Source: Candidatus Nanoarchaeia archaeon
Lineage (GTDB): Archaea > Nanobdellota > Nanobdellia > Woesearchaeales > SM23-78
Length of the DNA stretch: 62,083 nucleotides
Direction of reading: 5' to 3'
NCBI GenBank assembly: GCA_035289665.1
Contig: DATDWO010000071.1
Location: 1 to 62,083 of the forward strand
Under the pieces are notes generated by a model. That model searched no databases. It had not been told where the DNA came from and worked only from the letters and a program-made list of their open reading frames with translations. A program made the translations under genes and the position numbers. Within the stretch, counting starts at the first letter, position 1. Every line of letters starts with the position of its first letter. This document shows, one piece after another, positions 1 to 62,083 of the stretch.

Positions 1-65
1 AGCGTTTGTGAAATCCTGGGTGTTTTTCGAAAATTCTTTTAGAACTGCGGCTTTTTAGCATGATT

Positions 66-359
66 TCAGCGACTTGTACTGAATATTTTTTTGGAATGTC
101 GACTTGCAGGTGCACGTGATTTCCTCCGAATCCTATTTCTCGGCCCCTGCATGGGATAACGAGGCTGGCCAGAGCAACCGTATTTTTGCTCGTTTTGGTT
201 GAGAGTGGCTTCCAAACTTTCTAACTCTGTTTCTTGACTCTGAACTACCGCCTTCAACTCGATAATGTCTAGAGGCGATTCAGGTGTTGCCAGAGAGCTT
301 CTTGGGGGAGAACCAGCTAAGGATAAGGTCAATGCAAAAGGAAGTAAGCTTCTTTTCAT
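66..359 (-). CDS. hypothetical small protein (hydrophobic N-terminus, coiled-coil-like middle, Arg/Lys-rich tail)
   Basis: Internal Met (MKRSLLPFALTLSLAG...) of ORF 66..473 was chosen because the longer form runs into the scpA start region. No recognisable motif. Confidence 0.3.
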   Translation of the reverse strand: MKRSLLPFALTLSLAGSPPRSSLATPESPLDIIELKAVVQSQETELESLEATLNQNEQKYGCSGQPRYPMQGPRNRIRRKSRAPASRHSKKIFSTSR

Positions 360-497
360 AGGTAAAGGAGGGTCTGGAGCCTTATAAAGCATGACCCTTT
401 TTTGAGGAGAAAAACAGCTCAAATAGGACGTCCCATGCACAATCTTTATAAACGTAGATTGACCATATTCCAAGATAGGATTCTAAAGAACACCACC

Positions 498-1250
498 ATG
501 GCCGAACTCTTGATCCAACAAAAAACAGCCACCCAAGACCGTATATTCAGCATCTTATTCAACCAGGATGAAATCACTTGGCAGAACATCATCTACGAAT
601 TAATCAACACTGAACAGATGGATCCTTGGGACATTGACGTGAGTCTAATCGCAGCGCATTTCTTAGACACCATCAAGAAATTGGAAGCCACAGATTTTCG
701 TCTTTCCGGCAAGATCATCCTCGCCTCAGCTTTATTACTGAAAATTAAATCCAATCAATTGTTAGATGAAGACATTGCCGCTTTGGATCAGATGATCTCC
801 GGCGAATTAGACAACGTCAACTTATACGATGAAATCGAAGGCAGCCGCCCAAGACCCGACATTCCTGGATTGGTTCCAAGAACCCCTCAACCAAGAAAAA
901 GAAAAGTTTCCGTATACGACCTAATCCAAGCCTTGGAAAAAGCCTTGGAAGTGGAAGCAAAAAGAAAACGGTTTGTTTCTGCTGCCCCGATGCAAGTGAA
1001 GATGCCCGATAAAAAATTTGACATCAGCGAAGTCATCGAAGACGTTTACGAAAAAGTCTTTGCTCATCATCAGAACAATGGCCAGAATGCCTTGACCTTC
1101 TCGCAGCTCGTCAATTCCGACGTCAAGGAAGATAAGATCTTCATGTTCCAACCCCTTCTTCACCTAGACACGCAAGGCCGTATAGACTTGCAGCAAGCCG
1201 AGCACTTCGGCGAGATTCACATTCATGTGAAGGAGAATAAGGTCTCCTAA
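498..1250 (+). CDS. scpA: segregation and condensation protein A (kleisin)
   Basis: DPWDIDVSLIAAHFLDTIKKLEATDFRLSGKIILASALLLKIKSNQLL matches the ScpA signature. Start moved to ATG 498 (MAELLIQQK), in frame within the TTG-initiated ORF 402..1250. Confidence 0.8.
   Translation: MAELLIQQKTATQDRIFSILFNQDEITWQNIIYELINTEQMDPWDIDVSLIAAHFLDTIKKLEATDFRLSGKIILASALLLKIKSNQLLDEDIAALDQMISGELDNVNLYDEIEGSRPRPDIPGLVPRTPQPRKRKVSVYDLIQALEKALEVEAKRKRFVSAAPMQVKMPDKKFDISEVIEDVYEKVFAHHQNNGQNALTFSQLVNSDVKEDKIFMFQPLLHLDTQGRIDLQQAEHFGEIHIHVKENKVS
1206..1250. repeat. direct repeat DR-A, left copy (authentic 3' end of scpA)
   Basis: 45 nt, 42/45 identical to 3429..3473. Perfect 35-nt core ttcggcgagattcacattcatgtgaaggagaataa. 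Confidence 0.9.
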
Positions 1251-1253
1251 GTC

Positions 1254-1709
1254 TCAGTTTTTAAGTTGTTTGTCAATGGTTTTTTGAATCGTACTAATAT
1301 AAAGATCCATCTGGAATTCAACTGTTTTCCAGGTCTCTTGACTGATGTCTTTTCCTTTGTATTTATTCTGGTTTCGGACAGTGCGAATGGTTTCAAAGAA
1401 GTGCCAGTCGAATTCAAGTTCAGAGTAGTTCAGCAGGATAAAGGCAAAGAGTCCTTGGTGATTACTCGTCTTTTGTTTCTTGAACTTCATAAGAACACCG
1501 CAAAGCTCTCGCAAAACATCGTAGTGAATGTTAAAGATAACTCGCCAATTAGGTTTCTCCATTTTTCTGAGTTGCTTTCCATATTCATAATCTTCGAGCG
1601 CCATCATCTTAACCTTCTCTATCTCATCTTGATCAAAGTGTGCTTCTTCATACAGTCCTTGGCTTACAAGGTCATCGTACACTTCCTCAGGCGTTTTTTC
1701 TTTAGGCAT
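1254..1709 (-). CDS. HEPN-like partner of the MNT gene (putative toxin)
   Basis: Overlaps the upstream MNT gene by 8 nt. Helical protein with IRTVRNQNKYKG, an RNxxxY-type motif shared with the other MNT partners here. Canonical Rx4-6H is absent. Confidence 0.45.
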   Translation of the reverse strand: MPKEKTPEEVYDDLVSQGLYEEAHFDQDEIEKVKMMALEDYEYGKQLRKMEKPNWRVIFNIHYDVLRELCGVLMKFKKQKTSNHQGLFAFILLNYSELEFDWHFFETIRTVRNQNKYKGKDISQETWKTVEFQMDLYISTIQKTIDKQLKN

Positions 1710-2259
1710 GCACAGTCACCGTGAAGGGCTCTAGGCTTTCTTTGATTTGAAATCCTCGAGCAATATTGGGGAGCAATTTGGGATCAAGTTCTTTGCTCAT
1801 CGTATGAGAGTCTATATAACTTAGCACTTGAATCTCTCTTCCCAACTTACGCTCAAAACCAGCTTTGTCAAAACCAGAATCATCGCCATAGATAAAAAGG
1901 TCAATATCACTGGACTTGCTCCAGTCGCCTCTGCCAAAGCTACCGAAAAGAAGAGTTGTTTTAATATCTGGAAGGGATCGGAGATGTTCAAAGAGGCCGC
2001 TCTGTGCAAGCAAGTAGAGTCCATACAATTGTTTCTCCGTACGGAAGGTAAGAGAGTCTTGGTTGGCGACATAATAGGGCATTCGACCGCGTGGTTTGGC
2101 TCGCAAGATAACGTTTTCTTTTATGAGTTTTTTCAAGTAATGGTTGACCCGCTCTCGGCTCATGACAGAAGCTCGTACAAGGTCTTCAAAGTGCCATCTT
2201 CGCAAGCTTTCCTCTAAAAACAGGGCTTTGAGCTTCTCCACTTTAGTATGATAAATCAT
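1702..2259 (-). CDS. winged-helix + minimal nucleotidyltransferase (MNT-type antitoxin)
   Basis: LLFGSFGRGDWSKSSDIDLFIY is the GSxxRG...DxD nucleotidyltransferase motif. The N-terminal ~70 aa are wHTH-like. Confidence 0.75.
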   Translation of the reverse strand: MIYHTKVEKLKALFLEESLRRWHFEDLVRASVMSRERVNHYLKKLIKENVILRAKPRGRMPYYVANQDSLTFRTEKQLYGLYLLAQSGLFEHLRSLPDIKTTLLFGSFGRGDWSKSSDIDLFIYGDDSGFDKAGFERKLGREIQVLSYIDSHTMSKELDPKLLPNIARGFQIKESLEPFTVTVHA

Positions 2260-2361
2260 ACTAATATTTAAAGGTTACGACTTAAATAATATACCAAATC
2301 ACATAATAATATGTTACTAAATACCATAAAGTTTATATACTAAGTCACATTTCTAGAGTAA

Positions 2362-2763
2362 ATGAAAATAGAAAGCCATCTTCGGAACTACAAAGAAAGT
2401 CTTGAGGAGCTAGAAAGAGCCATCCGAAGCGGCCTAGAAGGAAAGCAAAGAACCATTGGGTTTCATGCTTCCGTTGCCATGGTGGATTTGCTAGAGATGT
2501 TTCTGCACAAGAAAAACCTATTGAGTTCAGACCAGGTTCTAAAGCACGACTGGTTCGCTTCGAAAAACAAGATCCAAGAAAAACTATCCATACCTTTCGA
2601 CAGAAAAGAAGAAATTCTAACGCATATGCATTCCATTGAAGAAAGGCGAAACACGCTTTGCTACGGCTCGCCGCAAGAAAAACAAATTCTAGAAGAGATC
2701 ATTCAGCATTTCCAAGCATTGCGAAAAATATTCAAGGAGTTGGGGTTGGATGAAATCAAGTAA
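2362..2763 (+). CDS. HEPN-like protein paired with a nucleotidyltransferase
   Basis: Helical 133-aa protein with an ERRNTLCYG motif. Overlaps the following NTase gene by 14 nt. Confidence 0.45.
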   Translation: MKIESHLRNYKESLEELERAIRSGLEGKQRTIGFHASVAMVDLLEMFLHKKNLLSSDQVLKHDWFASKNKIQEKLSIPFDRKEEILTHMHSIEERRNTLCYGSPQEKQILEEIIQHFQALRKIFKELGLDEIK

Positions 2764-3388
2764 ATTAGTGGCCTACGCCATGGATTTTGCTTCCTTCTTC
2801 ATGGAACAGATAAAAGATCCCGATACGGTCCGAGCGATCATCTTATTCGGGAGTACAGCCCGTGGAGATCAGACACTGGAAAGCGACATAGATCTATTCA
2901 TCGATACCGACACGATAAACAATGTTTTTGTAAATAAAGTCTTGGATGATTTCTACGCAAGCCTTAAGTTTCAGAAATATTGGAAGTTACTTGGAGTTTC
3001 AAATTCGATTTCTTGCAAAGTCGGGCGATTGGAAGAATGGGAATTAAAAAATTCCATGATAGCGAATGGAATTGCTATCTACTCAAAATATGCCGGAAAG
3101 CCAGATGGAGAGCTATACGTCTTATTCTTAGTCGAAGTGAAAGGCTTGCACAAGGACAAGGTTAGGATTTGGAGGAGGCTCTACGGCTACAAGCAGAAAG
3201 TTAAAGATAAAACATATGTCCTACCCGGCCTCATCGAACGCCTCGGTGGGAAGCGCCTCTCTCCCTCTGCCTTTTCCATTCCAGCAGCACGATCCTACGA
3301 GATGCAGGACTTCCTCTCAAAAAACAGTCTAACATATCAAAGGATGGACATCTGGACGAACAACCTCAACGTTCCCGGCAACAACTAG
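2750..3388 (+). CDS. nucleotidyltransferase domain protein
   Basis: ILFGSTARGDQTLESDIDLFID motif. Confidence 0.75.
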   Translation: MKSSKLVAYAMDFASFFMEQIKDPDTVRAIILFGSTARGDQTLESDIDLFIDTDTINNVFVNKVLDDFYASLKFQKYWKLLGVSNSISCKVGRLEEWELKNSMIANGIAIYSKYAGKPDGELYVLFLVEVKGLHKDKVRIWRRLYGYKQKVKDKTYVLPGLIERLGGKRLSPSAFSIPAARSYEMQDFLSKNSLTYQRMDIWTNNLNVPGNN

Positions 3389-3428
3389 ACGACCACCGTC
3401 AAAGCATCGAAGACCTCAACAACCTCCT

Positions 3429-3473
3429 TTCGGCGAGATTCACATTCATGTGAAGGAGAATAAAGCTTCCTAA
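3429..3473. repeat. direct repeat DR-A, right copy (orphan duplicate of the scpA 3' end)
   Basis: Would encode FGEIHIHVKENKAS-stop, versus FGEIHIHVKENKVS-stop at the real scpA end. Sequence upstream of it is unrelated to scpA. Confidence 0.9.
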
Positions 3474-3576
3474 CGGGTTTCTGTCAAATAAGCCATAAAA
3501 GTTCTAAATAGTTGATCGAAAGCTTTATATAGATAAAGTAATTACTTATAATTACAAATGATTAGAGTAGGTTCCA

Positions 3577-3774
3577 TTGAAGCTGATCATTACAATCCAT
3601 GCACGGCAGCAGATGTTCGATCGAGGAGTCGACGAAGAGCAGATAAAAACAGCCATACAAAGAGGGGTCAAGTTCAGACAAACCGATGGATTTAAATCCA
3701 TCTACTCTTATATAGGGGTTTGCTATAAAGTCAAAGGCGATGAATACACCATAAAAACCGTAACAATCGAATAA
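3577..3774 (+). CDS. DUF4258-like small toxin candidate
   Basis: TTG start. IHARQQMFDRGVDEEQIKTAIQRG resembles the DUF4258 HAxxRMxxRGI signature. Sits 2 nt upstream of the antitoxin-like gene. Confidence 0.45.
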   Translation: MKLIITIHARQQMFDRGVDEEQIKTAIQRGVKFRQTDGFKSIYSYIGVCYKVKGDEYTIKTVTIE

Positions 3775-3776
3775 AA

Positions 3777-4106
3777 ATGGTCAAATGCTATCTATGCGAA
3801 AAAGGAACCTTAAGCCGGAAAAAGGTAGATTACGAGCTATACGGCACTTCTTTAGGTAAGTTCATGGCTGAGACTTGCAATGCCTGCGGTGAAATCTTCT
3901 TCTCAGAGAACGTTTCTAAAAAAATGACCGAGCTTGCTAAGAAAAAGGGTCTTTGGGGTTTGTATGCCAAGACCAAGATCGGTCAAGCTGGAACAACCTT
4001 AGACATCCGTCTGCCTAAGAAGATCATTCAATTCCTCAACTTAAAAAAAGGCACTGAGATCAATCTGCAGCCAGAAGGAAGGAATAGATTGGTTATAACG
4101 ACTTAA
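3777..4106 (+). CDS. YgiT/MqsA-type zinc-finger protein with C-terminal AbrB/SpoVT-like domain (antitoxin candidate)
   Basis: CYLCEKG...CNACGE forms a CxxC...CxxC zinc ribbon. C-terminal LDIRLPKKIIQFLNLKKGTEINLQPEG is a swapped-hairpin-like motif. Confidence 0.55.
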   Translation: MVKCYLCEKGTLSRKKVDYELYGTSLGKFMAETCNACGEIFFSENVSKKMTELAKKKGLWGLYAKTKIGQAGTTLDIRLPKKIIQFLNLKKGTEINLQPEGRNRLVITT

Positions 4107-4117
4107 TTTGTCAAGTA

Positions 4118-4255
4118 ATAGCGAATCTCATAAATATCGATAATTCCGTTAATCAAGCTACTTATCTAGATGGAATTATCGGGATGAATAATCCCGCCAA
4201 AAGTAAGATAATCAGCGGGATTATCCATAATTGAACAAATTGTGAGATTCGCTAT
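4118..4255. repeat. nested inverted-repeat element
   Basis: Outer IR is atagcgaatctca 4118-4130 with tgagattcgctat 4243-4255. Inner IRs are cgataattcc 4138-4147 / ggaattatcg 4172-4181 and ataatcccgc 4188-4197 / gcgggattat 4215-4224. Confidence 0.8.
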
Positions 4256-4474
4256 AAGTGAAAAACTCAATTCGCTACTAAGTCACATATAAAATTGTTA
4301 CTAGATACCATAAAATTTGTAAATGAACCAAAGTTACATATATGGGTAACCTTCGTTAATCATAAAAACACACTAACGCCGTCGATGGATATATTTTTTG
4401 TTAGCATATCATTATCAAAAATGATAATATAATAAAAACGAAATATTTATATAGATAAGCCCCTTAATAGAGGC

Positions 4475-5182
4475 ATGCAACTCCTCCAAGTCATCCGGCA
4501 TTTGGAACAGTCATCTTTGGCTGTATTTACCATAAACGATCTGTCACGTATTCTTCGAAAACCAAAAAACTACTGCTCTCTATATCTTCACCGGCTGAAG
4601 AAAAAAGAGCATATCTTACAAGTTGAAAAGGGAAAATACGCCCTAAATGACACCAACATATACGCAATTGCATCCAATTTAATTCCTCATTCTTATGTTT
4701 CCTTCTTATCAGCATTATCTTATTACAAACTCACGACGCAGCTCCCGCAAACCATTCATGTGGTAGCCCCAAAGTCTAAAAAGCCAATCTACTTTCAAGG
4801 ATACAACCTCCACTTTGTTAAAATGAATCCTTCAAAGATTTTCAGCATAACTAAACAATATTCAGGAGGGAAAAATCTTTTTATTGGGACCAAGGAAAAA
4901 GTGATCATTGACTCCATCTACCTCCCCCGATACTGTCCTTTAAGTGAAACGTATGATGCTCTCAAAGAAGCAAAATTAGGCCTGAATGAGCTACTGCGCA
5001 CAGCTTTAAAAATGCACTCTTTTGTCCTGATGAAGCGTTTAGGCTATTTGCTTGAGAAAGAAGGCATCAACCTTTCAAGAAAAATCAAGCTAAATAAAAC
5101 CTATGATCGCCTGAATCCATTTACCCCTGGAAAAGGAAGGCGAAACGACAAGTGGAAGCTTATCGTGAATGAGGAGATCTAA
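4475..5182 (+). CDS. abiEi: AbiEi-like antitoxin / transcriptional regulator
   Basis: N-terminal wHTH (FTINDLSRILRKPKNYCSLYLHRLKKKEHILQVEKGKYAL). Stop overlaps the start of the AbiEii-like gene. Confidence 0.6.
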   Translation: MQLLQVIRHLEQSSLAVFTINDLSRILRKPKNYCSLYLHRLKKKEHILQVEKGKYALNDTNIYAIASNLIPHSYVSFLSALSYYKLTTQLPQTIHVVAPKSKKPIYFQGYNLHFVKMNPSKIFSITKQYSGGKNLFIGTKEKVIIDSIYLPRYCPLSETYDALKEAKLGLNELLRTALKMHSFVLMKRLGYLLEKEGINLSRKIKLNKTYDRLNPFTPGKGRRNDKWKLIVNEEI

Positions 5183-5946
5183 TGGATAGAAACGAATTAT
5201 CTAAGTATCAGACTGTCCTTAACTTGAACCTGGGACAGCTTGATGTCGACTATTTCCAGCACCAAATCCTCCTTCTTCTTTCCAGAACCACTTCGAATGA
5301 GCTCGTCTTTAAAGGAGGAACGGCCCTAGCCAAAGCCTTCGGTTTGAGCCGCTTCTCTGAAGACCTGGATTTTACAGCCGTCAAGAAGATAGACCTAGGA
5401 AAAATCCTTGATCGAATCGTAACAGAGCTCAGAATCATGGGCACAACGACTGAAGCAAGCCCGATAGAGAAAAAAGAAGTCTCCACCACAGGCCGATTGC
5501 GCATCCAAGGTACTACATACGATGGGACTGAGCTATCCAAACTCTCCATTCATATGGATATTTCCACTCGAGAAAAAGTAATTCTTTCCCCCCTTTTCAT
5601 CGAAATTACGCCCCTCTATCAGGACTTGCAACCCTATACGCTTCTTGTCATGAAGCCGGAAGAAATCCTGGCCGAAAAAGTAAGGGCTTTGCTTACGCGA
5701 AACAAAGCAAGGGACCTATACGACCTCTATTTCTTACTCAACAAAAAAATACCACTAAATGTAAAACTCGCTCAGGAAAAACTTTCCTATTACAGGCAAG
5801 CCTTCAACCGAAAGAAGATGGAAGAAAAGATAGGCTTGCTGAAGAAATCCTGGAAAAACGAGCTGGAACCGCTCGTGCAGGATCTTCCCCCATTCGACCA
5901 AGTCAGGAAAGCAGTGCAAGATGCCATCCACAAATCATTTGGATAG
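5182..5946 (+). CDS. abiEii: AbiEii/AbiGii-family nucleotidyltransferase toxin (DUF1814-like)
   Basis: FKGGTALAKAFGLSRFSEDLDFT is typical of the AbiEii NTase family. Confidence 0.7.
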   Translation: MDRNELSKYQTVLNLNLGQLDVDYFQHQILLLLSRTTSNELVFKGGTALAKAFGLSRFSEDLDFTAVKKIDLGKILDRIVTELRIMGTTTEASPIEKKEVSTTGRLRIQGTTYDGTELSKLSIHMDISTREKVILSPLFIEITPLYQDLQPYTLLVMKPEEILAEKVRALLTRNKARDLYDLYFLLNKKIPLNVKLAQEKLSYYRQAFNRKKMEEKIGLLKKSWKNELEPLVQDLPPFDQVRKAVQDAIHKSFG

Positions 5947-5948
5947 GT

Positions 5949-6890
5949 CTACGCTCTCGGATACAAATTATACTTATGCTGCCGTTTGCTGTAAAAATAG
6001 CTCATACTGCTCAGTGTATCTTTAAATTGAGAGCGTAGCTCTCGCAGGAAGCTGTCCAAATCTGAAATAGAAGCTGCCACATAATAAATAAAGAGCGTGG
6101 GGCTATTCGCGCTCTTAAAACAGGCACGAATCTCTTTTTTACTGCGAAGATATTGAACCAGTCGCTGCTCTTCGTTAAAAAGGTGGAAATTCAGCCATAC
6201 AAAGTACATGTTCAGCCCAAGGACACCAACATTGATTTTGGCAAGGAAACGCCGGATGATCCCTGCTTCTTTGAGGTGCTTGATGCGTGCACTCACTGTT
6301 TCATACGTTAAACCGATCCGGTCAGCCATTTCTCGAAATTGAAGTGTAGCATTTTCGTCTAAAAGAGCAAGCAATTTATGATCGGTTTTATCAGGAACCA
6401 GTGTTGAAAAAGAAGAGGGTTTAGGAAGGTTTTCCGGGAAAAAATCTTTACGAATGGGGAGCATATTTTGAAAATAGAACTTAGCGACTTCATGAACTTG
6501 GTATTGGACAATGTTTTTGGAAAAGGGTTCTAGGATCTGATTTAAAAGGGCTGGGAAAAAATCATTGAGGGGGTGAGTCATTTCTAAGATCAGATCCCAG
6601 TCTCCACTGAGTTCATCCACAATGATGACAAAGGGCAACGCACAGAGATGTTGAATAAAAGTAGAAGTTTCTTCTTCCGTCATGCTCAGCTTCAAGAAAA
6701 GTTCCCGAGTGCAATAGTTAGGTAAATCAATTTGGGCAAAGTAACCTTGAATAAGCCCTTCGTGTTCCATGCGCTGAATCTTATAGTCCACCCCATTCTT
6801 ACTGAGGCTGACTTTTTTGCCGAGCTGAAGATGGCTGATCCGGCAGTCTTGAGTAAGCTCGTACAACTTGATATTTACCTGTTCGTTCAA
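5949..6890 (-). CDS. tandem Lrp/AsnC-type transcriptional regulator
   Basis: Two HTH-AsnC-like modules (LGKKVSLSKNGVDYKIQRMEHEGLIQGY and FREMADRIGLTYETVSARIKHLKEAGIIRRF). Confidence 0.6.
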   Translation of the reverse strand: MNEQVNIKLYELTQDCRISHLQLGKKVSLSKNGVDYKIQRMEHEGLIQGYFAQIDLPNYCTRELFLKLSMTEEETSTFIQHLCALPFVIIVDELSGDWDLILEMTHPLNDFFPALLNQILEPFSKNIVQYQVHEVAKFYFQNMLPIRKDFFPENLPKPSSFSTLVPDKTDHKLLALLDENATLQFREMADRIGLTYETVSARIKHLKEAGIIRRFLAKINVGVLGLNMYFVWLNFHLFNEEQRLVQYLRSKKEIRACFKSANSPTLFIYYVAASISDLDSFLRELRSQFKDTLSSMSYFYSKRQHKYNLYPRA

Positions 6891-7068
6891 AGATCCTCAC
6901 GAAATAGATCAATTAACTCATGCACTGCGTCAAGACCATAAGGATATCATCGATCGACAAGAATATATGATTCTTTGTAAACAATTGGGGTTCAACTTAT
7001 TCCCAAAAGGGCTACTTAAGTGAGTTTATCCTTTGTTAATTTGCCTTGTAAGAATTCATTTCTTGATT

Positions 7069-7533
7069 TTATGGCAACTTGGAGAATTTTCCTTCGTCCA
7101 CTGGAAAGGGAGGTGGAGATGCTCCATAAACCTCCAAAGCAGGTGTCATGGAATGACCTTGCATGATTTCAGTGAGGACATCAAAGGCCGTACCTTGTTC
7201 ATCCTTAACAACAACCCGAAGGGGTTCAAACCATTGACCATGCATCTCCCAATTCCCAACCAGAGCATGCTCTTCAGGTGTCAGAACCCATAACATCCCA
7301 TTCACTTTCTTTCCCTTGGCTCTTCGGGCACAATACGTCTTAAATGAAGGGTCCCACCCGCAACGAAAAAGAATTTCCCTCACATTCGAAGGGATCTCGA
7401 GCCATTCTTGAATGCACAATTCAAAATCTTCCAGTACAGCAGGAACGCCCATCGGTACACGTCCAACCATAGCCTCCATCATTTCAGGAGTCTTATTGGC
7501 TCCATATCCAAAATAGCGAACAGTTGAGGTCAT
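7069..7533 (-). CDS. gamma-glutamylcyclotransferase / AIG2-like protein
   Basis: N-terminal RYFGYGANKTPEMM resembles the GGCT YFAYGSN motif. Size is compatible. Confidence 0.5.
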   Translation of the reverse strand: MTSTVRYFGYGANKTPEMMEAMVGRVPMGVPAVLEDFELCIQEWLEIPSNVREILFRCGWDPSFKTYCARRAKGKKVNGMLWVLTPEEHALVGNWEMHGQWFEPLRVVVKDEQGTAFDVLTEIMQGHSMTPALEVYGASPPPFPVDEGKFSKLP

Positions 7534-7621
7534 ACAACCTCAATAAAGTAAAGCGTTGTTTAAATAGATTATGAGAACCATTTCAAGAAAGATTTTTAAA
7601 CTCATCTAACAGAAAGAGACC

Positions 7622-8611
7622 ATGATTAACTTGGATTTCGTGCGTATATTCGTAAACGGTAACGTTCAAAATAGATTTGTTCTGTTGGCGGAAAGATTAG
7701 AGCAGTTTATCGCTGAAATTGCCCCCATTATAGAAAGAGTTAATCTCTCCGTGGATCGCTTTAAAGGCATGACTATGGAAAAAGTCACTTCGAATGAGAT
7801 TGAAGTTAGTTACCGAAGCGATGCTACAAACGCAAAGGCAGGGCTATCTGCTTATAATCGAATGTTTGGTCAAATTGATCATCATCTGGCGATGGCTTCC
7901 TCAAATTTTGGCTTACCTAAATTTTTAGAAGAAAATGGTGTTCCAAAAGCACTCATAAACGAATATCAATCATGTATCCACCAATATTGGGATGAAACAT
8001 ATGGATTGATTGGGAATAAATTTAGAAAAATTTTACCTATACTAAAAGATATGCGCAGCACTTTAAGTAGGGAGGTATTCTTACTCGAGGCGCAACAAAA
8101 AGTGCTCTATTTTAGAGGATTTGACCCAGCAAGGGAGTTACATGAATTGTTCAAGAAAGAACGAGAATTATTTTACAAATTAGTCGGGGAATGGCGAAGC
8201 AGCGATTTCTCAGATGAATTTACCCATGTAGAATCCATATGTAACGTGTATCTAGCTAAAGCAAAAGAGTGGGCTAAAAATGTAATGCGTCAAACACAGT
8301 CATTGGTAAAAGAAGATTTTACAAGTCATCAAGAAAAAGGGCAAAGGATTTTACTTGTATTGATGTACTCATTAGGAGCTGCAAATACCCTTTTAAATCT
8401 AAATCTTAAGAAAAAAGCAGCGAGCGCAGGAATCAAATACCTTATCGGGAAAATAGGAGGGCTAAAAGAATATATGGAGCAAAAAGGAGTGATAACCAAG
8501 TTTGAAGGAGCTCAAAGAGCAGCACAAGCTCTTGTAGCTGAAAGAACACAAGATGCTATGGCAAATGGATTAACTAGAGCAGCCCAAGAACTGTTAAGGA
8601 TTGTAGCATAG
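7622..8611 (+). CDS. hypothetical 329-aa helical protein with one hydrophobic segment
   Basis: Long ORF with a promoter-like AT-rich upstream region. ILLVLMYSLGAANTLLNL is a TM-like segment. No motif recognised. Confidence 0.5.
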   Translation: MINLDFVRIFVNGNVQNRFVLLAERLEQFIAEIAPIIERVNLSVDRFKGMTMEKVTSNEIEVSYRSDATNAKAGLSAYNRMFGQIDHHLAMASSNFGLPKFLEENGVPKALINEYQSCIHQYWDETYGLIGNKFRKILPILKDMRSTLSREVFLLEAQQKVLYFRGFDPARELHELFKKERELFYKLVGEWRSSDFSDEFTHVESICNVYLAKAKEWAKNVMRQTQSLVKEDFTSHQEKGQRILLVLMYSLGAANTLLNLNLKKKAASAGIKYLIGKIGGLKEYMEQKGVITKFEGAQRAAQALVAERTQDAMANGLTRAAQELLRIVA

Positions 8612-8618
8612 TAGCTTG

Positions 8619-8716
8619 TATACGTCTACACCCCCCAATATTTTCTTGTAATGTGTCCGTACACCTCATCCAGCCATTTCAATCTCCAGTCGGTTCTTCT
8701 CGACGGGGTAAATCCG
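8619..8716. repeat. cassette-junction repeat R, copy a
   Basis: Starts with tatacgtctaca. An imperfect palindrome spans 8619-8663. It is followed by a ~50-nt block nearly identical to copy b (ttcaatctccagtcggttcttctcgacggggtaaatccg). Confidence 0.85.
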
Positions 8717-8730
8717 AAACCTTTAAATAT
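8715..8730 (+). promoter_or_regulatory. BRE/TATA-like promoter of the MNT gene
   Basis: cgaaacctttaaatat lies 32 nt upstream of ATG 8762. The same cgaaaccttta core occurs at 10212 and 15667. Confidence 0.5.
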
Positions 8731-8739
8731 ATGGCTTAT

Positions 8740-8757
8740 AACCATAATATTATGGTT
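8740..8757. promoter_or_regulatory. perfect 18-bp palindrome (operator candidate)
   Basis: aaccataatattatggtt lies between the TATA-like box and ATG 8762. Confidence 0.55.
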
Positions 8758-8761
8758 TAAT

Positions 8762-9331
8762 ATGGTCAATGAAAAGTTAAGCATATTGCGTCTATTAATA
8801 GAGAGCCAAGAAGTATCATTCAACATAAGAAAAATCTCACTACTCAGAAAGATCAATTACAAGTCAGCGTACAACGCTATAAAAGCCTTGGAAAAGGAGC
8901 AGGTCATCACAGCAAGAAAAATCGGCAATACAACCGAGTGTTATTTTAACAAAAATTTCAACCCTTCGGTCTTTACCGTAGAACACCTGCGAAGGGAGGA
9001 GTTGCTTAAAAACATCGATTTTAAGGTCATCTACAAAAAATTAAGCCGGATAAAGAAGCCTTTGATCGCCATTCTTTTCGGTTCCTACGCAAACAAAACA
9101 GCAACAAAACATTCGGACATCGATATCTTATCCATATCCGACAGTCCGGAAGACATTGAAAAAGAGCTATCCTTACTGGCTTTAAACATACACCATACCG
9201 GCATCCGTTACGAGGATTTTCAGCACATGTTAAAAAGCAAGGAGCTTTCCGTGGTTAGCGAAGCGGTTAAAAAGAACATCCTCCTCGTTGGAATCGAAGA
9301 GTATTACAGGCTGATCCAAGATGCTCAGTAA
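8762..9331 (+). CDS. winged-helix + minimal nucleotidyltransferase (MNT-type)
   Basis: ILFGSYANKTATKHSDIDILSI motif. Start moved to ATG 8762 (MVNEKLSILRLL), in frame with ORF 8651..9331. Confidence 0.75.
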   Translation: MVNEKLSILRLLIESQEVSFNIRKISLLRKINYKSAYNAIKALEKEQVITARKIGNTTECYFNKNFNPSVFTVEHLRREELLKNIDFKVIYKKLSRIKKPLIAILFGSYANKTATKHSDIDILSISDSPEDIEKELSLLALNIHHTGIRYEDFQHMLKSKELSVVSEAVKKNILLVGIEEYYRLIQDAQ

Positions 9332-9866
9332 GGAAAGGGTAAAGGAAGCGGAACAAAACGTCAAATCTTATCTAGTTCAAGGGCTCATGAAAAAAGAGCC
9401 GTTCAAGCAAATCGTATATGACGTCTTGCGAAAAAACGCAGATGAAAGCCTGAAATTAGCAAAAACCATACATGACAATCTATATTCTGATTTATGGGCA
9501 ATCGTGATTTCCTACTATTCAATGTATTACATCTCAAACGCAGTCTTATACAAACTAGGCTACAAGGTCGGGGAAAAAATATCTCACAAGATAACCTCCG
9601 ATGCTCTAATGGTCTATGTAAGGAAGCACCTGCACGAATCTTTAATAGAGGACTATGAAGACTCAAAAGAACAGGCTCTTGCTGGGATTAAGGCAGACGA
9701 ACTCATTGAATCCTTCGACTTTGAGAGGAGAAAAAGGAGCAGGATCCAGTACAAGACAGAAGAGATCGAGAAACACGCCAAAGCAAAAACATCCTTGCAA
9801 AGGGCGATTGTCTTCGCAACCGAAATGGAAAAGCTCATCGAAAAGACAGGCAAGAATGCCAAGTAG
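9321..9866 (+). CDS. HEPN-like partner of MNT
   Basis: Overlaps the MNT gene by 11 nt. WAIVISYYSMYYISNAVLYKLGY and RRKRSRIQY motifs parallel the 10846..11430 gene. Confidence 0.55.
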   Translation: MLSKERVKEAEQNVKSYLVQGLMKKEPFKQIVYDVLRKNADESLKLAKTIHDNLYSDLWAIVISYYSMYYISNAVLYKLGYKVGEKISHKITSDALMVYVRKHLHESLIEDYEDSKEQALAGIKADELIESFDFERRKRSRIQYKTEEIEKHAKAKTSLQRAIVFATEMEKLIEKTGKNAK

Positions 9867-9937
9867 AAGGAGGGGAAGAAGCAGTAAAAGTGAGCCTAGG
9901 GAAAGCAGCAGACCTAATTGCAACCATGGTCTAGATC

Positions 9938-9968
9938 TTTCACAACTTTTTTAAAACGCTCGTCGATA
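9938..9968. repeat. direct repeat DR-B, left copy
   Basis: tttcacaacttttttaaaacgctcgtcgata matches 12443..12473 at 29/31 positions. Confidence 0.85.
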
Positions 9969-9969
9969 A

Positions 9970-10068
9970 TATACGTCCACATTACAACATTATTTCAACG
10001 CAATGTACCCGTACACATCACCCCGCCACTTCAATCTCCAGTCGGTTCTTCTCGACGGGGTAAATCCG
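9970..10068. repeat. cassette-junction repeat R, copy b
   Basis: Starts with tatacgtccaca, immediately after DR-B. Palindrome arms lie at 9970-9983 and 10003-10015. The 3' block is nearly identical to copy a. Confidence 0.85.
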
Positions 10069-10211
10069 TACCAAGTCTTAAAATATACATTTCCCTCGCT
10101 CAGGAGTGTATGTTATTCTATACAACATTATAGATCAATAATAACGTTTTTGTTATATTATATAACTTTAGCCAATATATGCCTTTTTGCCATGCGTTCG
10201 GGTAAGAGTAC

Positions 10212-10227
10212 CGAAACCTTTATATAT
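10212..10227 (+). promoter_or_regulatory. BRE/TATA-like promoter of the MNT gene
   Basis: cgaaacctttatatat lies 38 nt upstream of ATG 10265. Confidence 0.5.
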
Positions 10228-10235
10228 CACTATAT

Positions 10236-10251
10236 ATGATAATATTATCAT
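10236..10251. promoter_or_regulatory. perfect 16-bp palindrome (operator candidate)
   Basis: atgataatattatcat shares the ataatattat core with the 8740-8757 palindrome. It is followed by a partial half-site tgataatat. Confidence 0.55.
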
Positions 10252-10264
10252 AATAAGTGATAAT

Positions 10265-10858
10265 ATGCGTTTAGAGCTCAAAATCATAGAAAAGCTAGTC
10301 AGGGAGGAGAAGGAGTGCACCATCCATGCCCTCTCTTTGGAACTGAGCGAGCCTTATTCCCTGCTTCATCGGAAAGTCCAAGAGCTCTCAGAAGAAGGGG
10401 TTCTATCTAAAAAAACAGCCGGAAAGGCCACGCTTTGTGCGATTAACTTGAAAAACAGCAAGGCTCGAGCTCTCCTGCACTTGACCGAAGTCAACAAAGC
10501 GCAGGCATTCATGGAAAAAAACAGGGAAGTCAGGCTCTTGTTGGCAAGCTTTGTCGAAAGGGCCAAAAACGATTATAAAAATAGCCTTTCATTCATTGTT
10601 CTTTTCGGCTCTTGGGCACAGGAACAAGCCAGTAAAGAAAGCGACATCGATCTTTTTATACTAACCAGGAAAAAATCCGATTTAGCCGGAATTTCTAGGG
10701 AGTTAAATGCCCAATACGGTTTAGAAATCAACCCTTTACAACTCACTCCGAAAGAATTTGAATCTGAGCGAGAAAAGGAACTTATAAAAACGATTCTAAA
10801 AACCCATATCGTATTATACGGGTTTGAAAGCTTCCTGGAAAAGATGTGGCCTTTATGA
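10265..10858 (+). CDS. winged-helix + minimal nucleotidyltransferase (MNT-type)
   Basis: VLFGSWAQEQASKESDIDLFIL motif. Start moved to ATG 10265 (MRLELKIIEKL). Confidence 0.75.
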   Translation: MRLELKIIEKLVREEKECTIHALSLELSEPYSLLHRKVQELSEEGVLSKKTAGKATLCAINLKNSKARALLHLTEVNKAQAFMEKNREVRLLLASFVERAKNDYKNSLSFIVLFGSWAQEQASKESDIDLFILTRKKSDLAGISRELNAQYGLEINPLQLTPKEFESEREKELIKTILKTHIVLYGFESFLEKMWPL

Positions 10859-11430
10859 ATTCCAAAGAGATCCTGTTAAAAGCACTTGAACGCCAGAAAA
10901 GAAAGGAACGCGGCCTGCGGCTCATCCAGCCGAACAAGGACTTAGCTAAAGGACACCTTGCCAAAGCAGATCACAATTTAGTGGTCATGACCGATTTAAA
11001 AAACCTGAATCACACCGACTGGGTCGTCACTACGGCTTATTATGCCATGTACCACGCCGCCACAGCCATCCTCGCCGAAGTAGGGTTGGACAGCAAAGAC
11101 CATGCCACCACAGTCGCTGTTCTATAGTATTTCTTCAGGGAAAAAATGGACGCTTTCCTGTTAGATAAATTCAACGAATTAAAGTACAAAAAAGACCGCA
11201 TGGAGCAACTCAAAATAGACGAAAAATTCATAGACTATTTCTGGAAGGCGAAACAAAATCGTGAAACCGCACAGTATGGCATCGAAACTTCTTACCAAGA
11301 AGCAGAGTTTATCATAAGGCATGCAAGAGAATTTGTCACAAAGATCAAAATCGTCCTGGAAGAATTGGATGAAAAAGTCGTGAAACTCATAGGAGAAGAA
11401 GCAAGGGAGTTGTATAATAAGGTTCATTAA
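10846..11430 (+). pseudogene. HEPN-like gene interrupted by a single in-frame TAG
   Basis: ORFs 10846..11127 and 11146..11430 are in the same frame. TAG at 11125-11127 splits ...DHATTVAVL*YFFREKMDAFLLDKF... The joined product aligns along its length with the 9321..9866 protein. Confidence 0.55.
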
Positions 11431-11470
11431 AAGGGTGAAAATCAGCGTATTTCAATGAGACTTCCAGGTT

Positions 11471-11516
11471 TATACGTCTACACTACAACAATATTTATAT
11501 ACAATGTACCCGTATA
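11471..11516. repeat. cassette-junction repeat R, copy c (5' palindromic part only)
   Basis: tatacgtctacac...atgtacccgtata. It contains atatttatata about 30 nt upstream of the Fic ATG. Confidence 0.7.
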
Positions 11517-11522
11517 TGTACT

Positions 11523-12425
11523 ATGGTCTACACTGAGGTTAAGAAAAAGGGAAAAAACAAGTATTATTATCGCGCAAAGTCGGTACGAAAAGGGGATAAA
11601 ATCCTAAAGGAACGTAAGTACCTCGGAGTAAACCTAAGCCAAAAAAAGCTTATCCAAGCCGAAAACACTGCGGACGAGAAGCTTTCCTTGCTAGAGTACC
11701 TACTCAGTCCAGAGGAGCTTAAATTCCTAGAGAAACTCAAAAAAGGGTACGCCAAAGAACCAAAGCTTAACCTCGAGCAGCGCTACGAAGCCTTCTGTGC
11801 CCAGTTCACCTATGATTCCAACGCCATTGAAGGCAACACCCTTACCTTACAGGAAACGGCTCATTTATTATTCGAGAAAACAGTTCCTGCCCATAAGTCA
11901 TTAAGGGAAATCAACGAGGCATTGAATCACAAACAGGCCTTTGACTTTCTGTTGAGTTATAAGAAAGACATCACAAAAGTGCTCATCAACCATCTACATC
12001 GTCTCGTTGTAAAAGACACGTTAAAACCGGATCTGCAAGATCAAGTGGGAAAATACCGCACACTTCAAGTCTACATTCGAGGTGTAGATTGGACACCCCC
12101 TCAGCCAAAAGAAGTGCCTAAAGAGATGAAATCGTTGCTTTTTTGGTACACTCAACATAAGAAAAAACTGCATCCTCTGATTCTAGCGGCTTACTTCCAC
12201 GCGGCCTTTGAAGGCATTCACCCGTTTGTAGATGGGAATGGTCGGGTCGGCCGTTTGCTGCTCAATTTCATATTACACAAGAACAAGCTTCCAATGGTCA
12301 ATATCCCAAATAAGCAGAGACTGATTTATTACAAAGTGCTAGAACAGGCCCAGCGAAAAGACAACCTTCACCCTTTGATCGAATTGCTCTTGAGTCTTCT
12401 TAAAACAAGCAATATTCAATTTTAA
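11523..12425 (+). CDS. Fic/DOC family protein
   Basis: HPFVDGNGRVGRLLLN is the HxFx(D/E)GNGRxxR Fic motif. YDSNAIEGNTL is an inhibitory-helix-like SxxxEG motif. Confidence 0.85.
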   Translation: MVYTEVKKKGKNKYYYRAKSVRKGDKILKERKYLGVNLSQKKLIQAENTADEKLSLLEYLLSPEELKFLEKLKKGYAKEPKLNLEQRYEAFCAQFTYDSNAIEGNTLTLQETAHLLFEKTVPAHKSLREINEALNHKQAFDFLLSYKKDITKVLINHLHRLVVKDTLKPDLQDQVGKYRTLQVYIRGVDWTPPQPKEVPKEMKSLLFWYTQHKKKLHPLILAAYFHAAFEGIHPFVDGNGRVGRLLLNFILHKNKLPMVNIPNKQRLIYYKVLEQAQRKDNLHPLIELLLSLLKTSNIQF

Positions 12426-12442
12426 AAGAGTCGCCTAGGTTG

Positions 12443-12473
12443 TTTCACAAGCTTTTTAAAACGCTCGTCGATA
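12443..12473. repeat. direct repeat DR-B, right copy (eif6 promoter region)
   Basis: tttcacaagctttttaaaacgctcgtcgata ends 9 nt upstream of the eif6 ATG. Confidence 0.85.
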
Positions 12474-12481
12474 CTCAGGAC

Positions 12482-13165
12482 ATGCCTGCCTTAATTGCAC
12501 ATCTAAACGGCAATCCAAACATTGGTTTATACGGCTTTTGTACAGATAAATATGTCTTAGTGGGCAAGGAAGTCTTTCCAGAGTTGGCTGCAAAAATAGG
12601 AAAAGCCTTGAAAGTCCCTGTCCACCGAATCACGATTGCCGGCACCAGTTTCATCGGTGTCTTCTTAGCAGGCAACAGTCACGCGTTATTAGTCCCTTCC
12701 TTGATCTTCGACTATGAATTGGAGGCCTTAAAAAAATTTAAGCTTCCCATTCAAGTCATGGATACTAGACTAACTTGTCTGGGCAACAATATATTATGCA
12801 ATGATCAGGGAGCAATCATCAGTCCAGAGTTCACACAGCAAGAAATGCAATTCATTCAAAAAGCATTAAAAGTTCCTGTGCAAAAGGCCAAGTTGGTCAG
12901 TTTGGATAATTTAGGCAGTCTCGCTGCGTTAAATAAACGCGCAGCTTTAATCCATATGGATGCAAGTGAAGAAGATTTTCAGTTGATCAAAAAAGTGTTA
13001 AATCTAAAGGCATTCCCGGGCACAATTAACTTAGGCAATCCATACATCAAAGCAGGCTTGTTGTGCAACGATCAGGGCTATGTGGTAGGGGAGCAATCGG
13101 GTGGTCCGGAAATGGTCTACCTAGAGCAATGCCTGGGTTTTGCAGGTAAGGTGGAAGATGAGTGA
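12482..13165 (+). CDS. eif6: translation initiation factor 6 (aIF6)
   Basis: MPALIAHLNGNPNIGLYGF... with pentein-like internal repeats. Conserved archaeal neighbourhood eif6-pfdA-ftsY. Start moved to ATG 12482. Confidence 0.8.
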   Translation: MPALIAHLNGNPNIGLYGFCTDKYVLVGKEVFPELAAKIGKALKVPVHRITIAGTSFIGVFLAGNSHALLVPSLIFDYELEALKKFKLPIQVMDTRLTCLGNNILCNDQGAIISPEFTQQEMQFIQKALKVPVQKAKLVSLDNLGSLAALNKRAALIHMDASEEDFQLIKKVLNLKAFPGTINLGNPYIKAGLLCNDQGYVVGEQSGGPEMVYLEQCLGFAGKVEDE

Positions 13166-13556
13166 TAAGCAGAAAGTTTTTGACCTACAATTCACAGACA
13201 AGCAACTGGGCCAGTTAAAAGAGCACCTAGAACGCCTGGATCAGCAACTCTCCGAAGTGGTTTCTATGCGTAAAGCCTTAGAGGATTTCAAAGAGCTTGA
13301 CGGCAATGAGGAGCTTAAGGTTCCGATTACAAACGGGATCTTTGCTTCAGCAAAATTGACCAACAGCAAAAAAGTTGAAGTAAACGTGGGCAGTGGAATT
13401 GTAGTGAACAAGACCATCGATGAAGCCATCGAATTGATCGGTTCGCAGTTAAGTCAGATGGCCCAGTACCGAGAGCAAGTATTGGAGCAATTCAATCAGC
13501 TCATCCAAAAGGCGGAACAGTTGGCTAAGGATCTCCAGGAGGAGGATCATGTTTAG
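13158..13556 (+). CDS. pfdA: prefoldin alpha subunit
   Basis: Coiled coil, beta hairpins (VPITNGIFASAKL...VEVNVGSGIVV), then coiled coil. Overlaps the eif6 stop. Confidence 0.65.
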   Translation: MSDKQKVFDLQFTDKQLGQLKEHLERLDQQLSEVVSMRKALEDFKELDGNEELKVPITNGIFASAKLTNSKKVEVNVGSGIVVNKTIDEAIELIGSQLSQMAQYREQVLEQFNQLIQKAEQLAKDLQEEDHV

Positions 13557-14808
13557 TTTTCTTAAGGACAAGCTGAAGAAAGCCATGGGTCTATTTACGA
13601 AGGAAGTAAAAGAGAAATCAGTAGAGGAGGAAGTAGAGGTTGAAAAGCCCCCGGTAAAAGAAAAGCTAAAGTCTGCTCCCACTCCTAAAAAACCAGTTTC
13701 TAAGCCGAAGGTAGAAAAGTCAAAAGTTGAAAAACCGCGGCCTGAAAAATCTAAGCCTGAAAAAATAGCGGAAGAACCAAAGAAAAAAGAAATCAAAATA
13801 ATTGTTCAAGAGCCAAAGGAAGAAACCCAATCGATCGTAAAGGAAAAGCCTGGTTTCTTCGGCCGCTTGTTCGGGAAAAAAGAAGAACCGATAGTAGAAG
13901 ATAAAACCGAAGAAAAGGAAGAAGCCCGGGAAAAAGCCGGTTTCTTCACTCGCCTCAAAGAAAAAGTCACCAAGATTCAATTGTCAGATGATAAATTCGA
14001 AGAAATCTTTCAGCCTTTGGAAATCGCTCTTTTAGAAAGCAACGTCGCGTTAGAGGTCGTTGAAAAGATCAAGGCCGACTTGAAGCAAGAGCTCATGTCC
14101 GACCGCATCCACCGAAAGCAAGTCGATCAAATCGTGCATGACACCCTTAAAAAATCCATTGAGGACTTGTTCAATGTGGAAGGCATTGACTTGTTAAAAA
14201 AAGCAAAGGAAAAAAAGCCGTATGTCATCGCATTTTTTGGGGTGAACGGTTCAGGCAAAACAACCACCATCGCAAAGTTCGCAAACCTGTTCTTGAAGCA
14301 CAAGAAAACAGTGGTCATGGCAGCGGCAGACACTTTCCGCGCCGCAGCCATCCAACAATTGGAAGAACACGCAAATAAGTTAGGCGTGAAGATCATCAAG
14401 CATGATTACGAATCCGATCCAGCTGCCGTTGCCTTCGATGCCATCAAGCACGCCCAATCCAAGGGCATCGACATCGTCTTAATCGATACAGCCGGTCGTC
14501 AACACGCCAATAAAAACCTCATGCAGGAACTAGAAAAGGTCATCCGTGTCAACAAACCAGATCTGAAAGTCTTCATTGGAGAGAGCATCACCGGCAATGA
14601 CTGCATCGAGCAAGCCAAGCAATTCAACGAAGCCGTTGGCATCGATGTCATCGTCTTAACCAAGGCAGACGTGGATGAAAAAGGCGGTGCCGCGATCAGC
14701 ATCAGCTATGTTACAGGCAAGCCGATCATATATCTAGGGATGGGCCAAACGTATGATGATCTTGTTCCGTTCAACAAGGAAAAGATTCTAGAAAGTGTTG
14801 GGTTGTAA
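13549..14808 (+). CDS. ftsY: signal recognition particle receptor FtsY
   Basis: GVNGSGKTTT, DTAGR and TKADVDEKGG GTPase motifs. Lys/Glu/Pro-rich N-terminal region. Confidence 0.9.
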   Translation: MFSFLKDKLKKAMGLFTKEVKEKSVEEEVEVEKPPVKEKLKSAPTPKKPVSKPKVEKSKVEKPRPEKSKPEKIAEEPKKKEIKIIVQEPKEETQSIVKEKPGFFGRLFGKKEEPIVEDKTEEKEEAREKAGFFTRLKEKVTKIQLSDDKFEEIFQPLEIALLESNVALEVVEKIKADLKQELMSDRIHRKQVDQIVHDTLKKSIEDLFNVEGIDLLKKAKEKKPYVIAFFGVNGSGKTTTIAKFANLFLKHKKTVVMAAADTFRAAAIQQLEEHANKLGVKIIKHDYESDPAAVAFDAIKHAQSKGIDIVLIDTAGRQHANKNLMQELEKVIRVNKPDLKVFIGESITGNDCIEQAKQFNEAVGIDVIVLTKADVDEKGGAAISISYVTGKPIIYLGMGQTYDDLVPFNKEKILESVGL

Positions 14809-15621
14809 TCATCCCCAAGGAGGTCTTTTAGGGTCAGGTTGTTTAGCCGCTTCTAATGCAGTATCAAAATCATCAGTTCTAAGCTCCGTTGCTTTGTCAA
14901 GAAGGCGGGTAACTGAAGCATCAATGCTTCCTAGATTAAGGCCATCATGGGCCAAAGAAATCCAATCCGCGAGTCCAGCTTCAGTTTCCATGCCTTTGAA
15001 TTTCTCTCGGAATCGAACGACCATATCTAACGACACTCGAGAGTCTTTAGCAAGCAAGGTCTGACTGACTTGCAAAAGAATTTCAACATCACTAACAGAA
15101 TATCCTTTCGAAAGAAGGTTGGCAAGGGGTTTAAACGAAATGCCATAAATAGTTTCATAGTCATAAAGTTTTAAGAGGGCAGCTTCATCAAGACCTGAGT
15201 GCAGGCAAAGATTGGCCAACTCTCGGTTGCTACAACCCGTCCTTCGTAAAAAGCCCGCGTCAAATTGAGTAGGGTTTCCTTCAGCATCACTAACCAAGAC
15301 CAAGCGGTTTTTATTTTCAGCTGAGATCCCATACAAGACGCATTTGTATTCATCTTCCAGTCTTTCTGCAGTAAATCCATTTAAGGTTCGTGTTCGGATG
15401 GCTTCTTTGAGGGCTTCAGAAGCATCGGGAGCATTGTACACTGGATCATGAGATAAAACCCGTTCATTAGCATTTCGTACCCTAAGCTGGTGATCAAATA
15501 ATTTACTTAGTTCTTCAGACCTAGTTTGGTAAGGGGTGATTTTAGCCGCAAGTTCATCAAGACGTGTTAATTGAGCAGCTACATCCGCACGGCGTTTAGC
15601 AAGACCATCAGCAAAACTCAT
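14809..15621 (-). CDS. hypothetical protein (Ala/Arg/Asp/Leu-rich, atypical composition)
   Basis: 270-aa ORF with no recognisable motif. Divergent from the large surface-protein gene. Confidence 0.5.
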   Translation of the reverse strand: MSFADGLAKRRADVAAQLTRLDELAAKITPYQTRSEELSKLFDHQLRVRNANERVLSHDPVYNAPDASEALKEAIRTRTLNGFTAERLEDEYKCVLYGISAENKNRLVLVSDAEGNPTQFDAGFLRRTGCSNRELANLCLHSGLDEAALLKLYDYETIYGISFKPLANLLSKGYSVSDVEILLQVSQTLLAKDSRVSLDMVVRFREKFKGMETEAGLADWISLAHDGLNLGSIDASVTRLLDKATELRTDDFDTALEAAKQPDPKRPPWG

Positions 15622-15666
15622 AACGTTAGAAACCTGCTTTTATTTAAGTAGTTTAAGCTTATAAAT

Positions 15667-15680
15667 CGAAACCTTTATAT
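15667..15680 (+). promoter_or_regulatory. BRE/TATA-like promoter
   Basis: cgaaacctttatat lies 33 nt upstream of ATG 15713. Confidence 0.5.
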
Positions 15681-15712
15681 GCCCTAATTGTGGGGTTTAA
15701 ATCGGTGGATTC

Positions 15713-18700
15713 ATGAACCGATATGGGACCTGTTTATGCTTGTTTCTAGTCTTGATTCTTTCAAGCGCCGTAGAAGGAACCACCTTCACAAAGCCGTTTG
15801 TATCTCCTTCGACAACGATCAACACAGACTCCTCATCCACCTGCATCGGTACATTTATCCCGGGTTGCAATGACCAACTCCAGTTCTTGAACGTCCCCAC
15901 AGGCAAGTATCAGGTCGTTTTTCGAGGAGGTTACTTTGTAAATCCGCCGGGTTTAGAAGAAGTACGAGTAGAGTTTACAGGCTCCAAAAGTCCAATTGTA
16001 ATTCCAGATCAGTACGATGGAAATGCCGATCCAAACCCGAACCATGAACCAATTAAGTTTTTCACTTCACCTCCCACTCAATCATTTGATGTAACAGTCT
16101 CGGGCCAAACTGTAACGTTAACGAATCAGCCCATTCCTCCTTCAAATGCAAGGTATTCAATCCAGGCAGAATTTGCAACCCTCACCCGGATCGGGAATGT
16201 TCCACAACTACCCACGATCAATGCGCCGAACATTAACCTTCCATGTACCGGAACGCAGACTCAAGTCACCTGGTCAAGTTTTGTTTCTGATCTAGACACA
16301 CCTCTTTCTTCTTTAACCTTCACTGCCGTTCAGGAGCCGCCCATCACGACTCCATTAACCATTTCCGTGGTTGGTTTTTTCGTGATCATCTCATACCCGG
16401 CCAATACCAACATCAATGAACGCATTCGTTACACGGTAAGAGACCCAGAAGGTAACAGTGCAACTCAAGTCATTACATTCACTGTAAGCGGTTGCGCTCC
16501 TCCAACTGGTTGCGGTTTAGTTGGGGGTTGCCCAGTAAGTTGTCCAGCAGGACAAGGCTGCATAGGTTCAACAACTGGAGGATGCGGTGGAACCTGCCAA
16601 CCCATCACAACCGGATGTGGTTCTTTCTCAAATTGTCAACAATTTTGCCAGCCAGGGTTTATCTGTACTGGCGCTTTCCCAAATGGATGCGGGGGAAGCT
16701 GTCAATTCAATCCTCAAGGGTGTGGCTTGGTCGCAGGTTGTAACACCTTTTGTCCTCAAGGCCAAACCTGTGTGGGTTCGACAACGGGCGGGTGCGGCGG
16801 AACCTGCCAACCCATCACAACCGGCTGCGGCTTCTTATCCAATTGCCAGCAACAATGTCCCAATGGGTTCATTTGCTCGGGTGCCACTTCAGGGGGATGC
16901 GGAGGAAACTGTCAACTCAATACGCAAGGGTGTGGTTTCATCAGTGGCTGCGGTCTTCTCTGTCCTACCGGTCAGACTTGTGTAAACTCAACATTGGGAG
17001 CTTGTGGAGGCATTTGTCAATCGACCACTCAAGGATGTGGCTTCTTATCCAATTGCCAGCAACAATGTCCCAATGGGTTCATTTGCTCGGGTGCCACTTC
17101 AGGGGGATGCGGAGGAAGCTGCCAATTTAATACACAAGGGTGTGGTCTAGTTGCAGGTTGTCAGCAATCTTGTCCAACGGGGTTTGTCTGTGCAGGCTCT
17201 ACAACCGGAGGGTGTGGCGGAACGTGTCAGCCTTCCAATCAAGGATGCGGCTTTGTAGCGGGTTGCTCGCTGTTGTGCAGTTTGGGACAAACCTGTGCAA
17301 ACTCAGTTCCAGGTTCATGTGGAGGAACCTGTTGTTTCGCTCCGCGCTGGGATGTCTCTCCACTGCCAACCGAAACCATCACGCCCGGACAGTTCTTCCA
17401 ATTATTTGACTTAGATGCCTTTACTACAGACCCTGACACCTTAGACAGTGGCTTAACCTACACGGTTTCAGGTCAAGTTCTTTTAACAGTTTTCATCGAC
17501 CCACTCACACATATTGTAAGCGTTAGTTATCCGCCAGGCCTACAGAGTTTGGACGAAACCTTGACATTTACAGTTTCAGATGGAGGGTGTGGCTCGGCAA
17601 CGGTAACGAAGCGTTTCATCGTCTCTCCAGGCAACACGTTAGGGTGTGGTTTCTTATCCAATTGTCAACAACTGTGTCCCAGCGGATTTACATGTTCAGG
17701 TGCTACTCCCGGAGGGTGCGGAGGAAACTGCATCCCATCTACAACCGGGTGCGGTCTAATTGCCGGCTGTCAACAACAATGCAGTTCAGGTTTCAACTGT
17801 GTAGGCTCCACAGCAGGAGGCTGCGGGGGCACCTGCCAACCTGCTTTATCAGGGTGCGGCCCAATCATCGGCTGTCAGGATCAATGTGCTACAGGATTTA
17901 CTTGCACAGGTTTCGCCCCGAATAGTTGTGGGGGCACATGCACTCAGAACAATGCCACAACCGGTTGCGGTGCTTTAACCAGTTGTCAACCACAATGTGC
18001 ACAGGGCTTTGTTTGCTCTAATTTCATGCCTGGAGGCTGTGGGGGGGTATGTATACCGATGAATACCACTGTAGGTTGCGGAGCACTTTCTACTTGCCAA
18101 AGCCCTTGCAGTTCAGGGACGACTTGTGTGGGCTTCATGCCAGGTGGTTGCGGAGGAACGTGTATGACCACTAACTCAGGGTGTGGCTCCATCGCAGGTT
18201 GTTCAGTAGTTTGTCCATCAGGGTTTACATGTTCAGGTTCTCAAACCAATGGTTGCGGAGGCTCTTGCATATCAATCAATAACACGCAAGGATGCGGCCT
18301 AGTTGCAGGTTGTGGTACAACCTGCGCAGTAGGCCAAACGTGTGTAAGTTATATACTAGGGGGATGCGGTGGAACATGTACAGGCAGTAATTGCACCCAA
18401 CCACCCATGCTGAGTCAAATACCGGATCAGATCAATAATTGCCAACAGCAGCTCCAAACCTTTGACTTGGATAACTTTGCAAACGACCCGGACAATACCG
18501 ACGACCAATTAACATTCAGTGTAACTGGAGGCAGTATACTCTTAGTCAGCATCGATCCAACAACGCATGTAGTTACCATCACTCATCCGATGAATCGGGA
18601 TCTTTCAGAGACCTTAACGTTTACAGTAAGAGATCCGTGCGGGAATACAGATTCAAGAACAGCTACTTTCAGCGTGAGAGGTTGTGGTTCCATGATCCCT

Positions 18701-19423
18701 CCTCCACCCTTTTTCCCTCCACAGTATCCTATGTTCCCGCCACCTTTGTTCGGCCCTTCTGAGTGTAAAATCAGTACAGGTCATGGTTTGCTCCTGGATG
18801 CGAATTGCAACCGTATTCCAGACATATTTGAAACAGCACAATTGCAAGTGGCACCGCAAGTTGAAGTGTCTAGGCAGGTAGTGCAGGAAGCTATAGTGAA
18901 AAAGGTGGCAACCGCGCCAAGAATACGTCAATTGAATTTCGCCACAGCAGAAGATCAGACTTCTAAAGTCTTGGTCCTAGAGAGTAGAGATGCTAGGAGT
19001 GGAGATAGCACGGTCTTCCCGATCAAGATAACAAATAATGGAGAGAGTACCCGAGCCTATCAAGTCTTTGCAGAAGGCACGGAGCCTTGGGGTACGTATG
19101 TGATGAGTGAGGGCAGTGTCCTTTTAATCCCTCCGCATCAATCGCGAGATTTAGAAATGAAAGTGTATGCGTATAAGTATGCCTCTCCAGGGGATAATGC
19201 CTTCCGATTGGTAGTGCGTTCAGGAGAAGATGAGGAAAAGACAGACTTGAAAGTGCACGTCCTTCCCTCCTTAGAAAGCGATGTCAACCCATGGATCATG
19301 AATTTATTAATGGCGTTTAGTACGTTGATCTTGATCAGCATAGTGGTCATTTTACTGCAGCGAAAAAGGTTTAAGCCTGTAAAGAAGGCCGCAAAGAGGG
19401 TGGCAAAGAGAAGGAATAGGTGA
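15713..19423 (+). CDS. giant cysteine-rich repeat surface protein (signal peptide, 3 Ig/cadherin-like modules, 15 six-Cys repeats, C-terminal TM anchor)
   Basis: Signal peptide MNRYGTCLCLFLVLILSSAVEG. Repeats follow GCGxxxxCxxxCxxGxxCxxxxxxxCGGxC. Modules end in TFTV(S/R)D. C-terminal TM LLMAFSTLILISIVVILL plus a basic tail. Confidence 0.85.
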   Translation: MNRYGTCLCLFLVLILSSAVEGTTFTKPFVSPSTTINTDSSSTCIGTFIPGCNDQLQFLNVPTGKYQVVFRGGYFVNPPGLEEVRVEFTGSKSPIVIPDQYDGNADPNPNHEPIKFFTSPPTQSFDVTVSGQTVTLTNQPIPPSNARYSIQAEFATLTRIGNVPQLPTINAPNINLPCTGTQTQVTWSSFVSDLDTPLSSLTFTAVQEPPITTPLTISVVGFFVIISYPANTNINERIRYTVRDPEGNSATQVITFTVSGCAPPTGCGLVGGCPVSCPAGQGCIGSTTGGCGGTCQPITTGCGSFSNCQQFCQPGFICTGAFPNGCGGSCQFNPQGCGLVAGCNTFCPQGQTCVGSTTGGCGGTCQPITTGCGFLSNCQQQCPNGFICSGATSGGCGGNCQLNTQGCGFISGCGLLCPTGQTCVNSTLGACGGICQSTTQGCGFLSNCQQQCPNGFICSGATSGGCGGSCQFNTQGCGLVAGCQQSCPTGFVCAGSTTGGCGGTCQPSNQGCGFVAGCSLLCSLGQTCANSVPGSCGGTCCFAPRWDVSPLPTETITPGQFFQLFDLDAFTTDPDTLDSGLTYTVSGQVLLTVFIDPLTHIVSVSYPPGLQSLDETLTFTVSDGGCGSATVTKRFIVSPGNTLGCGFLSNCQQLCPSGFTCSGATPGGCGGNCIPSTTGCGLIAGCQQQCSSGFNCVGSTAGGCGGTCQPALSGCGPIIGCQDQCATGFTCTGFAPNSCGGTCTQNNATTGCGALTSCQPQCAQGFVCSNFMPGGCGGVCIPMNTTVGCGALSTCQSPCSSGTTCVGFMPGGCGGTCMTTNSGCGSIAGCSVVCPSGFTCSGSQTNGCGGSCISINNTQGCGLVAGCGTTCAVGQTCVSYILGGCGGTCTGSNCTQPPMLSQIPDQINNCQQQLQTFDLDNFANDPDNTDDQLTFSVTGGSILLVSIDPTTHVVTITHPMNRDLSETLTFTVRDPCGNTDSRTATFSVRGCGSMIPPPPFFPPQYPMFPPPLFGPSECKISTGHGLLLDANCNRIPDIFETAQLQVAPQVEVSRQVVQEAIVKKVATAPRIRQLNFATAEDQTSKVLVLESRDARSGDSTVFPIKITNNGESTRAYQVFAEGTEPWGTYVMSEGSVLLIPPHQSRDLEMKVYAYKYASPGDNAFRLVVRSGEDEEKTDLKVHVLPSLESDVNPWIMNLLMAFSTLILISIVVILLQRKRFKPVKKAAKRVAKRRNR
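16508..17335 (+). repeat. Cys-repeat block 1 (8 units of ~35 aa)
   Basis: Units such as GCGLVGGCPVSCPAGQGCIGSTTGGCGGTCQPITT. Includes a perfect 79-bp duplication, 16829-16907 = 17039-17117. Confidence 0.9.
17642..18394 (+). repeat. Cys-repeat block 2 (7 units of ~35-37 aa)
   Basis: Units such as GCGFLSNCQQLCPSGFTCSGATPGGCGGNCIPSTT. Confidence 0.9.
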
Positions 19424-19427
19424 AAGC

Positions 19428-20045
19428 TTGGATTGGATTCTTTTTGTTATTTTGGTGGGAGCTGCATCGGTGTTGAGTGGGGCATATTATTATGTCATTC
19501 GCCAACAGCGCAGATCTAAGGTTTGCACGGATGCAGAAGCCGTGTATCAATACATCCAAGCACAGTTTAAGAAAGGCTTTAGTGAAGAGCGGATCAAGAA
19601 GGACCTATATCGGCTGGATTGGAAGAAGGACCTATCTCATGAATCGTTAGAAGAAGAGTCAAAAAAGGGCTCTATCCAAGATCAAGGTGCCTTAGTCTTG
19701 CGCTTTTCCTTAGGGTTGATCTTTTTTTATCAGGGTTTGTTCGTAAAGATCATTCAAGGGATCCAAGATGTGCCTATAAGCTCATCGACCATTGCAGCAA
19801 CGAGTCATACAACCGCGATTATGATCGGCTTGTTTCAATTGGTGTTCGGCCTTTTGTTGCTCGCAGGTCTTTGGACGCGTTTCGTGGCAGCCTTGTGCGC
19901 CTTATACCTCACGCAGGTAACCATGATGGTAACCATCACAGGGAGTCCAGCCACAGATACGATCCTACTCTTGACCATTTCTTTGACATTGGTAATCCTA
20001 GGCGGAGGAGATGCCAGTGCAGATCGATATGTTGGGCTTCCTTAG
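19428..20045 (+). CDS. membrane protein with C-terminal DoxX-like domain
   Basis: TTG start, N-terminal TM. LRFSLGLIFFYQGLFVKI plus three further TM segments resemble DoxX. Confidence 0.45.
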   Translation: MDWILFVILVGAASVLSGAYYYVIRQQRRSKVCTDAEAVYQYIQAQFKKGFSEERIKKDLYRLDWKKDLSHESLEEESKKGSIQDQGALVLRFSLGLIFFYQGLFVKIIQGIQDVPISSSTIAATSHTTAIMIGLFQLVFGLLLLAGLWTRFVAALCALYLTQVTMMVTITGSPATDTILLLTISLTLVILGGGDASADRYVGLP

Positions 20046-20080
20046 TTCGGCGAAACTTATTTAAACCCTCTTTCTCGAGG

Positions 20081-21034
20081 ATGAGCATGGCGGCTCCTTG
20101 GGAAGAGGCAGGTACTTTTGCGAAGCATCACATCATGTTGATGTTTGCAATCAACTTGATTCTTGCATTGAGTGTGTTGGTGTACTTATATTCCGATTTG
20201 AAGACGTTTAAAGAGGATATGACGCAAAGGGTGGGTCATCTAGAGGCAGGAGTCACAGCAAAGTTAGACTTGTTGCAGAACGAAACCCGCTCAAACCAAG
20301 AAGCATTGGAGTATCGGATAGAGAGTAAGGACAAGGTTTTAGAGCAGGCAGTTCGTTCGATACGGGATGAGTATCAAGTGCGTATACAGACGTTGTTGAA
20401 GACCGTTACTGAGATCGAGCAGAAGAGCAATGTGGAGTTGGACGATTTAAAAAAACAGCTGGAAGACACGAGTAATCTTCCCAAGGATTTTTCAGGCGTG
20501 GTGGACCGGGCTTTGACCAGCATCGTAAGCGTTACGACGGATAAAGCATTAGGGAGTGGAGCAATTATTTCAACAGATGGATTTATTGTGACGAACAACC
20601 ATGTAGTGGAGGGGGCAAAGAGTGTCTCAATTACCTTACGCTCAGGTAAAGTGTACGGTGCGAAGGTGATTTACAAAACGGCAGATAATGACCTAGCTTT
20701 TTTGAAGATTCAGGAATCGAATTTGCAAGTCTTGGATTTTGCTAATTCAGACCTATTGAAGCCCGGTGAAAAAGTGATTGCTTTGGGCAATCCAGCCGGG
20801 TTGCAGTTTTCAGCAACCGAGGGCATTGTGAGTGCATTGCATCGCACCGTGGGCACATTTAGAGATGTCTTGCAGATTGACGCGACGATCGAGCAGGGGA
20901 GTTCTGGAGGCCCTTTAATCAACAAGTATGGCAAGATCATCGGGATCACTTCATTTCGGGTGAAAGGACAGGATAATTTGGGCTTTGCCATTCCAAGTAA
21001 CACTGTTAAAAAAGTGTTTGAGAGCGTGAGGTAG
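20081..21034 (+). CDS. membrane-anchored trypsin-like (HtrA/S1C-type) serine protease without PDZ
   Basis: Triad context TNNHVV, DNDLAFLKI, GSSGGPLIN. N-terminal TM plus coiled coil. Start moved to ATG 20081, downstream of gaaacttatttaaa. Confidence 0.75.
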   Translation: MSMAAPWEEAGTFAKHHIMLMFAINLILALSVLVYLYSDLKTFKEDMTQRVGHLEAGVTAKLDLLQNETRSNQEALEYRIESKDKVLEQAVRSIRDEYQVRIQTLLKTVTEIEQKSNVELDDLKKQLEDTSNLPKDFSGVVDRALTSIVSVTTDKALGSGAIISTDGFIVTNNHVVEGAKSVSITLRSGKVYGAKVIYKTADNDLAFLKIQESNLQVLDFANSDLLKPGEKVIALGNPAGLQFSATEGIVSALHRTVGTFRDVLQIDATIEQGSSGGPLINKYGKIIGITSFRVKGQDNLGFAIPSNTVKKVFESVR

Positions 21035-21035
21035 A

Positions 21036-21392
21036 TTGAAAGAGGCGGAATCTAAGCTCTTAGAAGAAATTTCTCATATGTTTGATGAAATATTTGTGGA
21101 TTGTGATGAGGAGTTCATGGATCTAGCAGAGGAAAAGAGAGACATCGAATTATTCTTAAAGAAAACCTTTCCGGAAGCAATGGAGGCCTTAGACCGGTAC
21201 AAGCAGGACCCTTCCAGAGAGAATGAACAAACATTAGAATCCTGCATTGATCTATTGAAGACACAGTATATGCGGATCGACCATATCAGTTTAACCGTAG
21301 AGCATCTAGTGAGTAGTTTGGCCAAATTGATGGATCGCTTGGAGTCCAGCATGAAGAAAATGAAGGAGAATCAGGAAGAGTCGATTTCTTGA
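21036..21392 (+). CDS. hypothetical acidic coiled-coil protein
   Basis: 118-aa ORF with a TTG start 2 nt after the protease stop. Confidence 0.4.
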   Translation: MKEAESKLLEEISHMFDEIFVDCDEEFMDLAEEKRDIELFLKKTFPEAMEALDRYKQDPSRENEQTLESCIDLLKTQYMRIDHISLTVEHLVSSLAKLMDRLESSMKKMKENQEESIS

Positions 21393-21895
21393 AAGCTTTG
21401 GTAAAGTGCAAACTTGGTCCCAGGGGAACGCTTCTCCAAAGGGTCGATCAAAGGGTGGGGAGGATCTTTTTTTATCTTCTTGTATCCAATTAATTTACAG
21501 GTTTGAATGACCTCTTCTTCGAGGAGGCTTGTGGGGAAGCGCAAGAGTTTTTCATCCGGAGAAGGCTTTCCAGTAAGGAAAGGATCAAGCCTTCGCTTAA
21601 TTTCCCGATCAAGGCTGCTGGGAAGGATCTTTTTCCCTCGAACATTTCCGAAGCTTTTTACAGCTCTCAACTGGAGTCTGTTTTCAAAAATCTGCTCGAA
21701 TAGCCAATTCGCAATAAAATATTCTTTACCTTGGTCTTTCAGAATGGCTGCTCGATCTTTTCCTTTAAAATAGGCTTTCTGTCGGAGTTCTTTCTGAGCG
21801 CGGTGTTGGATGAGTCGTAAAAAGCAGTTCTTGCAGTAAGTAAGTTGAGTGTAACTCAGTTTTACTCTTCCAGGTTTTCCACAGGAGCAGGGCAT
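21371..21895 (-). CDS. TtuA/NcsA-like protein lacking a recognisable PP-loop
   Basis: N-terminal CxC...CxxC (PCSCGK...YCKNCF) and C-terminal LLRFPTSLLEEEVIQTCKLIG...LEKRSPGTKF resemble tRNA thiolation ATPases. No SGGxDS motif is seen. Confidence 0.35.
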   Translation of the reverse strand: MPCSCGKPGRVKLSYTQLTYCKNCFLRLIQHRAQKELRQKAYFKGKDRAAILKDQGKEYFIANWLFEQIFENRLQLRAVKSFGNVRGKKILPSSLDREIKRRLDPFLTGKPSPDEKLLRFPTSLLEEEVIQTCKLIGYKKIKKDPPHPLIDPLEKRSPGTKFALYQSFQEIDSS

Positions 21896-22014
21896 AGAAA
21901 AAAAGAAGGGTAAGGTCTTTTAAAAGCTTAAGCAAATATACACTTCCGTGACATTTGTTGCTCGGTAAGCAGAAAATAGAGTATTTTTGTCACCATTCTG
22001 TAATGGTATTTGAG

Positions 22015-22029
22015 CGAAAGGTTTAAATA
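22015..22029 (+). promoter_or_regulatory. orphan BRE/TATA-like promoter
   Basis: cgaaaggtttaaata matches the local promoter consensus. No protein-coding ORF lies downstream on the + strand. Confidence 0.4.
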
Positions 22030-22088
22030 GCTTCTTCCGATACACCTCCTCGAGGATCACATCTTTGTTTTCCGACTCACCTCTTTTT

Positions 22089-22120
22089 CCCGGGGAGGGC
22101 TTCGGCTCTCCTTGGGTTTT
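22089..22120 (+). terminator. 12-bp hairpin with UUCG loop followed by a T-run
   Basis: cccggggagggc-ttcg-gctctccttggg then tttt. The three G:T pairs work only for the + strand RNA. Confidence 0.45.
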
Positions 22121-22451
22121 ATCTTTCCAGAACTCTTTCCAAGTCCTCTCGAGTAAGATCGGCTTGCTTAAGTATGCTTAGAAGCGTTCCCTTTTTTAAT
22201 TCTGAGTGCATGGGCACTACAGGCTTTCTTGTCAAGAACCGCCTATTAAGGAGGGAACATAAAATAGCGGTTCTTGAGCATGTTCAGAAATTTCCAGCTA
22301 TCCAAAAAACAGACTGATGGAAATTTCTGACATTTCATCCCATTGCGATAACCAACCATAATGACATGGCTTCCTTTCTGATCGAGAGCTTCAAAGCCAA
22401 ATTTGGAAAGAATTTGACCATTTCTTTACCAGAGAGAAGAGGAAGTTTCAT
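22119..22451 (-). pseudogene. hicA: hicA toxin pseudogene (1-nt frameshift plus 103-bp insertion)
   Basis: The ATG overlaps the hicB stop (ATGA). Reads MKLPLLSGKEMVKFFP, then a frameshift in a 3-nt run (plus ttt 22402-22404), then KFGFEALDQKGSHVIMVGYRNGMK. The insertion at 22230-22332 follows, then RKPVVPMHSELKKGTLLSILKQADLTREDLERVLER-stop. Confidence 0.7.
22230..22332. mobile_element. two-hairpin miniature element, copy A (inside hicA)
   Basis: TGTCA...TGACA termini. Hairpin 1 is 22232-22242 / 22267-22277, linker gcatgt, hairpin 2 is 22284-22295 / 22319-22330. Removing exactly 103 bp restores the hicA frame. Confidence 0.6.
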
Positions 22452-22669
22452 ACAGCGGCTGCAACCTGACTTAGAATCGGTTTACTCGGCTTTGTTAAGG
22501 CCTTTAGCTCGTCTGGCTCAGCGTGCTCCAACCACAGCTCGAAGGCTTCCTGAAGGTTCTTTAGGGCTTCTTGCGACGTTTTGCCTTGACTGGCTAGCTC
22601 AACTTCTACACCACGAGCTACATAATACCTTCCATCTTTTGAGACGACCGCTGAAAGCTTTCTTTCCAT
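22448..22669 (-). CDS. hicB: HicB-family antitoxin
   Basis: SAVVSKDGRYYVARGVEVELASQGKTSQEALKNLQEAFELWLE is typical of the HicB/UPF0150 fold. Confidence 0.7.
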   Translation of the reverse strand: MERKLSAVVSKDGRYYVARGVEVELASQGKTSQEALKNLQEAFELWLEHAEPDELKALTKPSKPILSQVAAAV

Positions 22670-22814
22670 GGCGAGTTATAATGCTTAATTCTTTATATGT
22701 CTTTCCTAGAAAAATCCGGAAACTTTTCGAAGGATCTGAATGGTCTCTAACGTCTATTGTACACAATTAAGTTACAGGCGAAAATTTGATATATTCATTA
22801 ACTACAATTGACCT

Positions 22815-23484
22815 ATGCACAATAAAACTAAACAAGAACAGTGGAATGATGTGTATGATAAATTCTATGGAAACAGGCGTTCAGTTTGGAGAGAGAACGC
22901 TACTCCTTTTTTTACGAACAAAATTGACTACCTAAAACATAAGAAAGTCAAAACTGTCCTGGATGCTGGCTGTGGCGATGGGAGAAACCTAATCGCTTTT
23001 GCAAACGCTGGTTTCGAAATTACAGGGGTTGATATATCTGATATAGCATTGAAGAAATGCCACAAAGCAGTTGGAAGGAAAAAAAAATGTTACCCTTAAG
23101 AGAGAGCCGCTTGAGGAATTGAGTTTCAAACCATCATCATTTGATGCTATAATATGCGATTTTGTTCTTGTGCATGTAGAAGAAATTGAAAAAGTATTAT
23201 CTAATTTCCACAAGGTGCTAAAAATGGGGGGCTATGCTTTACTGGAATTTATATCGACAAAAGATGAACGTTGTAACCGCGGTCAAAAAGTTGGACGGAA
23301 TCAATATCTCCAACATGGTACATTCATCAGAACATTTGACATCAAAGATATCGAACGCCTGTTAAAAAAATTTAATATACTATTTATTGAAACAGAGTAT
23401 TATACTGACCCACACCACGGCGGCGGTTATCATAGGAAAGAAAGGCATATACATCATTCCTATTTTGTAATTGCACAAAAATAA
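22815..23484 (+). pseudogene. class I SAM-dependent methyltransferase interrupted by a frameshift in an A9 run
   Basis: VLDAGCGDGRNL is motif I. ORFs 22815..23099 and 23071..23484 join across aaaaaaaaa 23079-23087 (..KAVGRK | KNVTLKREPLEELSFKPSSFDAIICDFVLVHV..). Confidence 0.6.
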
Positions 23485-23604
23485 TTTTCCCTTCTCTAAA
23501 CTTCTCGCTCCTGTTAGACCGTTCACTTAACAGCGACTATGCAAAAAGCTTGTTAGGCCTCGCTTTCCAAAATTGGCTTCTCCAACCTCATATAATCGCA
23601 TACA

Positions 23605-25338
23605 TTAAACAAATCTCTGTCGTCGATAAATCATCGTCCCCACAACCCCAATAAGAACCCCGATGACTAAGAAGAACAAGTAATCCGCTGGCAAATGATA
23701 CAGTTTAGGTTGGGGGAAGTACATGTCTAAATTGCTTAACTCCAAGGCGTATTGGGCGAAGGTGACGGCAGAAATAGGATTCTCGACCAACAAGCTTTCA
23801 GCGTATTCCACATAGCTGAACCCTAAGATCGGGAAGAGGCCTTTGCTTTGCTCTTTGGCAATGACTCGCTTGGCAGCAAGGATTTGGGCTTGGCCGAGTT
23901 GGCTCATCTGATCCAGGTCCACTCCACTGGCCGTGATGAAGACATCCGCCTCAGCTTTGACTCGGGCTGCTGTGAACAGGCAAAGCGCGTAGCTTTTTTG
24001 TTCGCGTTGTTCGTAGGCTTGGCCAAGTTGTTCTTTGGTTCTGCTCAAGTATCCAGGCGCGTAAATCTCCACATAGCTAAGGCGTTCTTCGGCTTCGCTG
24101 ATTTTTTTCTGGCAGCCTTCTTTCAAGTGGTCTTGGTCTAAGAGAAGAACATTGCCAGGCAATCCGAAAAATTGGCTCCAAACTTTAGCACTGTGGTATC
24201 GCTCGAGGGAATAGGCAAGTAAGTTGACAGACACATTGCTGGTGTTGATGGCTTCAAGGGCGTCTAGGGTTTCACGGATCCTTTCCTTAACCACCATGTA
24301 GGTTTCTAGATCGCTGAGGGTTTGCAGGCTTTTGTTCTCCACCATTTGATCCAGTTTCTTAACCACTTGGTTGAGTTCAAGGAGTTTTTCATGGCGTTTG
24401 GAGTTAGTTTGGTTCTCCAAAACACTAGCTAGAAGTCGGATATTTTGGGAGAAGCAGTAACTGGCTGTAGCGTAATACTTAGCGGAACGGTACGTCGTAG
24501 CAGCCCGTGTAGTGAAATTATTCTCATCTGTATAATTAAGTTGTTTCTTATCCGCAAGTCTCTGGAGGCTGTTGGTGCGGTTACAAAGTTCATCCGCAAT
24601 TTGCCGCATCACTTGCTCGTATTGAGTATTGCTCTGGACATGAGAAGGTTGAGTAAAGTTTTGGCCAGTGAATTCATATAAGGCATCATCCAGGTTGCCA
24701 ATCTTAACAACTTGTATAGTGAGGTTGGCTAAAAGGTCGGTTTGATTGGTTTGATTTAGGAAAGGGAGAGTCCGGTTGATTCGAGTGGAATTCGTGTAAT
24801 TGCTTAGGTTAACGGGCAAGGAAAGGACAAAAACAGAAGGTGCCCATTTAGGGACGAGAATCTTAGTATAACCTTTTTCTTGGGCAGCCTGTGCTTTTTC
24901 AAGCACTCCTGAAACAGGACCAATCAACCCTCCTGTATCAATAGTACCGGTTAAGACCGTTTCATTATTCAATGGAAGGTCTTTAAGGACTGAAATGGTT
25001 AGAACAGCAATCGCGGCTCCAGCGCTAGGCCCGCCCACAATGGGGCTGCTGGCTTCAATCTTGTAAAAAAAGTCGTAGATGGAGCAATCCATCTCAATGT
25101 AAGAGCAAGCAACTTGGTTCGCAAGTCGAGTGGAAATCTGAGTGTCTACTTTAGTTAATGGGAACGAGTCAATGAAAATGCGTCCGCTTCCAGAGCGCAC
25201 ATCTAAGTACAGGTCGGCAGTTCCGCCCGTAATGGTTTGGTCGCCTTGCTGCACCACGGTCAATAAAACCATATGCCCAGATTTAGCCATAGCCAAAGGC
25301 GATAAAAGCAAGAACAGCAACCACCAAAGCCTTCTCAT
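23605..25338 (-). CDS. secreted/membrane-anchored S16 (Lon C-terminal domain-like) serine peptidase
   Basis: Signal peptide MRRLWWLLFLLLSPLAMA. GGPSAGAAIAVLTISVL matches the Lon protease Ser motif. C-terminal TM. Confidence 0.6.
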   Translation of the reverse strand: MRRLWWLLFLLLSPLAMAKSGHMVLLTVVQQGDQTITGGTADLYLDVRSGSGRIFIDSFPLTKVDTQISTRLANQVACSYIEMDCSIYDFFYKIEASSPIVGGPSAGAAIAVLTISVLKDLPLNNETVLTGTIDTGGLIGPVSGVLEKAQAAQEKGYTKILVPKWAPSVFVLSLPVNLSNYTNSTRINRTLPFLNQTNQTDLLANLTIQVVKIGNLDDALYEFTGQNFTQPSHVQSNTQYEQVMRQIADELCNRTNSLQRLADKKQLNYTDENNFTTRAATTYRSAKYYATASYCFSQNIRLLASVLENQTNSKRHEKLLELNQVVKKLDQMVENKSLQTLSDLETYMVVKERIRETLDALEAINTSNVSVNLLAYSLERYHSAKVWSQFFGLPGNVLLLDQDHLKEGCQKKISEAEERLSYVEIYAPGYLSRTKEQLGQAYEQREQKSYALCLFTAARVKAEADVFITASGVDLDQMSQLGQAQILAAKRVIAKEQSKGLFPILGFSYVEYAESLLVENPISAVTFAQYALELSNLDMYFPQPKLYHLPADYLFFLVIGVLIGVVGTMIYRRQRFV

Positions 25339-25361
25339 ATCGACGAGAAACCCTGAGAGGT

Positions 25362-26633
25362 TTATATAGTTACGTCAGCAGGGCGGTAGTAAACCAGACG
25401 ATGCCCATTTTTAGGTATCGCCATTTTAACAACATCTCCAGTCTGGATAAGCCGATCAAGGCGTTGAGAATTGGTATGAGGCAATCCTTGAATGGCATAG
25501 ATAACTTGAGTTCTTGGGAGACCTTGATGCCCATTCATATGGATTCGTAAGTAATTCAACATTTGGTTTCTCCATTTGTCAAATGGAAGCGGATCGTGTT
25601 GGCAAGTGTATTGTTCTGAAATCTCAAGAGCCACTCTGAGTCGAGTTGGTAACTTAAGGCGCTCAGAATGCATATTGCCCCTTACATCATAACGTACTTC
25701 GGGTTCTGTTAGGAATCGATGAATAGCATGGGCATAGGAAAGCATAAAGTCGGATTTAGGTCCTGTCCAACTGGCAATGCGATCAGATAAAGTAACGTAT
25801 CCTTGTCTTTGAAGTTGTCTTAAGTGGGCTTCTACACTTTCTCGTTGGATTCCCAAATAAGAAGCAAGCGCAGCAATCCGAACTCCAGGTGGGCCTTTTT
25901 TCTCTGCTTCTCTTATCAATTGTTCCATTCGCTCTCTATCATCAGTTGGTTTTCGATTAAAGGCTTGTTCAAGTCGTCTTAATAAACGGAAACGGTTGTA
26001 AACTCCACTGTGCCCGCTGGAGTCGTTGGCAAATCCAAATTGACGAACGGATTGATTAAAGCCAACAACTTGGCGCAGAGCATGGTAATGAAGAGGTTGT
26101 CCGATTTCTTTTCCATCTTTCGTTAAGGTAACATACAACTGGTTAAGTCCGAGTCCTTTGCCTAGACGAATTTTAGCGACAAATCCAGATTCATAGAGAA
26201 CATGTTCATAGTAAGAGACCATAGTAGGCCCCCTAGGGACAGGGGCATCAGAGCCAACCAATTCGATAAGTTTTGCCCGTAATTCATGAGGGGTCTTCCA
26301 ACCTTCATCAAGAAGAAGCATAGCCACAATGCGCCTCTCCATACTCGTCGTCTTAAGAGCGGTTTCAAAACGTTCTTGAGATTTAGTCGGGAAGGAATTT
26401 TCTTCTCTTTTGACAACAAGAGGTTCCAATTGACTTTCAGTCAAGGTTTCTCGATTTCTGGCTTCGGCAAGGACATGAACTAAAGTCCGATGCCCAATCC
26501 GATGAGTCTGGCAAAGACCATCTAAAGAACCTGTGGGTATAGAAAAAACACCATCACTTTCAGAACTTTCCCGTTGTAGGTTTTTCTTATATTCGGAAGC
26601 TACCCGATCAACTAAATCTATAGGAAGGCTCAT
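25362..26633 (-). CDS. hypothetical protein with several winged-helix-like modules
   Basis: Segments such as RRIVAMLLLDEGWKTPHELRAKL and IAALASYLGIQRESVEAHLRQLQRQGYVTLSD. Arg/Gly/His-rich composition is atypical for this window. Confidence 0.5.
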   Translation of the reverse strand: MSLPIDLVDRVASEYKKNLQRESSESDGVFSIPTGSLDGLCQTHRIGHRTLVHVLAEARNRETLTESQLEPLVVKREENSFPTKSQERFETALKTTSMERRIVAMLLLDEGWKTPHELRAKLIELVGSDAPVPRGPTMVSYYEHVLYESGFVAKIRLGKGLGLNQLYVTLTKDGKEIGQPLHYHALRQVVGFNQSVRQFGFANDSSGHSGVYNRFRLLRRLEQAFNRKPTDDRERMEQLIREAEKKGPPGVRIAALASYLGIQRESVEAHLRQLQRQGYVTLSDRIASWTGPKSDFMLSYAHAIHRFLTEPEVRYDVRGNMHSERLKLPTRLRVALEISEQYTCQHDPLPFDKWRNQMLNYLRIHMNGHQGLPRTQVIYAIQGLPHTNSQRLDRLIQTGDVVKMAIPKNGHRLVYYRPADVTI

Positions 26634-26680
26634 TTCAATCTAAAAAAGGCATTTGCAGAGGCATTTATAACCCTTTCCCT

Positions 26681-27283
26681 TCAACTCCCTTTATTCTTAT
26701 ACCGTCCTCTTTTTTCAACGGCTTTGAGGCGTTCCAGGACTTCTTCGGCGTGTTGGCTGGTTCGATAGCCTTTAAGAAAGTCTCGATAGGCCTTGGTTTC
26801 CACGCGAAAGTGCTTGCTTTCCAGGGCCTCTTTAAACAGGTGAATGTCCACGGCTTTGTCTTCAATTTTGTCGCTGTAAAAGCTCAGTCCAAAATCAATG
26901 AAAGCGAGTTCATTTTTCAGTGTCAGGATCATGTTGCTTGTGGTCAAATCACCATGGATCATGTTTTTATCGTGAAGTTTTGCGAGGGATTCGCCGATTT
27001 TCTCAGCCAATTCAGGTTGCTCGTCAAGGACGTTCGCTACTTTTTCTCCAGGGAGGTAGTCCATGGTTATGGTATCCGCATCGGCCTTGTGTAGCTTGGG
27101 GCCTAAAATAGGCAAGTCATGAATGAACTTGGCTTCTCGTTTGGTTCGTTGTTTAATCAACTCCACATCCAGTTCAGGGTGGCGATAGCCTTTACTCACT
27201 CGTTTCTTAACAACGCTTTCTTTATCCTGATAGATCACTGCTTCAGCGCCACGCGCAATTTCTTTCATGCAATACAGAATCAA
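26681..27283 (-). CDS. bud32: Bud32/PRPK-type small atypical kinase (KEOPS subunit)
   Basis: ARGAEAVIY, HGDLTTSNMIL and IDFGLS motifs at ~200 aa. The true start may be the internal MKEIARG. Confidence 0.75.
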   Translation of the reverse strand: MILYCMKEIARGAEAVIYQDKESVVKKRVSKGYRHPELDVELIKQRTKREAKFIHDLPILGPKLHKADADTITMDYLPGEKVANVLDEQPELAEKIGESLAKLHDKNMIHGDLTTSNMILTLKNELAFIDFGLSFYSDKIEDKAVDIHLFKEALESKHFRVETKAYRDFLKGYRTSQHAEEVLERLKAVEKRGRYKNKGS

Positions 27284-27330
27284 GCTGCTTCTTTTAAACG
27301 TTGCCGTAAGGAAAATAAAAATTCCAACAT

Positions 27331-27741
27331 TTACAGAACCGGGCAGCGGTAGAAATGAGCTTCTATTTTTTTCATGAGTTCTTCGATTTGGCTGTTTTTC
27401 TTTAGGGCGGCATGAATGTAGACTGTTGTCTGGATGCCTTTTTCAGAGCGAAAAGAGCTGACGACTTCTCGGTAAGCCGTGATGATAGCAGCTACTTTTT
27501 CTTTGAGTTCAGGAACTTTGGAGAGATCAGAGAGGGCTTCCTGGGCGAAGAGGACGGCATCGCCTGCTTTGGCATAGACTTCTTTGGCAGCCGCAATATG
27601 AGTATAGTAGTTTTCGGCAGGAGTGACTGTGAGGGGGGGTGCATCAGGTCCTCCGAGTTGTTCGAGTTCTTTGAGATAAAGCTGTGCAATCTTGGTCCAA
27701 ATTCGACTTTTGCGATTCCTCCACCAAGTTCCGAGTCCCAT
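27331..27741 (-). CDS. hypothetical protein
   Basis: 136-aa helical ORF with no motif. Confidence 0.4.
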   Translation of the reverse strand: MGLGTWWRNRKSRIWTKIAQLYLKELEQLGGPDAPPLTVTPAENYYTHIAAAKEVYAKAGDAVLFAQEALSDLSKVPELKEKVAAIITAYREVVSSFRSEKGIQTTVYIHAALKKNSQIEELMKKIEAHFYRCPVL

Positions 27742-28131
27742 AGTGTTTCTTAAAGAGTAGGGTTTAAATAATTTTAGGGTTTTTATAGGCCTAAGAATTC
27801 TTCCATGTCTTGTTTGGAGAGTTTCTTCTGATTGAGGCTGACTTTCTTTTTGCTTTCGCCTCGTATCTCTTCCACAAGAGCGACTTCGTCTTCGCTGATT
27901 TCAATGTCTTCCATTTTAATTTAAGGTACTTCGACTAGGATCATCTGAGCCTTTTTTTTCATCTCAGGGGTGATTTCTTCGTCAATGGTTTGTTCAAGTA
28001 CCATGGTTTCCTCCATTATATACTACTAAAGAGTAGTATTATTTATTTAAAAAGCTTTCGCTTTTTTGAGCTCAACCGCAAAAGCATGGAAAGATACCAC
28101 CTAAAAGTGGCTAAAAGAGTAAGATTTATAA

Positions 28132-29691
28132 ATGGAAAGGGATTTTACGGAAAGTATGGTTGAAGATTCAGGAGTCGTACTCGAGGGATTTGAAGAGCAC
28201 GCAGCTGCGCACGCTGAAGAAAAAGGAAGATTAAATGCTGCAGCAATGGCGCACTTTGAAGGACCTTACATAGCTGTAGACGACCGATTAGATGCTATGG
28301 AAGATAGACCTGCACAGCTTCTCACCCATGAAAGCGTAGCAAGAGAAGGATCTGCTTGCGTGGGCCTTCTGGGTAGACAGTTAAAGACAGATGCTTGGGG
28401 ATTAAGATTTGACGATCCTAATATTGATGGAGTAGAAATCGATGCAACCACAGACGATAAGGGTCTCTTAACAGAGGAAGTAAGGCCTACATTAGATGCA
28501 GTTTTAAAAACAATAATGAAAGGTGAACGGAATTCAATCGCAAGAACACAAATCGATCCAGAAACACATATAGGAATCATGGCCCACAATCTTCTTATGA
28601 ATACTGCCGAAGGAGCTAAGTCTTACGGAACGGTTTGGATGATTAGAAGTGCTCGAACAAGAGATGGAGTAGCGTATAGCGCCGCAGAAATAAAAGCAGC
28701 TGGTTTACTCTATCGAAGATTAGATAGTGGTTTAAAATCTTTAATAGGAACATTAAATCGCATGGGAAGATTGGATAAAACACAAACCTCCACTCCAAGA
28801 GAACGACCTCAATTTATGGATCCTCGAGTATTAAGCAGCATCAATCTTTTAGCCGATATGTATTCCAAAACATTAGCAGGAAACACAAAAGCACTAGCAA
28901 GAGAAAAAACCTTAACAGGGGAAGAAACATACAAACCACTCGTAGCACGCCTATTCGGTGTAGAGTTTGCTTTGAGTCATGCCGAACTTGCTGAATTAAT
29001 CAACACACAATCTCAAAATACCATCAAAGTAGGAGAAGTCTTAGCAAAAGGCCTACCCTCAAAAGATATCATGCAAATAGCCGATCCAAATTGGATGGGT
29101 TCCCGATCTACTGAAACCGAACCCGGTGCGAGTGTAATACACGATGCATTAACCGCATATTTAGCAAAAGGCCTAGCTTATGCACAGGCATTGCTGCACG
29201 CAGGAAAGTTGTACCCCGGAGCATTAGCCGATACTAAATTCCACCCCCAATTAAAGGGACGTCTAAGTGTGGAAGTATTAAATTCAATAGCGGGAAGAGA
29301 ACTATTAGGTCATAAAGAAGTAGATCAACCCGCCGTATGTAAACTATTCACAGATGCCAATGATGAAGGAAGCATCCAAACAGATGACCCCTGCATTGCA
29401 TCACAAATGGCCGCTACAAATTTATACGAAGCCGTTCTTTTATCTACCACGGCAGGTTACCTCTTAACACACCCCAATGGGAACCGAGCAAACCAGCAAG
29501 TAGCATTGGATGGACTCTTAGGAAAGATGACCCAGAGAAAGGGATATTTACCCTTTGTCGCTTTGTTGGGAAGCATTCATAAAATCGCTCGAACGCCTAT
29601 TTTTCCAGGGTTAAACACTGAGACCTACGATGCCCTAAGTGCTTTAGATGCTAAAAGGAAAGAAACAGTCTACAAAAAGAATAGAATATAA
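28132..29691 (+). CDS. hypothetical 519-aa protein (Ala/Gly/Thr/Arg-rich, atypical codon usage)
   Basis: Long uninterrupted ORF. Frequent tta/aga/gga/gca codons contrast with neighbouring genes. No motif recognised. Confidence 0.55.
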   Translation: MERDFTESMVEDSGVVLEGFEEHAAAHAEEKGRLNAAAMAHFEGPYIAVDDRLDAMEDRPAQLLTHESVAREGSACVGLLGRQLKTDAWGLRFDDPNIDGVEIDATTDDKGLLTEEVRPTLDAVLKTIMKGERNSIARTQIDPETHIGIMAHNLLMNTAEGAKSYGTVWMIRSARTRDGVAYSAAEIKAAGLLYRRLDSGLKSLIGTLNRMGRLDKTQTSTPRERPQFMDPRVLSSINLLADMYSKTLAGNTKALAREKTLTGEETYKPLVARLFGVEFALSHAELAELINTQSQNTIKVGEVLAKGLPSKDIMQIADPNWMGSRSTETEPGASVIHDALTAYLAKGLAYAQALLHAGKLYPGALADTKFHPQLKGRLSVEVLNSIAGRELLGHKEVDQPAVCKLFTDANDEGSIQTDDPCIASQMAATNLYEAVLLSTTAGYLLTHPNGNRANQQVALDGLLGKMTQRKGYLPFVALLGSIHKIARTPIFPGLNTETYDALSALDAKRKETVYKKNRI

Positions 29692-29700
29692 TTTAATTTC

Positions 29701-31119
29701 TTATTTTACTCGTCTTCCATAACCCAGTTCTTCTGAGCGCAAGTGATAGGCATCACAACAAGCCTTGATCGTCTCCTCCAAAGATCCTCGCTCTTTAGGA
29801 TTGAACTGCAATGTCCGAGCAAGAATCGGCTGCAATCGAGAAGGCATTCCAGTCCAATTAATGTCTCCTCGAACCCATTTAGTGAATGTTCTATTGCGAA
29901 GGCCTTCATAGAGTTCATTGATGAATTCTCTTTCAACTCGATCGGCAAATGTTTGGTAAGCAAGATCTCCCTGACGATCAGGTCTCATAGTGCTTAATAG
30001 TCGTAAGTACTCTGGGTCTTGAGTAAAAGAGGTGGCGATAAGGGCCAAGGCGTAAGTTTTGGACTCTTGAATGTCTTCGTCTGTGTAGCCATAAGGGAGA
30101 GAGATTTCTCCAGGCTGAGCGCAGGTTTTCGCAAGGGCATAACCCACCGATCCCACAGAGGGTAAATCACTAAAGGTTCCTAGGTGAAGTTTAGAAACTT
30201 TTTGGCCTAAATCTCTTACACCCTGATCGCCTGGATGTCGTCTTACATTGTCAATTAAAAGTCTTCCATTTCGAGCCAAGAAAAGGCCTTCTGGGGGCAT
30301 GTAAGGTACGGATCCACGAAGTCCTTCTCTGAATCGAGGGGTAACTGGTGAAAGGAGCTCCACAATGTCCAGATCTCCTAAGACAAAATAGTTAAAATAT
30401 CCGCCATCCTTTACGCCAAATAAATTATCTAATTTTACATCGTTATGAACATATCCTCTTGTTTTTTTGGCAAGATTTGTGCCTGCTCTTTGTAGTACAA
30501 AGAGTCCTTCACAAATGTCGATAATGGCCCGAGCAACGGTTTCTTCATCAAAGCGAGCGCCATTAAGAACTGCAGATTTTAAATCAGGCGACGTTTGGGG
30601 GTCCATGCATTCAAGTAAGAATTCATAGCTTGGGGCTCTTCCTTCACCAGGACCTTGGAGGTGAGAATCATAACAAGTGAGTATCTTCGGGTGCGCTCGA
30701 GTAACAGCCATGAGTAAGTTTTGTAGTCTTGCATGTGGCTCGTGCCAGGGAAGTTTATATTTTTTATAAAAATACCTTTTTCCATCCGAAGATTCTACCA
30801 AGCAGATCTCTGTATCTGGATCACGTTTTCTAACATCTGATACCGTATAAGGTTTCCCTTTGAATATGATTTGATTAGAAGAAGTAGCTGGTGTTTCTTC
30901 CACCGTAACCAAACTAGCAACATCTCGAGTCACACAGTTTTTATCTTCTCCTTCTTGAAACACAGTGGGACCGGCTCGAGTTCGTTCAATCATAAGAGCA
31001 AATCGTTCAGCCTCAGCAGGGGACAAATGAAATTGAGTCCTAAATTCATCTACTTGAGCAGCAACACGTGTAGCAAAAAAATCTTGTGCAGGATTTGGAG
31101 GTGCCATAAAAGAAAGCAA
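29701..31119 (-). CDS. eukaryotic-like Ser/Thr protein kinase domain protein
   Basis: YVHNDVKLDN is a HxDxKxxN catalytic loop. LGDLD is DFG-like, VPYMPPE is APE-like, and LQFNPKERGSLEE resembles subdomain XI. Confidence 0.7.
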   Translation of the reverse strand: MLSFMAPPNPAQDFFATRVAAQVDEFRTQFHLSPAEAERFALMIERTRAGPTVFQEGEDKNCVTRDVASLVTVEETPATSSNQIIFKGKPYTVSDVRKRDPDTEICLVESSDGKRYFYKKYKLPWHEPHARLQNLLMAVTRAHPKILTCYDSHLQGPGEGRAPSYEFLLECMDPQTSPDLKSAVLNGARFDEETVARAIIDICEGLFVLQRAGTNLAKKTRGYVHNDVKLDNLFGVKDGGYFNYFVLGDLDIVELLSPVTPRFREGLRGSVPYMPPEGLFLARNGRLLIDNVRRHPGDQGVRDLGQKVSKLHLGTFSDLPSVGSVGYALAKTCAQPGEISLPYGYTDEDIQESKTYALALIATSFTQDPEYLRLLSTMRPDRQGDLAYQTFADRVEREFINELYEGLRNRTFTKWVRGDINWTGMPSRLQPILARTLQFNPKERGSLEETIKACCDAYHLRSEELGYGRRVK

Positions 31120-31230
31120 AGGAAAATCTATTTATAAACCTTACTATTTTTAACCACTAATAAGTAACTAATGAAAACCATACAACCCACCAAATCCCCC
31201 ATTTTCTCGTCGACAACTCCGTCGACGGTA

Positions 31231-31320
31231 TGTCAAGAATCGCCAAATAAATATCATAGCGATTCTTGAGCATGTTCAGAACTCCACTCAATTTCAATCC
31301 TAAAAAGTGGAGTTATGACA
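31231..31320. mobile_element. two-hairpin miniature element, copy B (upstream of gyrB)
   Basis: Same architecture as copy A, TG-[tcaagaatcgc...gcgattcttga]-gcatgt-[tcagaactccac...gtggagttatga]-CA. Stem changes are compensatory relative to copy A. Confidence 0.6.
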
Positions 31321-31335
31321 TCACAAGTTATATAA

Positions 31336-34674
<3,339 letters not shown>

Positions 34675-34721
34675 GTATCTTCCCTATTGAGTTTATAAAC
34701 ACAATATTTGTTCTAAATGGG

Positions 34722-35285
34722 ATGTCTACCATTCGAGAAACTACAGCTGATTTTTTATTGATGCTTAAAGCAGAAATGACAAAGTGGCCCACAATGCAAG
34801 GAATCCTCTTATTTGGGAGTTATGTAAGAGGGGGCCAATTTAACGATGTTGACATCGTCACAGTTCTAGCAGGGAATATGGAATTAGAAAGGCTAAAAAC
34901 AGCGTCTGAATCAGATCGTAGACAGTTTGAAGACTTTCTTATCCAAGGAGAAACTCAATTTAGAATACCTCCGTTTCAAAATCAGGGATATTTTGGAGTC
35001 CGAATAAGCACTCCCAGGATTCCAAACGACGAATTGGCTCAATTAGAGCGCAGTGTACAAGGATTTTACGATTTCTATTTACGGTTTAACCGTTTGGAGG
35101 GATCAACGCGCATCGAATATGGAATAGATAAGCCTCCAGCAGATTTTCGGTTTTCCCCGATGGATCTTATATGGAAAGAAGAAAAAGTTGGGGATACGGT
35201 AGTAAAAGAGGGTTGTGTTGGGCTTCTTGAAAGGCTAAATAAAGAGCTTGAACCAGAGATAAAAGCATACGCAGTAACCGTTTAG
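34722..35285 (+). CDS. solitary nucleotidyltransferase domain protein
   Basis: ILLFGSYVRGGQFNDVDIVTVL motif. Confidence 0.6.
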   Translation: MSTIRETTADFLLMLKAEMTKWPTMQGILLFGSYVRGGQFNDVDIVTVLAGNMELERLKTASESDRRQFEDFLIQGETQFRIPPFQNQGYFGVRISTPRIPNDELAQLERSVQGFYDFYLRFNRLEGSTRIEYGIDKPPADFRFSPMDLIWKEEKVGDTVVKEGCVGLLERLNKELEPEIKAYAVTV

Positions 35286-35303
35286 AAAATACAAAGTAAA
35301 TTT

Positions 35304-35480
35304 TTATCTTCGTCCAAAGAAGAAATAAATCAGCACACCTACGACAGGGAATATGAGGCAGATAATAATCCATAAGACCTTGCCTCCCAAGCTTCGATGA
35401 GAAGTTAGAGTATTAAACAAGGCCCAAATAAAGAGGATCAGCCAGAGGATACCAATGATGGTCTGAAGCGTACGCTTCTC
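35304..35480 (-). CDS. possible PLDc_N-type small membrane protein (start codon unclear)
   Basis: Open frame TLQTIIGILWLILFIWALFNTLTSHRSLGGKVLWIIICLIFPVVGVLIYFFFGRR-stop resembles the two-TM PLD N-terminal domain. There is no in-frame ATG, so it could use a non-ATG start or be decayed. Confidence 0.3.
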   Translation of the reverse strand, partial: EKRTLQTIIGILWLILFIWALFNTLTSHRSLGGKVLWIIICLIFPVVGVLIYFFFGRR

Positions 35481-35572
35481 TTAATTCAGAGGTTTATATA
35501 GTTTTGTTTGTGAGAATCCCTCGAGTAGGATCAATCGCTACCTTTATAAACCCCTTACTTCTCCTCGTCTAT

Positions 35573-36322
35573 ATGGCTGAAAAAGCGGCAACGAAGATCA
35601 TCCGCAAGCGTTGGGTACCTATCTTAGCTCCCAAGTTATTCCATGAGCGCGTAATTGGCGAATCCTACGTAGCCGATCCAGAGCAGTTAAGGGGCCGCTC
35701 AGTATTTGTGAACATGATGGTACTTACCGGCGACCCAAAGAAACAGCAAGTTCAGGTTCAATTCTCGATCAGTGATGTAAAAGAAGGAAAGGGTCATGCT
35801 TCGTTTAAGGGGTATGCGTATTCACCCAATGCCATCAAACGCCTGGTCCGTAGAGGACGAGAAAAGGTGGATGACTCATTCTTATGCAAGACACAAGATA
35901 GTGTTGTCCTGCGCGTAAAGCCCATCATCGTCACGAGTGCCAGAGCACACCGCTCCCTACAAGGCCTCTTACGCAGAAATTTCCGTAAGAAATTCAAAGA
36001 AATTGTACAGAAAGAGACCTTCGAGCAAGTGATGCGTGAAATCTTGGAAAACAAGATTCAAAGCGCCATCAAGGGCTTGCTGCATAAATTCTTCCCCATT
36101 CGCATTGTGGACATTCGCACATTAAAAATCGAGCCCATCGAGTACACGGAAAAGGAAAACCTCACGATGGAGCTTCCCAAAAAAAGCGAAGAGCTTCTGG
36201 ACGAAGAGCAAGTCGAAGGAGAGTCTCAAGAAGTAGAAGAAGGCATTGAAACTGAAATGGAAGAAGCAGTTGAAGAGTCTCCTAAAAAAAAGTCTACGAA
36301 GAGTAAGAAGTCTTCTGAATAA
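35573..36322 (+). CDS. rps3ae: 30S ribosomal protein S3Ae (eS1)
   Basis: RKRWVPILAPKLF... with an acidic/Lys-rich tail. Start moved to ATG 35573, downstream of cctttataaa. Confidence 0.85.
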   Translation: MAEKAATKIIRKRWVPILAPKLFHERVIGESYVADPEQLRGRSVFVNMMVLTGDPKKQQVQVQFSISDVKEGKGHASFKGYAYSPNAIKRLVRRGREKVDDSFLCKTQDSVVLRVKPIIVTSARAHRSLQGLLRRNFRKKFKEIVQKETFEQVMREILENKIQSAIKGLLHKFFPIRIVDIRTLKIEPIEYTEKENLTMELPKKSEELLDEEQVEGESQEVEEGIETEMEEAVEESPKKKSTKSKKSSE

Positions 36323-36324
36323 CC

Positions 36325-36585
36325 ATGTTTAAACTCGAACTGGATAAGGCCATTGCCGGGATTAAGAAGAATAAATCTAAGAGAGTTCTACTGCAGCTTC
36401 CAGATGGCTTACGACCCAAAGCAAAGGAAATTCAAGAGTATCTTCAAAAACACACTAAAGCCCTCATATTGATCTGGTCAGGCTCTTGCTATGGTGCTTG
36501 TGACTTGCCAGTTGAATCCAAGAACATCGGTGTAGACATGATCATCCACTGGGGCCATGCACCGTGGAAGTATAGCAAGGATTAA
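36325..36585 (+). pseudogene. dph2: N-terminal fragment of diphthamide synthase Dph2
   Basis: 86 aa (RVLLQLPDGLRPKAKEIQEYL...GSCYGACDL...DMIIHWGHA) match only the first quarter of a ~330-aa Dph2. The frame stops right after HWGHAPW. Confidence 0.6.
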
Positions 36586-36744
36586 GATTATTTTTTATTT
36601 TGCTACATGCGAGCAGCAAGATTGCTCTGCATATACGAAGGATTGATGGAATTTCCGTTTTCTATGTCATATTTTCGCTTTCTCCGAAAGTTTTACGGAT
36701 TTTTATGAATCACACATTTATAGACTTCCGAAAAAAGGATTGAC

Positions 36745-37086
36745 GTGTCAACCTTACCAAATACAACCCATATAACAAAATGGATTCATCAAGGTCAATT
36801 CAAAAGATACATCTCTAAACATAGAGAACAAATTTATTTCAAGCCACATGCCTTACACCACCTTGATTATGCCCAGAGGGGTATATGGGCGAAAGAGACA
36901 TTGATAAGAATATTAATTCATGAGCGGCCCTTCATGGTTGGAATTCAAAAGAATGGTCGATACGCCATTTTTTATAAGCGTAAACAGGGTTTCCTTAAGG
37001 TCATACTAGAAAGAAAGGGATTTTATTTCGCGATAACAACGTTTATAAGAACGAGAAACTTACCCAGGATTCATCATGAAAAATAA
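36745..37086 (+). CDS. DUF4258-like protein (toxin candidate)
   Basis: GTG start. PHALHHLDYAQRGIWAKETL resembles the DUF4258 signature. Overlaps the next gene by 11 nt. Confidence 0.4.
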   Translation: MSTLPNTTHITKWIHQGQFKRYISKHREQIYFKPHALHHLDYAQRGIWAKETLIRILIHERPFMVGIQKNGRYAIFYKRKQGFLKVILERKGFYFAITTFIRTRNLPRIHHEK

Positions 37087-37453
37087 ACTAGACGCAAGGG
37101 GTAAAGGAGAATATTTTTATGACTTAGAAGATGATTTCTTAATCGTTAAGATCAAAAACCGAGAATACAAAGAATCGCTGGAATTCGATAACTTAGTAGT
37201 GGACATCGACACAAAGGGCTTCATCACAGGCTTTCGTATTTTTGATGCTTCACAAGTATTCAAGCTAGAGAAGAACACTTTAAAACATATCAAGGAGTTC
37301 GAGTTCCATACTCAGATCAAGGACAAGCTCTTGTCTATCAGCCTGAATTTCAAGATCTCAAATGGGAAAAACCAAGTCATCCAACAAGGCCAGGACTTTG
37401 TTCGCGAAGCGCCGCTAACCAAAGAATCTGAAGTGATTTGCAGCGTGGCGTGA
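37076..37453 (+). CDS. DUF2283-like protein (antitoxin candidate)
   Basis: YFYDLEDDFLIVKIKN...LVVDIDTKGFITGFRIFDAS resembles DUF2283. Confidence 0.4.
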   Translation: MKNKLDARGKGEYFYDLEDDFLIVKIKNREYKESLEFDNLVVDIDTKGFITGFRIFDASQVFKLEKNTLKHIKEFEFHTQIKDKLLSISLNFKISNGKNQVIQQGQDFVREAPLTKESEVICSVA

Positions 37454-37576
37454 TAGCAGGTTAAGAGTCATTTTTCTACACTTTCAGGTCATTCCTCTCT
37501 AAAAGTGAAGCATGTGTCTTATATTGCATATATTATAGGCACAAAGGTTTTTAAAGGAAGGCTTTCCACAAGGCGT

Positions 37577-39784
37577 ATGCCCTATGAGTTGATCGTGAGT
37601 GAAAAGCCCAGCGCCGCGAAGCGCATCGCAGAATCTCTCGCAGATGGCAAACCAATTAAAAAAACAAAAGGCAAAGTCTCTTACTATGAAATCACCCATA
37701 AAGGAAAGGACATTGTCGTTGCCTGTGCTGTAGGCCATTTATACACCGTCGCAGAGAAAAAGAAGTCTTTCAAATACCCTAGTTTTGACTTGGAGTGGAA
37801 ACCTGTCGCGGATGTGGACAAAAAAGCAGCGTATTCTAAGCAATATTTAGATGTAATCAAAAAGTTAGCTAAAGATGCAGACTCATTTACAGTAGCGTGT
37901 GACTTTGATATCGAAGGAGAAGTGATCGGGCTAAACATCATCCGATTTATCTGTGGCCAAAAAGACGCTCGAAGGATGAAATTTTCCACTACAACCAAAG
38001 AAGACTTGGTCGAAGCTTACCAGAACGTGCAGAGCAGCCTAGAATGGGGTCAGGCAAACGCAGGAGAAACCCGTCATTTCCTGGATTGGATGTACGGCAT
38101 CAACCTGACCCGCGCCCTTACCTTAGCCATTAAGGACTCGGGCTTGTTCAAGATTCTCTCAGCGGGTCGGGTGCAGTGTCCCGCCTTAAAAATCGTTGTA
38201 GACAGGGAGCATGAAATCGGGGCGTTCAAGTCCGTTCCGTTCTGGGTCTTGGAGCTGAAAGTGGAGAAAGACCGCCAAGTGCTGCTCGCATCCCACGCAA
38301 CCGACAAATTTTGGGACCGGACAAAGGCCCAAAGTGCTTACGATCAGTGTCTTGGAAAGCCCGCAAAGGTGGCCAACATAGAACAGCGAGAAGTAAAGCA
38401 AGCTCCGCCCTTCCCTTTTGACTTAGGTTCCTTGCAGTCTGAGGCCTATCAAGCCTTTGGTTTTTCACCTAAAGCCACGTTGGATATTGCTCAGAGTTTA
38501 TACGTAAATGGTTTCACTTCATACCCAAGAACCTCTTCTCAGAAACTGCCTGCCAGTCTGAATTATTCAAAGATCCTCACAGGTCTAGGCCAGCAAGAAA
38601 AATACAAAGCATCCGTCCAAATTCTTTTGAGCAAAAAAAGCTTATCTCCGAATGAGGGTAAAAAAACAGATCCGGCACATCCTGCCATCTATCCAACAGG
38701 AGTTTCGCCGAAGGGATTAAAAGAACGGGACGAAAAAGTGTATGACTTGGTTGTAAAGCGTTTTCTCGCTACTTTCGGAGAGCCAGCCATTCGACTGACG
38801 ATGAAAGCCTCTTTAGATGTAAATACAGAGTCTTTTAGCGTCTCAGGTACAAAAACGAAGTTCAAAGGCTGGCATGAGTTATACGAACCCTATGTAGGGT
38901 TGAAAGAAGAAGAGCTTCCCGTGTTAAAGGTTGGAGAAGAGTTGGCGGTAAAAGAGTTAAACTTGCTTGACAAGGAAACCCAGCCTCCCAATCGTTACAA
39001 CCAAGCCAGCCTGGTAAAAGAATTGGAAAAACGCAATTTGGGAACAAAAGCAACACGAGCAGAAATCGTGGACAACTTGTTCGAGCGTAAATACGTAGCG
39101 GACCAAAAGATTCGCGCAACACTCATCGGAATGAAAACAATAGAAACCATGGCCAAGTATTGCCCGGAAATCCTCGATGAAAAGCTAACACAGCATTTCG
39201 AAGAAGAAATGGAAAACATCCGTGAAAAGAAGCACACCAAGGAACAGATCTTAAAGGAAGCCGAAGGTGTTTTGGTAAAGTTATTAGGTAAATTCAAGGA
39301 GAACCAGAAGAAGATCGGAGAGGAGTTGAAAGACTCCTTGATGGAAACCATGGACAAGGAAAACACCTTGGGTCCTTGCAAGTGCGGCGGAACCTTAAAA
39401 ATTACCTTCTCAAAAAAGAGTCGTAAGCGTTTTGTGGCCTGCAACAAATATCCTGAGTGTACAAACACATATCCATTGCCGCAGAATGGCTTCGTAACAG
39501 CCCTTGACAAGTTCTGTCCTACTTGCAACATCTTGATGATCAGCATCCGCTCGAAAGGAAAGAGGCCTCAGGAAGTATGCTTAAACTTGGATTGTCCAAC
39601 CAAGGCCATTCCGCAGCAAAGCGATGAAAAACGGGTCTGTCCCAAGTGTAGTAAGGATCTCATCCTTAGAAAGTCCATTTATGGAAGTTTCTACGGCTGT
39701 TCCAGCTTCCCGAAGTGTCGTTTCATTCAGAAGATTCCAAAGCCTGAAACGGAACAGCCGATTACGGCTGAAGTCAAAGAATAA
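37577..39784 (+). CDS. topA: type IA DNA topoisomerase
   Basis: Toprim LIVSEKPSAAKRIA and DFDIEGE, active-site region GFTSYPRTSS, C-terminal CxxC zinc ribbons. Start moved to ATG 37577. Confidence 0.85.
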   Translation: MPYELIVSEKPSAAKRIAESLADGKPIKKTKGKVSYYEITHKGKDIVVACAVGHLYTVAEKKKSFKYPSFDLEWKPVADVDKKAAYSKQYLDVIKKLAKDADSFTVACDFDIEGEVIGLNIIRFICGQKDARRMKFSTTTKEDLVEAYQNVQSSLEWGQANAGETRHFLDWMYGINLTRALTLAIKDSGLFKILSAGRVQCPALKIVVDREHEIGAFKSVPFWVLELKVEKDRQVLLASHATDKFWDRTKAQSAYDQCLGKPAKVANIEQREVKQAPPFPFDLGSLQSEAYQAFGFSPKATLDIAQSLYVNGFTSYPRTSSQKLPASLNYSKILTGLGQQEKYKASVQILLSKKSLSPNEGKKTDPAHPAIYPTGVSPKGLKERDEKVYDLVVKRFLATFGEPAIRLTMKASLDVNTESFSVSGTKTKFKGWHELYEPYVGLKEEELPVLKVGEELAVKELNLLDKETQPPNRYNQASLVKELEKRNLGTKATRAEIVDNLFERKYVADQKIRATLIGMKTIETMAKYCPEILDEKLTQHFEEEMENIREKKHTKEQILKEAEGVLVKLLGKFKENQKKIGEELKDSLMETMDKENTLGPCKCGGTLKITFSKKSRKRFVACNKYPECTNTYPLPQNGFVTALDKFCPTCNILMISIRSKGKRPQEVCLNLDCPTKAIPQQSDEKRVCPKCSKDLILRKSIYGSFYGCSSFPKCRFIQKIPKPETEQPITAEVKE

Positions 39785-39843
39785 AAAAGGATCTTTAGAT
39801 TCCCACTAGACATCTGACCGCAGCGTTTAAGTATTCATACATC

Positions 39844-39996
39844 ATGTTTATTTCTATGAGAACAGTAGTCATAACAAAGAAACGAGGTAAATCAGTTGGT
39901 TTCATAATCCCAGAATTTGTAGTGAACAAGCTGAACATCCATGCTGGAGATGCAATAACCTTAACAATAAACAAGAAAGGAAAGAAAGCAAAATGA
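39844..39996 (+). CDS. small AbrB/SpoVT-like protein (orphan antitoxin-like)
   Basis: 50-aa ORF translated by hand: MFISMRTVVITKKRGKSVGFIIPEFVVNKLNIHAGDAITLTINKKGKKAK. It is below the ORF-track size cutoff. Confidence 0.45.
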   Translation: MFISMRTVVITKKRGKSVGFIIPEFVVNKLNIHAGDAITLTINKKGKKAK

Positions 39997-40003
39997 TAAA
40001 CAG

Positions 40004-40420
40004 CTACTTTTGTAAGTAAGCTTCAAACGCTAGATACAGATTTTCGATAACAGCATATTCTCTATAATCTTTCGAATGGATCCAAACATATTGATCATGA
40101 TCCTTGCTCAATTTTATCTGATCCGTATCTGCTTCTGCCTCATAAAATATCCGTATGATCTGCCATTGTTCTCCATTAACAACTGGCCAGCTTTCATTTA
40201 CAAAGAAAGGCTTGCCTAGCTTCACGTTCAGGCCAGTTTCTTCCTTGATCTCTCGTAACATAGCCTCATCTACATGTTCCCCAGGTGTTATTCTACCACC
40301 AACAACGTCAAACTTCCCTACATGAACCCCTACATCGTAATTAGAAGATTCCCTTATGAGCAGAACCTTAGCTTGATAGACGATGAACGCTTTGGTTGCA
40401 ACGAAAAGCTTTGGTTTCAT
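40004..40420 (-). CDS. NUDIX hydrolase
   Basis: GGRITPGEHVDEAMLREIKEETGL is the Nudix box. Confidence 0.8.
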   Translation of the reverse strand: MKPKLFVATKAFIVYQAKVLLIRESSNYDVGVHVGKFDVVGGRITPGEHVDEAMLREIKEETGLNVKLGKPFFVNESWPVVNGEQWQIIRIFYEAEADTDQIKLSKDHDQYVWIHSKDYREYAVIENLYLAFEAYLQK

Positions 40421-40500
40421 GATAAAGCAGGCAAATAAGGCCTATAAAAATATTTCGATAGGATAAAACTCCGCCTTGGGATAAACAGTTAAAATACCAA

Positions 40501-41001
40501 TTAGCCCGAATCTCTTTTGCGTTGGTTTTCCAGGCTCAATCGATTAAACTCTTCTGCTCCATACACTGTATACCCTTCAACGTGTTTCAAAACAAATCCA
40601 GCTAGGCCAAAATCAAGGATGTGCTTGCTGCAATCGGCGCATCGAGGCGGTCTGGAGTCAACCAGTCGTCCTTGTTCTCCTCGAACATGATACATGCGTG
40701 CGCCTCGAACATCGTTTCCTAGATCTCTTGCATCGATTAGAGCGTTCATCTCTGCATGAACCGCATATGTTCGACAGGTAGGTTGACAGTACGCAGGTTC
40801 ACAACGAAATCCTGGAGGAGGAGCGTTAACGCCTTTGCCAATCAGCTCTCCTCCTTTAACAATAACCACCCCTCTTTTGTCTCGCTCGCAAGGAGAGTTT
40901 ATGGATTCTTGAACAGCCATCCCCATCCAGCGAACAGCTTCTTCAAGTTCGCTCCCTTCAAGTACCCTGGACATCAACCTAGAAAACAAGGGCGAATTCA
41001 T
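40501..41001 (-). CDS. dCMP/cytidine deaminase family protein
   Basis: VHAEMNAL and PPRCADCSKHI zinc-binding motifs. Confidence 0.75.
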   Translation of the reverse strand: MNSPLFSRLMSRVLEGSELEEAVRWMGMAVQESINSPCERDKRGVVIVKGGELIGKGVNAPPPGFRCEPAYCQPTCRTYAVHAEMNALIDARDLGNDVRGARMYHVRGEQGRLVDSRPPRCADCSKHILDFGLAGFVLKHVEGYTVYGAEEFNRLSLENQRKRDSG

Positions 41002-41109
41002 ATAGGTTCTGGTAAAGGGTTATGAAAGACCTGCATTCATTTTTAAAGAAGAATAGTCGGCTTTAAACAGAAGCATAATTATTTAAGCCGACTGGAATTT
41101 CTTCTATCG

Positions 41110-42282
41110 ATGAATCCTAGAGATGCCACATTGGAACTTTTAGTGCGGAGTGGAAAGGAAGGAGCAGTAGAGCGCTTCGCAACGGCAGAGGGCTTACCCG
41201 ATGAAGTTAGGGTTTCGAAACAGGCAGAAGCCGGAGTTTTTAACTGGGTACATAAAAGTAGAAAGTGGGGGAACGAGGACCCATTTAAGGCGGCGGAACA
41301 ATTAGCCCAAGACCGTTTCAAAGCGTATTTTTCTGCTACAGTCAACACAGCTTTGCTCGTTGATGTAACGGATGTTATTTTGAATCAACTAACTGAGCAG
41401 GGCCGTAGTCCTTGCCATGACATAACTGGATTCTTACTATTTATACATAATCCAGAATTGACAAGCGCGGTGAATCGGAACTTAGAAGATGTTGCCTTAC
41501 GGAGTAAGATGCATGAATTAGCGATCAAGGGCTTTACGCACCTTTTTGCATCTTGGATGCGAAGTTATGATGATGGCGACGACCCATTTGAGGAGTATTA
41601 CCCGCTTTTATCACAGTGGAAGGGATTATTGACAGATCAGGGCATAGAAAAGGTAGTGCAAGAATCAATAAGTTCATACCGATCAGATATCCCTGAAATT
41701 TTCGAGGAAGGGGCAGAACTAAGATACAATAAAGATTTTATGTTCAAGGCGCTTCGTACCTTGCGTGAGTTTGCAGGAGATGCACTCGTCGCAGAAGCCT
41801 TGTTCAAAGAAATGGGAAAATTAGACGAGTACGAACAAATCGCCCAGGGAATTGGTCTTACTTCATATCAAAGACCTACTCCAAAGAGAAAGCCAACCAA
41901 GTTGGACAAAGCATTAGACGACCTAGGAGAAGCAACTCAGTATGGGTATGAGCGTGCGCTAGATAAAGTGAAAAGCCAGGCGCAATCAGTTAGAGATAAG
42001 CAAGTGGTCGTTGATAGGTTGGTAGGGTGGTTGAGAGAGGGTAAAGAAGAACCCTTGCACTGGATAGCCAAGTACGAACATCGGAACCATTTATATGAAG
42101 AAAGGGCAGCTCAAGAAGTTGTCACGCAAGCAGCCGCCGAACTATTGCAGGCTGAAAAGTTTGTAGAGCTAAGGGCCTTCTTCGCTCTACCTCCAGAATT
42201 AGTGGATCGAAATAACGCTGCACTGGCTCCACTGGTTAGAGCATACAATTTAGTGCAAGAAGAGCCTAACGAGGACGACTAA
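41110..42282 (+). CDS. hypothetical 390-aa helical protein (atypical composition)
   Basis: Long ORF, Ala/Glu/Leu/Arg-rich, no motif recognised. Confidence 0.55.
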   Translation: MNPRDATLELLVRSGKEGAVERFATAEGLPDEVRVSKQAEAGVFNWVHKSRKWGNEDPFKAAEQLAQDRFKAYFSATVNTALLVDVTDVILNQLTEQGRSPCHDITGFLLFIHNPELTSAVNRNLEDVALRSKMHELAIKGFTHLFASWMRSYDDGDDPFEEYYPLLSQWKGLLTDQGIEKVVQESISSYRSDIPEIFEEGAELRYNKDFMFKALRTLREFAGDALVAEALFKEMGKLDEYEQIAQGIGLTSYQRPTPKRKPTKLDKALDDLGEATQYGYERALDKVKSQAQSVRDKQVVVDRLVGWLREGKEEPLHWIAKYEHRNHLYEERAAQEVVTQAAAELLQAEKFVELRAFFALPPELVDRNNAALAPLVRAYNLVQEEPNEDD

Positions 42283-42339
42283 ATGTAATGGTAGAATCTG
42301 ATATTTAAAAGGAAAAATAAAATAATAAAAAAGTTCCGT

Positions 42340-42729
42340 TTAGTCTTTGGCCAATCTAAAGACTTCTTTGAGTGCTACGATCACAATGGCAGGTACAAGT
42401 ACCAGCATGATGCTGTATAAGATCTCAAAAGGTACATCAGTAGGCAGGGCTCGGATGGGTTTTTCTCCGATGGACATCACAACGACCAGGATAGCTCCAG
42501 TCATGAGGAAATCTTTGGATTCTGTGTTTTGGATGTTGAGCAATCCCACAATGAGTCCTAATAGGAACAGGAAACCTGTAACAGCAGGAGTCAAGTAACT
42601 AAATGCGCCGAATAGCACAGCGAGTATAGTGGCAATGATGAAGAGTATTTTTCCAAGTGGACTTCTTCTCGGTGCGGAACTGTACATTGGCCTATACGCA
42701 GGCCCCATGGATCGTCTTTTTTTAGCCAT
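42340..42729 (-). CDS. small membrane protein (3-4 TM)
   Basis: Basic N-terminus, then hydrophobic segments ILFIIATILAVLFGAF, GFLFLLGLIVGLL, GAILVVVMSI, IMLVLVPAIVIVAL. Confidence 0.5.
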   Translation of the reverse strand: MAKKRRSMGPAYRPMYSSAPRRSPLGKILFIIATILAVLFGAFSYLTPAVTGFLFLLGLIVGLLNIQNTESKDFLMTGAILVVVMSIGEKPIRALPTDVPFEILYSIMLVLVPAIVIVALKEVFRLAKD

Positions 42730-42823
42730 AATGGTTCACCCCTCTTTAAATAATAATTGTTAACTAAGATCCGCAGGGCTGGTATTTAAAGTTTGTTGTT
42801 GATATCAGAAGGAGCTAAAACCG

Positions 42824-43480
42824 TTACCAAAACAACCATTTTTTTCGTCGCTTCTTTCGTAAGTGTTCATTCAATCTTTTCTCCCATAAAGGAGCATTCT
42901 CATACTTAGCTTCATCTCGTTTAAAAGCAGTGGAGTGGTGCATGCTGCGCTGGGCCGTTTGGTGGAATTTGTGTTTTTTGTGGAGCATCTCATGGTACAT
43001 GACGTAATCCATCAGTTCAGGCTCATCGTGCAGCACAGTAGATAAACAAATCGTGTCCGTGGCATATTCATAGTGTCCAAGTTTCCGGAAGGAGGCACCG
43101 CCCCAGACCAGATTGGGTTGGTTCATAAAGCCTTTGAAGTAGTGGTCGTTGAGTCGTTGAAAGCTGGCCTCCAGGAGGGGGTCATTCTCAGTTACAGGGC
43201 TGTATTCAGAGAGGTTGTGCAGGTATTTGGTGTAGAGTTCCATGTTGAAGGTTTTCTTTTTAAGCCGGTAAGCTTTGGACATGAGGCTTTGCAGGAGTCC
43301 AATTTGAATTTCTTCCGAGACTTCTTTCCAGTTTCTACTGAGTCGGAATTCCATCTTGTCTCGGGTATATCGAACATTGGCATTGTAGGCTTTGAACCGA
43401 TCCGTGTAATAGACAGAAAACATCCGGTCTGCTTCCTGGCCTGGGAAGAGTTCTTGGTAGGCACGCAGGGCGAGGGACAC
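42824..43480 (-). CDS. SprT/DUF45-like zinc metallopeptidase
   Basis: YVMYHEMLHKKHKFH...HHSTAF is HExxH plus a downstream His. Confidence 0.55.
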   Translation of the reverse strand: MSLALRAYQELFPGQEADRMFSVYYTDRFKAYNANVRYTRDKMEFRLSRNWKEVSEEIQIGLLQSLMSKAYRLKKKTFNMELYTKYLHNLSEYSPVTENDPLLEASFQRLNDHYFKGFMNQPNLVWGGASFRKLGHYEYATDTICLSTVLHDEPELMDYVMYHEMLHKKHKFHQTAQRSMHHSTAFKRDEAKYENAPLWEKRLNEHLRKKRRKKWLFW

Positions 43481-43787
43481 AGGGTAAACAAGTTGGTTAA
43501 GATTTAAGAATTATTCTCTTTTTAGAGGGGTGGCTTGATCAAGGGCACCATCCACGTAAACGCCTTGTCTTCCTACAACGATTTCAGGAGAGGAAGAAGC
43601 AATTTGTTAAGGACTGGGTGGCACACCTTTCGTCCTGTCTCGAAGGGCATGGTAAGTTTTAGAGACATAGGCTAAACAGTAAAGAACTGCTCTAAGGGGA
43701 CGGCCAATGAAGGGGCCATTTAAGGCATCTGTAATGGGATCTGATCCATGTGTCATTGCAAGAAGAAAGGTAATTTGGCTTTTAAAC

Positions 43788-44903
43788 CTACCCCCTATGC
43801 ACTTCATATCTTAAAATCGCGGCAAACTTGCCCATTTCTCTGAGTTGGACGCCTTCTCGAGTTTCCGTGGAGATGATCTTGACATCAGTACCATATTGTT
43901 CGGCGACCTTTTCAAATTCTTCAAGGGCTTCATCCGAGAGTTCTTCAGACAGCAAAAGAATGTCCACAGCCCCTAATTTAAGGTCTTTCATGACCGCATC
44001 TTGTCCATAGTTGACTTTGCCAGGTTCTTTGGCGAGCATAAGGAAGAATCGTTGCATGATGTTTTTTTCTTCGACAACTTCTTCGCTCGCGAGGACATCA
44101 CTGGATTTTTCAAGGAGCTCTTGGAGTCCAAAATCACCGGTATAGCTTAAGTCTTTGATGCCAATGATCTTTTTCTTAACGTCTCCTGTGATGTAGTCTT
44201 TCTGAATAAAGTCGTTGATCGTGACGCTGGGTCCTCCAAGCAAAATGCCTTTAAGCTCTTTTAAGAAGAGAAATTGTTCTTTCATGTAACTGGCTATCTT
44301 TTTGAAGTGGTCGATCGCAGCCCCTTCTCGTAGTCGGGCGAATCGCACGGAACTCTGCCCTCCAGCTCGCGTCTTTCCAGGAACTTCGCTATGCGTCGTG
44401 AGCAAGGGGATGATCGTTTTCCCTTTCAACAAAGCCAGGGTAGCGTCTCTTCGGTCGAGTACAACCATGCCATAAACAGCCTTCTCTTCCGTCATGTCCA
44501 TCAAGGGCTCTAGAACAAATTCTTTGTCGCAGCGATATAAGCGCAATCGTAAAGGGAGGGGAGGTTGGATAGAGTAGACTTGAATATTAGGCTGTCCTTC
44601 TCGCTCACTAATGTCACCGGAAAAAGCAGCTAATCCATTAGGGGGAGTGCGCTGGATGAGTTGCAAGTGCCTAACCATGCGTTCCAAGGCGCCAATCACA
44701 TTGTCTCGAGTGCTTTTTGACTTAATATTCGCCGCAGTGCCTTGTTCTTGTTGCAAGTGACCAACAATGATATTCAAATCATATCCTGCCGGCACGTAAA
44801 CCGTGACCAGTTCCGTATGTCTGCCTTTGTGTTGGGCGAGTTGTTTGATGAATTGTTTGAGTTTGTGTTTCTCTTTCGCGCCGATCTTCTCTTCCTTTTC
44901 CAT
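43788..44903 (-). CDS. prf1: peptide chain release factor aRF1
   Basis: NIKS (TAANIKSKSTRD) and GGQ (RAGGQSSVRF) motifs. Start moved to the internal MEKEEKIGAKEKHKLKQFIKQL. Confidence 0.9.
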   Translation of the reverse strand: MEKEEKIGAKEKHKLKQFIKQLAQHKGRHTELVTVYVPAGYDLNIIVGHLQQEQGTAANIKSKSTRDNVIGALERMVRHLQLIQRTPPNGLAAFSGDISEREGQPNIQVYSIQPPLPLRLRLYRCDKEFVLEPLMDMTEEKAVYGMVVLDRRDATLALLKGKTIIPLLTTHSEVPGKTRAGGQSSVRFARLREGAAIDHFKKIASYMKEQFLFLKELKGILLGGPSVTINDFIQKDYITGDVKKKIIGIKDLSYTGDFGLQELLEKSSDVLASEEVVEEKNIMQRFFLMLAKEPGKVNYGQDAVMKDLKLGAVDILLLSEELSDEALEEFEKVAEQYGTDVKIISTETREGVQLREMGKFAAILRYEVHRG

Positions 44904-45003
44904 AGTCGACAGTGACCAGCTTTGGTTTATAAAGCTTCTGCGCCTCAAAAATGAGAGCATTCGGAAGTGGTACGCTTATAAACGCAATAAAATTCCTATC
45001 ATA

Positions 45004-45267
45004 ATGGCAACCTTTCCATTAGAAAATATTGTTACAATGTCGGCCCGGGATTGGTGCGAGACTCAAGGAGTCAGGCTTTCTGATTATCAACCAATAGGAA
45101 TCCATCACTGTGGTCAAGAACAATATCCACTAGGCATGGAATCGTTCGCAAACCAGGCACCGAAAGGAACCATCATTATCACTGATTTCCATTCTTCCAT
45201 GACAGATACACGTATTGGAAACCCGAGTTACGAAGCACATGGAACCGCATTAGTTCTAAAGAGCTAA
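45004..45267 (+). CDS. hypothetical 87-aa protein
   Basis: Internal Met of ORF 44803..45267 chosen to avoid overlap with prf1. No motif. Confidence 0.3.
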   Translation: MATFPLENIVTMSARDWCETQGVRLSDYQPIGIHHCGQEQYPLGMESFANQAPKGTIIITDFHSSMTDTRIGNPSYEAHGTALVLKS

Positions 45268-45338
45268 TAGATGCTAGAGCTTCTAGCAAGAGTTAATCGA
45301 CCAAAACCATTATATAGCTCGCAAATCCAACTTTAATC

Positions 45339-47330
45339 ATGAAGAGCCATGTGTTTTTCTGCTTATTTTTACTCATGATTTCCGTGGCCGCAGCCCAGGA
45401 CCTCGCAGATTATGAGAGTTTGTGGTTGAAGGTGAACTTAAACAATACTCTTCAGATCACACATTCCAGCGAGGATTACTCCATCCAAGATGTCACAGCG
45501 ATTCTGGCTTGGTATCCGCGAGAAAACTCGTTTACCCAGATTCAATTCATTACCTCTGAGCCCAAGGCAGACTTCATGAGTGATGGCTTACGCTTCAGGT
45601 GGGAGTACCCAACCCAGGATAACCTATCCTTATCATGGGTGAGTCAAGTGAATAATTCGAGGCAATTCAAGCAGGTATATGGTAGGGTCTCATTTCCTTT
45701 GATAAAGTTGGACCCGGGTTTAGGAGAATACTTATTACCTGAAGAGATCATTGATTCAAGTCCAGAGATCAGTGAACTGGCTACCCGCTTAACAGAGGGT
45801 GAAACAGACCTGTATCAGGTGGTATTTAAGTTGGCTGAGTGGGTGCGGGAGCATGTTTCTTACAATTTAACTACATTAACCGCAGATGCTTCGCAAAAGG
45901 CTTCGTGGGTGTTAGAAAATAGAGAGGGGGTATGCGATGAGATCACTAGTTTGTTCATTGCGCTGTTGCGTTCTGTGGGAATTCCAGCGAGGTTTGTGGC
46001 AGGTCTTTCCTATACCAATCTTCCAGGACCAGATAAAAGCTGGGGTCCTCATGGTTGGGCTGAAGTCTTTTTCCCAGGGTATGGCTGGGTGCCGTTTGAC
46101 GTGACGTATGGAGAGTATGGTTGGTTGGATGCAGGCCATATTAAATTAGATGATTCATTGGATGCGCGGAAGAGCACGGTTACCTATACTGTACGGGGAA
46201 AGGACGTAAACCTGGTCTCAAAGGGAGTGGATTGGAACGTACAGGTTTTAGAGCAGGGTCGCTTGACTCGGGATGTGATGGACCTGAAGTTTTCTCCCTA
46301 TGCTGAGAAAGTTAATTTTGGCTCTCACAATCTATTGACATTGGAAGTCCAGAATTTAGAGAATTATTATGTCGCAAGCAAGTTTCATTTGTACCAGACA
46401 GAAGGAACGGAAGTTCTCGGAGAACGCTTAAGGATGGAATTATTTGGACCGCGGGAAAAAAAGAAGTTGTACTGGATGGTGAGGGTGAAGGAGAATTTAA
46501 AGACTGATTTTGAATATGCCTTCCCTTTCAGGGTGGATTCAACGTGGGGTGGGGCAAGGAACATCGGATTTAAGGCGAAGGCTGGAGAAGCCAATTTGCC
46601 GAGTGGTTTATTCATGTCTTTGGTACAGGTAGAGGAAGCAACCATGAAGAAGCCGTATTCACAAATTGTTGATTTTGCTTGCAGTCCAGACAAGGATCGC
46701 TCAAGGTTGGGAGAAACCATTACCGTTTATTGCGGTCTTTCCAATCATGGGGATGTGGTATTAAAGAGTGTGCGTTTATGCTTAGAGGAGGATTGTCAAT
46801 TGATCAATGTCGGGGTGGGTTCAACAGAACAGTTGACGTTTGTCAAAACGTTTGATTCAAGTCTGGCCAGTGTCTTGGTGATTCGTGCAGAAAACGCAGA
46901 TATTTCTAAAGCGGCTTACGTGCGGGTGAATGTGATTGCAGAACCCAAGTTGAACCTAACCCTGCTGGAAGCCCCAGCCATAATGGAGTTCAATGACATA
47001 AAAACAGTCAAGTTCATGCTAGGGAAAGAGTCTAAAGAAATGCCTAAGAACTTGACCATCCGGGTCTCTTACGCCTTTGGGGAGAGCAAGTGGGTAATGG
47101 ATGAGCTTTCTCAACCGTTCGAGTTTGACCTGAAGATTTACGGTTCAAAACTGGATTTTGAGAATGACTTCTTAGTCAAAGTGGAGTTCAAGGATGACTT
47201 TGGCGAGCCGCATCTCGCAGAAAAAAAGTTCCAAGTCAAGCTCGTAAACCTCAACATTCCTCAGAAAGTACAGGTCTATTCTGCTGAGTTTGCTTTCTGG
47301 CTGGACCGATTCTTTAAGAAGATATTCTGA
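45339..47330 (+). CDS. secreted transglutaminase-like protein
   Basis: Signal peptide. EGVCDEITSLFIALLRSVGIPARFVAG...GPHGWAEVFFPGYGWVPFDVT is a Cys-His-Asp transglutaminase core. Confidence 0.75.
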   Translation: MKSHVFFCLFLLMISVAAAQDLADYESLWLKVNLNNTLQITHSSEDYSIQDVTAILAWYPRENSFTQIQFITSEPKADFMSDGLRFRWEYPTQDNLSLSWVSQVNNSRQFKQVYGRVSFPLIKLDPGLGEYLLPEEIIDSSPEISELATRLTEGETDLYQVVFKLAEWVREHVSYNLTTLTADASQKASWVLENREGVCDEITSLFIALLRSVGIPARFVAGLSYTNLPGPDKSWGPHGWAEVFFPGYGWVPFDVTYGEYGWLDAGHIKLDDSLDARKSTVTYTVRGKDVNLVSKGVDWNVQVLEQGRLTRDVMDLKFSPYAEKVNFGSHNLLTLEVQNLENYYVASKFHLYQTEGTEVLGERLRMELFGPREKKKLYWMVRVKENLKTDFEYAFPFRVDSTWGGARNIGFKAKAGEANLPSGLFMSLVQVEEATMKKPYSQIVDFACSPDKDRSRLGETITVYCGLSNHGDVVLKSVRLCLEEDCQLINVGVGSTEQLTFVKTFDSSLASVLVIRAENADISKAAYVRVNVIAEPKLNLTLLEAPAIMEFNDIKTVKFMLGKESKEMPKNLTIRVSYAFGESKWVMDELSQPFEFDLKIYGSKLDFENDFLVKVEFKDDFGEPHLAEKKFQVKLVNLNIPQKVQVYSAEFAFWLDRFFKKIF

Positions 47331-47368
47331 CGATAGGTTTTAATAATCATTTTATTTCCAGTTCTTGA

Positions 47369-48307
47369 ATGGATCAAGTTGTGAATTGGTTTGTGAACAG
47401 TGCGTGCAATTTGCCTTGTGCTTATTGTTTTAGAGAACGAGATTTAGAGGAAAAAGGCACTGAGGGCATGTTACGTTTAGTGAAAGTATTGGGTAAAAAC
47501 AAAGTCAAGCGAGTGACGATCGGAGGCGGTGAACCACTTCTCAGATCGGATTTAGAAAGAATATTAGCCGCATTAAAAGAAGAAGGGATCTTCGTCAGTC
47601 TGCACACGAACGGAACGATATTAAAACAAAGGATCAAAGGGTTAAGAGGGTTGGTCGACATTCTAAGCCTTCCGATTGATAGCGTGGAGGAAGGAGAAAA
47701 TCAGCAAATGCGCGGCCGACCGTACGTCGGATTGATCGAAGAAATCATGGGATATGCTCATCCAGAGTTTAAGTTAGCGTTCAAAACAACTGCTACTCGA
47801 GTAAACTGGGCAAGTCTCCCGAAAATTTACGATCTCGTCCGTCAGGTTCCTTTCGATTATTGGAAAGTGTATCAGTTCAGACCATTGAATGAAGCTCAAG
47901 TATATGATAGCACATTCGCTTTGCCGGATAAAACATTTGAGGGCCTGCGAGCAGAACTAAGTGGTTTAGCAGACCGTCGCATCCAAGTGGTTAACCGTAA
48001 AGAAGGCCATCAACCCTATGTTTTCCTAGACAATCAAGGGAATGTTTCGACCGTGCATCCGGATCTTGAACAGAATATCCCAGTTGGAAACTTATTTGAG
48101 GCCGATCTAGAAGCTATAGGGGGATGTATCGATGCTATATATGGTGAAGGAAGCAGTTGGGGATTTGCTAGAAAAGTAAGAATCAATTGGCGTTCGCCAG
48201 AGAATTGGTGTTTGGTTAAAGAAAGGGGAGAGGGTACTTTTAGGATGAGAGTAGTTACAGCAACTCGTTACGATGATCCTCGATTGGCCTATTTTTCAGA
48301 CGATTAA
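47369..48307 (+). CDS. radical SAM protein, viperin-like (candidate prokaryotic viperin)
   Basis: CNLPCAYC is a CxxxCxxC cluster motif, with GGGEPLL. VDILSLPIDSVEE and FKTTATRVNW...YWKVYQF parallel viperin LDILAISCDSFDE and FKINSVINRFN...RWKVFQC, recalled from memory. Confidence 0.5.
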   Translation: MDQVVNWFVNSACNLPCAYCFRERDLEEKGTEGMLRLVKVLGKNKVKRVTIGGGEPLLRSDLERILAALKEEGIFVSLHTNGTILKQRIKGLRGLVDILSLPIDSVEEGENQQMRGRPYVGLIEEIMGYAHPEFKLAFKTTATRVNWASLPKIYDLVRQVPFDYWKVYQFRPLNEAQVYDSTFALPDKTFEGLRAELSGLADRRIQVVNRKEGHQPYVFLDNQGNVSTVHPDLEQNIPVGNLFEADLEAIGGCIDAIYGEGSSWGFARKVRINWRSPENWCLVKERGEGTFRMRVVTATRYDDPRLAYFSDD

Positions 48308-48681
48308 CGTACAAACTGCACGCCTTCCATGTCTTTGAAGCCTTGATCGCCAGTAAGAAATGGAATGCGATGGTGTCGAGCAAGCATATAGCCTACGCAG
48401 TCAATATAGGACAAACGCTTAGTTTTGAAAAGGGCCTTGAGTTGGCTGGCTTTCTTAATGAGGTCATCGGAAGGCTCAACCGCATAGGGAAGAAATCGGT
48501 CATAATACGCTTCTGCAGTGGTTTTTCCTTTTTTAAGGAGAAGGCCATAGTAAAGTTCCATAAGGTTCAAGCGGGTGGTGATAACAATCGCTCCTTTTTT
48601 ATAGGGGTCATAGTTTTTATTACCTCGGATAAGCTCAAAGAAAGCATAGGTATCAAAAAAATAAGGAGCTACGGTTCCCAT
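48304..48681 (-). CDS. vapC: PIN-domain toxin VapC
   Basis: FFDTYAFFELI N-terminal acidic motif and C-terminal YIDCVGY...LTGD. Overlaps the vapB stop. Confidence 0.7.
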   Translation of the reverse strand: MGTVAPYFFDTYAFFELIRGNKNYDPYKKGAIVITTRLNLMELYYGLLLKKGKTTAEAYYDRFLPYAVEPSDDLIKKASQLKALFKTKRLSYIDCVGYMLARHHRIPFLTGDQGFKDMEGVQFVR

Positions 48682-48881
48682 CCTTTTCTCACCAGGTTTT
48701 TAAATTTTTGACCAGACATCTTCGTTTTGAGGGTGCCAAACACATCACTCAGATCGGCCGGCTTGATGAGTTCTATAAGTACTTTGTCGTTGGGTCTAAT
48801 TTTTTTCTGTCGAAGAAGTTCCTTAGGTAGCACGACACCAAAGGAGTTCCCCCATCTCCGCACAATGAGTTCAACCGCCAT
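48669..48881 (-). CDS. vapB: AbrB/MazE-type antitoxin VapB
   Basis: VRRWGNSFGVVLPKELL is a SpoVT/AbrB motif. The promoter-like cgaaagctttaagtata lies upstream on the minus strand. Confidence 0.7.
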   Translation of the reverse strand: MAVELIVRRWGNSFGVVLPKELLRQKKIRPNDKVLIELIKPADLSDVFGTLKTKMSGQKFKNLVRKGWEP

Positions 48882-49009
48882 AAAAATAAGTTATACATTA
48901 GTTATACTTAAAGCTTTCGCCTCATTTTCCGGAAAGTTTACGGCAAAAAAAGAAGGGGCTCGAAACCACCGGAACAACCTTTATAAACATTATAAACCTT
49001 CTCGTCGAT

Positions 49010-50824
49010 ATGGAGCATGAAAAGATCGTGCCGGATACAAGCATCATCATAGAGGGTTTGCTCTCTCAAAAAATCAAGGCAAAGGAGCTCCATCCAAAGT
49101 TTGTCCTCATCCATGAAGCCGTAGTGGCAGAGCTCGAAAGCCAGGCCAATAAAGGCCGTGAAACTGGTCTGAAAGGCCTGGAAGAGATCAAGGCCATTCG
49201 TAATTTAACCAAATCTCATAAGTTTGAGGTGCAATTCAAGGGCTCTCGTCCAGGTGACTTCGAAATCCGTTACGCTAAGTCCGGAGAAATTGATTCGTTA
49301 ATCCGAGAATTAGCGGTTCAAGAGCAAGCCACTTTATTCACAGCCGATAAGGTTCAAGCAACGGTTGCAGAGTCCAAGGGAATTTCAGTAATCCTGTATG
49401 AATTCACAGCATCAGAAAAGCCCTTCATCCTAGTCAAGTACTTCACAGAGGACACCATGAGTGTTCACCTAAAGGAAGGCTGCGTTCCAAGAGCAAAAAA
49501 AGGCCTTCCAGGCAATTGGGAGTTCGTAAAGATTAGTAAAGAGATCTTATCAGCAGATGCATTGCGGGACATGGGAAAAGAAATATTAGAAGAAGCTTCT
49601 TTACGAGAGGACAGTTTCATTGAAGTGGAGCGCCGTAGTTCTTCCATTGTCCAAATTGCCAATTACCGCATTGTCATCACCCGCCCCCCATTCTCAGACG
49701 GTTATGAAATAACAGCCGTGCGTCCCATCAAACAGCTCTCCTTATCCGACTACAAATTGTCAGAGAAGTTAGCAGCTCGCATTGCCGAAAAAGCAGAAGG
49801 CATCTTAATTGCAGGGCCTCCCGGGCATGGGAAGAGCACCTTTTGCCAGGCCTTAGCTGAATTTTATCTTACTAAAAATAAGGTCATTAAGACCATCGAA
49901 ACACCCCGGGACTTGGTGTTAAGCGATGAAATCACCCAGTATTCTTTAAGCCATGGGGCCTCAAAGGAAATGCAAGACATCCTTCTTTTATCACGCCCAG
50001 ATTACACCTTGTTTGATGAGATGCGTTCCACCGAAGACTTCCGTCTCTATTCAGACCTGCGACTTAGCGGAGTCGGCATGGTTGGAGTTGTCCACGCAAC
50101 GGCGTGCATCGATGCCATCCAACGCTTCATCGGCCGAATTGAACTCGGCGTCATTCCGCACGTTATGGACACGGTTATTTTTATCCAAAACGGAAAAATA
50201 GATAAGGTCTTTAGCGTGGGAATGCAAGTAAAGGTCCCCGCAGGAATGACCGAAGCCGATTTGGCACGCCCCGTCGTCGTCGTGCATGACTTCGAATCAG
50301 GTAAGTTAGAGTTTGAAGTCTACTCATATGGAGAAGAAACCGTCGTCATCCCCGTCAAAACAGATTCAATAAGCCCGGCCGCCCGTCTCGCCATCGAGCC
50401 CATCAAGCAGGCCTTCAAGAAGTACTCCGAAAAGGTCGAGGTGGAGATGGTTTCGGACAACAAATGTGTGGTTTACGTTCCAGCTGAAAAGAAGATGGAG
50501 ATCATCGGCCCAAAAGGGGAGACCATCCAACGCATCGAAGAAAAACTAGGCATCTCGATTGACGTACGTGAACTTTTAGAAGGCAAGAAAAAATCCAGTA
50601 AAAGCCCAATTCCTTATGAAGTGAAGCACAACAAGTCCAACATCACCTTCCACCTAGCTGCCGAATACACCAACAAGGACGTGGACATCGTTGTTGACAA
50701 TGACTACCTACTCACGGCCCATTCTTCCAAGAAAGCTGACCTCAAGATGACAAGCGAGAGCAGCATGGGCAAGATCCTTCTGGCCGCCTTGAAGAAAGGA
50801 AAGAAAGTCGAGCTTAAAGTTTAA
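49010..50824 (+). CDS. PIN-domain + P-loop ATPase + KH-domain protein (PilT-like archaeal ATPase)
   Basis: N-terminal VPDTSIIIEG (PIN), GPPGHGKSTF Walker A, C-terminal EIIGPKGETIQRIEEKLGISIDV (KH). Confidence 0.7.
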   Translation: MEHEKIVPDTSIIIEGLLSQKIKAKELHPKFVLIHEAVVAELESQANKGRETGLKGLEEIKAIRNLTKSHKFEVQFKGSRPGDFEIRYAKSGEIDSLIRELAVQEQATLFTADKVQATVAESKGISVILYEFTASEKPFILVKYFTEDTMSVHLKEGCVPRAKKGLPGNWEFVKISKEILSADALRDMGKEILEEASLREDSFIEVERRSSSIVQIANYRIVITRPPFSDGYEITAVRPIKQLSLSDYKLSEKLAARIAEKAEGILIAGPPGHGKSTFCQALAEFYLTKNKVIKTIETPRDLVLSDEITQYSLSHGASKEMQDILLLSRPDYTLFDEMRSTEDFRLYSDLRLSGVGMVGVVHATACIDAIQRFIGRIELGVIPHVMDTVIFIQNGKIDKVFSVGMQVKVPAGMTEADLARPVVVVHDFESGKLEFEVYSYGEETVVIPVKTDSISPAARLAIEPIKQAFKKYSEKVEVEMVSDNKCVVYVPAEKKMEIIGPKGETIQRIEEKLGISIDVRELLEGKKKSSKSPIPYEVKHNKSNITFHLAAEYTNKDVDIVVDNDYLLTAHSSKKADLKMTSESSMGKILLAALKKGKKVELKV

Positions 50825-50893
50825 TGTCAAGTCTTTGATATACTACCTATTCTGCTGGAAACCTTTTTATATGAATCGTCGTTTATCTATAGT

Positions 50894-52387
50894 ATGGAGT
50901 CCAAACTAAAAGTCGTATTCACGTTTACAAAGCCCCTGGATGAAAAGGCTAAGAAATCGGCAGAGAAAATATTAAATGAACTTGAGAAAAAATTCAAGGA
51001 TAAAGATCCAGGTTTCTCCGCGAAGCCTGAATTAAAGGAAAAATTAACCCTTCACTTGACTACAGGAGATACCAATCCGACTCATTTCGTAGTTCAGCTG
51101 GATAGAAAACTAAAGGAAATTCTTGGTAAAGAGTGTAAAATAGGGACAAAAGACTACCACTTGGAAGAGTACGAGACTATATTTGATCTAGATCAAACAC
51201 CTCCGAAACCGATTAAAGTACCCTATGGGGAAGTCACAATTAAAGGTAAGGAAGTGCACCTTATCTACAAAAAGATAGACAAAGATTTTTTCGAGGATCA
51301 GATAGTCATGCGTACTGTATCCTTAATCAAAGAGAAGGTTAAGAAGCAATCCTATCAGGGTAAGGATGAGTTTAGAGAGCTCATGTGGGAGGGTCAGCAG
51401 CGCATCGTTACTTACACAAGCGATCCTGCAGTAGATTTAGAAAAAATGCGTTGGCTGAGAAGAACTTCTGCAAAGGCGCAATTTATCCTAGGAAGAGAGC
51501 TAACAGCCTTGATAGCGGTTTTTAAAGAACTCTTTGAGGAAAGAGTGTACAAAAAACTAGGCTTTTTCGAGATGACTTTCCCCAAGTTTGAGCCTTGGGA
51601 TGTTCCTGAAAAAAGCGGCCACGCAAAAAATATCTACCCCAATGCTTATTTTATCTCGGTCCCAAGAGAGTCCAGCGAAGAGTTTTGGGAGGATGTAATG
51701 GATGAGTATTACATCACACATAAGGTTCCCGCTCAAGAAGTGTTGAACAAAAGCGTTTGCGTGGGAATGATGAGCTTTGCTCAATGTCCTCCTTTTTGGC
51801 CTTACTTAGAGAAGTCGGTGATTGACGAAGAAAGCCTTCCATTATTAATATACGACTGGTCTGGTCCAACCTACCGCAATGAAGCCGGAGGAACGCATGG
51901 GTTGGATCGTGTGGAAGAATTCCATAGAATCGAAACCATATATTTAGGGACAAAAGAACAAGTGGTAAAAACCTGGCATGACCTAGCTGAAGCCATGCGA
52001 ACCTTTTTTGATCAAGCATTGGACTTAGAGATACGGCAATCCCGAGTGACTCCTTGGTGGATGGTGCATGGAGGAATCCAAGAAGATAAAAAAAACAACG
52101 ACGTTGGCACGTTTGATTTCGATGCCTACCTTCCGTACCGCGGTGACCGAATAAAAGAGTGGTTAGAAATCCAAAATGCAAGCTCAAACGGGGATAAATA
52201 TCCAAAAGCCTTCCAAGTGAAGGGTCGTAAAGAAGAGTTGTGGTCAGGTTGCGCAGGTGGTTCATTTGAACGTTGGCTGGCTGCCTTCTTGGGTCAGAAA
52301 GGCTTAGATCCAAAGAATTGGCCAGAACTCGTCCGCATACGATATATGGAAAAAATTAAGAAGATGAAGTCATTGAAATTTTATTAA
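50894..52387 (+). CDS. serS: seryl-tRNA synthetase, methanogen type (type 2)
   Basis: Extended collinear similarity, recalled from memory, to Methanosarcina-type SerRS: SGHAKNIYP, FAQCPPFWPY, GGTHGLDRVEEFHRIE, RVTPWWM, YLPYRG, NGDKYPKAF, ELWSGCAGGSFERWLAAFLGQKGLDPKNWP. Confidence 0.8.
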   Translation: MESKLKVVFTFTKPLDEKAKKSAEKILNELEKKFKDKDPGFSAKPELKEKLTLHLTTGDTNPTHFVVQLDRKLKEILGKECKIGTKDYHLEEYETIFDLDQTPPKPIKVPYGEVTIKGKEVHLIYKKIDKDFFEDQIVMRTVSLIKEKVKKQSYQGKDEFRELMWEGQQRIVTYTSDPAVDLEKMRWLRRTSAKAQFILGRELTALIAVFKELFEERVYKKLGFFEMTFPKFEPWDVPEKSGHAKNIYPNAYFISVPRESSEEFWEDVMDEYYITHKVPAQEVLNKSVCVGMMSFAQCPPFWPYLEKSVIDEESLPLLIYDWSGPTYRNEAGGTHGLDRVEEFHRIETIYLGTKEQVVKTWHDLAEAMRTFFDQALDLEIRQSRVTPWWMVHGGIQEDKKNNDVGTFDFDAYLPYRGDRIKEWLEIQNASSNGDKYPKAFQVKGRKEELWSGCAGGSFERWLAAFLGQKGLDPKNWPELVRIRYMEKIKKMKSLKFY

Positions 52388-53058
52388 CGTGAATGAAACA
52401 CCGTCTTGGTTCCTTCGTGCATGGTCTTGCGTTGTAACGTAATAATCACCTCTTCAATCAGAGTGATAACACCACACAGCGCACAGATATATAGGAACAG
52501 CTCAGAATAACCATACATCACGGCGTGGGCAAAGAACAAGTAAATCAGAGTCAATTCCAGCTTTCCTGAATACAAGTGCAACGGAAGGAAGCGGTGGTAA
52601 GTCCATAATTGCAGGCTTAGGTTAATGGCCAATAAAACAAAAAGACCCACAATCAAGGTGAGGTGTTCCCGAATCAAATCCGGTAGCAGGAGAAAGGCCC
52701 AAAAGATCATAGATAAGCCAATCAGGTTGTCTACAAAGCTGTCAAACGCCGCTCCAAAGTGCGTCGTCTGATTTAGTTTTCTAGCCGTGTAACCGTCTAA
52801 AATGTCGGTAAGCCCGGCAAGTAGGAAAAAAGCGGCAAAAGCCGTGCGAAGTTCAAGTAAAGCAGTAAGCCACAAAGGAAGCAGCAACACAAACCTAGAG
52901 AACGTAATCTGGTTGGGGATGGATTCCATGGCTTCATAAAAGCCAGGTTTTTTCCAAACGTTGGGCTTATTCCTTGAGCCATTTCTTCTTTTTGAGTTTC
53001 GTGTACTTTTCATGGATGGGATGCTCGCTGTCTTCATCGACTTCAACATTTTCCTCAA
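52384..53058 (-). CDS. CDP-alcohol phosphatidyltransferase
   Basis: DILDGYTARKLNQTTHFGAAFDSFVDN is the DGx2ARx8Gx3Dx3D motif. The true start may be the internal MESIPNQ. Confidence 0.75.
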   Translation of the reverse strand: MRKMLKSMKTASIPSMKSTRNSKRRNGSRNKPNVWKKPGFYEAMESIPNQITFSRFVLLLPLWLTALLELRTAFAAFFLLAGLTDILDGYTARKLNQTTHFGAAFDSFVDNLIGLSMIFWAFLLLPDLIREHLTLIVGLFVLLAINLSLQLWTYHRFLPLHLYSGKLELTLIYLFFAHAVMYGYSELFLYICALCGVITLIEEVIITLQRKTMHEGTKTVFHSR

Positions 53059-53126
53059 ACTCTTTCTCTAGTTTCTTGCGGATCTTGTCGAGTTCACTCA
53101 TAGAAAAAGCCAAGCAGTTGTTTTAT

Positions 53127-53663
53127 TTAAACTTTTAGTCTGTAAAGTTTAGCGGGCTGAGATTCTCTCTGAACGAGTCTTTCCAGGTCAAGACCTTTTG
53201 GAAGATGCAATTGATATTCATTTCTAGTCACAGATTGGAAGTCCAAAGAAGGCGGCAGGTCGCCTCTATGGACATAAATATAGCTAGCCTTAGGGGTGCG
53301 AGAAACAGGAAAAGGCCGAATCCAGTCCCATGGAAGGAACCAAACTTGGGGATTGCGCACATAAAGGCCTAAATGATGAAGAGGTGTTCCAGGATCTAAG
53401 GTTGAAACGGGGGTTCTAAAATTGTAGAGAAGAAAAGCCCAATAAAGTGTTTTATCGGGCTGTTGGGAGGGAAATTTATCTACCTGCTCATAATGGACAG
53501 GCCAAGTGAGGTGCCATCGGTCGCTTCGACACTTGAGTTCAATGCCCAGGTCTTTCCCAAGAAGGTCGATGCCATTGTTTCCGGCAACGTTCAATCCGAA
53601 CATCCTAGAGAATCGGTAAGCATGGTAGGCAGAGATGACATTCTTAAAAACTTGAGAATTCAT
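53127..53663 (-). CDS. hypothetical protein with PD-(D/E)XK-like motif
   Basis: GIDLLGKDLGIELKC fits a D...ExK nuclease core. Trp/Pro-rich C-terminal half. Leaderless-looking, with a TATA-like box ~27 nt upstream. Confidence 0.4.
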   Translation of the reverse strand: MNSQVFKNVISAYHAYRFSRMFGLNVAGNNGIDLLGKDLGIELKCRSDRWHLTWPVHYEQVDKFPSQQPDKTLYWAFLLYNFRTPVSTLDPGTPLHHLGLYVRNPQVWFLPWDWIRPFPVSRTPKASYIYVHRGDLPPSLDFQSVTRNEYQLHLPKGLDLERLVQRESQPAKLYRLKV

Positions 53664-53680
53664 AAAGCAGGGGATGCTCT

Positions 53681-53696
53681 AAGGTTTATAATCCTT
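53681..53696. promoter_or_regulatory. near-palindromic TATA-like box, potentially bidirectional
   Basis: aaggtttataatcctt lies 18-35 nt upstream of the minus-strand ATG (53663). It also lies ~25-30 nt upstream of the first hairpins on the + strand. Confidence 0.4.
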
Positions 53697-53701
53697 AGTA
53701 A

Positions 53702-53982
53702 CAAAAATCAGTGATTTTTGGAACAAAGAAATCCAATTCGGATTTCTTGTTCGAGAAGTGCCGTGCACTTCTCTGAACCAACAGAAATGCATAGCATTTC
53801 TGTGGCCCAAAAAGCGTAGCTTTTTGAGGCTTCCAAAAATTTCGTGCTAAAGCGCACAGAAAGGCCGTAGTCTTTCTGGCGCGCACAAGAGCAGCGCTCT
53901 TGGCGCAATAGGAACCATGTTCCTTTTTGCGCCAGAAACTGCTGTTTCTGAGCGCACGAAACTTTAAACCACGAAATTTTTG
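53702..53982 (+). ncRNA. candidate structured RNA / hairpin array (about 10 abutting hairpins); strand and transcription unproven
   Basis: Hairpins at 53702-20, 53721-52, 53753-73, 53778-805 and 53808-26. A 13-bp long-range stem, 53834-46 / 53970-82, encloses four GCGC-clamped hairpins (53852-82, 53881-906, 53902-33, 53929-55). The region ends in a T5 run. Confidence 0.4.
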
Positions 53983-54034
53983 TTAGGAGGAAAGCTTTAT
54001 AAGCCGGTTTCCTGTTTCTATAGATAGGTATAGG

Positions 54035-55348
54035 ATGGATCCCTTTAAGTCTTGGTTTTGGTGGAAGTCTCATGGTTCAAAGCAGGTAGACATGGACTTG
54101 TTTAAGACCACCGCTATGTTAGGTCTTATGACTTTAGCCGGTACAGTGTTTAACTTATTATTCCATGTAGTGACTTCTCGTAAGTTGGGACCGGAGGAGT
54201 ACGGTACGGTGGGAGTCATTACTTCCATTATTCTTGCAGTGACCATTGCAGGTTTGGTAAGCGAGATGGTGATCACTAAATTCATCTCCTATTATCGTAC
54301 AAGGAGTCAGGTGGAGATGATCATGTATCTTTCCTTGTCCGCATTTAAGATTTTCTTTTCGGCAGGTGTTGGCGTGGCATTGTTGCTGTTTGTGTTCAGC
54401 GGTCCGGTGGGGGATTTTTTCAATATGACAGGAAAAGGCGCGATCTTTTGGTTGGGTTTAGGGATTATCTTAGCTTCATTAGAACCTGTAGTGAACGGAA
54501 CATTAAGGGGTCTTCAAGAGTTTTTTCAGTTGAGCTTGTTGAAGTTATTCGATCCATTGCTCAGATTCATCTTTGTTTTGGTTCTTTTTTTCTTGCAGTT
54601 CAAAACAAATGGGGCGATTGCAGCATTTGTGTTCGGCGCCCTAGCAGCGTACCTATTGGCATTGAAGCCATTATGGAAATGGCGCCATTTAGAGCCTTAC
54701 AAGATTAAGCGAAAGGACATTTTAAAGTATGCCTGGCCAGTGTGTTATGTGTCTTTGGCGCTTTCTATATTGTTATACTTAGATGTAGTCTTTGCCAAGC
54801 ACTACTTGACAAAGGAACTGGCAGGGCATTACCTGGCATTGTCTATGTTGTTCAAGGTACCCTACATGATTTCAGTTTCCATGGCCTCGGTTTTCTTCCC
54901 GAAAGTGGTGGAGGCATTCAGTACAAGTCAGGAAACGGCACCTTATTTCAAGTCGATTTTGCGCTACCACTTAGCTTGCTGCGGGGTTTTACTAGCTGTT
55001 TTTCTATTCTTCCCAAACTGGGTGGTTTCAACCATTTTTGGGCCTAATTTCGGTGGGGGAGATATCTTGTTTGCAGGTACCTTGGCGTTTACCTTGCTTT
55101 CCATCATCAACTTGGTTTACTGTTATAAATTAGCTAGGGAAGAATATGACAACATCGCCTTGCTTTGGCTGGCGCTGATGTGTGACTTAATCTTCACGTT
55201 GTTGTTCCACAGCTCATTAAAACAGTTCGTAACCGTACAGATCATATTGATGGTCGTTTTATTCATCGTGGTCCTGTTGTTGGAAAAAAAGGTCGTTTTC
55301 GAGAAAGTGTACTCAAAACCATACAAACAGATTCATGTGGAGGAATAA
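54035..55348 (+). CDS. MOP-superfamily flippase (Wzx/polysaccharide biosynthesis-like)
   Basis: About 12-14 TM segments and ~437 aa. Promoter-like aaagctttataag lies upstream. Confidence 0.65.
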   Translation: MDPFKSWFWWKSHGSKQVDMDLFKTTAMLGLMTLAGTVFNLLFHVVTSRKLGPEEYGTVGVITSIILAVTIAGLVSEMVITKFISYYRTRSQVEMIMYLSLSAFKIFFSAGVGVALLLFVFSGPVGDFFNMTGKGAIFWLGLGIILASLEPVVNGTLRGLQEFFQLSLLKLFDPLLRFIFVLVLFFLQFKTNGAIAAFVFGALAAYLLALKPLWKWRHLEPYKIKRKDILKYAWPVCYVSLALSILLYLDVVFAKHYLTKELAGHYLALSMLFKVPYMISVSMASVFFPKVVEAFSTSQETAPYFKSILRYHLACCGVLLAVFLFFPNWVVSTIFGPNFGGGDILFAGTLAFTLLSIINLVYCYKLAREEYDNIALLWLALMCDLIFTLLFHSSLKQFVTVQIILMVVLFIVVLLLEKKVVFEKVYSKPYKQIHVEE

Positions 55349-55380
55349 GATTTATAAAATGAAGCCCCTTCCATTTTTTC

Positions 55381-55653
55381 ATGTACGAATTCAGCCATGA
55401 CCTATTGCATTTCATCACGGCAGCCTTGTCCATCGCTTTATTTGCCATTTCCTGGTTAACGTATAAAAAGCACAATAATCGCAAGTTTCTCTTTGTCTGC
55501 TTGGCTTTTTTTGTTTTTGCATTAAAAGAAATCATTACTGCACTGAATATTATGGTTTGGCATTCAGGCGCAATTGAAGTCTTTACGCATGCACTTAGTC
55601 TCGTTATTTTGATCTTATTTGCGATCGGTATAATCAGGGACGACAAAAAATAA
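55381..55653 (+). CDS. small membrane protein (3 TM)
   Basis: 90-aa hydrophobic ORF. A 9-bp inverted repeat cagggacga / tcgtccctg (55635-43 / 55663-71) spans its stop codon. Confidence 0.45.
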   Translation: MYEFSHDLLHFITAALSIALFAISWLTYKKHNNRKFLFVCLAFFVFALKEIITALNIMVWHSGAIEVFTHALSLVILILFAIGIIRDDKK

Positions 55654-55673
55654 AGATTATTTTCGTCCCTGTA

Positions 55674-55720
55674 TACAGCAAATGAATCCAATTATATAAA
55701 AAGAGGGGTCATTTGCTGTA
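55674..55720. promoter_or_regulatory. 12-bp perfect inverted repeat flanking a TATA-like box (operator candidate)
   Basis: tacagcaaatga 55674-85 and tcatttgctgta 55709-20 bracket attatataaaaag, upstream of the wHTH regulator gene. Confidence 0.5.
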
Positions 55721-55727
55721 TTCTAAA

Positions 55728-56252
55728 ATGACCCATCTGGCGCTGGAATTAGAGACTAGAAAAAGGCTCTATAGCTTGATTGAGCAGTTCCCAGGCACTC
55801 ATTTTCGTGAGTTGCATCGCTTATTCGGAGGAGGGACCGGTAACTTAGAGCACCACTTGCGTTTCTTAGATAAAAAAGGATTGATCCAGGTTGAAAAAGA
55901 CAGGGGAAACAAGCGCCTTTTTCCATTGGGCTTGAATAACCATGAGCGCCGGATCTTGGGCATTCTGAGAAATTCAAGCCTAAGGAAAGTGGTTCTTCAG
56001 CTGCTGGCAAATAAAAAGGCCACGCACAAGGCACTGACGAATCACCTACAGACTGCCCCCTCCGCCGTATCCAGATATTTGAATAAATTGGTGGCAAGCA
56101 ATGTCGTTGTTCTTGTTCAGAAGGGGCGTGAAAAAGAATATAGGTTAAAGGATGAAAGCGCCGTCGCGAAGGTTCTTATCACATACAAAGAAAGTTTCGT
56201 AGATCATTTAGTGGATAAATTTGCAGAGACCTGGCAAGTTTCTATATTCTAG
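55728..56252 (+). CDS. ArsR/winged-helix family transcriptional regulator
   Basis: Two wHTH-like segments (FRELHRLFGGGTGNLEHHLRFLDKKGLIQV and HKALTNHLQTAPSAVSRYLNKLVASNVV). ATG 55728 preferred over TTG 55713. Confidence 0.6.
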   Translation: MTHLALELETRKRLYSLIEQFPGTHFRELHRLFGGGTGNLEHHLRFLDKKGLIQVEKDRGNKRLFPLGLNNHERRILGILRNSSLRKVVLQLLANKKATHKALTNHLQTAPSAVSRYLNKLVASNVVVLVQKGREKEYRLKDESAVAKVLITYKESFVDHLVDKFAETWQVSIF

Positions 56253-56297
56253 AATTGTCCCTAATTATTTATAAAGGGTCCTCAAAGTCTAAGGAAG

Positions 56298-56957
56298 ATG
56301 AGAAACGCTGTTTTTTTCATCGTTTTTTTATTGAGTTTAGGAATGGTTTTTGCGCACGAGCGTCAAGTCTTCGAAATCGGAGATAAAACATATCTTTTTG
56401 TCATCGGCTCACTAAACGAACCCGTATTTGTAGACGATAAAACAGGGGTTGACTTAAGGGTTAAACTCGCTGATCCAGCCAATCCAGGTGATTCTTCTTC
56501 ACCCAATGCAGAGCCAGTGGCTGGATTGGAAACCTCGTTAAAGGTGGAACTCATCGCAGGAGATAAGAAAAAAACAATGGCTCTTGCTCCAGCGTATAAG
56601 GATCCAGGAGCGTACAAGGCCGAGTTCTATCCTACGCTTGCAACCACATTCACATACCGAGTATTTGGCATGATCAATGAAGTTTCCGTGGACCTGATGT
56701 TCTCCTGCAATCCTACAGGCCATCCAGCTACTGCAGATGACACGAGTCGTGTTGAAGTTTCAGAAGGTGTAACCCGCATCTTAAAAGCAGGGTCTTTTGG
56801 CTGTCCAAAGCCAAAAGCAGAGTACGGTTTTCCAGAGCCTTCCGCTTCGTTACAGGAATTGAGTGTTAAAAAAGAAAATAGGTGGCCAATGGTTGCGGCA
56901 ATCTTGGCAGGGCTTTCTCTTCTATTAAGCATCATTGCTTTCTGGAAGGTGCAATGA
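56298..56957 (+). CDS. YcnI-like secreted, C-terminally anchored protein (copper-associated, architecture-based call)
   Basis: Signal peptide ending ...VFA followed by His (HERQV), beta-rich body, C-terminal TM. Stop overlaps the CopCD start (ATGA). Confidence 0.4.
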   Translation: MRNAVFFIVFLLSLGMVFAHERQVFEIGDKTYLFVIGSLNEPVFVDDKTGVDLRVKLADPANPGDSSSPNAEPVAGLETSLKVELIAGDKKKTMALAPAYKDPGAYKAEFYPTLATTFTYRVFGMINEVSVDLMFSCNPTGHPATADDTSRVEVSEGVTRILKAGSFGCPKPKAEYGFPEPSASLQELSVKKENRWPMVAAILAGLSLLLSIIAFWKVQ

Positions 56958-58483
56958 ATAAATTATTTTTATTATGGATTCTGCTTCTTCCTTTTGCCGC
57001 AGCGCATGCGGTTCCAACGCAATCCAGTCCAATGCCAGGTTCCACGCTGGAGCAGCCCCCGACAGAAGTCAGCATCTGGTTCAGTGAACGGGTGGATCTA
57101 GGGGGCAGTCACATTGAGGTGTATGATTCAAAAGGGAGCCGAGTAGGAAATCAGGTTCATGTAGATTATTTAGATACCCATCATCTAGTTGGGAAGGGGG
57201 TATCTCAAAATGGGACGTACACGGTTTCTTGGCAGGTTCTTTCAGCGGACGACGGCCATTTTACAAAAGGGGCTTATTCATTTAGGGTAGGGGAAGGCGC
57301 AGAAGGGAAAGAGGCAGAGCAAATCTTGCAAGAAGAGGGAGGGTTGGATATTTTTTGGGTTGGGTTGGAACTGATTGGGCAAGCTCTGCTAGTCGGCGCA
57401 CTGGTCATGGTACTGGGTGGGTGGGCTAGTTCAGAGAAGGTGAGTAAGTACCTGTTGTCCGGGGCGGGTTTAGTGATCCTTAGCACGTTGGCTTTTTCGC
57501 TCAAAAAAACAGTTGATTTTGGCGGGCTTGCAATTCAACATTCATTCTTAGGTACGGAGTTAGGGCATTTCACCAGCTATCGTTTTTTACTAGGCCTGGT
57601 CTGTTTGGGGGTGTGGTTCTGGAAGGGTAAGAAAAAGTCTGGGCAGTGGATCTGTTTAGGGAGTGTTCTATTGATGATTCTGGCAAGAGCAAGAATGAGC
57701 CATGCTGCAGCTTCAGATGTGTATCCCTTGTTTTCTGTCTTCATCAATTTTGTTCACCTGTTGGCAAAAGAAACTTGGGCAGGTATTATGATCTTCCTCG
57801 GCTGGGCGAGTATAAAAAAAGAGCAAAATGAAAAGAGATGGTTGGAAGCAGCAGTCATCACTGCCATTGTAACTGGAGCTTACATCGTTTGGCTTCACCT
57901 AAAGTCTTGGTCAAATCTAGGAACAGATTGGGGGATTCGTTGTTTAATCTTATCCATGATAGCCGCAAGCTGGTTTGCTTTGCGTCTGTTGAATGCACGC
58001 AGTGCATCCAAAAAAAGGATCCGATGGGAAGCCGCAGTAGGTGTAATTGTCTTGTTGTTAAGCGGGTGGATGATCGTCACAAGTCCACCATTAAAAGCTC
58101 CTTTTGAAAAGAGCAATAATGGAGTGTTTCTCACGGAAGTGAGGCCTAGACTTCTAGAGTTAACATTCAAGGAAAACGTATATCATGCTGTGGTCACATT
58201 AGAAAACAAAGAAAAATCCATCGGTCCGATCGTAGCAGGAGTAGAAGCAAAAGAGAATGGGTTTGTATTTCCAATGTCTTCTCTATCCGTTCCAGGGTCT
58301 TGGAAGATGGAAGTAATAGGTCATCAAGCAGGGGCGTACGATGTATTGGCTTCGTTCCAGGTGCTCTTCCCAGAGGATTTCAAGAAAGAGAGAGGATTTG
58401 GTTTTTTTGAATTAAGTCTGATTCTAGGAGCAATCTTGTTGGTTGGAATCCTATGGTGGAACAAGATTAATAAAGGATATTGA
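56954..58483 (+). CDS. CopC-CopD fusion copper transport/resistance protein
   Basis: AAAHAVPTQSSPMPGSTL...TYTVSWQVLSADDGHFTKGAYSFRV is a CopC domain with N-terminal His after the signal peptide. It is followed by ~8 TM segments (CopD-like). Confidence 0.75.
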   Translation: MNKLFLLWILLLPFAAAHAVPTQSSPMPGSTLEQPPTEVSIWFSERVDLGGSHIEVYDSKGSRVGNQVHVDYLDTHHLVGKGVSQNGTYTVSWQVLSADDGHFTKGAYSFRVGEGAEGKEAEQILQEEGGLDIFWVGLELIGQALLVGALVMVLGGWASSEKVSKYLLSGAGLVILSTLAFSLKKTVDFGGLAIQHSFLGTELGHFTSYRFLLGLVCLGVWFWKGKKKSGQWICLGSVLLMILARARMSHAAASDVYPLFSVFINFVHLLAKETWAGIMIFLGWASIKKEQNEKRWLEAAVITAIVTGAYIVWLHLKSWSNLGTDWGIRCLILSMIAASWFALRLLNARSASKKRIRWEAAVGVIVLLLSGWMIVTSPPLKAPFEKSNNGVFLTEVRPRLLELTFKENVYHAVVTLENKEKSIGPIVAGVEAKENGFVFPMSSLSVPGSWKMEVIGHQAGAYDVLASFQVLFPEDFKKERGFGFFELSLILGAILLVGILWWNKINKGY

Positions 58484-58498
58484 ACTGCTTAATATACA

Positions 58499-58966
58499 AT
58501 GGGAGAAGACACGCTTAAGGCAATTCGTTCCTTGTTCCAGCAGCACAATATTCCATTCAAAGAATTCCATCACCTTCCCGTTCGTACTTCCGAAGAAGCT
58601 GCTAAGGTTCGCGGGGTAGACATCAAAACAGGGGCGAAGGCTATGGTCTTGAAGGCAGATGAGCAATTCATCATGTGCGTGTTGTCCGCAGCCAAGCGTT
58701 TGGATTCAGGTAAACTTCGTACGTTGCTAAATGTGAAAAAGGTTCGTTTTGCAAATCCAGAAGAGCTTTTAGAGAAAACCAAGTGCGAACCGGGCAGCGT
58801 TCCTCCCTTTGGAAGCCTATTGGGTCTTCCTCTCTACGTAGACAGGTCTTTGCTGGAGAACGAATCCATTAATTTCAACGTCGGCCTGGTGACGGATTCC
58901 ATGTCCATCTCCACGAAGGATTACCTCGCCTTAGTCCAAGCCACCGTCGAAGACTTCTCAGAATAA
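58499..58966 (+). CDS. YbaK/ProX-type aminoacyl-tRNA deacylase domain protein
   Basis: TSEEAAKVRGVDIKTGAKAMVLK and EPGSVPPFGSLLGLPLYVD motifs. Confidence 0.7.
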   Translation: MGEDTLKAIRSLFQQHNIPFKEFHHLPVRTSEEAAKVRGVDIKTGAKAMVLKADEQFIMCVLSAAKRLDSGKLRTLLNVKKVRFANPEELLEKTKCEPGSVPPFGSLLGLPLYVDRSLLENESINFNVGLVTDSMSISTKDYLALVQATVEDFSE

Positions 58967-59014
58967 CCACTGAGGAGGGGAAATATTTAAAAAGAAGCAA
59001 CCTTTCCCAAGTTC

Positions 59015-59377
59015 ATGAAAAGAACCATCCTTTTTATAATGGCCTTATTGGTCTTAGCTCTGCCTTTAGCCAACGCCTATGCCTACTCTCTTCCAAACTA
59101 TGGCTCTCCCATGTCATATGCCTCCCAATTAGGGGGCAATGTATACCAGCGCCACGTGTACGATGTTCAGAACATACCTCGTGTATTTACTCATTACCGC
59201 CACAACACCATACAAACCGTGCGCCATCACTTATACCAATACCAAGACCATCATAACATAGTCGACTTGTACTCCAACCAATACTTAGACGTTCACCACC
59301 CCGTCACGTACGGTGGTTCCCACTGGAATCCATACAGTTACTCCAGATACGGCGGGTATGGCTTTCCCTCCCGATAG
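59015..59377 (+). CDS. secreted Tyr/His-rich low-complexity protein
   Basis: Signal peptide MKRTILFIMALLVLALPLANA. The mature part is rich in Y, H, Q, N and ends YSYSRYGGYGFPSR. Confidence 0.55.
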   Translation: MKRTILFIMALLVLALPLANAYAYSLPNYGSPMSYASQLGGNVYQRHVYDVQNIPRVFTHYRHNTIQTVRHHLYQYQDHHNIVDLYSNQYLDVHHPVTYGGSHWNPYSYSRYGGYGFPSR

Positions 59378-59388
59378 GGCTATTATGG

Positions 59389-59715
59389 ATGGTAAAAGTT
59401 AAATACTTCACCGCATTCCTTCCGATCATGAAGTCCTTACCGATCTTTCTGATATGGTTGTTGCTGTTAGTTGCTCCTATCTCTGCTTTAAGCATTGCTC
59501 CGCCAGAATACGATGACCAGTGGGATTATCCTTATCGCTATCAGTCCAGTGGTTATTGGCGCTGGCATCCTTATTCGTACCCTACTTATTATCAACCCTA
59601 TTCTGGATACCGTTGGCCAGGGTACAGTTATTATCGCCCTTATTACCAATCCAATTACTACCGCCCTTCTTATTACTACCATCCCTGGCGCTGGTCCGAT
59701 CGTAGATACTGGTAA
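59389..59715 (+). CDS. secreted extremely Tyr/Trp/Pro/Arg-rich protein
   Basis: Hydrophobic leader (possibly starting at the internal MKSLPIFLIWLLLLVAPISALS). The mature ~70 aa contain ~25 Tyr, e.g. YYQPYSGYRWPGYSYYRPYYQSNYYRPSYYYHPWRW. Confidence 0.55.
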   Translation: MVKVKYFTAFLPIMKSLPIFLIWLLLLVAPISALSIAPPEYDDQWDYPYRYQSSGYWRWHPYSYPTYYQPYSGYRWPGYSYYRPYYQSNYYRPSYYYHPWRWSDRRYW

Positions 59716-59812
59716 TTCAGAGGCAATTTCTAGACGATAAAGGATCACAACATTTATAAAGCATTTACGAATACGATGAATTAATTTATTTTTTATATGA
59801 TAAGGTGATAGC

Positions 59813-60043
59813 ATGGAAAGTATGGAAAGTCGTCCTTTAGACGCATTGAATAAGAGTCGCAACAAGAGAGTCATTGTCGAGCTAAAGAACGGCCGCCAGT
59901 ACGTGGGCTTATTGAAGGCATTTGACATTCACATCAACATTGTTTTAGACGAGGCAGAGGAGCGCATTGATAATGAAGTGAAGCGCAAGCTCGGCACTGT
60001 TTTCATCCGCGGAGACACCATCACCCTCCTTTCTCCACAATAG
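59813..60043 (+). CDS. Sm-like archaeal protein (SmAP/LSm)
   Basis: Sm1 is VIVELKNGRQYVGLLKAFDIHINIVLDEAEE. Sm2 is LGTVFIRGDTITLL. Confidence 0.85.
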   Translation: MESMESRPLDALNKSRNKRVIVELKNGRQYVGLLKAFDIHINIVLDEAEERIDNEVKRKLGTVFIRGDTITLLSPQ

Positions 60044-60059
60044 TTTTTCTTTTTTTTGT

Positions 60060-60869
60060 TTATTTAATAATCCAAAACTTCCCTTCTTTGAATCGCACAT
60101 TTTCAAAACTCTGTAGTTGGCCAGCTTCCTTGAGCTCAGCACCTTGGACAGGTTGTTGCCAGGGATATTGAGCGGCAAATAAAAGTGAGACATTAAGCAT
60201 ATTAGGGTCAAACACTTGGTAAATGACTGTATCTCCAAGACCATACAGCTCAATCTTAACCCTATATTGAGCAGAAAGCCGTTCTAAGAGTTGGACTTGA
60301 ACGGCTGGAAGCACCCGTTGAACTTGAACGTATTCTTGAACAAGCTGGAAAAGGTTTTGAGCGTTAAAATCCGAGGTAAAGATCGTACGGCTTTGTTTAA
60401 CCGTTCTTTTTTGCCATAAAAGAGTATACTGCAGAGAAAGGCTCAAGGTAGGCGAGTCTAGCAAAGGGTAAATGTGCAGGTTTTCAAGAGTGTATCCTCC
60501 CGTTTCTTGAACACAGCTTGGCAAGGTTTTGAAAACATAATCCTGGACCTGATTAAGAAACGCCGAATAATCCAGCACAGCATATTGGGTGGGGGTAATC
60601 AATACCGGGATTTTTCTCTGCTCATGATCCACAATCGGAATGTTAGCCGCAAGAGGGACTTGGCTTAAAAGGGCAGGCACTTCAGCCTGCAATCGTTCCA
60701 AGCACCGTTGCTCGGTCTCTTCCACACTCAGTTTAGGAGTCAGCTGATTTAAAGCAACCTTTTCAGAGGCTTGTGTATCCGCCACATAAACCAGGTATAA
60801 CAACAAAGTGACAACTAGGAGTGTCCCAGCCAGCACCGTCCAGGTCTTCCAAGAGGAAAGGTTGATCAT
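60060..60869 (-). CDS. hypothetical membrane-anchored extracytoplasmic protein
   Basis: N-terminal TM WKTWTVLAGTLLVVTLLLYLVYV. No motif. Confidence 0.5.
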   Translation of the reverse strand: MINLSSWKTWTVLAGTLLVVTLLLYLVYVADTQASEKVALNQLTPKLSVEETEQRCLERLQAEVPALLSQVPLAANIPIVDHEQRKIPVLITPTQYAVLDYSAFLNQVQDYVFKTLPSCVQETGGYTLENLHIYPLLDSPTLSLSLQYTLLWQKRTVKQSRTIFTSDFNAQNLFQLVQEYVQVQRVLPAVQVQLLERLSAQYRVKIELYGLGDTVIYQVFDPNMLNVSLLFAAQYPWQQPVQGAELKEAGQLQSFENVRFKEGKFWIIK

Positions 60870-60963
60870 GGATCTCTTTTAGTTTCTCTAATATAAAAAG
60901 CTTACACTAATAAAAAAAAGGAAGATAAAAAAAGAATTAGTTTTTTATTTTAGAATTAATTTC

Positions 60964-62083
60964 TTAACTTCCGCCCATAAACTGCCTCATCATGGGGTTC
61001 ATGTCCATCATGTGCTGCCTTGCAATGTCTTCGTAGAGTTTGTACACGATCATAACCGTAAGCAGCAAGCCAGTTCCAGAGGTCAAAGCGCCTGAAATGT
61101 CGGCAAGGGCAGCTAATAATCCCACAGCACAGCCACCCATGAAGGTCAAAGGTCCAATGTAACGTTGTAACAATCGTTCCAGTACACGGGCATCTTTTCT
61201 AAAGCCAGGTACTTGCAGGCCGGATTTCAGCATTTGTTCGGCTTGGCTTCGGGCGTCCATTCCGCTGGTTTGGACCCAGAAGTAGCTAAACAAAACAGAA
61301 CCTCCCATAAAGACAACAATGTAGACGAGAGCGTGTAGGAAGGTTAAAGGTGATATGCTTCCTGTAAGGACTTGGTTCAGTACATTAGGGGGGTTAAGCC
61401 AGAAGGCAAAGCCGGAAATGGCTTGTCCTCCACTGAAATGTCCCAGTAAAGGATATCCCCAGTTTTGCATTAAACTTCCTAATAACTGAACATTCGCAAT
61501 AAGCGCGGCTACTAAAATAACCGGGATGTTACTGGTGTACATGAAGTTCAAGGGCCACCGGATGCCATGGCCGCGTATCCTTCCAAAGGAAAGAGGAATT
61601 TCGACTTTCATACTTTGAACATAGACAACAATCATGAAGACAACAATGGTCGCAATAATGCTGGCCAGCAGGCGAACCGAGGTCATAGGGTCTCCTCGAG
61701 TTAAAGATTGGAAGATGGCAGGAATAGCACCTGAAGCGATGGTGGGGTTAGTTGGGCTGGCAAAGGGGTTCAAAGCTCGGATGAGCATGCTTTGGCTGAC
61801 TCCAGCAGCAATGAACAAGCTGATGCCCGATCCAAAGCCCCACTTACTGACGACTTCATCCATGAATAGAATGATCATACCGCCTAAAAAGAGTTGGAAG
61901 ATGAGGAATAGTTTGGGGATGCCTTCAGCAGGTTGCAAACCACCCATACCGACGTAAATGAATCCTTCAAAGATGATGAAAAAGATGCTTAATAGTTTCT
62001 GGATGCCTTGAAATCGGCGTTTGCCTTCGGAGGTAGTCAAGTCAAATTTTAAAATGCCTGAACCATTCAGCAGTTGTAGAACA
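60964..62083 (-). CDS. secY: preprotein translocase subunit SecY (N-terminus beyond window edge)
   Basis: Multi-TM protein with EGKRRFQGIQKLLSI and QMLKSGLQVPGFRKD SecY-like segments. The frame stays open upstream of TTG 62040 (..LQLLNGSGILKFD..) to the window end. Confidence 0.9.
   Translation of the reverse strand, partial: VLQLLNGSGILKFDLTTSEGKRRFQGIQKLLSIFFIIFEGFIYVGMGGLQPAEGIPKLFLIFQLFLGGMIILFMDEVVSKWGFGSGISLFIAAGVSQSMLIRALNPFASPTNPTIASGAIPAIFQSLTRGDPMTSVRLLASIIATIVVFMIVVYVQSMKVEIPLSFGRIRGHGIRWPLNFMYTSNIPVILVAALIANVQLLGSLMQNWGYPLLGHFSGGQAISGFAFWLNPPNVLNQVLTGSISPLTFLHALVYIVVFMGGSVLFSYFWVQTSGMDARSQAEQMLKSGLQVPGFRKDARVLERLLQRYIGPLTFMGGCAVGLLAALADISGALTSGTGLLLTVMIVYKLYEDIARQHMMDMNPMMRQFMGGS

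Follow-up and report, generated by a model that had tools for sequence, protein, structure and literature searches.

What are the short repeats that lie between toxin-antitoxin cassettes in a DPANN archaeon, and how did they come to be there? The stretch of DNA analyzed (the window, 62,083 nucleotides) belongs to a tiny archaeon of the Woesearchaeota/Nanoarchaeota type and came from aquifer (groundwater) metagenomes. The region considered here makes up the right side of a toxin-antitoxin islet, hypervariable in content, that is bounded by scpA and eif6. A first-pass annotation had described it as cassettes separated by a junction repeat of ~98 nt, bracketed by a duplicated piece of the eif6 promoter, and had proposed an integron-like array.

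Cassette turnover between scpA and eif6

Contigs from four lineages of the clade served as the basis of comparison. The distance between scpA and eif6 was 11.2 kb in the window versus 0.33, 2.3, or 4.4 kb in relatives, and the shortest distance represented an empty site with 330 nt between the two genes (L046). Elsewhere the interval held a decayed Fic gene (L044), a HEPN-MNT module of another type with one copy of a dyad element, pal, on each side (L010, two copies), or a zinc-ribbon-AbrB (ZnR-AbrB) gene adjoining pal and Fic (L009). Synteny thus bore out the earlier idea that cassettes come and go here, as both an empty site and differing cassettes were found between the same conserved genes. 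We conclude that cassette turnover at the scpA-eif6 site is supported.

Features of the region are collected in Table 1. Pfam matches upheld the gene calls for both wHTH-MNT proteins, HEPN2, Fic, and eif6. HEPN1 had no Pfam match and aligned with HEPN2 at 24% identity, and MNT1 and MNT2 were 29% identical. HEPN2 contained an in-frame TAG (11125-11127) and was called as 90 plus 94 aa in all near-identical contigs. The gene at the left border gave no Pfam or NCBIfam match; its sole full homologue was a 331-aa protein of L010 (85% identity), and a shorter one of 242 aa was present in L044. The 71 nt that follow cassette 1 gave zero matches when compared with all loci.

Table 1. Features of the islet part adjoining eif6, in window coordinates
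Feature	Coordinates	Strand	Description
329-aa clade-specific gene	7622..8611	+	ORF; conserved left border of this islet part
pal.a	8619..8663		Orphan copy of 45-46-nt dyad element; arms conserved, central TATA box degenerated
Stub a	8666..8716	-	Stop and last 16 codons (RIYPVEKNRLEIEMAG) of a putative lost ZnR-AbrB antitoxin gene
MNT1 promoter	8714..8761	+	Predicted BRE/TATA CCGAAACCTTTAAATAT; perfect palindromic operator AACCATAATATTATGGTT at 8740-8757
Cassette 1	8762..9866	+	wHTH-MNT1 8762-9331 (Pfam), HEPN1 9321-9866
71 nt between cassette 1 and prom'	9867..9937		No recognizable relative
prom'	9938..9968	+	Duplicate of eif6 core promoter segment, 29/31; TATA TTTTTTAAAA intact
pal.b	9970..10015		Orphan copy of dyad element
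Stub b	10018..10079	-	Stop and last 19 codons (DLVRIYPVEKNRLEIEVAG), same putative ZnR-AbrB antitoxin family
74 nt between stub b and second stub	10080..10153		No recognizable relative
Second gene stub	10154..10213	-	Last 17 codons and stop (VLLPERMAKRHILAKVI) of 269-aa MNT-like gene
MNT2 promoter	10211..10264	+	Predicted BRE/TATA CCGAAACCTTTATATAT; own operator repeats/palindrome (TGATAATATTATCA)
Cassette 2	10265..11430	+	wHTH-MNT2 10265-10858, HEPN2 10855-11430 (both Pfam)
pal.c	11471..11516	+	Predicted working Fic promoter; TATA box TTTATATA at dyad center, 29 nt before ATG
Fic	11523..12425	+	Pfam; FICD-like AMP-transferase fold; intramolecular inhibitory motif SNAIEGN (read from translation)
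eif6 core promoter segment	12443..12473	+	TATA CTTTTTAAAA; right end of block common with L009
eif6	12482..13165	+	eIF-6 Pfam match; conserved right border of islet

Composition of the junction repeats

Allowing one mismatch at most, the 12-mer TATACGTCYACA occurred in the window only at 8619, 9970, and 11471, always on the + strand (0.22 expected by chance), and 0 of 100 shuffles gave three matches. The repeats therefore begin where the first-pass annotation had placed them, with the same block at three junctions and at cassette boundaries. Copies a and b were 85% identical over 81 to 98 nt, and the identity was uneven, at 42/60 positions over the initial stretch versus 39/39 over the final one. 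The exact 39-mer, TTCAATCTCCAGTCGGTTCTTCTCGACGGGGTAAATCCG (8678-8716 and 10030-10068; chance expectation, none), belongs to the near-identical continuation of ~50 nt previously noted in both copies. Copies b and c had only their first 44 to 46 nt in common (84%), and the two copies in L010 shared half a pal plus 10 nt. The repeated unit is thus pal plus a gene stub in a/b but pal only in b/c. With a unit that changes between pairs, no single crossover point fits, and homologous or illegitimate recombination with later decay explains the variation better than crossing over at one fixed position. We conclude that the resemblance of copies a and b is real but that the ~98-nt repeat, rather than being a single site, combines a putative Fic promoter/operator palindrome with the stub left by the 3′ end of a gene on the minus strand that appears to have encoded an antitoxin.

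The pal element is 45 to 46 nt long (consensus TATACG-TCY-ACA...TGT-RYC-CGTAYA), and its two 12-nt arms lie ~21 nt apart around a TATA box. Its imperfect palindrome is genuine as dyad symmetry, with 83% of cells pairing versus 11 to 47% when partner columns were slid. The compensatory change reported within it (acac/gtgt versus acat/atgt) did not hold up: the observed values were reached in 195/500 and 38/500 shuffles, and copy c, L044, and L010-2 did not follow the pattern. Neither folding nor covariation gave a significant signal for pal. In the window, L009, L044, and L037, pal was directly 5′ of Fic with its TATA box 29 to 30 nt before the ATG, and the Fic protein of L037 was 62% identical, with pal arms TACGTCCACATC/GATGCGGACGTA. 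Judged from sequence, pal is a promoter/operator native to this Fic gene family, and its arms are likely bound by an AbrB-type antitoxin or another repressor. Counting against a Fic promoter, pal in L015 was 3′ of a Fic homologue. In L012, pal was upstream of an AbrB-MazF operon. A search for further copies in 596 Gb of genomes and metagenomes returned only ~1 to 3 per genome, from a small number of DPANN contigs, and pal was rare in viral collections as well. The element was always kept whole, its left edge coinciding with the end of homology in all eight contexts examined, and one L010 copy (pal.1) was split by an inserted element and still retained. Orphan copies conserved their arms while their centers decayed, which suggests a function beyond that of a dead promoter.

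The ~50 nt that follow pal in copies a and b appear to be the 3′ tail of a minus-strand ZnR-AbrB antitoxin gene, the remainder of which has been replaced. On the minus strand, both copies read RIYPVEKNRLEIE(M/V)AG and a stop, in agreement with the C termini of a nearly complete homologue in L009 (1083..1343, minus strand, ending in ...RIYPVEKNRLEIEVAGL) and of fused ZnR-AbrB homologues (P0003-P0005). A stop codon two codons upstream of stub a closes its frame, and stub b was 95% identical to the L009 gene. By reading, five of the six variable sites of the 39-nt block among the window, L009, L010, and L044 are synonymous in the stub frame, and the sixth is conservative. In place of an intact allele, the window had only a distant paralogue (3777-4106), and the reconstructed ZnR-AbrB protein weakly matched the "doc_partner" antidote family. 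L009 retained an intact source gene for the second stub (44..853, minus strand), to which the stub was 95% identical over 60 nt. Stub lengths clustered (51, 60, ~60, 64, and ~75 nt for five stubs from three lineages), and the AbrB stub was 86 to 95% identical between lineages whose neighboring genes were 72 to 83% identical. Random breakpoints plus neutral decay would not predict such clustering and conservation, and thus the pal-stub unit could be under selection or could itself be a recombination substrate.

The MNT cassettes seem to carry their own promoter, with promoter and operator as family features. MNT homologues in other Woesearchaeota had the CGAAAC-TTTAWATAT promoter and lacked pal and stub, and the repeats were therefore rejected as a plain conserved promoter of a paralogous MNT family. 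Cassettes joined stubs at CCG(AAA) microhomologies exactly at the start of the MNT promoters, with CCG shared by the MNT1 promoter and the end of stub a, and the MNT1 promoter region had a depth of 3 to 4x in metagenome contigs. With protein pairs that are only 24 to 29% identical, the cassettes appear to be far older than the junction repeats.

Exchange of the Fic block and origin of the repeats

From 11471 to 12474, spanning pal, Fic, and the eif6 promoter, the window and L009 were identical at 999/1004 positions (99.5%), whereas beyond the block, identity was 74% in eif6 and 72% in pfdA. The L009 allele occurred in runs without the window strain and so is not an assembly chimera; the left junction was confirmed by an independent contig (L024). 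The eif6 promoter segment was conserved in L009, L010, L044, and L045. Its 31-bp duplication at the edge of copy b, claimed earlier to bracket the inserted block, was confirmed in both match and position, with 1 base separating prom' from pal.b. Since the Fic block is nearly identical but the adjoining eif6 is not, short conserved regulatory modules seem to be recombination anchors. We conclude that the Fic block was exchanged recently between lineages.

The sequences show what the pieces are, how relatives vary, that the Fic block was exchanged recently, and that integron hallmarks are absent; the order of events, the type of recombination, and the binder of pal are inferred. We favor, with some reserve, the reading that the repeats are recombination scars made of ordinary functional modules and not a dedicated recombination site. 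In the window, one allele of the islet would follow another, alternative one in head-to-tail order, {pal.a-stub-MNT1-HEPN1-prom'} and {pal.b-stub-(second stub)-MNT2-HEPN2-pal.c-Fic-prom}. A circular copy could have entered by Campbell-type insertion through the 39-nt or the 31-nt identical stretch, or homology-facilitated illegitimate recombination could have anchored one end in prom/eif6 and joined the other just after the resident promoter. Either way, pal and prom would act as short, strongly conserved homology anchors for cassette exchange, so that the cassettes between them could swap among lineages ~26% divergent. Counting against scars are the clustered stub lengths, the constant completeness of pal, the conserved arms of its orphan copies, and the precision of the prom'|pal.b joint, where one functional module stops and the next starts with 1 nt in between.

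An alternative is that pal, alone or together with the 39-nt core, is a genuine att- or attC-like site for serial cassette insertion by a recombinase encoded elsewhere in the genome. Such a site would be consistent with the placement of pal between unlike cassettes in both the window (three copies) and L010 (two copies), with its constant completeness and left edge, with the clustered stub lengths, and with the better conservation of arms than centers in orphan copies. Moreover, the exact core shared by a and b is flanked by arms only 70% identical, as in attL/attR, and for Nanoarchaeota there are reports of toxin-antitoxin cassettes and of integrons, most of which have no integrase close by (Ghaly et al. 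2022, PMC9668308). However, no integrase or transposase Pfam match was found among the called genes of the 62-kb contig, and no RYYYAAC...GTTRRRY pair was found in 8500-12600, in agreement with the first-pass annotation on both counts. Further, pal has no R''/R' boxes, its arm spacing is too wide for a tyrosine-recombinase core, and it behaves as one gene family's promoter, kept with Fic down to 62% protein identity. Neither the MNT joints, made at microhomologies instead of pal, nor the MNT homologues that lack pal, nor the scarcity of copies in public data, nor the missing fold and covariation signals fit such a site. The region gave no plasmid, phage, or Rfam match. We conclude that the integron reading is unsupported and that a site-specific origin is unlikely.

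Orphan pal copies could instead be retained operators, with one repressor acting on pal.a, pal.b, and pal.c as a small regulon. Candidate repressors are an AbrB-type antitoxin and the N-terminal domain of Fic, and transcription of neighboring cassettes might be coupled or insulated, while prom' might drive transcription into cassette 2. A symmetric dyad that lacks covariation is what DNA sites bound by proteins typically show, and the conserved arms around degenerate TATA centers, the intact TATA box of prom', the placement of pal beside AbrB genes in L012 and L009, and the doc_partner match point the same way. That the window has no intact ZnR-AbrB allele and that the L010 copy was retained although split both argue against this role, which we regard as doubtful; it is compatible with the recombination scars favored above as an account of how the pal copies arose. 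Plain tandem duplication of an MNT-HEPN unit and the DNA 5′ of it, after which the paralogues diverged, would explain why copies a and b each precede a wHTH-MNT/HEPN pair and why CCGAAACCTTTAWATAT is common to both MNT promoters, but it is highly improbable, being contradicted by the contrast between 24-29% protein identity and an 85% repeat with 39 exact bases and by a repeat composed of a minus-strand gene tail and a Fic promoter, lying upstream of the MNT promoter, separated from MNT2 by 142 nt that hold a second, unrelated stub, and absent from MNT homologues elsewhere.

Comparison with known systems

Integron arrays and CALINs (attC clusters without an integrase) resemble the islet in having short imperfect palindromes between small, often toxin-antitoxin, cassettes whose content varies between relatives, and a CALIN needs no nearby integrase. 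Unlike their sites, pal lacks RYYYAAC/GTTRRRY boxes and a structural or covariation signal. The usual length of attC is ~57 to 141 nt, and pal falls below it; moreover, pal doubles as one gene family's promoter, is missing at some junctions, and numbers 1 to 3 per genome. Some integrative elements insert at the 3′ ends of genes, and the duplicated 3′ stub left behind serves as the att site. The islet likewise has duplicated 3′-terminal gene fragments of 50 to 75 nt with an exact core around inserted DNA, but that DNA carries no integrase, no intact target is regenerated, and a second unrelated stub lies alongside.

The cassette genes match the families of type VII MntA/HepT-like nucleotidyltransferase-HEPN systems and of Fic/Doc toxins with AbrB-type partners, and palindromic operators overlap the islet promoters, as expected for self-regulated toxin-antitoxin operons. 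In contrast to MntA/HepT, the MNT proteins here have an N-terminal winged-helix domain, and HEPN2 has an in-frame stop. The islet Fic has its own inhibitory helix motif and thus may work without a partner.

Homology-facilitated illegitimate recombination and Campbell-type insertion are known homology-driven routes. Consistent with them, the islet block ends on one side in a homologous segment (prom/eif6 or the 39-nt core), its other joints have 3- to 9-nt microhomology (CCG, TACCGAAA), and direct repeats flank it; the prom'|pal.b joint, which has no clear microhomology, differs. Finally, variable defense and toxin-antitoxin hotspots between conserved core genes occur in prokaryotic genomes. 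The islet differs from these in that it belongs to a reduced DPANN genome, that the 62 kb contain no mobile-element gene, and that short promoter modules are apparently the sole flanks in common. It is like them in that one housekeeping pair encloses anything from an empty site to 11 kb of toxin-antitoxin and abortive-infection modules (MNT-HEPN, DUF4258/BrnT-ZnR-AbrB, AbiEi/AbiEii, and Fic), pseudogenes, and gene stubs. We conclude that, although neatly documented, the region resembles an ordinary variable hotspot of toxin-antitoxin genes that bears the scars of recombination.

Composition of the junction repeats

The repeats described in the first-pass annotation were recovered in place and far above chance. 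The 12-mer TATACGTCYACA was found at 8619, 9970, and 11471 only, against a chance expectation of 0.22, and three matches appeared in 0 of 100 shuffles. An exact 39-mer was shared by copies a and b, the junction repeats that begin at the first two sites, and the 31-bp segment upstream of eif6 was repeated with 29/31 identity one base before copy b (prom′). Pfam supported the wHTH-nucleotidyltransferase (MNT), HEPN, Fic, and eIF-6 gene assignments. The shared unit was not constant and differed from one pair of copies to another: copies a and b were alignable over ~98 nt at uneven identity (42/60 in the first part, 39/39 in the last), and the stretch common to copies b and c, the latter beginning at 11471, was limited to the first 44 to 46 nt.

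When translated from the minus strand, the conserved part of copy a gave RFRIYPVEKNRLEIEMAG and that of copy b gave DLVRIYPVEKNRLEIEVAG, each ending at a stop codon and with the frame closed by another stop just upstream. The equivalent locus of contig L009, from a relative whose eIF6 is 81% identical, carried a near-complete minus-strand gene ending in DLVRIYPVEKNRLEIEVAGL with a zinc-ribbon ORF before it, and database homologues of the stub gene were fused zinc-ribbon–AbrB proteins (ZnR-AbrB). A rejoined ZnR-AbrB weakly matched the "doc_partner" antidote family. Because the minus-strand translation matches both the L009 gene end and the ZnR-AbrB homologues, the conserved ~50 nt of copies a and b is a 3′ stub left by an antitoxin gene that has otherwise been lost. 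The additional 142 nt in copy b held a second stub, which translates to VLLPERMAKRHILAKVI and a stop and shares 95% identity with the 3′ terminus of the 269-aa MNT-like gene in L009. The stubs were alike in length (51 to 75 nt) and more conserved between lineages than the adjoining genes. Moreover, five of the six variable sites of the 39-nt block were synonymous in the old reading frame and the other was conservative (p of about 0.005 to 0.03 by a rough count), which suggests that the truncations of intact alleles were recent and perhaps independent.

The L009 ZnR-AbrB was called as two overlapping ORFs, and this copy may also be disrupted, because it has additional sequence between ...KKRKLFGLE and VQVTKSGNS relative to the fused protein P0004. 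Two other readings of the 39-mer were rejected. Its minus-strand end, ...GATTGAAAT, raised the possibility of a solitary CRISPR repeat; the window has no array or further copy, and the segment reads as coding sequence. A candidate RNA hairpin (CCAGTCG...CGACGGG) was disrupted without compensation by substitutions in L009, L010, and L044 that were synonymous on the opposite strand. No tRNA, tmRNA, or known RNA was found, Rfam 15 gave no match at the gathering score or at an E value of ≤1, and a degenerate stub pattern had no match in viral contigs.

The remaining 45 to 46 nt of the junction repeat, here called pal, form the dyad TATACG-TCY-ACA ... TGT-RYC-CGTAYA. Archaeal promoter/operators have a TATA box about 25 to 30 nt before a leaderless gene start, flanked by dyad-symmetric arms. 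The center of pal.c is a canonical TATA box, TTTATATA, spaced 29 nt from the downstream Fic ATG. The spacing between pal and Fic is unchanged in L009 and also in L044, whose Fic is a pseudogene. A TATA box 29 to 30 nt before the Fic ATG was present in the window, L009, L044, and L037, with the arms either conserved or replaced by a better dyad, as in L037, where Fic is only 62% identical and the arms form the palindrome TACGTCCACATC / GATGCGGACGTA around AATATTTAAA. TATA spacing, dyad arms, and conservation with Fic orthologues all agree with the archaeal pattern. Because the TATA box and dyad keep a fixed distance from Fic even at 62% identity, we predict that pal is native to this Fic family as its promoter/operator.

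The pal dyad paired in 83% of cells, versus 11 to 47% in slid controls; covariation was not above shuffles, and single-strand folds were unremarkable (z-scores of +0.5 and −0.5 for pal.c). Symmetry without covariation is expected for a protein-binding DNA site, as predicted here, and not for a folded strand. Every pal copy was retained whole, and orphan copies hold the arms with the TATA center lost. In addition, pal was located 3′ of a Fic homologue in L015 and upstream of an AbrB-MazF operon in L012. The intact pal, the kept arms, these two contexts, and the length and conservation of the stubs lend some weight to two less favored readings, that pal copies are working operator sites and, less probably, that the pal-stub unit is a recombinase substrate. 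In L044, pal and the eif6 promoter are intact beside the Fic pseudogene. A small ORF from the ATG in the pal right arm (MCPYTS.../MYPYTS...) was rejected, as its start is lost in L010 and its frame is unconserved, and pal is not the natural 3′ flank of ZnR-AbrB genes, as distant intact homologues in L034 and L036 have no pal downstream.

Coordinates of features in the window and in comparison contigs
Contig	Position	Feature	Detail
Window	402-7533	Islet after scpA	No module pal-flanked
Window	1254-2259 (−)	HEPN-MNT pair
Window	2362-3388	HEPN-MNT pair
Window	3577-4106	DUF4258/BrnT-like toxin	With 109-aa ZnR-AbrB partner
Window	4475-5946	AbiEi/AbiEii
Window	5949-6890	Double Lrp/AsnC-type regulator
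Window	8619-8663	pal.a
Window	8678-8716	Exact 39-mer, copy a
Window	8740-8757	MNT1 operator palindrome	AACCATAATATTATGGTT
Window	8762-9331	wHTH-MNT1
Window	9321-9866	HEPN1	R-x4-Y motif, RSRIQY
Window	9867-9937	Segment	No match to anything compared
Window	9938-9968	prom′
Window	9970-10015	pal.b
Window	10030-10068	Exact 39-mer, copy b
Window	10080-10153	Segment	No match to anything compared
Window	10154-10213	Second stub
Window	10225-10262	MNT2 operator palindrome	TGATAATATTATCA inside 21-nt tandem
Window	10265-10858	wHTH-MNT2
Window	10855-11430	HEPN2	R-x4-Y motif, RETAQY; in-frame TAG at 11125-11127
Window	11431-11470	Segment	No match to anything compared
Window	11471-11516	pal.c
Window	11523-12425	Fic
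Window	12443-12473	eif6 promoter segment
Window	22815-23484	Methyltransferase	Two overlapping ORFs (94 + 137 aa), same Pfam families matched; may be frameshifted
Window	31432-34674	DNA gyrase B, 1080 aa	With intein (precomputed Pfam, Intein_splicing)
L009	1-43	Resembles ends of 97-nt element	Downstream of MNT-like gene
L009	1083-1533 (−)	ZnR-AbrB
L010	8559-8655	97-nt element	18-nt terminal inverted repeats, TATAGAGGACTTTGAATA / TATTCAAAGCCCTCTATA
L036	~2140-2270	Resembles ends of 97-nt element	Near IS66-type transposase gene
L044	3165-3600	Fic pseudogene	Start ATG to CTG; internal deletion equals window 11648-12161

Variation between scpA and eif6 in relatives

The window belongs to a narrow clade, with only five eIF6 proteins 72 to 81% identical to its own and the next best at 54%. 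Synteny of scpA...eif6 in relatives, a comparison proposed in the first-pass annotation, revealed both an empty site and differing cassette content. As in other hotspots, the scpA and eif6 flanks were constant, the cargo was variable, and one relative, L046, had no gene between them. The window arrangement was identical in near-identical contigs from several aquifer samples, and no cassette-skipping joint was detected in eight metagenome runs, as judged from assembled contigs, which hide rare variants. In L010, the 97-nt element interrupts the pal copy that follows the 331-aa gene, within its AT-rich center, and looks like a member of a small MITE family of these archaea.

Islet content from scpA to eif6
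Contig	Extent	Content
L046	330 nt	Gene-free
L044	2.3 kb	DUF4258 + ZnR-AbrB, 242-aa homologue of 329-aa gene, AbrB stub, pal, decayed Fic, eif6 promoter
L010	4.4 kb	Right end: 331-aa gene, pal split by 97-nt inverted-repeat element, 75-nt AbrB stub, HEPN-MNT pair of different type, second pal with only 10 nt of the sequence following it in copy b, eif6 promoter
L009	7.1-kb contig, islet cut at left end	MNT-like gene, ZnR-AbrB, pal-Fic, eif6 promoter
Window	11.2 kb	Seven toxin-antitoxin or Abi modules

The window and L009 were identical at 999 of 1004 positions in the block that opens with pal.c (first base, 11471) and closes with the 31-bp promoter segment (~12474). Homology was absent to the left of 11471, and identity to the right was 74% in eif6 and 72% in pfdA. 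An assembly chimera is ruled out because the L009 allele has its own SNPs and is present in runs from which the remainder of the window is missing, and because an independent contig confirms its left junction. The order pal-Fic-promoter-eif6 is ancestral, because L044 shares it at background divergence (73 to 82%), and the near-identity of the Fic block is most readily explained by recent allelic replacement. Good flanking homology would be limited to 46 nt of pal and 31 nt of the promoter. A 1-kb Fic unit would have been exchanged between lineages whose neighboring housekeeping genes are only about 74% identical and which share no flanks of the unit other than conserved promoter modules. Short regulatory elements, if they commonly act as portable homology, would provide a simple, enzyme-free route to integron-like modularity.

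MNT-HEPN cassettes and a proposed origin of the arrangement

Directly after stub a, and again after the second stub of copy b, CCGAAACCTTTAWATAT was followed by a perfect palindrome; together they make up the wHTH-MNT BRE/TATA box and operator. In other Woesearchaeota, MNT homologues (45 to 50% identity) had the same promoter layout with neither pal nor stub. Depth over the MNT promoter segment was 3 to 4x in the source metagenomes, and the segment is therefore common to other contigs. The joints between MNT cassettes and stubs fell at CCG and TACCGAAA microhomologies, exactly at the start of the MNT promoters. Simple duplication of one MNT-HEPN pair followed by divergence is excluded because the proteins of the two pairs are 24 to 29% identical.

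Each wHTH-MNT gene has one perfect palindrome between its TATA box and ATG. Because homologues in other genomes carry different palindromes at the same place, operator and winged-helix domain may co-vary. HEPN2, the toxin-like partner in cassette 2, is probably inactivated unless its TAG is read through, because the in-frame stop splits the gene into 90 + 94 aa in every near-identical contig, including those from other samples. MNT2 looks split in contig L003, but only because of a scaffold gap. HEPN RNases usually have Rx4-6H at the motif position where the translations of HEPN1 and HEPN2 have R-x4-Y.

The window repeats interleave in the order a-X-prom′-b-Y-prom. Wherever it is divided, this order most likely represents a pair of whole islet alleles, with pal at one end and the eif6 promoter at the other, fused head to tail at the joint between prom′ and pal. 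A circular copy could have inserted in Campbell fashion by crossover within the 39-nt or 31-nt identical stretch. Alternatively, homology-facilitated illegitimate recombination could have anchored the right end in prom/eif6 and joined the left end just past the resident promoter.

Comparison with integrons and other mobile elements

One alternative is that the pal-stub unit and promoter segment are recognition sites of an undescribed DPANN cassette-exchange system, integron-like with noncanonical sites, whose recombinase is encoded elsewhere or by a host partner. Such a system would explain the intact pal, the retention of orphan arms, the 39-nt core common to the stubs, and the movement of a 1-kb cassette across 26% divergence. 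We consider it improbable, and the pal-stub unit is less likely to be a recombinase substrate than the pal copies are to be working operators.

The proposal of integron-like gene cassettes was not borne out. attC sites are imperfect palindromes bordered by R″ (RYYYAAC) and R′ (GTTRRRY) core boxes; they form single-strand hairpins with conserved extrahelical bases and are about 57 to 141 nt long. In contrast, pal ends in TATACG / CGTAYA, is too short at 45 to 46 nt with arms ~21 nt apart, and has neither a notable fold nor covariation; its internal mismatch, TCY versus RYC, is missing from the perfect dyad of L037. No RYYYAAC...GTTRRRY pair with 45- to 150-nt spacing was found on either strand of 8500-12600, where ~1 was expected by chance, confirming the absence of R boxes noted from the outset. 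The integrase of an integron is a tyrosine recombinase with an IntI-specific extra domain that adjoins the array, and CALINs are without integrase by definition. Across the full 62-kb contig, no called gene matched Phage_integrase or any other recombinase or transposase, and the first-pass annotation was correct on this point as well.

In integrons and CALINs, a site bounds every cassette, and the sites are many and alike within a genome. In contrast, the window has only three pal copies in 62 kb, its MNT cassettes adjoin stubs and not pal, and pal is missing from the islet's four remaining toxin-antitoxin/Abi modules (1254-5946). Moreover, pal is very rare, with true matches only in L009, L010, L012, and L015 in 596 Gb of genomes plus metagenome and viral collections. 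Viral contigs gave chance matches within coding sequence only, an exact 23-mer had no match across genomes, and plasmid and phage collections had none. Described archaeal integrons retain canonical attC structure (PMC9668308). What stands of the original proposal is cassette turnover, in that content varies among relatives, and the placement of repeats at cassette boundaries.

Elements that duplicate an att site at a gene 3′ end leave direct repeats of that end, carry an integrase, and regenerate an intact target; here, direct repeats are present, but no integrase lies between them and no intact gene adjoins either copy. MITEs are dispersed in many copies and have terminal inverted repeats and a target-site duplication, whereas pal, although its arms are inverted, is not flanked by a duplication and occurs only a few times in any genome.

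The genomes of DPANN archaea are tiny and contain few recognizable mobile elements, and to our knowledge the gain and loss of accessory genes in these archaea is poorly documented. The locus gives a base-level view of hotspot turnover, with an empty site, decayed cassettes, gene stubs, and tandem alternative alleles. It also cautions against equating palindromic repeats that separate toxin-antitoxin genes with attC before the opposite strand has been read for gene remnants. We conclude that the locus is a variable toxin-antitoxin hotspot with recombination scars in a DPANN archaeon and not an integron. Hotspots of this kind are already known, and what is new is a well-resolved example in a DPANN host.

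Follow-up and report, generated by a model that had tools for sequence, protein, structure and literature searches.

A two-hairpin insertion in an archaeal hicA gene represents a large family of non-autonomous transposable elements in DPANN archaea

The 103-bp insert that interrupts a hicA toxin gene in a Candidatus Nanoarchaeia archaeon is a non-autonomous transposable element and belongs to a large family in DPANN archaea. It lies in a stretch of 62,083 nucleotides (contig DATDWO010000071.1 of assembly GCA_035289665.1, henceforth referred to as the window), where one copy of the element was inserted after the hexamer ATGAAA within hicA. The members of the family consist of two hairpins joined by a short linker, sit 3' of a target that is conserved on one side only, and show covariation of the linker with the element's right end and with the target. 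The element apparently picks its insertion sites by base-pairing, and it is probably a non-autonomous element of the IS200/IS605 single-strand type, mobilised in trans.

An insertion and a frameshift in hicA

As the initial annotation had described, the minus strand of the window carries an intact gene in the hicB position (22448..22669, 73 aa, with a weak match to Pfam DUF7387) followed by a hicA gene that is broken twice (22119..22451), the start of the second gene overlapping the end of the first in the sequence ATGA. One lesion is the element, at 22230..22332, and the other is a 1-nt deletion in the A run at 22413-22415. When positions 22230-22332 are deleted in silico and one base is restored, the gene encodes a protein of 76 aa that matches the whole Pfam HicA_toxin profile (1-58 of 58, E = 1.3e-15). 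This full-length match and the partner gene upstream identify the interrupted gene as a hicA. The repaired protein aligns over 99% of its length with intact homologues, to which it is up to 84% identical, and its closest intact relatives, from Nanoarchaeota and Woesearchaeota MAGs, are 74–77 aa long. Thus the earlier suggestion that exact removal of the 103 bp gives a HicA of normal length holds, but only once the lost A is also put back.

An empty site, which the initial annotation had recommended looking for in related genomes, could be recovered at the DNA level. Another locus (L060) carries the same gene pair, intact and with the same ATGA overlap, and the alignment of its hicA with that of the window is interrupted once, by a gap whose length is exactly 103 bp. 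At the empty site this relative reads ATGAA(A)/AGAAAG (the slash marks the insertion point), and in the protein sequences of the intact relatives the segment RNGMK/RKPVVPMH runs unbroken across the same point, so that the 103 bp are an insertion and not coding sequence. The same alignment places the frameshift at one A missing from an A4 run, GTCAAAATTC (window 22413-22415). The boundary of the element can slide by 1 nt (22230-22332 or 22231-22333) with an identical product. The hexamer ATGAAA (22333..22338, minus strand), which abuts the left end of the element on its 5' side and encodes Met-Lys in hicA, is present in the intact homologue and hence belongs to the host gene. The gap of 103 bp also bears out the absence of a target duplication, with the reservation that a duplication of 1 bp would look the same.

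Three contigs from other assemblies and different samples (L053, L054 and L058), all of which encode an identical HicB, carry both the insertion and the frameshift base for base. An assembly artefact, which the initial annotation had named as a way in which its reading could fail, is thereby ruled out. Taken together, insertion and deletion leave a dead hicA toxin gene beside an intact gene in the antitoxin position. As a description, the proposed inactivation of a toxin with its antitoxin left intact is accurate, the frameshift being a second inactivating lesion. As a biological angle it is real but anecdotal, given that the frameshift also breaks hicA and that one PIN-like gene is hit elsewhere.

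Anatomy of the element and distribution of the family

We orient the element so that the AT-rich hairpin comes first and marks the left end. Read in this way on the minus strand, the copy in hicA consists of TG, the left-end hairpin (22284..22330), the linker ACATGC (22278..22283), the right-end hairpin (22232..22277) and a terminal CA (22231-22230), the whole being bounded by TGTCA...TGACA with all conserved features intact. The AT-rich left-end hairpin has the foot TCAGAA/TTCTGA, a 13-bp stem (arms 22284-22296 and 22318-22330) and a 21-nt loop; the right-end hairpin has the foot TCAAGAA/TTCTTGA, an 11-bp stem (arms 22232-22242 and 22267-22277) and a 24-nt loop. Both stems are perfect, with arms of 13 and 11 nt that are 100% complementary, exactly as first reported. 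Folded as DNA, the 123-nt stretch examined for this copy reaches -22.6 kcal/mol (z = -5.6), and folded as RNA it has z = -4.5; in both cases none of 200 shuffled sequences did as well. Within the linker, a bulged A is followed by CA, which pairs with the first TG of the element, by TG, which pairs with the last CA, and by a bulged C. In the minimum-energy DNA fold these stem extensions are present, and the linker pairs with TG plus the flanking A, the A being paired with the linker T. From this fold and from the covariation described below, we propose that the linker serves as a guide.

The window contains the element more than once. A BLAST search of the element against the window retrieved a second copy of 90 bp at 31231..31320 (minus strand), in the intergenic space between a kinase-like ORF and gyrB, and the core TTCTTGAGCATGTTCAGAA has two matches in the window against 0.06 expected. 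This copy has the TG...CA ends and the ACATGC linker of the first. Its right-end stem contains a compensatory change from G:C to A:T, and its other stem differs in sequence from that of the first copy, with pairing still kept. Its left-end foot is damaged (TCATAA versus TTCTGA) and its flank reads TTGTGA; it is a decaying copy of the element.

Scans of public collections with a core 19-mer and with hairpin patterns gave hundreds of relatives in total; two looser patterns, made of the TCAAGAACC hairpin and the linker, each returned at least about 120 loci. Among the matches listed, true relatives of the core came only from DPANN MAGs or unbinned metagenome contigs, and the hosts of nearly all loci matched by the looser patterns were Woesearchaeota, Nanoarchaeota/Nanoarchaeia, Pacearchaeota and Aenigmatarchaeota. 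These matches represent at least roughly 90 different assemblies (counted by eye), several of them with ten or more loci; JAUYDD01, JBBSYK01, CAYMCA01, CAZKON01, JBBSZC01 and JACPMZ01 have the most copies. Many matches lie at contig ends, which fits the repeat character of the element. Some host MAGs bear the label 'uncultured Methanosarcinales', which we suspect to be wrong. Matches to the core pattern in Bifidobacterium, Rhodobacterales and others proved to be chance occurrences in coding sequence, devoid of the hairpins, and two scans of viral contigs with the core gave no match. As far as the scans reach, then, the family is confined to DPANN archaea. Literature searches on DPANN together with MITE or IS605 retrieved no description of it; a MITE census does report a very high MITE density in a Woesearchaea genome, the elements not being characterised (PMC11602168).

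Across the family the layout runs from host TTRAnA through TG, the AT-rich hairpin, the linker n-CA-TG-C and the TCAAGAACC...GGTTCTTGA hairpin to a closing CA and back into host sequence, with left-hairpin feet of TCAGAA or TCAAGAA on one side and TTCTGA or TTCTTGA on the other. The parsed elements are 69–285 bp long, and those of an oriented set of 56 are 69–240 bp (median 114). Every copy has two hairpins near its ends, and their stems covary: the feet are conserved, and the distal stems vary among copies yet stay complementary. At the five positions just inside the foot of the left hairpin, where 30 distinct 5-mers occur, complementarity is 0.86 versus 0.43 with shuffled partners; for the right hairpin the corresponding values are 0.71 and 0.49.

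The pairing between the terminal dinucleotides and the linker is under similar constraint. The left terminal dinucleotide and its linker partner are found in five complementary states with multiple copies (71, 24, 12, 6 and 6 copies), and the right terminal dinucleotide and the linker in two, CA/TG (157 copies) and CG/CG (8 copies). Parses in which they do not pair are mostly divergent subfamilies in which the parsing script misplaced the hairpin foot. A 1-nt bulge separates this pairing from the stem in 157 of 188 parsed copies. A folded single strand would accordingly present two adjacent hairpins, each with its stem lengthened by two base pairs through the central, palindromic CATG, and with both stems extended to this point the first and last bases of the element would come to lie side by side, facing the CATG. 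Since the two hairpins have a foot in common, TGTCA(A)GAA at one terminus and TTCTTGACA at the other form inverted repeats.

Mobility, target site and linker covariation

Several observations indicate that the family is mobile. Exact excision in silico restores three genes, namely the hicA of the window, a gene for a four-domain phosphogluco/phosphomannomutase (PGM/PMM, L142) and a PIN-like gene (L167). No copy shows a target duplication, and in these three genes the 103-bp gap in hicA and the repair of the PGM/PMM and PIN-like ORFs by exact excision bear this out. At one locus (L006) an element is nested in the hairpin arm of another, again with no duplication, and several copies stand head to tail, directly behind the ...TTGACA end of another copy. 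Two loci from one metagenome (L025 and L036) carry near-identical copies in unrelated flanks. Disruption of genes is the exception: an ORF of at least 100 codons spans the excision point in 10 of the 56 oriented copies, most of these 10 sitting at gene ends, and in none of the other 46, whereas such an ORF is found at 85% of positions drawn at random from these loci. No clear strand bias relative to neighbouring genes was apparent, with element and downstream gene pointing the same way in 31 of 45 cases.

Insertion is oriented with respect to a specific sequence that abuts the left end only. Among 108 clean elements ending in CA, the 5' flank of the left end is conserved with the consensus TTRAnA, and the opposite flank is not. 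Counting back from the element, position -1 is A in 97 of the 108 and position -3 is A in 94, position -2 may be any base (A 46, T 31, C 21, G 10), position -4 is mostly a purine (G 45, A 31), and positions -5 and -6 are T in 88 and 80 elements, respectively; the first 56 elements gave the same pattern. This motif equals the element's own right terminus, TTGACA, which explains the tandem arrays.

A targeted scan for copies in which linker position 4 is a base other than T provided a natural variant of the proposed guide. All nine true family members that it retrieved have the linker nCACGC, and all nine end in ...GGTTCTTGA-CG rather than CA. The last base of the host flank is G in all eight members of this subfamily that could be cleanly parsed, compared with A in 97 of 108 elements of the main family (Fisher p = 1.2e-7). 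In these copies, therefore, a change of one linker base goes along with a change of the final base in both the element and the target. The covariation is what would be expected if cleavage site and target were read by bases beside a hairpin foot, in a geometry unlike that of IS608.

Proposed mechanism, alternatives and relation to known systems

Given hairpins near the ends, the lack of a duplication, a one-sided target and recognition that seems to rest on pairing, we propose that a Y1 HUH enzyme acts on the element in trans. A transposase of the IS200/IS605 kind would bind the feet of both hairpins and cut the left flank 3' of TTGAnA and the right end 3' of TTGACA. A single-stranded circle would thus be excised and the donor resealed with no scar, and the circle would re-insert 3' of a new TTRAnA, picked through pairing of the linker and hairpin foot. 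The circle junction expected from this scheme is TTCTTGACA joined to TGTCAGAA, read as GGTTCTTGACATGTCAGAAAT, and the resealed empty hicA site is expected to read GGGATGAAAAGAAAGCCTG. The likeness to IS200/IS605-derived PATEs that the initial annotation had noticed has gained support from the one-sided target, from its resemblance to the far end of the element and from the covariation of linker and target. The enzyme, its single-stranded intermediate and the chemistry of cleavage are what we infer from these features, neither a transposase nor an autonomous partner having come to light in the sequences searched.

The search for an enzyme covered the window and 2.4 Mb of fetched loci. A Pfam scan of a subset of the large ORFs of the window revealed no transposase, and TnpA seeds of IS608 and IS200, used in tblastn and phmmer, had no match in the fetched loci or the window. 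All-against-all clustering of the ORFs around copies, run twice, produced no recurrent transposase-like ORF, the only clusters being housekeeping and toxin-antitoxin-like genes (Fic, nucleotidyltransferase, PIN). The fetched loci yielded no long or autonomous version with the same ends: lone hairpins considered as such proved to be degenerate copies with two hairpins, the ORFs enclosed by two copies (L010, L103) were ordinary genes, and the ORFs beside lone hairpins followed by GCATCC (L123, L138, L139) included no transposase.

Inverted-repeat termini with TG...CA ends, typical of IS3, Mu and Tn7-type elements, could also belong to an ordinary MITE, whose DDE transposase would bind TGTCA(A)GAA...TTCTTGACA, move the element in double-stranded form and leave a duplication of 0 or 1 bp. 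The same base stands beside both ends (A and A, or G and G in the CG subfamily), so that a 1-bp duplication fits the sequences equally well, and the MITE density reported for a Woesearchaea genome (PMC11602168) points the same way. We nevertheless regard such an element as unlikely: the target shows one-sided conservation across six positions and mimics the far end of the element, and binding of double-stranded terminal repeats does not require the covariation between inner and outer arms or between linker and termini. DDE elements, moreover, normally make duplications of 2 bp or more, and here the inverted repeats are present with no duplication of that size. A serine or tyrosine site-specific recombinase, acting on a palindromic TTGA-CATG-TCAA at the joined ends and at the target, would suit the imperfect palindromes, with centres of 4–6 bp, that are seen in the linker region and at the left junction, and elements of the IS607 type, which use a serine recombinase, make no target duplication either. 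What makes this very unlikely is flank position -2, which is variable among the 108 elements and is always C in the element; the crossover would often be mismatched, which such recombinases tolerate poorly. A recombinase would also leave the covariation within the hairpin stems unexplained, and none recurs near copies in the fetched loci.

The other two alternatives place the function of the element in the cell. Exact removal restores the frame in hicA, PGM/PMM and the PIN-like gene, each of the three disrupting copies has the sense orientation, DPANN archaea are the hosts and the RNA also folds well, all of which would suit an element removed or acting at the RNA level with hicA remaining functional, be it a bulge-helix-bulge or other intron or a gene for a structured small RNA. 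A bulge-helix-bulge intron sits inside a transcribed gene and has its splice sites in two bulges of 3 nt with a helix of 4 bp between them. Here UGUC/GACA is the only helix possible, the junctions face each other at one end of it, at the base of the stems, and the exons offer no pairing; this geometry, the intergenic location of copies and the extra frameshift in hicA rule out an intron of that type. The 46 of 56 copies with no ORF of at least 100 codons across the excision point, the nested and tandem copies and, again, the independent frameshift speak against RNA-level elements in general. Rfam gave no match for the whole window at the gathering threshold or for the locus even at E <= 1, and no tRNAs were found, so that a known RNA family was rejected; we consider the whole explanation extremely improbable. 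A host-domesticated repeat of the REP/BIME type, with a cellular role in transcript stability, termination or protein binding and dispersed through the action of a single-copy RAYT-like gene, agrees with the mostly intergenic position of the copies, with the co-oriented downstream gene in 31 of 45 cases and with the resemblance of the paired hairpins to BIMEs (PMC3333891). It conflicts with the interruption of genes by copies, with the lack in the fetched loci of any RAYT-like or other recurrent gene flanked by copies, and with the absence of a conserved GTAG-type 5' tetranucleotide, and seems to us quite unlikely, even though it overlaps mechanistically with our preferred explanation, RAYTs being Y1 HUH enzymes too. 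The likeness to REP-type elements that had been pointed out at the start is the weaker analogy, since no associated gene was found and copies can sit within genes.

We thus favour an IS200/IS605-type single-strand element mobilised in trans. Among IS families, IS200/IS605 is the one found most widely in archaea (PMC13343696). In IS608 the cleavage sites are recognised by guide bases located 5' of each hairpin foot, and integration is redirected when these bases are altered (PMC3201880, PMC5934647). This guide-to-cleavage-site logic is a hallmark of the single-strand ('peel-and-paste') transposition of the family. The DPANN element shares with IS608 and ISDra2 the subterminal hairpins at both ends, the lack of a target duplication, insertion 3' of a short specific sequence abutting the left end only, and the reading of sites by pairing beside a hairpin foot. 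Its target consensus, TTGAnA, recalls the ISDra2 target, TTGAT. The agreement extends to a change of target with a change of guide (PMC3201880, PMC5934647). Unlike IS200/IS605 elements, it carries neither tnpA nor tnpB. It also departs from IS608 in several ways. The distance between hairpin and terminus is 2 nt, as opposed to 19 and 10 nt in IS608, and the stems are simply prolonged by Watson-Crick pairs beyond a bulge of 1 nt. Right end and target both covary with a single linker base, which seemingly serves both sites, the left cleavage site lies immediately beside the left end, and the two hairpins share a foot, hence the terminal inverted repeats.

Among short elements, the PATEs of haloarchaea are likewise archaeal, too short for a transposase and equipped with near-terminal palindromes; they make no target duplication, have a short targeting oligonucleotide at the 5' end, and include terminal-only versions of ~52 bp that match the layout of a left end fused to a right end (PMC3119063). 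However, PATEs are defined as having no terminal inverted repeats, which the DPANN element has, so that it falls outside the definition; their distance from start to palindrome at the 5' end is longer, and their palindromes were matched to known IS605-type transposons, whereas no partner was found here (PMC3119063). The closest described parallel of unknown mechanism is SMR-A of Haloquadratum, an element of ~110 bp with inverted terminal repeats, no duplication and a strong target preference, whose mobilising enzyme, like that of the DPANN element, is not known (PMC3119063). Compared by description only, SMR-A differs in inserting into the palindromes of PATEs and IS605 elements, and no guide/target covariation has been described for it (PMC3119063). 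REP/BIME sequences and their RAYTs are similar in being short hairpin repeats, often paired and mostly extragenic, for which, as for the DPANN element, handling by a Y1 HUH enzyme supplied in trans is thought likely; they differ in being bacterial, in the conserved GTAG-type 5' tetranucleotide of REPs, and in that REPs cluster around the RAYT gene and rarely lie within genes (PMC3333891, PMC8266576). The kind of element is thus known, and what appear to be new are the family, its host range, the CATG-splinted two-hairpin layout and the natural covariation of guide and target. A bolder reading, to which we give limited credence as possible yet doubtful, is that of a minimal self-guided single-stranded DNA transposon of an undescribed kind, in which the CATG linker would splint both termini and also specify the target, a change of one base would reprogramme right-end cleavage and insertion site together, and the DPANN enzyme would be non-canonical, either a divergent HUH protein or something else.

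The genomes of DPANN archaea are very small, and still at least roughly 90 species-level MAGs among the matches listed carry the element. As it interrupts real genes, it gives rise to pseudogenes, broken assemblies and erroneous annotations in these archaea, and as a source of these it has so far gone unlisted. The covariation of linker, end and target constitutes a comparative dataset on how guide-directed target choice evolves in hairpin transposons, and it leads to a testable prediction, namely that a change of the linker T to C would move both cleavage and target from A to G. The mobilising enzyme is itself a lead, and may be something new.

Interrupted genes and the neighbourhood of family members

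Besides the copy that interrupts hicA in the window, two members of this family of two-hairpin elements lie within protein-coding genes at other public loci. One, at L142 (2459–2569, minus strand), sits in a gene for a four-domain phosphogluco/phosphomannomutase, and its exact excision in silico yields an ORF of 463 codons; the other, at L167 (1971–2081), occupies a PIN-like gene, for which the same operation gives an ORF of 177 codons. The sense orientation is common to these two copies and the one in hicA. Of the 56 elements oriented across loci, 31 have a downstream gene, beyond the right end, that points the same way as the element, and 14 have one that points the other way; no orientation bias was present among upstream genes (27 vs 24). 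Genes for Fic-domain, nucleotidyltransferase and PIN-like proteins recurred beside family members (e.g. L346 5780–6736, L144 7129–7740 and L252 4164–5024), flanking genes being identified by sequence motifs alone except for that of L167. No transposase was seen in the flanks of family members.

Nested copies and departures from the common layout

At L006 (4707–5032) a hairpin arm of a larger element houses a second two-hairpin element, inserted without duplication, the foot of which (TCAAAAA/TTTTTGA) carries a compensatory change. Larger copies at many loci (e.g. L142, L136, L009 and L006) also contain within their loops an inner hairpin, at whose tip the motif GCTTTAGC or GCTTCAGC, or its complement, recurs; this inner hairpin is absent from both copies in the window. 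A single exception was found to the covariation between linker and left-flank target. In the L168 copy (minus strand, about 7181) the linker GCACAC and the right end TG are complementary, as the model predicts, but the last base of the left flank is A instead of the predicted G. This copy is possibly decayed.

The hicA locus and other genes of the window

In one scaffold (L055, 3240–3300) the 5' part of hicA is divergent and comes after a gap of Ns, and in three loci from other samples (L056, L057 and L059) the contig ends within hicA, 27–90 nt upstream of the element. Population heterogeneity or assembly breaks induced by repeats could account for this gap and these contig ends.

Elsewhere in the window, the 1080-aa product of gyrB (31432–34674, plus strand) contains an intein at residues 452–877 (Pfam Intein_splicing), within which there is a weak match to HNH_3. 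Adjoining hicB, a class-I SAM methyltransferase (22815–23484, plus strand) is divided between two ORFs, 22815–23099 and 23071–23484, which overlap and lie in different frames. Both match the same profiles, one over the N-terminal and the other over the C-terminal half, and the gene is called with the same split in other assemblies. Like the hicA pseudogene beside it, this gene appears to be frameshifted.

Follow-up and report, generated by a model that had tools for sequence, protein, structure and literature searches.

A hairpin-doublet family in Woesearchaeota-like archaea that appears to be mobile and to maintain stem pairing rather than stem sequence

Introduction

Upstream of the gyrB gene of a Woesearchaeota-like archaeon lies a pair of hairpins that recurs, with altered stems, elsewhere on the same contig, and this raises the question of whether such hairpins persist because the host uses them or because they belong to a mobile element. 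The first-pass annotation of the window (the whole 62,083-nt stretch of DNA analysed here) favoured use by the host. It held that preservation of structure rather than sequence is not what a recently copied MITE shows, and that the hairpins themselves are selected, either as a recognition structure for a protein or as an RNA.

The genomes of DPANN archaea are small and streamlined, and the mobile DNA in them has hardly been studied. In one Woesearchaeal genome, an automated survey counted approximately 105 MITEs per Mb, which were noted but not described (PMC11602168). The present window is archaeal by its aRF-1, its archaeal SerRS and its PINA-like ATPase; a Woesearchaeota locus (L009) encodes a homologue that shares 57% identity with one of the window's proteins, and the window sequence is present in groundwater and soil metagenome runs.

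Results

Two copies of one element

The two copies of the element in the window, here called A and B (Table 1), agree at their termini (TGTCA/TGACA), at the base of each hairpin and over a 19-nt linker, and are 70% identical in a global alignment. The window contains the 19-mer TTCTTGAGCATGTTCAGAA at 22271 and 31263 and nowhere else, whereas shuffled sequence gave 0.06 matches and none of 100 shuffles contained two or more. Upon folding, each copy forms two hairpins on either strand (z of -5.5 to -6.6), with equally stable folds in 0 of 200 shuffles. At 2 copies per 62 kb, A and B are diverged members of different sublineages of one family.

Table 1. Positions of the two element copies, their flanks and associated genes in the window.
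Feature	Position	Strand	Remarks
IS200-like Y1 (HUH) transposase fragment	1..141	-	PF01797 24.1 bits, cut-off 23; HUH motif HVH
hicA toxin pseudogene, split by copy A	22119..22451	-	frame restored on removal of 22230-22332
Copy A of the element	22230..22332	+	103 nt; covariance model 30.2 bits, E 2.5e-5
Copy A, layout	hairpin 1 arms 22232-22242 / 22267-22277; linker 22278-22283; hairpin 2 arms 22284-22295 / 22319-22330		
Target-side flank of copy A, TTTCAT	22333..22338	+	within hicA coding sequence
Copy B of the hairpin-doublet element	31231..31320	+	90 nt; covariance model 32.3 bits, E 7.7e-6
Copy B, layout	TGTCA; hairpin 1 arms 31233-31243 / 31259-31269; linker GCATGT 31270-31275; hairpin 2 arms 31276-31287 / 31307-31318; CA		
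Target-side flank of copy B, TCACAA..., then gyrB TATA-like box TTATATAAAG (31328-31337)	31321..31337	+	
gyrB	31432..34674	+	1080 aa, intein-containing, downstream of copy B

Most of what the first-pass annotation had read from these two copies was borne out. The end of copy B lies 111 nt from the gyrB ATG, the termini, hairpin base and linker are shared as described, and the paired C:G to T:A change between the hairpin 1 stems of A and B was verified. The upper stem of hairpin 2 is indeed exchanged (atttcc/ggaaat in A, ctccac/gtggag in B); near its base, hairpin 2 of copy B carries one G/A mismatch. Both loops had been called unrelated, which overlooks a similarity in the 3′ part of loop 1 (ATA..ATAGCG), and the other copy exists as reported but begins at 22230 rather than 22231.

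Rfam 15 gave no match over the window at gathering thresholds; around copy B, the sole match (mir-145) was at chance level, with 22 bits against a 50-bit threshold. A literature search with the linker sequence returned unrelated PCR primers only.

Copy B ends 7 nt upstream of a TATA-like box for gyrB, and we infer that it was inserted into the space that separates two divergent promoters, close to this box on its upstream side. For annotation purposes, the element accounts for an extra 90 nt of the gyrB upstream region.

Three other features of this region were observed. The length of the gyrB product is accounted for by an intein (Intein_splicing at residues 452-877, with a weak HNH_3 signal), which sits before the Toprim domain. 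Between the TATA-like box and the ATG, a perfect 10-bp hairpin (AAATACTTCG ... CGAAGTATTT, with a 10-nt loop) at 31375-31404 probably lies in the gyrB leader; it lacks the tags and matches the element model weakly (16 bits, E 0.067). Upstream of the divergent kinase-like gene, contig depth rises approximately ten-fold (to about 100) over an AT-rich stretch at 31110-31191, within which some 35 nt (31131-31167) are common to a few contigs per run (4 to 9 by listed loose ends) at 85-90% identity and occur only once in the window. These shared nucleotides may be a promoter or leader motif or a low-complexity artefact.

A wider family of hairpin doublets

A gapped pattern matched 93 further stretches in a metagenome scan, and a scan of genome collections with the 19-mer linker found true copies in two Woesearchaeota MAGs and in one Methanosarcinales-labelled MAG. 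The contig names of the family loci point to several different samples, including a set labelled Hain-H43. The family is large, resident in groundwater DPANN-type (Woesearchaeota-like) archaea and apparently undescribed. Matches of the 19-mer in Bifidobacterium, Pseudoalteromonas and most other genomes lay in coding DNA and were dismissed as chance, only those in the archaeal MAGs being real; the 58 degenerate-linker matches in viral contigs were all chance as well, so the element is not viral.

From this material 66 distinct full elements of 68-205 nt were extracted, with a median pairwise identity of 63%. Their architecture is that of a near two-fold-symmetric hairpin doublet: TGTCA, stem-loop 1, TGAGCATG(N)TCA, stem-loop 2 and TGACA. 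Across the 66, the stretches TGTCAA.AA, TT.TTGAGCATG.TCA and TGACA show little or no variation, and the linker TGAGCATG(N)TCA is constant save at one position, although this invariance is partly imposed by the search pattern, which left only the TGACA end and the hairpin interiors free to vary. The terminal inverted repeats (TGTCAA(R)AA... and ...TT(Y)TGACA) are conserved, the upper stems and loops are free, and the loops vary from 15 to 60 nt. In several copies, the linker is the perfect palindrome TGAGCATGCTCA, which makes the element a near two-fold-symmetric dimer of TG-TCA-hairpin-TGA-CA units. Solo hairpins are rare, and their rarity fits a dimeric protein that needs both hairpins.

Clustering of approximately 1000 adjacent ORFs revealed no recurrent neighbour gene; one large cluster proved to be an artefact of inteins and P-loop ATPases.

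Within the family, the apical loop motif CTAAAG was seen in 28 of 132 hairpin interiors, closed by different stems, and is absent from both window copies. In one subfamily (e.g., L074, L078, L093 and L101) the hairpins are compound, consisting of a lower stem, a small internal loop with G-C-R-T-G on its 3′ side, an upper stem and a C-TAAA-G loop. In five other loci (L089, L106, L136, L142 and L152), the element lies within a larger conserved block of about 250 nt, with some 100 nt to its left that include a GTGAAACTCCCCAC...GTGGGGCAT hairpin (with a 27-nt indel) and some 60 nt to its right. The block recurs in three genomic contexts, among which the interior of hairpin 2 differs. Three of these loci (L089, L106 and L142), considered as orthologous copies, were found to be paralogous through this block and hence unusable for following evolution in place.

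Stem pairing is kept while stem sequence changes

Ten stem positions beyond each TCA/TGA were aligned without gaps for 56 distinct elements of the 66, the positions being set from the anchors and not fitted to structure. Paired bases occupied 89.1% of stem cells, compared with 72.4% after shuffling (0 of 500 shuffles reached the observed value) and 35-50% when partners were slid. Cells changed on both sides numbered 296, against 112 in shuffles and 58-70 with slid partners, and the covariation score was 0.478, against 0.167 and 0.075-0.119, respectively. Both-sided changes were found in 17 of 26 pairs, with four or five pair types at several positions; at the position that the search pattern left free on both sides, there were 39 G:C pairs, 17 A:U pairs and no mismatch. 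Stem positions 8-11 differ among subfamilies and are complementary within each hairpin.

The claim of the first-pass annotation that structure is kept rather than sequence, drawn from two copies, thus holds over 56 distinct members: many further copies exist, and their stem substitutions are compensated. These data show that the tags, the linker and stem pairing alone are conserved in the element, and they indicate that pairing, not sequence, is what is maintained. At well-paired positions, G:T and A:C mismatches are about equally frequent (17 and 12), so neither strand is singled out as an RNA.

Covariation in a palindrome can also arise by templated correction between its arms, without selection. 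On such an account, compensation would be mechanical: either template switching between the arms would produce it when a quasi-palindrome is replicated or repaired, or nested insertions and deletions would exchange whole hairpin tops. This account would suit the block-wise replacement of upper stem and loop between copies, the nested insertions into loops and linker, and those paralogues that have an identical hairpin 1 and differ mainly in the interior of hairpin 2. However, up to five pair types occur per position and pairing is kept across lineages at approximately 63% identity, the unpaired loops of 15-60 nt stay unconverted to stem, and the conserved tags and linker indicate purifying selection on the element. 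We therefore consider a purely mechanical origin very unlikely.

Copy A interrupts a toxin gene precisely

Copy A splits a hicA toxin gene. Deletion of exactly 22230-22332 fuses ...GSHVIMVGYRNGMK with RKPVVPMHSELKKGTLLSILKQ... in frame on the minus strand, and no deletion other than that of the element alone restores the reading frame. The gene is doubly inactivated, as its 5′ end carries a second lesion, a 1-nt frameshift in an A-run near codon 14; once copy A is removed and the frameshift mended, the protein matches the whole HicA_toxin profile without a break (positions 1-58 of 58; 60.6 bits). An obvious hicB partner was not found adjacent to hicA. The hicA pseudogene can thus be annotated as the result of element insertion.

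The corresponding empty site was found in a 210-nt contig of a groundwater run (X2), where a diverged hicA homologue aligns to 22229 and resumes at 22333. It skips exactly the 103 nt 22230-22332, which end TG..CA, with an ambiguity of 1 nt. This contig places the element boundaries at TGTCA...TGACA to within 1 nt and without target-site duplication, and no flanking direct repeats were present among 65 flank pairs. The element therefore inserts precisely and does not duplicate its target site.

Further signs of movement come from other loci. An identical 123-nt element lies between different flanks in two of them (L090 and L107), with a one-base variant at a third site (L116). Nested copies were found in L006, L078/L123, L125 and L162, and tandem copies, which form TGACATGTCA junctions, in L161 and L164. 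Taken together, these observations make it almost certain that the element is mobile and non-autonomous. The contrast drawn with a MITE was accordingly overturned: the split hicA, the precise empty site and the identical 123-nt copies at different loci are those of a mobile, MITE-like insertion, and a conserved structure with changing sequence, being a property of a transposing family, is no evidence against one.

The element inserts beside a one-sided target

The flanks of the element are markedly unequal. On the hairpin 2 (right) side they hold approximately 2.9 bits, with T at +1 in 59 of 65, T at +3 and A at +5/+6, compared with approximately 0.6 bits on the left. Insertion is immediately 5′ of T-N-T-N-A-A, a motif similar to TGTCAA, with which the element itself begins on the left. 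On the opposite strand, TT-N-A-N-A (TTGATA, TTGACA, TTTAAA or TTTATA) stands on the 5′ side of the element, which ends (C/T)TTGACA; the target of ISDra2 is TTGAT. Because the TTTCAT that flanks copy A is coding sequence of hicA, the motif belongs to the target and not to the element. That the target mimics the element's own end accounts for the tandem arrays and for insertions into other copies.

These features would also be expected if a site-specific recombinase (IS110/IS1111 with a bridge or seek RNA, an IS607-type serine recombinase, or another enzyme) joined a circular TGACA|TGTCAA junction to TGTCAA-like cores. Target duplication would then be absent, the target would resemble the left end as an imperfect core shared by the recombining sites, and tandem copies would show the junctions described above. 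However, the target is degenerate (approximately 3 bits) when compared with the long, specific targets of the IS110 type, no such gene was seen beside any copy, and the need for stem pairing is left unexplained. We regard this alternative as unlikely.

Many copies abut a TATA-like sequence 8-40 nt upstream of a start codon. The right-hand gene points away from the element at 32 copies and towards it at 18, and both orientations of element relative to gene occur; a test of orientation against GC skew for lagging-strand bias gave a weak bias that is not significant (29:17, p = 0.10). The flank motif is also found outside promoters, inside hicA and inside other elements. These neighbourhoods bear on the reading that the first-pass annotation preferred, in which mobility is secondary and the hairpins are selected for a host function, either within a structured RNA (5′ UTR, 3′ UTR or small RNA) or as sites close to promoters that bind a protein or form a cruciform. 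Strong covariation, the closeness of many copies to TATA-like boxes, the direction of neighbouring genes and the recurrent CTAAAG loop could each be understood in this way, and bacterial REP doublets with conserved spacers are known to have been co-opted (PMC3733652). Against it, copy A lies inside a coding gene and destroys it, copies face both ways relative to genes, G:T mismatches are not in excess over A:C, Rfam offers no match, and the flank motif recurs in contexts other than promoters. A host function as the primary reason for the hairpins consequently seems improbable to us.

Among specific RNA classes, H/ACA, C/D-box and bulge-helix-bulge structures were suggested by the ACA and CUGA-like ends, considered by eye and rejected: TCA/TGA pairing is canonical, there is no conserved pocket or K-turn, and the copies are insertions.

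Candidate transposases

IS200/IS605 is the most widespread IS family in archaea (PMC13343696), and the window itself begins with a fragment of an IS200-like Y1 transposase gene (Table 1). The N-terminal part of this fragment (approximately 49 aa) is missing or replaced, and the C-terminal part is truncated where the window ends. Over 46 aa, the fragment shares 83% identity with a 159-aa Y1 protein encoded at 5650-6129 of another locus (L175). An intact Y1_Tnp gene (345-813) was found approximately 290 nt from an element, on one side only, in L131. This gene has 391 homologues in many contigs, most of them very short, and the best 120 are at least 70% identical; IS200-like transposases of this type (L131, L167-L182) are highly conserved and very abundant in groundwater and marine archaeal metagenomes. 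One identical Y1 protein occurs in at least four flank combinations, which shows that the gene belongs to a multi-copy IS.

The ends of this IS carry hairpins of their own (CCGGTCTTTGACCGG, of the type CCGGTC-TTT-GACCGG), and its right end reads ...GTTTGAC, of which ...TTTGAC is similar to the ...TTGAC(A) of the element. With the family covariance model, no element copies were found near Y1 genes in 75 kb except in L131, so that the adjacency in L131 may be due to chance. Given the different end hairpins and the lack of elements near other members of its family, we do not take the L131 transposase to be the mobiliser. The DNA examined contained no transposase gene with TGTCA-type hairpins on its flanks.

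A classical cut-and-paste MITE would instead be moved by a DDE transposase that reads the inverted termini of about 10 bp (TGTCAAGAAC...GTTCTTGACA) as double-stranded DNA, the hairpins being a by-product of repeat-loop-repeat units. In favour of this reading, ends of the DDE and retroviral-integrase type typically read TG...CA, as those of the element do, its inverted termini are conserved, and one related contig (L176) has a DDE_Tnp_1 gene; within approximately 650 kb of loci and the window, no parent IS with the element's termini and a DDE transposase was found. Against it, the sole precise empty site shows no target-site duplication, and the target preference is one-sided; stem positions 8-11 covary, which a transposase that binds double-stranded DNA would not need; and no part of the element is more conserved than its internal linker, while solo hairpins are rare. 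Movement by a DDE enzyme is for these reasons highly doubtful.

Other repeats in the window

For a hairpin array at 53702-53982, the first-pass annotation had suggested membership of one genome-wide family with copies A and B. A motif search found neither the TGTCA/TGACA tags nor the linker there, and the array scores only 7-11 bits (E of 1 or more). Since the family model finds copies A and B at E of about 1e-5 and the array at E of 1.1 or above, the array is not a member of the family. It is intergenic (53690-54000) and comprises 8-9 hairpins with loops of 3-5 nt in approximately 300 nt; this region folds at -141.8 kcal/mol (z = -13.4), and nothing in Rfam matches it. In other long contigs of the same metagenomes, 128 nt of the array (53713-53840) recur at approximately 86% identity, and variants skip 102 nt (53852-53953) or 48 nt (53881-53928). 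The array could be a modular hairpin repeat in its own right or an RNA of unknown type.

An ORF of 1236 aa at 15713-19423 is repetitive in another way, with a period of 210 nt (70 aa), many GGATGCGG / TGT (Cys/Gly) motifs and repeat families D1-D5. It probably encodes a repetitive surface protein.

Discussion

The hairpins upstream of gyrB are best understood as one copy of a mobile family, and what is maintained across that family offers an indication of how it might move. Insertion without duplication, a one-sided target that mimics the opposite terminus, paired stems and a symmetric linker are together the signature of known families moved by HUH Y1 enzymes, and because of them we favour the reading that the family is mobilised, as folded single-stranded DNA, by a hairpin-recognising enzyme of this kind. 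By analogy with those families, we put the probability of this full statement at roughly 50%. Against it count the failure to find a cognate transposase gene in the DNA examined, the different end hairpins of the Y1 IS, the position of the element's hairpins directly at its ends, the non-significant orientation bias, the lack of reported RAYT/REP systems in archaea (PMC6006769) and the possibility that covariation in palindromes arises without selection. Maintained pairing would mean that the element must be recognised folded and single-stranded, in a "peel-and-paste" transposition like that of IS200/IS605 or REP/RAYT. A dimeric HUH tyrosine (Y1) transposase, acting in trans, could bind both hairpins and cut at CA|TG junctions, and the excised circle would carry the junction ...TTCTGACA|TGTCAAGAA....

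A bolder extension is that the family is the first archaeal counterpart of bacterial REPIN/RAYT: hairpin-doublet replicators, spread through DPANN archaea, whose movement as single-stranded DNA would be catalysed by a new kind of enzyme or by an HUH enzyme still to be linked with them. Their preference for TATA-like targets would place copies at core promoters, where they could alter BRE/TFB contacts and the expression of genes including gyrB. We offer this only tentatively, as a possibility that is rather less likely than not to hold in full.

A family of this kind, which combines structure and short tags with duplication-free insertion and accumulation at promoters, would extend REP/REPIN-type biology to archaea and would point to a single-stranded DNA transposition activity in these organisms. 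Its covarying hairpins also provide a natural set for studying enzymes that read shape over sequence.

Comparison with known systems places the element closer to some than to others. Like classical TIR MITEs (Correia/NEMIS and IS630-derived), it is small, non-coding, mostly intergenic and multi-copy, with inverted termini, but it differs from them in the absence of a target-site duplication, the one-sided target, the covarying stems and the conserved internal linker. The attC sites of integrons are similar in that they favour structure over sequence, with short boxes at the base, a hypervariable centre of varying length and recognition as folded single-stranded DNA. Nevertheless, the element has other boxes and no integrase or cassette context, and its copies are dispersed and solitary, so that the analogy is one of principle only.

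The likeness to IS200/IS605 and to its non-autonomous PATEs in Haloquadratum (PMC3119063) goes further, as these have a hairpin at each end, do not duplicate the target site and insert beside a short conserved motif on one side only, which for the present element reads TTNANA (e.g., TTGATA) on the other strand. Genes for Y1 transposases are likewise present in the same organisms. On the other hand, an almost perfect two-fold symmetry about a conserved palindromic linker relates the two halves of the element, and in the DNA examined no parent IS had matching ends, the end hairpins of the Y1 ISs (L131 and L175) being different. The placement of the hairpins also sets the two apart. In elements of the IS608 type, the hairpins stand 10-19 nt from the cleavage sites with guide bases between, and IS200/IS605 hairpins are in general subterminal, whereas those of the present element abut its termini.

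Finally, bacterial REP doublets (BIMEs and REPINs, associated with the RAYT/TnpA-REP Y1 enzymes) share with the element short palindromic units with a conserved terminal tag. These units are usually inverted dimers with a conserved spacer, in which stems and loops vary while pairing is kept (PMC3733652). They too are mostly intergenic, occasionally inside genes, occur in clusters and tandem groups, and are presumed to be recognised as single-stranded hairpins. The tags of the element are TGTCA...TGACA and not GTAG or CGTC, and each half folds alone into a hairpin whose loop is long and variable (15-60 nt). In the DNA examined, the repeats were not seen to flank a single-copy RAYT gene, a Y1 gene being near a copy only in the one-sided case of L131. 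Among the complete genomes of a published survey, those of archaea yielded no RAYT-type proteins, and IS200-type Y1 only was reported from them (PMC6006769). With these differences, the element would appear to be much like the bacterial REP doublets in the property that first drew attention to it, namely that the shape of its hairpins is kept while the sequences of their stems change.

Follow-up and report, generated by a model that had tools for sequence, protein, structure and literature searches.

Nested hairpins between two divergent archaeal promoters as a probable MITE/REPIN-like insertion

According to a census of MITEs, the DPANN genomes of Ca. Altiarchaeum hamiconexum and a Woesearchaea genome rank with the most MITE-dense in Archaea (PMC11602168). 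The hairpin array that we describe here lies in a window of 62 kb (the whole stretch of DNA analysed, 62,083 nt) and resembles such elements in being non-coding and, at 284 nt (135 nt in its basic form), within their range of ~50-800 bp; in its 10-nt terminal inverted repeats and short target duplications, TTAG and TTAC; in having an empty site in relatives; in insertion into both intergenic and coding DNA; and in its strong fold-back potential. It differs in that its body is a pair of local hairpins (here about ten hairpins) and not one long fold-back, in that neither the window nor the fetched loci yielded a parent insertion sequence, an autonomous element or a transposase whose ends match, and in that its inner doublets lack target duplications.

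Two super-families of REP sequences have been defined, by a GTAG or a CGTC tag (PMC3733652). In common with REPs, BIMEs and REPINs, the units here are short, co-varying extragenic palindromes which occur singly, as inverted doublets and in mosaic clusters, which are palindromic at the DNA level and which cause assembly breaks and strain polymorphism; unlike those systems, they reside in an archaeal host with no RAYT nearby, and the outer element makes a target duplication. Hairpin repeats are also a feature of organelles and reduced genomes, with double-hairpin elements in fungal mitochondria and the Rickettsia palindromic elements as examples. Repetitive hairpin-forming elements are also reported from sponge mitochondria (PMC2800124), and palindromic repeats from Volvox organelles (PMC2670323). 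Hairpin repeats of organelles and reduced genomes in general are small mobile families, some of them double, that invade intergenic DNA and sometimes genes, and that cluster; they are, however, unrelated to ours in sequence and host, and the gene-borne copy in our case is disruptive, through a frameshift and a stop. The haloarchaeal PATEs, derived from IS200/IS605 elements, are likewise archaeal, non-coding and hairpin-bearing. Subterminal hairpins are present in the array element also, and its left flanks (TTAC or TTAG) resemble TTAC, the target of IS608; but IS200/IS605 elements lack target duplications and inverted ends, and the element here has both. Our literature searches found these REP, MITE and organelle-hairpin analogues and no description of the double-hairpin element family itself.

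We propose that the array is most likely a non-autonomous MITE/REPIN-like element that landed, in a DPANN-type archaeon, in the narrow gap separating two divergent promoters. This proposal covers the identity and arrival of the array, not its cellular function.

The array and its empty site in relatives

The 284-nt element, at 53699-53982, is built like a two-hairpin MITE whose interior holds additional hairpin pairs. H1 (53702-53720; CAAAAATC-AGT-GATTTTTG) is hairpin 1 of the outer element; the outer linker, GGAAC...CTTCC, houses H2 (53721-53752, with a bulged A) and H3 (53753-53773), and further along the palindromic linker come H4 (53778-53805, again with a bulged A; CAGAAATGC-ATA-GCATTTCTG) and H5 (53808-53826; CAAAAAGC-GTA-GCTTTTTG). 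Hairpin 2 of the outer element is a perfect 13-bp long-range stem, in which the 5′ arm CAAAAATTTCGTG (53834-53846) pairs at 13 of 13 positions with the 3′ arm CACGAAATTTTTG (53970-53982); a second possible partner for this 3′ arm, GCACGAAACTTT, lies at 53954-53965. The loop of hairpin 2 carries U1-U4, four hairpins with GCGC feet (53852-82, 53881-906, 53903-32 and 53929-55), which together make a block of 104 nt (53852-53955). A sequence-only reading of this DNA had described the five abutting hairpins, the long-range stem and the four GCGC-foot hairpins, and we find all of them where it placed them; absent from it was a perfect 10-bp outer stem joining 53699-708 to 53976-85. The array units are 19-32 nt long and differ in sequence, the common part being a CARRAA/TTYYTG foot only.

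That reading had also proposed a folding test against dinucleotide-shuffled controls, which places the array far beyond chance: its minimum free energy is -135.3 kcal/mol, against -74.9 ± 5.0 in the shuffles (z = -12.0), and none of 200 shuffles reaches it. The array is the strongest structure within the 62-kb window, its two 120-nt segments ranking as the top two of ~3,100 for excess structure (GC-corrected z = -6.3 each), and of the ~10 distinct perfect hairpins in the window (stem of at least 8, loop 3-6) five fall inside 125 nt here. The minus strand folds equally well, at -135.4 kcal/mol (z = -12.5); a further fold gave -134.5 and -134.7 kcal/mol for the two strands, with only 2-3 G-U among the ~115 pairs. 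Each palindrome by itself has a purine-rich 5′ arm, which reads alike on both strands, so that this is no strand asymmetry; the palindromy of the array is seen directly at the DNA level.

That the array has been inserted is seen directly by comparison with relatives. The sequence TTAG stands at both its borders (53695-53698 and 53983-53986), and the left terminal inverted repeat TAACAAAAAT (53699-53708) pairs at 10 of 10 positions with ATTTTTGTTA (53976-53985). At the orthologous locus of two relatives (L018 and L019) the divergent gene pair is kept, the two TATA boxes are adjacent, and a single TTAG occurs (..TTTATAATCCTTAG/GAGGAAAGCTTTATAAGCC in L018, ..TTTATAATAGTTAG/GAGGAAAGC in L019, slashes marking junctions), so that the junctions CCTTAG/TAAC...TTTTTG/TTAG/GAGG of the window correspond to an uninterrupted ..TTAG/GAGG.. 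in both, and precisely there the window carries TTAG-(284 nt)-TTAG. Since the closest relatives are without the array at the orthologous site, it is not conserved at this locus. The only ORFs of the element are two on the minus strand over the palindromes (53695-53886 and 53708-54073), which have no independent support; they had already been suspected of being spurious, and the first lies wholly, the second mostly, on the inserted repeat that relatives lack.

Both flanking promoters lie outside the element. The TATA-like box AAGGTTTATAATCC (53681-53694, minus strand) lies ~21-22 nt from the ATG (53663) with which the minus-strand gene begins, at the same distance as in L018 and L019; because it is conserved in relatives that lack the array, it is best read as the promoter of that gene, which is probably leaderless. 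The plus-strand flippase gene (ATG 54035) has its own TATA-like box, AAGCTTTATAAGCC (53992-54005), invariant in the window and in L016, L018, L019 and L021.

A second copy, strain variants and a dispersed family

A second copy of the outer element is found at 5969-6103 of another Rifle contig (L099). It is 135 nt long, with TAACAAAAAT and ATTTTTGTTA ends identical to those of the window (5969-78 and 6098-6107), the same CAAAAATTTCGTG/CACGAAATTTTTG hairpin and flanks of TTAC/TTAC; the counterpart of H1 is CAAAAATCCGCC...GGCGGATTTTTG, and the linker is GAAGTTC alone. Removing this element with one TTAC (139 nt) leaves an uninterrupted 141-aa Nudix ORF, the copy being a disruption of the gene and not an in-frame insertion. 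It is a plain two-hairpin element, to which the window copy adds four hairpins in the linker and, within the hairpin 2 loop, another four. The target duplication differs between the copies (TTAG in the window, TTAC in L099), the right-hand flank changing along with the left. Just two copies of the outer element with TAACAAAAAT ends were found, while the inner hairpin types are clearly multi-copy; these two, which may belong to different genomes, come from different contigs of one sample, 3300002502 (contigs L099, C687J35174_10018252, and L004, C687J35174_10034667).

The U1-U4 block is polymorphic in the population: a strain variant (L002) lacks precisely these 104 nt, reading GTGCTAAA[TC]ACGAAAC against GTGCTAAA[104 nt]ACGAAAC in the window, and hairpin 2 has a loop of 21-22 nt in this variant, as in L099. 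Several contigs break inside the array, and three (L005, L007 and L008) begin within a few bases of the 104-nt block boundary.

The inner hairpins belong to a dispersed family, whose consensus is (A)TGT-CAGAAATGC-nnn-GCATTTCTG-AGCATGC-TCAGAAAcc-nnn-ggTTTCTGA-CA. The H4 hairpin motif (one variant) occurs in at least 120 metagenome stretches, on archaeal groundwater and sediment contigs; 63 of 121 occurrences of the motif are in the canonical doublet, with the TGT of the TGT...CA flanks present in 56 of 61 doublets. An H4 of identical stem is found in the relative L021 (8861-83), and a doublet in L021 is an indel relative to the window; the H4-H5 adjacency is seen again in L074 and L090 (85% over 48 nt), and U3 and U4 have close matches in L096 and L114, the former carrying a larger array of >25 hairpins. 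Within the window there are six perfect family hairpins (1.07 in controls), and the elements at 22230 and 31231, which the sequence-only reading had related to the array by their stem base, are indeed doublet copies of the family. Of the family copies that could be placed, 47 of 58 are intergenic, with no preference of orientation (divergent 9, convergent 9, tandem 29). In the partner hairpin, which is not constrained by the search pattern, five of six free pairs change on both sides across 29 copies; the double-change cells number 29, where shuffles give 8.0, and a single G-U occurs among the six variable pairs.

Target duplications were looked for at the canonical TGTCA...TGACA doublets and none were seen, nor did the fetched loci show a recurrent gene family, transposases included, beside family copies. 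Scans of viral contigs with the left end, the family linker and hairpin 2 gave no matches for any of the three; a metagenome search for other copies of the array, using its open frame as a pseudo-protein, gave 158 pattern matches, none confirmed. Hairpin stems are conserved base for base in genomes whose GC content ranges over 29-54%, a conservation which exceeds that usual for selfish repeats and could reflect a conserved host factor or function.

If the array is a nested MITE/REPIN-like element, its basic form would be that of L099, TAA-[CAAAAAT..x..ATTTTTG]-GGAA/TTCC-[ CAAAAATTTCGTG..y..CACGAAATTTTTG ]-TTA, with 10-nt inverted ends and a 4-bp duplication. The H2-H3 and H4-H5 pairs would then have been added in the palindromic linker, and the U1-U2 and U3-U4 pairs in the loop of hairpin 2, turning the window copy into a nest of some five double-hairpin units and accounting for the ‘about 10’ hairpins of the sequence-only reading. 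Growth may have been stepwise, from the L099 form via the L002 variant to that of the window, with newer units entering the loops and linkers of older ones. We suggest that the outer element was moved by a staggered-cut (DDE-type) transposase encoded elsewhere, and that the inner pairs entered where palindromes, if extruded as hairpins or a cruciform, would be single-stranded; the co-variation of arms could arise because each unit must stay hairpin-shaped or be copied in that form. Several observations count against this scheme: the outer element was found in just two copies, no autonomous element or transposase with its ends was seen, the stems are conserved base for base, the inner TGTCA...TGACA doublets show no target duplication, and the boundaries of the nested units show no clean duplications. 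In view of the doublets, the inner units may have moved by a different mechanism, or may have arisen by template switching rather than transposition.

A bolder possibility, which we offer tentatively and regard as rather unlikely, is that the double-hairpin units are an undescribed archaeal counterpart of the bacterial REPIN systems: long-lived hairpin replicators, conserved base for base in many archaea of groundwater and sediment, DPANN lineages and others, which would be kept by a conserved, non-RAYT, trans-acting enzyme and would insert without target duplication. Such a counterpart would be marked by TG...CA ends and a conserved TCAGAAA/TTTCTGA foot, with GCATGC as its linker and co-variation in its inner stem, and arrays like the present one and that of L096 might be its preferred landing pads or might have acquired a host function at promoters.

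Other readings of the array

The lack of target duplication at canonical doublets is what IS200/IS605-type chemistry predicts, and bears on a stricter REP/BIME reading in which the hairpins are single-stranded DNA substrates of a single-copy IS200-like HUH transposase (RAYT) elsewhere in the genome, and the array is a BIME-like cluster. The units, as 19-32-nt and mostly extragenic palindromes, and the inverted doublets, as in REPINs, would fit; so would the relative L021, in which an IS200-like Y1_Tnp gene (Pfam E = 4.6e-28) lies between perfect triloop hairpins, although just one of these (CAGGAAGC-TAC-GCTTCCTG) is similar to the foot of the family. However, the 4-bp duplication of the outer element, TTAG in one copy and TTAC in the other, is not made by IS200/IS605 chemistry; neither a GTAG nor a CGTC tag is present on the units of the array, and the doublets have TGT...CA flanks instead; the units are alike in their foot motif and not in overall sequence; and no Y1_Tnp was found in the 62-kb window or in 120 family loci. 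We therefore consider this stricter form improbable. A transposase acting locally was rejected on the same absence of Y1_Tnp from the window and of any recurrent gene family near copies.

The sequence-only reading had itself raised a REP/BIME-like cluster of DNA hairpins, possibly a substrate of the adjacent nuclease-like protein; the dispersed, mobile, extragenic palindromic repeat family stands, and the link to the neighbour falls away. The neighbouring gene (53127-53663, minus strand, 178 aa) adjoins the element and is, as had been supposed, PD-(D/E)XK-like: the residues of the catalytic D...(D/E)-x-K motif, D33, E42 and K44, do not vary among 49 homologues, and the AF2 model (pLDDT 92) suggests a restriction-endonuclease-like fold, with DpnI, Hjc, EcoRV and PvuII as the best Foldseek matches, all of them weak (E from 1.5e-3, TM 0.3-0.45); searches gave no Pfam match and no PDB sequence match. 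Yet five loci with homologues (L011, L013, L014, L018 and L019) are without the array, the upstream spacers in L011-L014 being 46-80 nt and free of over-structured DNA, and none of 120 hairpin-family loci has a homologue. An explanation of the GCGC feet as restriction sites was also set aside, since the window shows no avoidance of GCGC, which occurs 113 times where 112 are expected.

The position of the array exactly between two near-symmetric TATA boxes invites the suggestion that it is an exapted regulatory or insulating element, which now acts between the divergent promoters by blocking read-through or binding a host factor. Every hairpin is T-rich in its 3′ arm on both strands, a doublet of L021 likewise has a TATA-like box on each side, several doublets stand directly next to TATA boxes, and the foot motif is conserved across diverse genomes. 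We nonetheless give this very little credence, as family copies are not biased towards divergent, convergent or tandem contexts (the 9, 9 and 29 above), as relatives do without the array at this locus, and as one copy is inside a gene. A terminator role was rejected, there being no family preference for convergent or tandem 3′ ends.

The other possibility raised by the sequence-only reading, a novel structured RNA of ~265 nt, is not supported. A structured non-coding RNA gene of ~265-290 nt would run from the TATA box at 53681-94 through the T-run, with the multi-hairpin fold as its product, and one can see why it appealed: the folding energy is extreme, the two-domain architecture with its closing helices is tidy, the arms co-vary across family copies, and a TATA-like box, itself nearly palindromic, stands ~25 nt upstream on the plus strand. 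But that box is accounted for by the minus-strand gene; the orthologous locus in relatives has no array; the array is flanked by a target duplication and inverted ends, and its sibling copy disrupts an ORF; a co-occurring strain lacks one whole ‘domain’, the 104-nt indel; and the two strands fold equally, with no strand preference and almost no G-U pairs. The Rfam scan that had been suggested (Rfam 15) returned no gathering-score match for the window or for canonical copies, and a search of the locus with an E-value threshold gave sub-threshold matches only, at chance level, to unrelated sRNA, miRNA, snRNA and snoRNA families; scans for tRNA and tmRNA found none, and a scan for bacterial-type promoters and terminators found nothing relevant. 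An RNA gene here is thus highly improbable. CRISPR, retron, integron attC, replication origin, and H/ACA or C/D sRNA were dismissed, as their defining repeats, boxes or neighbour genes are absent, judging by sequence.

Significance for DPANN genomes

For annotation, our findings show that nested mobile palindromes can lie behind very strong ‘structured RNA’ signals in DPANN genomes, and nested palindromic elements explain both the contig breaks and the spurious ORFs at such sites. The array itself may give a stepwise picture of how hairpin clusters grow. The double-hairpin repeat, which is conserved in sequence over many archaeal metagenome contigs, has co-varying stems and lacks both an Rfam match and an associated gene, may matter more than the array: it is a tractable way into the spread of small non-autonomous elements within the reduced genomes of DPANN archaea, and to the enzyme that mobilises them.

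Insertion between two divergent promoters

Genes neighbouring the array (encoding a PIN-ATPase-KH protein, a class II aminoacyl-tRNA synthetase with a tRNA_bind_4 domain and an HVO_0163-type HTH protein) indicate that the host is an archaeon, and the nearest relatives of the window are groundwater MAGs labelled Woesearchaeota or Nanoarchaeota. One relative, L021 (CAYOJS010000019.1), carries the label 'uncultured Methanosarcinales archaeon'; its collinearity with the DPANN-like window (~80% nucleotide identity, >8 kb) makes a mistake in binning or naming probable. Another, L015, attributed to a Nanoarchaeota MAG, encodes beside genes syntenic with the window a 690-aa ORF (4895-6967) with Plug and TonB-dependent receptor beta-barrel domains, an outer-membrane receptor that is unexpected for an archaeon.

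Nearly all of 53699-53985 consists of abutting palindromes. The hairpins and long-range stem listed by the sequence-only reading are present: H1 (53702-20), H2 (53721-52), H3 (53753-73), H4 (53778-805) and H5 (53808-26), followed by a perfect 13-bp long-range stem (53834-46 with 53970-82) which encloses four hairpins with shared GCGC feet (53852-53955). Missing from that list was a perfect 10-bp outer stem, TAACAAAAAT (53699-708) with ATTTTTGTTA (53976-85). The structure far exceeds dinucleotide-shuffled controls: the plus strand, as RNA, folds at -135.3 kcal/mol versus -74.9 +/- 5.0 (z = -12.0), and the minus strand equally well (-135.4 kcal/mol, z = -12.5), the two strands giving -88.5 and -89.5 with DNA parameters. 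In a sliding scan, two 120-nt windows over the array were the most over-structured spots of the whole window (GC-corrected z = -6.3 each), and 5 of its ~10 perfect hairpins fall here. The third most over-structured spot, at 55635-55715, comprises two abutting hairpins: CAGGGACGA...TCGTCCCTG contains the stop codon of a 90-aa ORF, and the HTH gene's TATA-like box (TTATATAAAAAG) falls within ATACAGCAAATGA...TCATTTGCTGTAT.

Among relatives with flippases 77-79% identical to the window's, L018 and L019 retain the divergent pair of flippase gene and 178-aa-gene homologue, with the TATA boxes side by side and no array. The junction reads ...TTTATAATCCTTAG|GAGGAAAGCTTTATAAGCC in L018, ...TTTATAATAGTTAG|GAGGAAAGC... 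in L019 and ...TTTATAATCCTTAG-[TAACAAAAAT ... AAATTTTTG]-TTAG-GAGGAAAGC... in the window. Because these relatives have one TTAG where the window has 284 nt with 10-nt inverted ends and duplicated TTAG flanks, the array is, on this comparison, an insertion. The 178-aa gene is missing from L015, L016 and L021, which have other hairpin elements in this same spacer, evidently a hot spot of hairpin-element turnover.

The array is flanked by two archaeal TATA-like boxes: AAGCTTTATAAGCC (53992-54005), upstream of the flippase gene and invariant in all relatives examined, and AAGGTTTATAATCC (53681-94), separated by ~21 nt from the start codon of the 178-aa gene on the minus strand. The latter had been taken for the promoter of an array RNA, but because its spacing to the ATG is kept in relatives without the array, it is best read as the putative leaderless promoter of the 178-aa gene. 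That gene had also been suggested to encode a nuclease acting on the array. Its 'PD-(D/E)XK-like' label is fair, because D33, E42 and K44 are invariant among 49 homologues and the confident AlphaFold model (pLDDT 92) finds DpnI, archaeal Hjc resolvases, EcoRV and PvuII as its best, weak, PDB fold matches (E from 1.5e-3, TM 0.3-0.45); there was no Pfam match. We found no link between gene and array: L018 and L019 have the homologue without the array, L021 and L015 have hairpins without the gene, at homologue loci L011-L014 the upstream spacers are short and no DNA is over-structured, and none of the 120 hairpin-family loci compared has a homologue. Nearby, a 44-aa ORF that lies just upstream of the CDP-alcohol phosphatidyltransferase gene and overlaps it (window ~52974-53108, minus strand; L016 2341-2475; L018 4123-4257; L021 8641-8775) is conserved in all relatives, and several assemblies annotate it as a gene; its product may be a genuine small protein or, alternatively, the actual N-terminus of the transferase.

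A gene-disrupting second copy and the basic double hairpin

When the array was compared by BLAST with all retrieved DNA, a 135-nt element was found in L099 (5969-6103), a separate contig from a Rifle sample shared with L004. Its ends are identical to those of the window copy, a TTAC borders it on either side, and it splits a Nudix hydrolase gene (5732-6275, minus strand); removal of the element plus one TTAC (139 nt) gives a continuous 141-aa ORF with the Nudix box intact. This shows that coding sequence is also a target of the double-hairpin element, whose insertion there inactivates the gene. The 4-bp flanks match within each copy but differ between the two, which is consistent with a genuine target-site duplication and would thus point to staggered-cut transposition; IS200/IS605-type insertion of the outer element is at odds with these flanks.

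The basic form in L099 is TAA-[CAAAAAT x ATTTTTG]-GGAA/TTCC-[CAAAAATTTCGTG y CACGAAATTTTTG]-TTA, the second hairpin being that of the window with a short loop. H1 corresponds to hairpin 1 and the 13-bp stem to hairpin 2; H2-H5 lie within the linker, which in L099 is 7 nt and palindromic, and the four GCGC hairpins (U1-U4) within the loop of hairpin 2. The GCGC block is polymorphic, since L002, whose 178-aa protein is identical to the window's, has GTGCTAAA[TC]ACGAAAC versus 104 nt in the window. Three contigs (L005, L007, L008) start within a few bases of the 104-nt block boundary and L009 starts inside H4. Elsewhere, the H4-H5 pair recurs in L074 and L090 (85% over 48 nt), and U3 and U4 have matches in L096 and L114, respectively. 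Most simply, the 'about 10 hairpins' first described are ~5 nested double-hairpin units. No clean junctions of inner units were definable in the array, and we infer their mode of entry.

A widespread, co-varying hairpin family

H4 (CAGAAATGC-nnn-GCATTTCTG) also occurs in L021, where its stems are unchanged and its loop differs; the surrounding DNA there is only ~80% identical to the window. Scanning a metagenome collection for the H4 motif (18 specified bases) found it in at least 120 stretches, above chance on a rough estimate of collection size; host contigs are partly clear archaea (for example L026, with aEF-2), and a few matches in high-GC contigs look like chance. Among the matches listed, 63 of 121 occurrences stand in the canonical doublet (A)TGT-CAGAAATGC-nnn-GCATTTCTG-AGCATGC-TCAGAAAcc-nnn-ggTTTCTGA-CA. 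In 29 partner hairpins, chosen by three fixed foot pairs only and unconstrained by the search, all six inner pairs are complementary in 27 cases, and five of the six show two-sided changes; double-change cells number 29 versus 8.0 +/- 2.0 in shuffles, with one G-U.

The elements at 22230-22336 and 31231-31326, in spacers between divergent genes, are indeed kin of the array hairpins, being doublets of this TGTCA...TGACA family, (A)TGTCAAGAAYCGC..GCGRTTCTTGA-GCATGT-TCAGAA..stem..TGACAT, with compensatory stem changes between the two. Further two-hairpin copies lie at L015 8605-8690, L016 ~2507-2640 (reverse strand) and L021 ~4600-4705, the last an indel relative to the window between two TATA-like boxes. 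A perfect family hairpin, CAAAAATG-AACA-CATTTTTG (31407-31426), stops 5 nt short of the ATG start codon (31432) of a 1080-aa ORF and could, if transcribed, affect translation initiation. A larger array occupies the 1.6-kb contig L096, with >25 family hairpins in ~1.1 kb of non-coding DNA (1-1130); longer internal repeats occur there too (e.g. GAGCATAAAGGTCG..TTTTACGGGCTCGCACTAT), and beyond the array come a TATA-like box and an ORF for a small membrane protein.

Among the matches listed, copies are mostly intergenic, with no orientation preference (tandem 29, convergent 9, divergent 9) and no recurrent neighbouring gene family. Doublet flanks are often alike (in L034, L045, L047, L071, L079, L086, L088 and L111), with ..GCAGCAATAGGCCTCGCCG(GCG) bordering one end and ATTGAG the other, a sequence that is uninterrupted in L034; this suggests either that doublets insert site-specifically into a different repeat or that they belong to a larger composite element.

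Origin of the array and its rivals

We consider it probable that the array is a MITE-like, non-autonomous double-hairpin transposon which landed between two promoters and later gained related units. The outer element would have been moved between the divergent promoters by a staggered-cut transposase, and further double-hairpin units of the related, widespread family would then have accumulated inside it. This reading draws on what was directly seen: the insertion, its inverted ends and duplication, the gene-disrupting sibling, the strain indel, family membership and symmetry at the DNA level.

The earlier suggestion of REP/BIME-like DNA hairpins holds as regards a widespread hairpin-repeat family. 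It is possible that the inner units are strict REP elements served by a RAYT: target duplications were looked for at the doublets and none was found, and L021 has an IS200-like Y1 transposase gene (10417-10875, minus strand; Pfam Y1_Tnp, E = 4.6e-28) flanked by triloop hairpins. However, the defining GTAG/CGTC tag is missing from the units, and no RAYT was found in the window or the 120 family loci. The Y1 gene directly follows the flippase gene, in a region without BLAST match to the window, has G+C above its surroundings by eye, and has perfect triloop hairpins in its flanks (10360-11010): CGCTGCTAAGC-GTA-GCTTAGCAGCG, CAGGAAGC-TAC-GCTTCCTG and CGGAGCGCGA-CCATC-TCGCGCTCCG.

That the array is an RNA gene, as its proposal as a novel structured RNA implied, is unlikely given its absence from L018 and L019, the duplicated TTAG flanks and the equal fold of both strands, in which G-U pairs number 2-3 of ~115. 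Because each unit is a palindrome, the 5' arm is the purine-rich one whichever strand is read, and therefore no transcribed strand is singled out. We give very little credence to the array being an exapted promoter insulator.

Nested MITEs, REP/BIME clusters and organelle hairpin elements are already well known, and a MITE census placed Ca. Altiarchaeum hamiconexum and a Woesearchaea genome (DPANN) among the highest archaeal MITE densities (PMC11602168); the MITE-like array is thus a further example of a known element type. For the double-hairpin repeat, an Rfam scan gave no match to a known family, and literature searches found no description. The interest rests on the family behind the array, a sequence-conserved, co-varying double-hairpin repeat present on many archaeal contigs.
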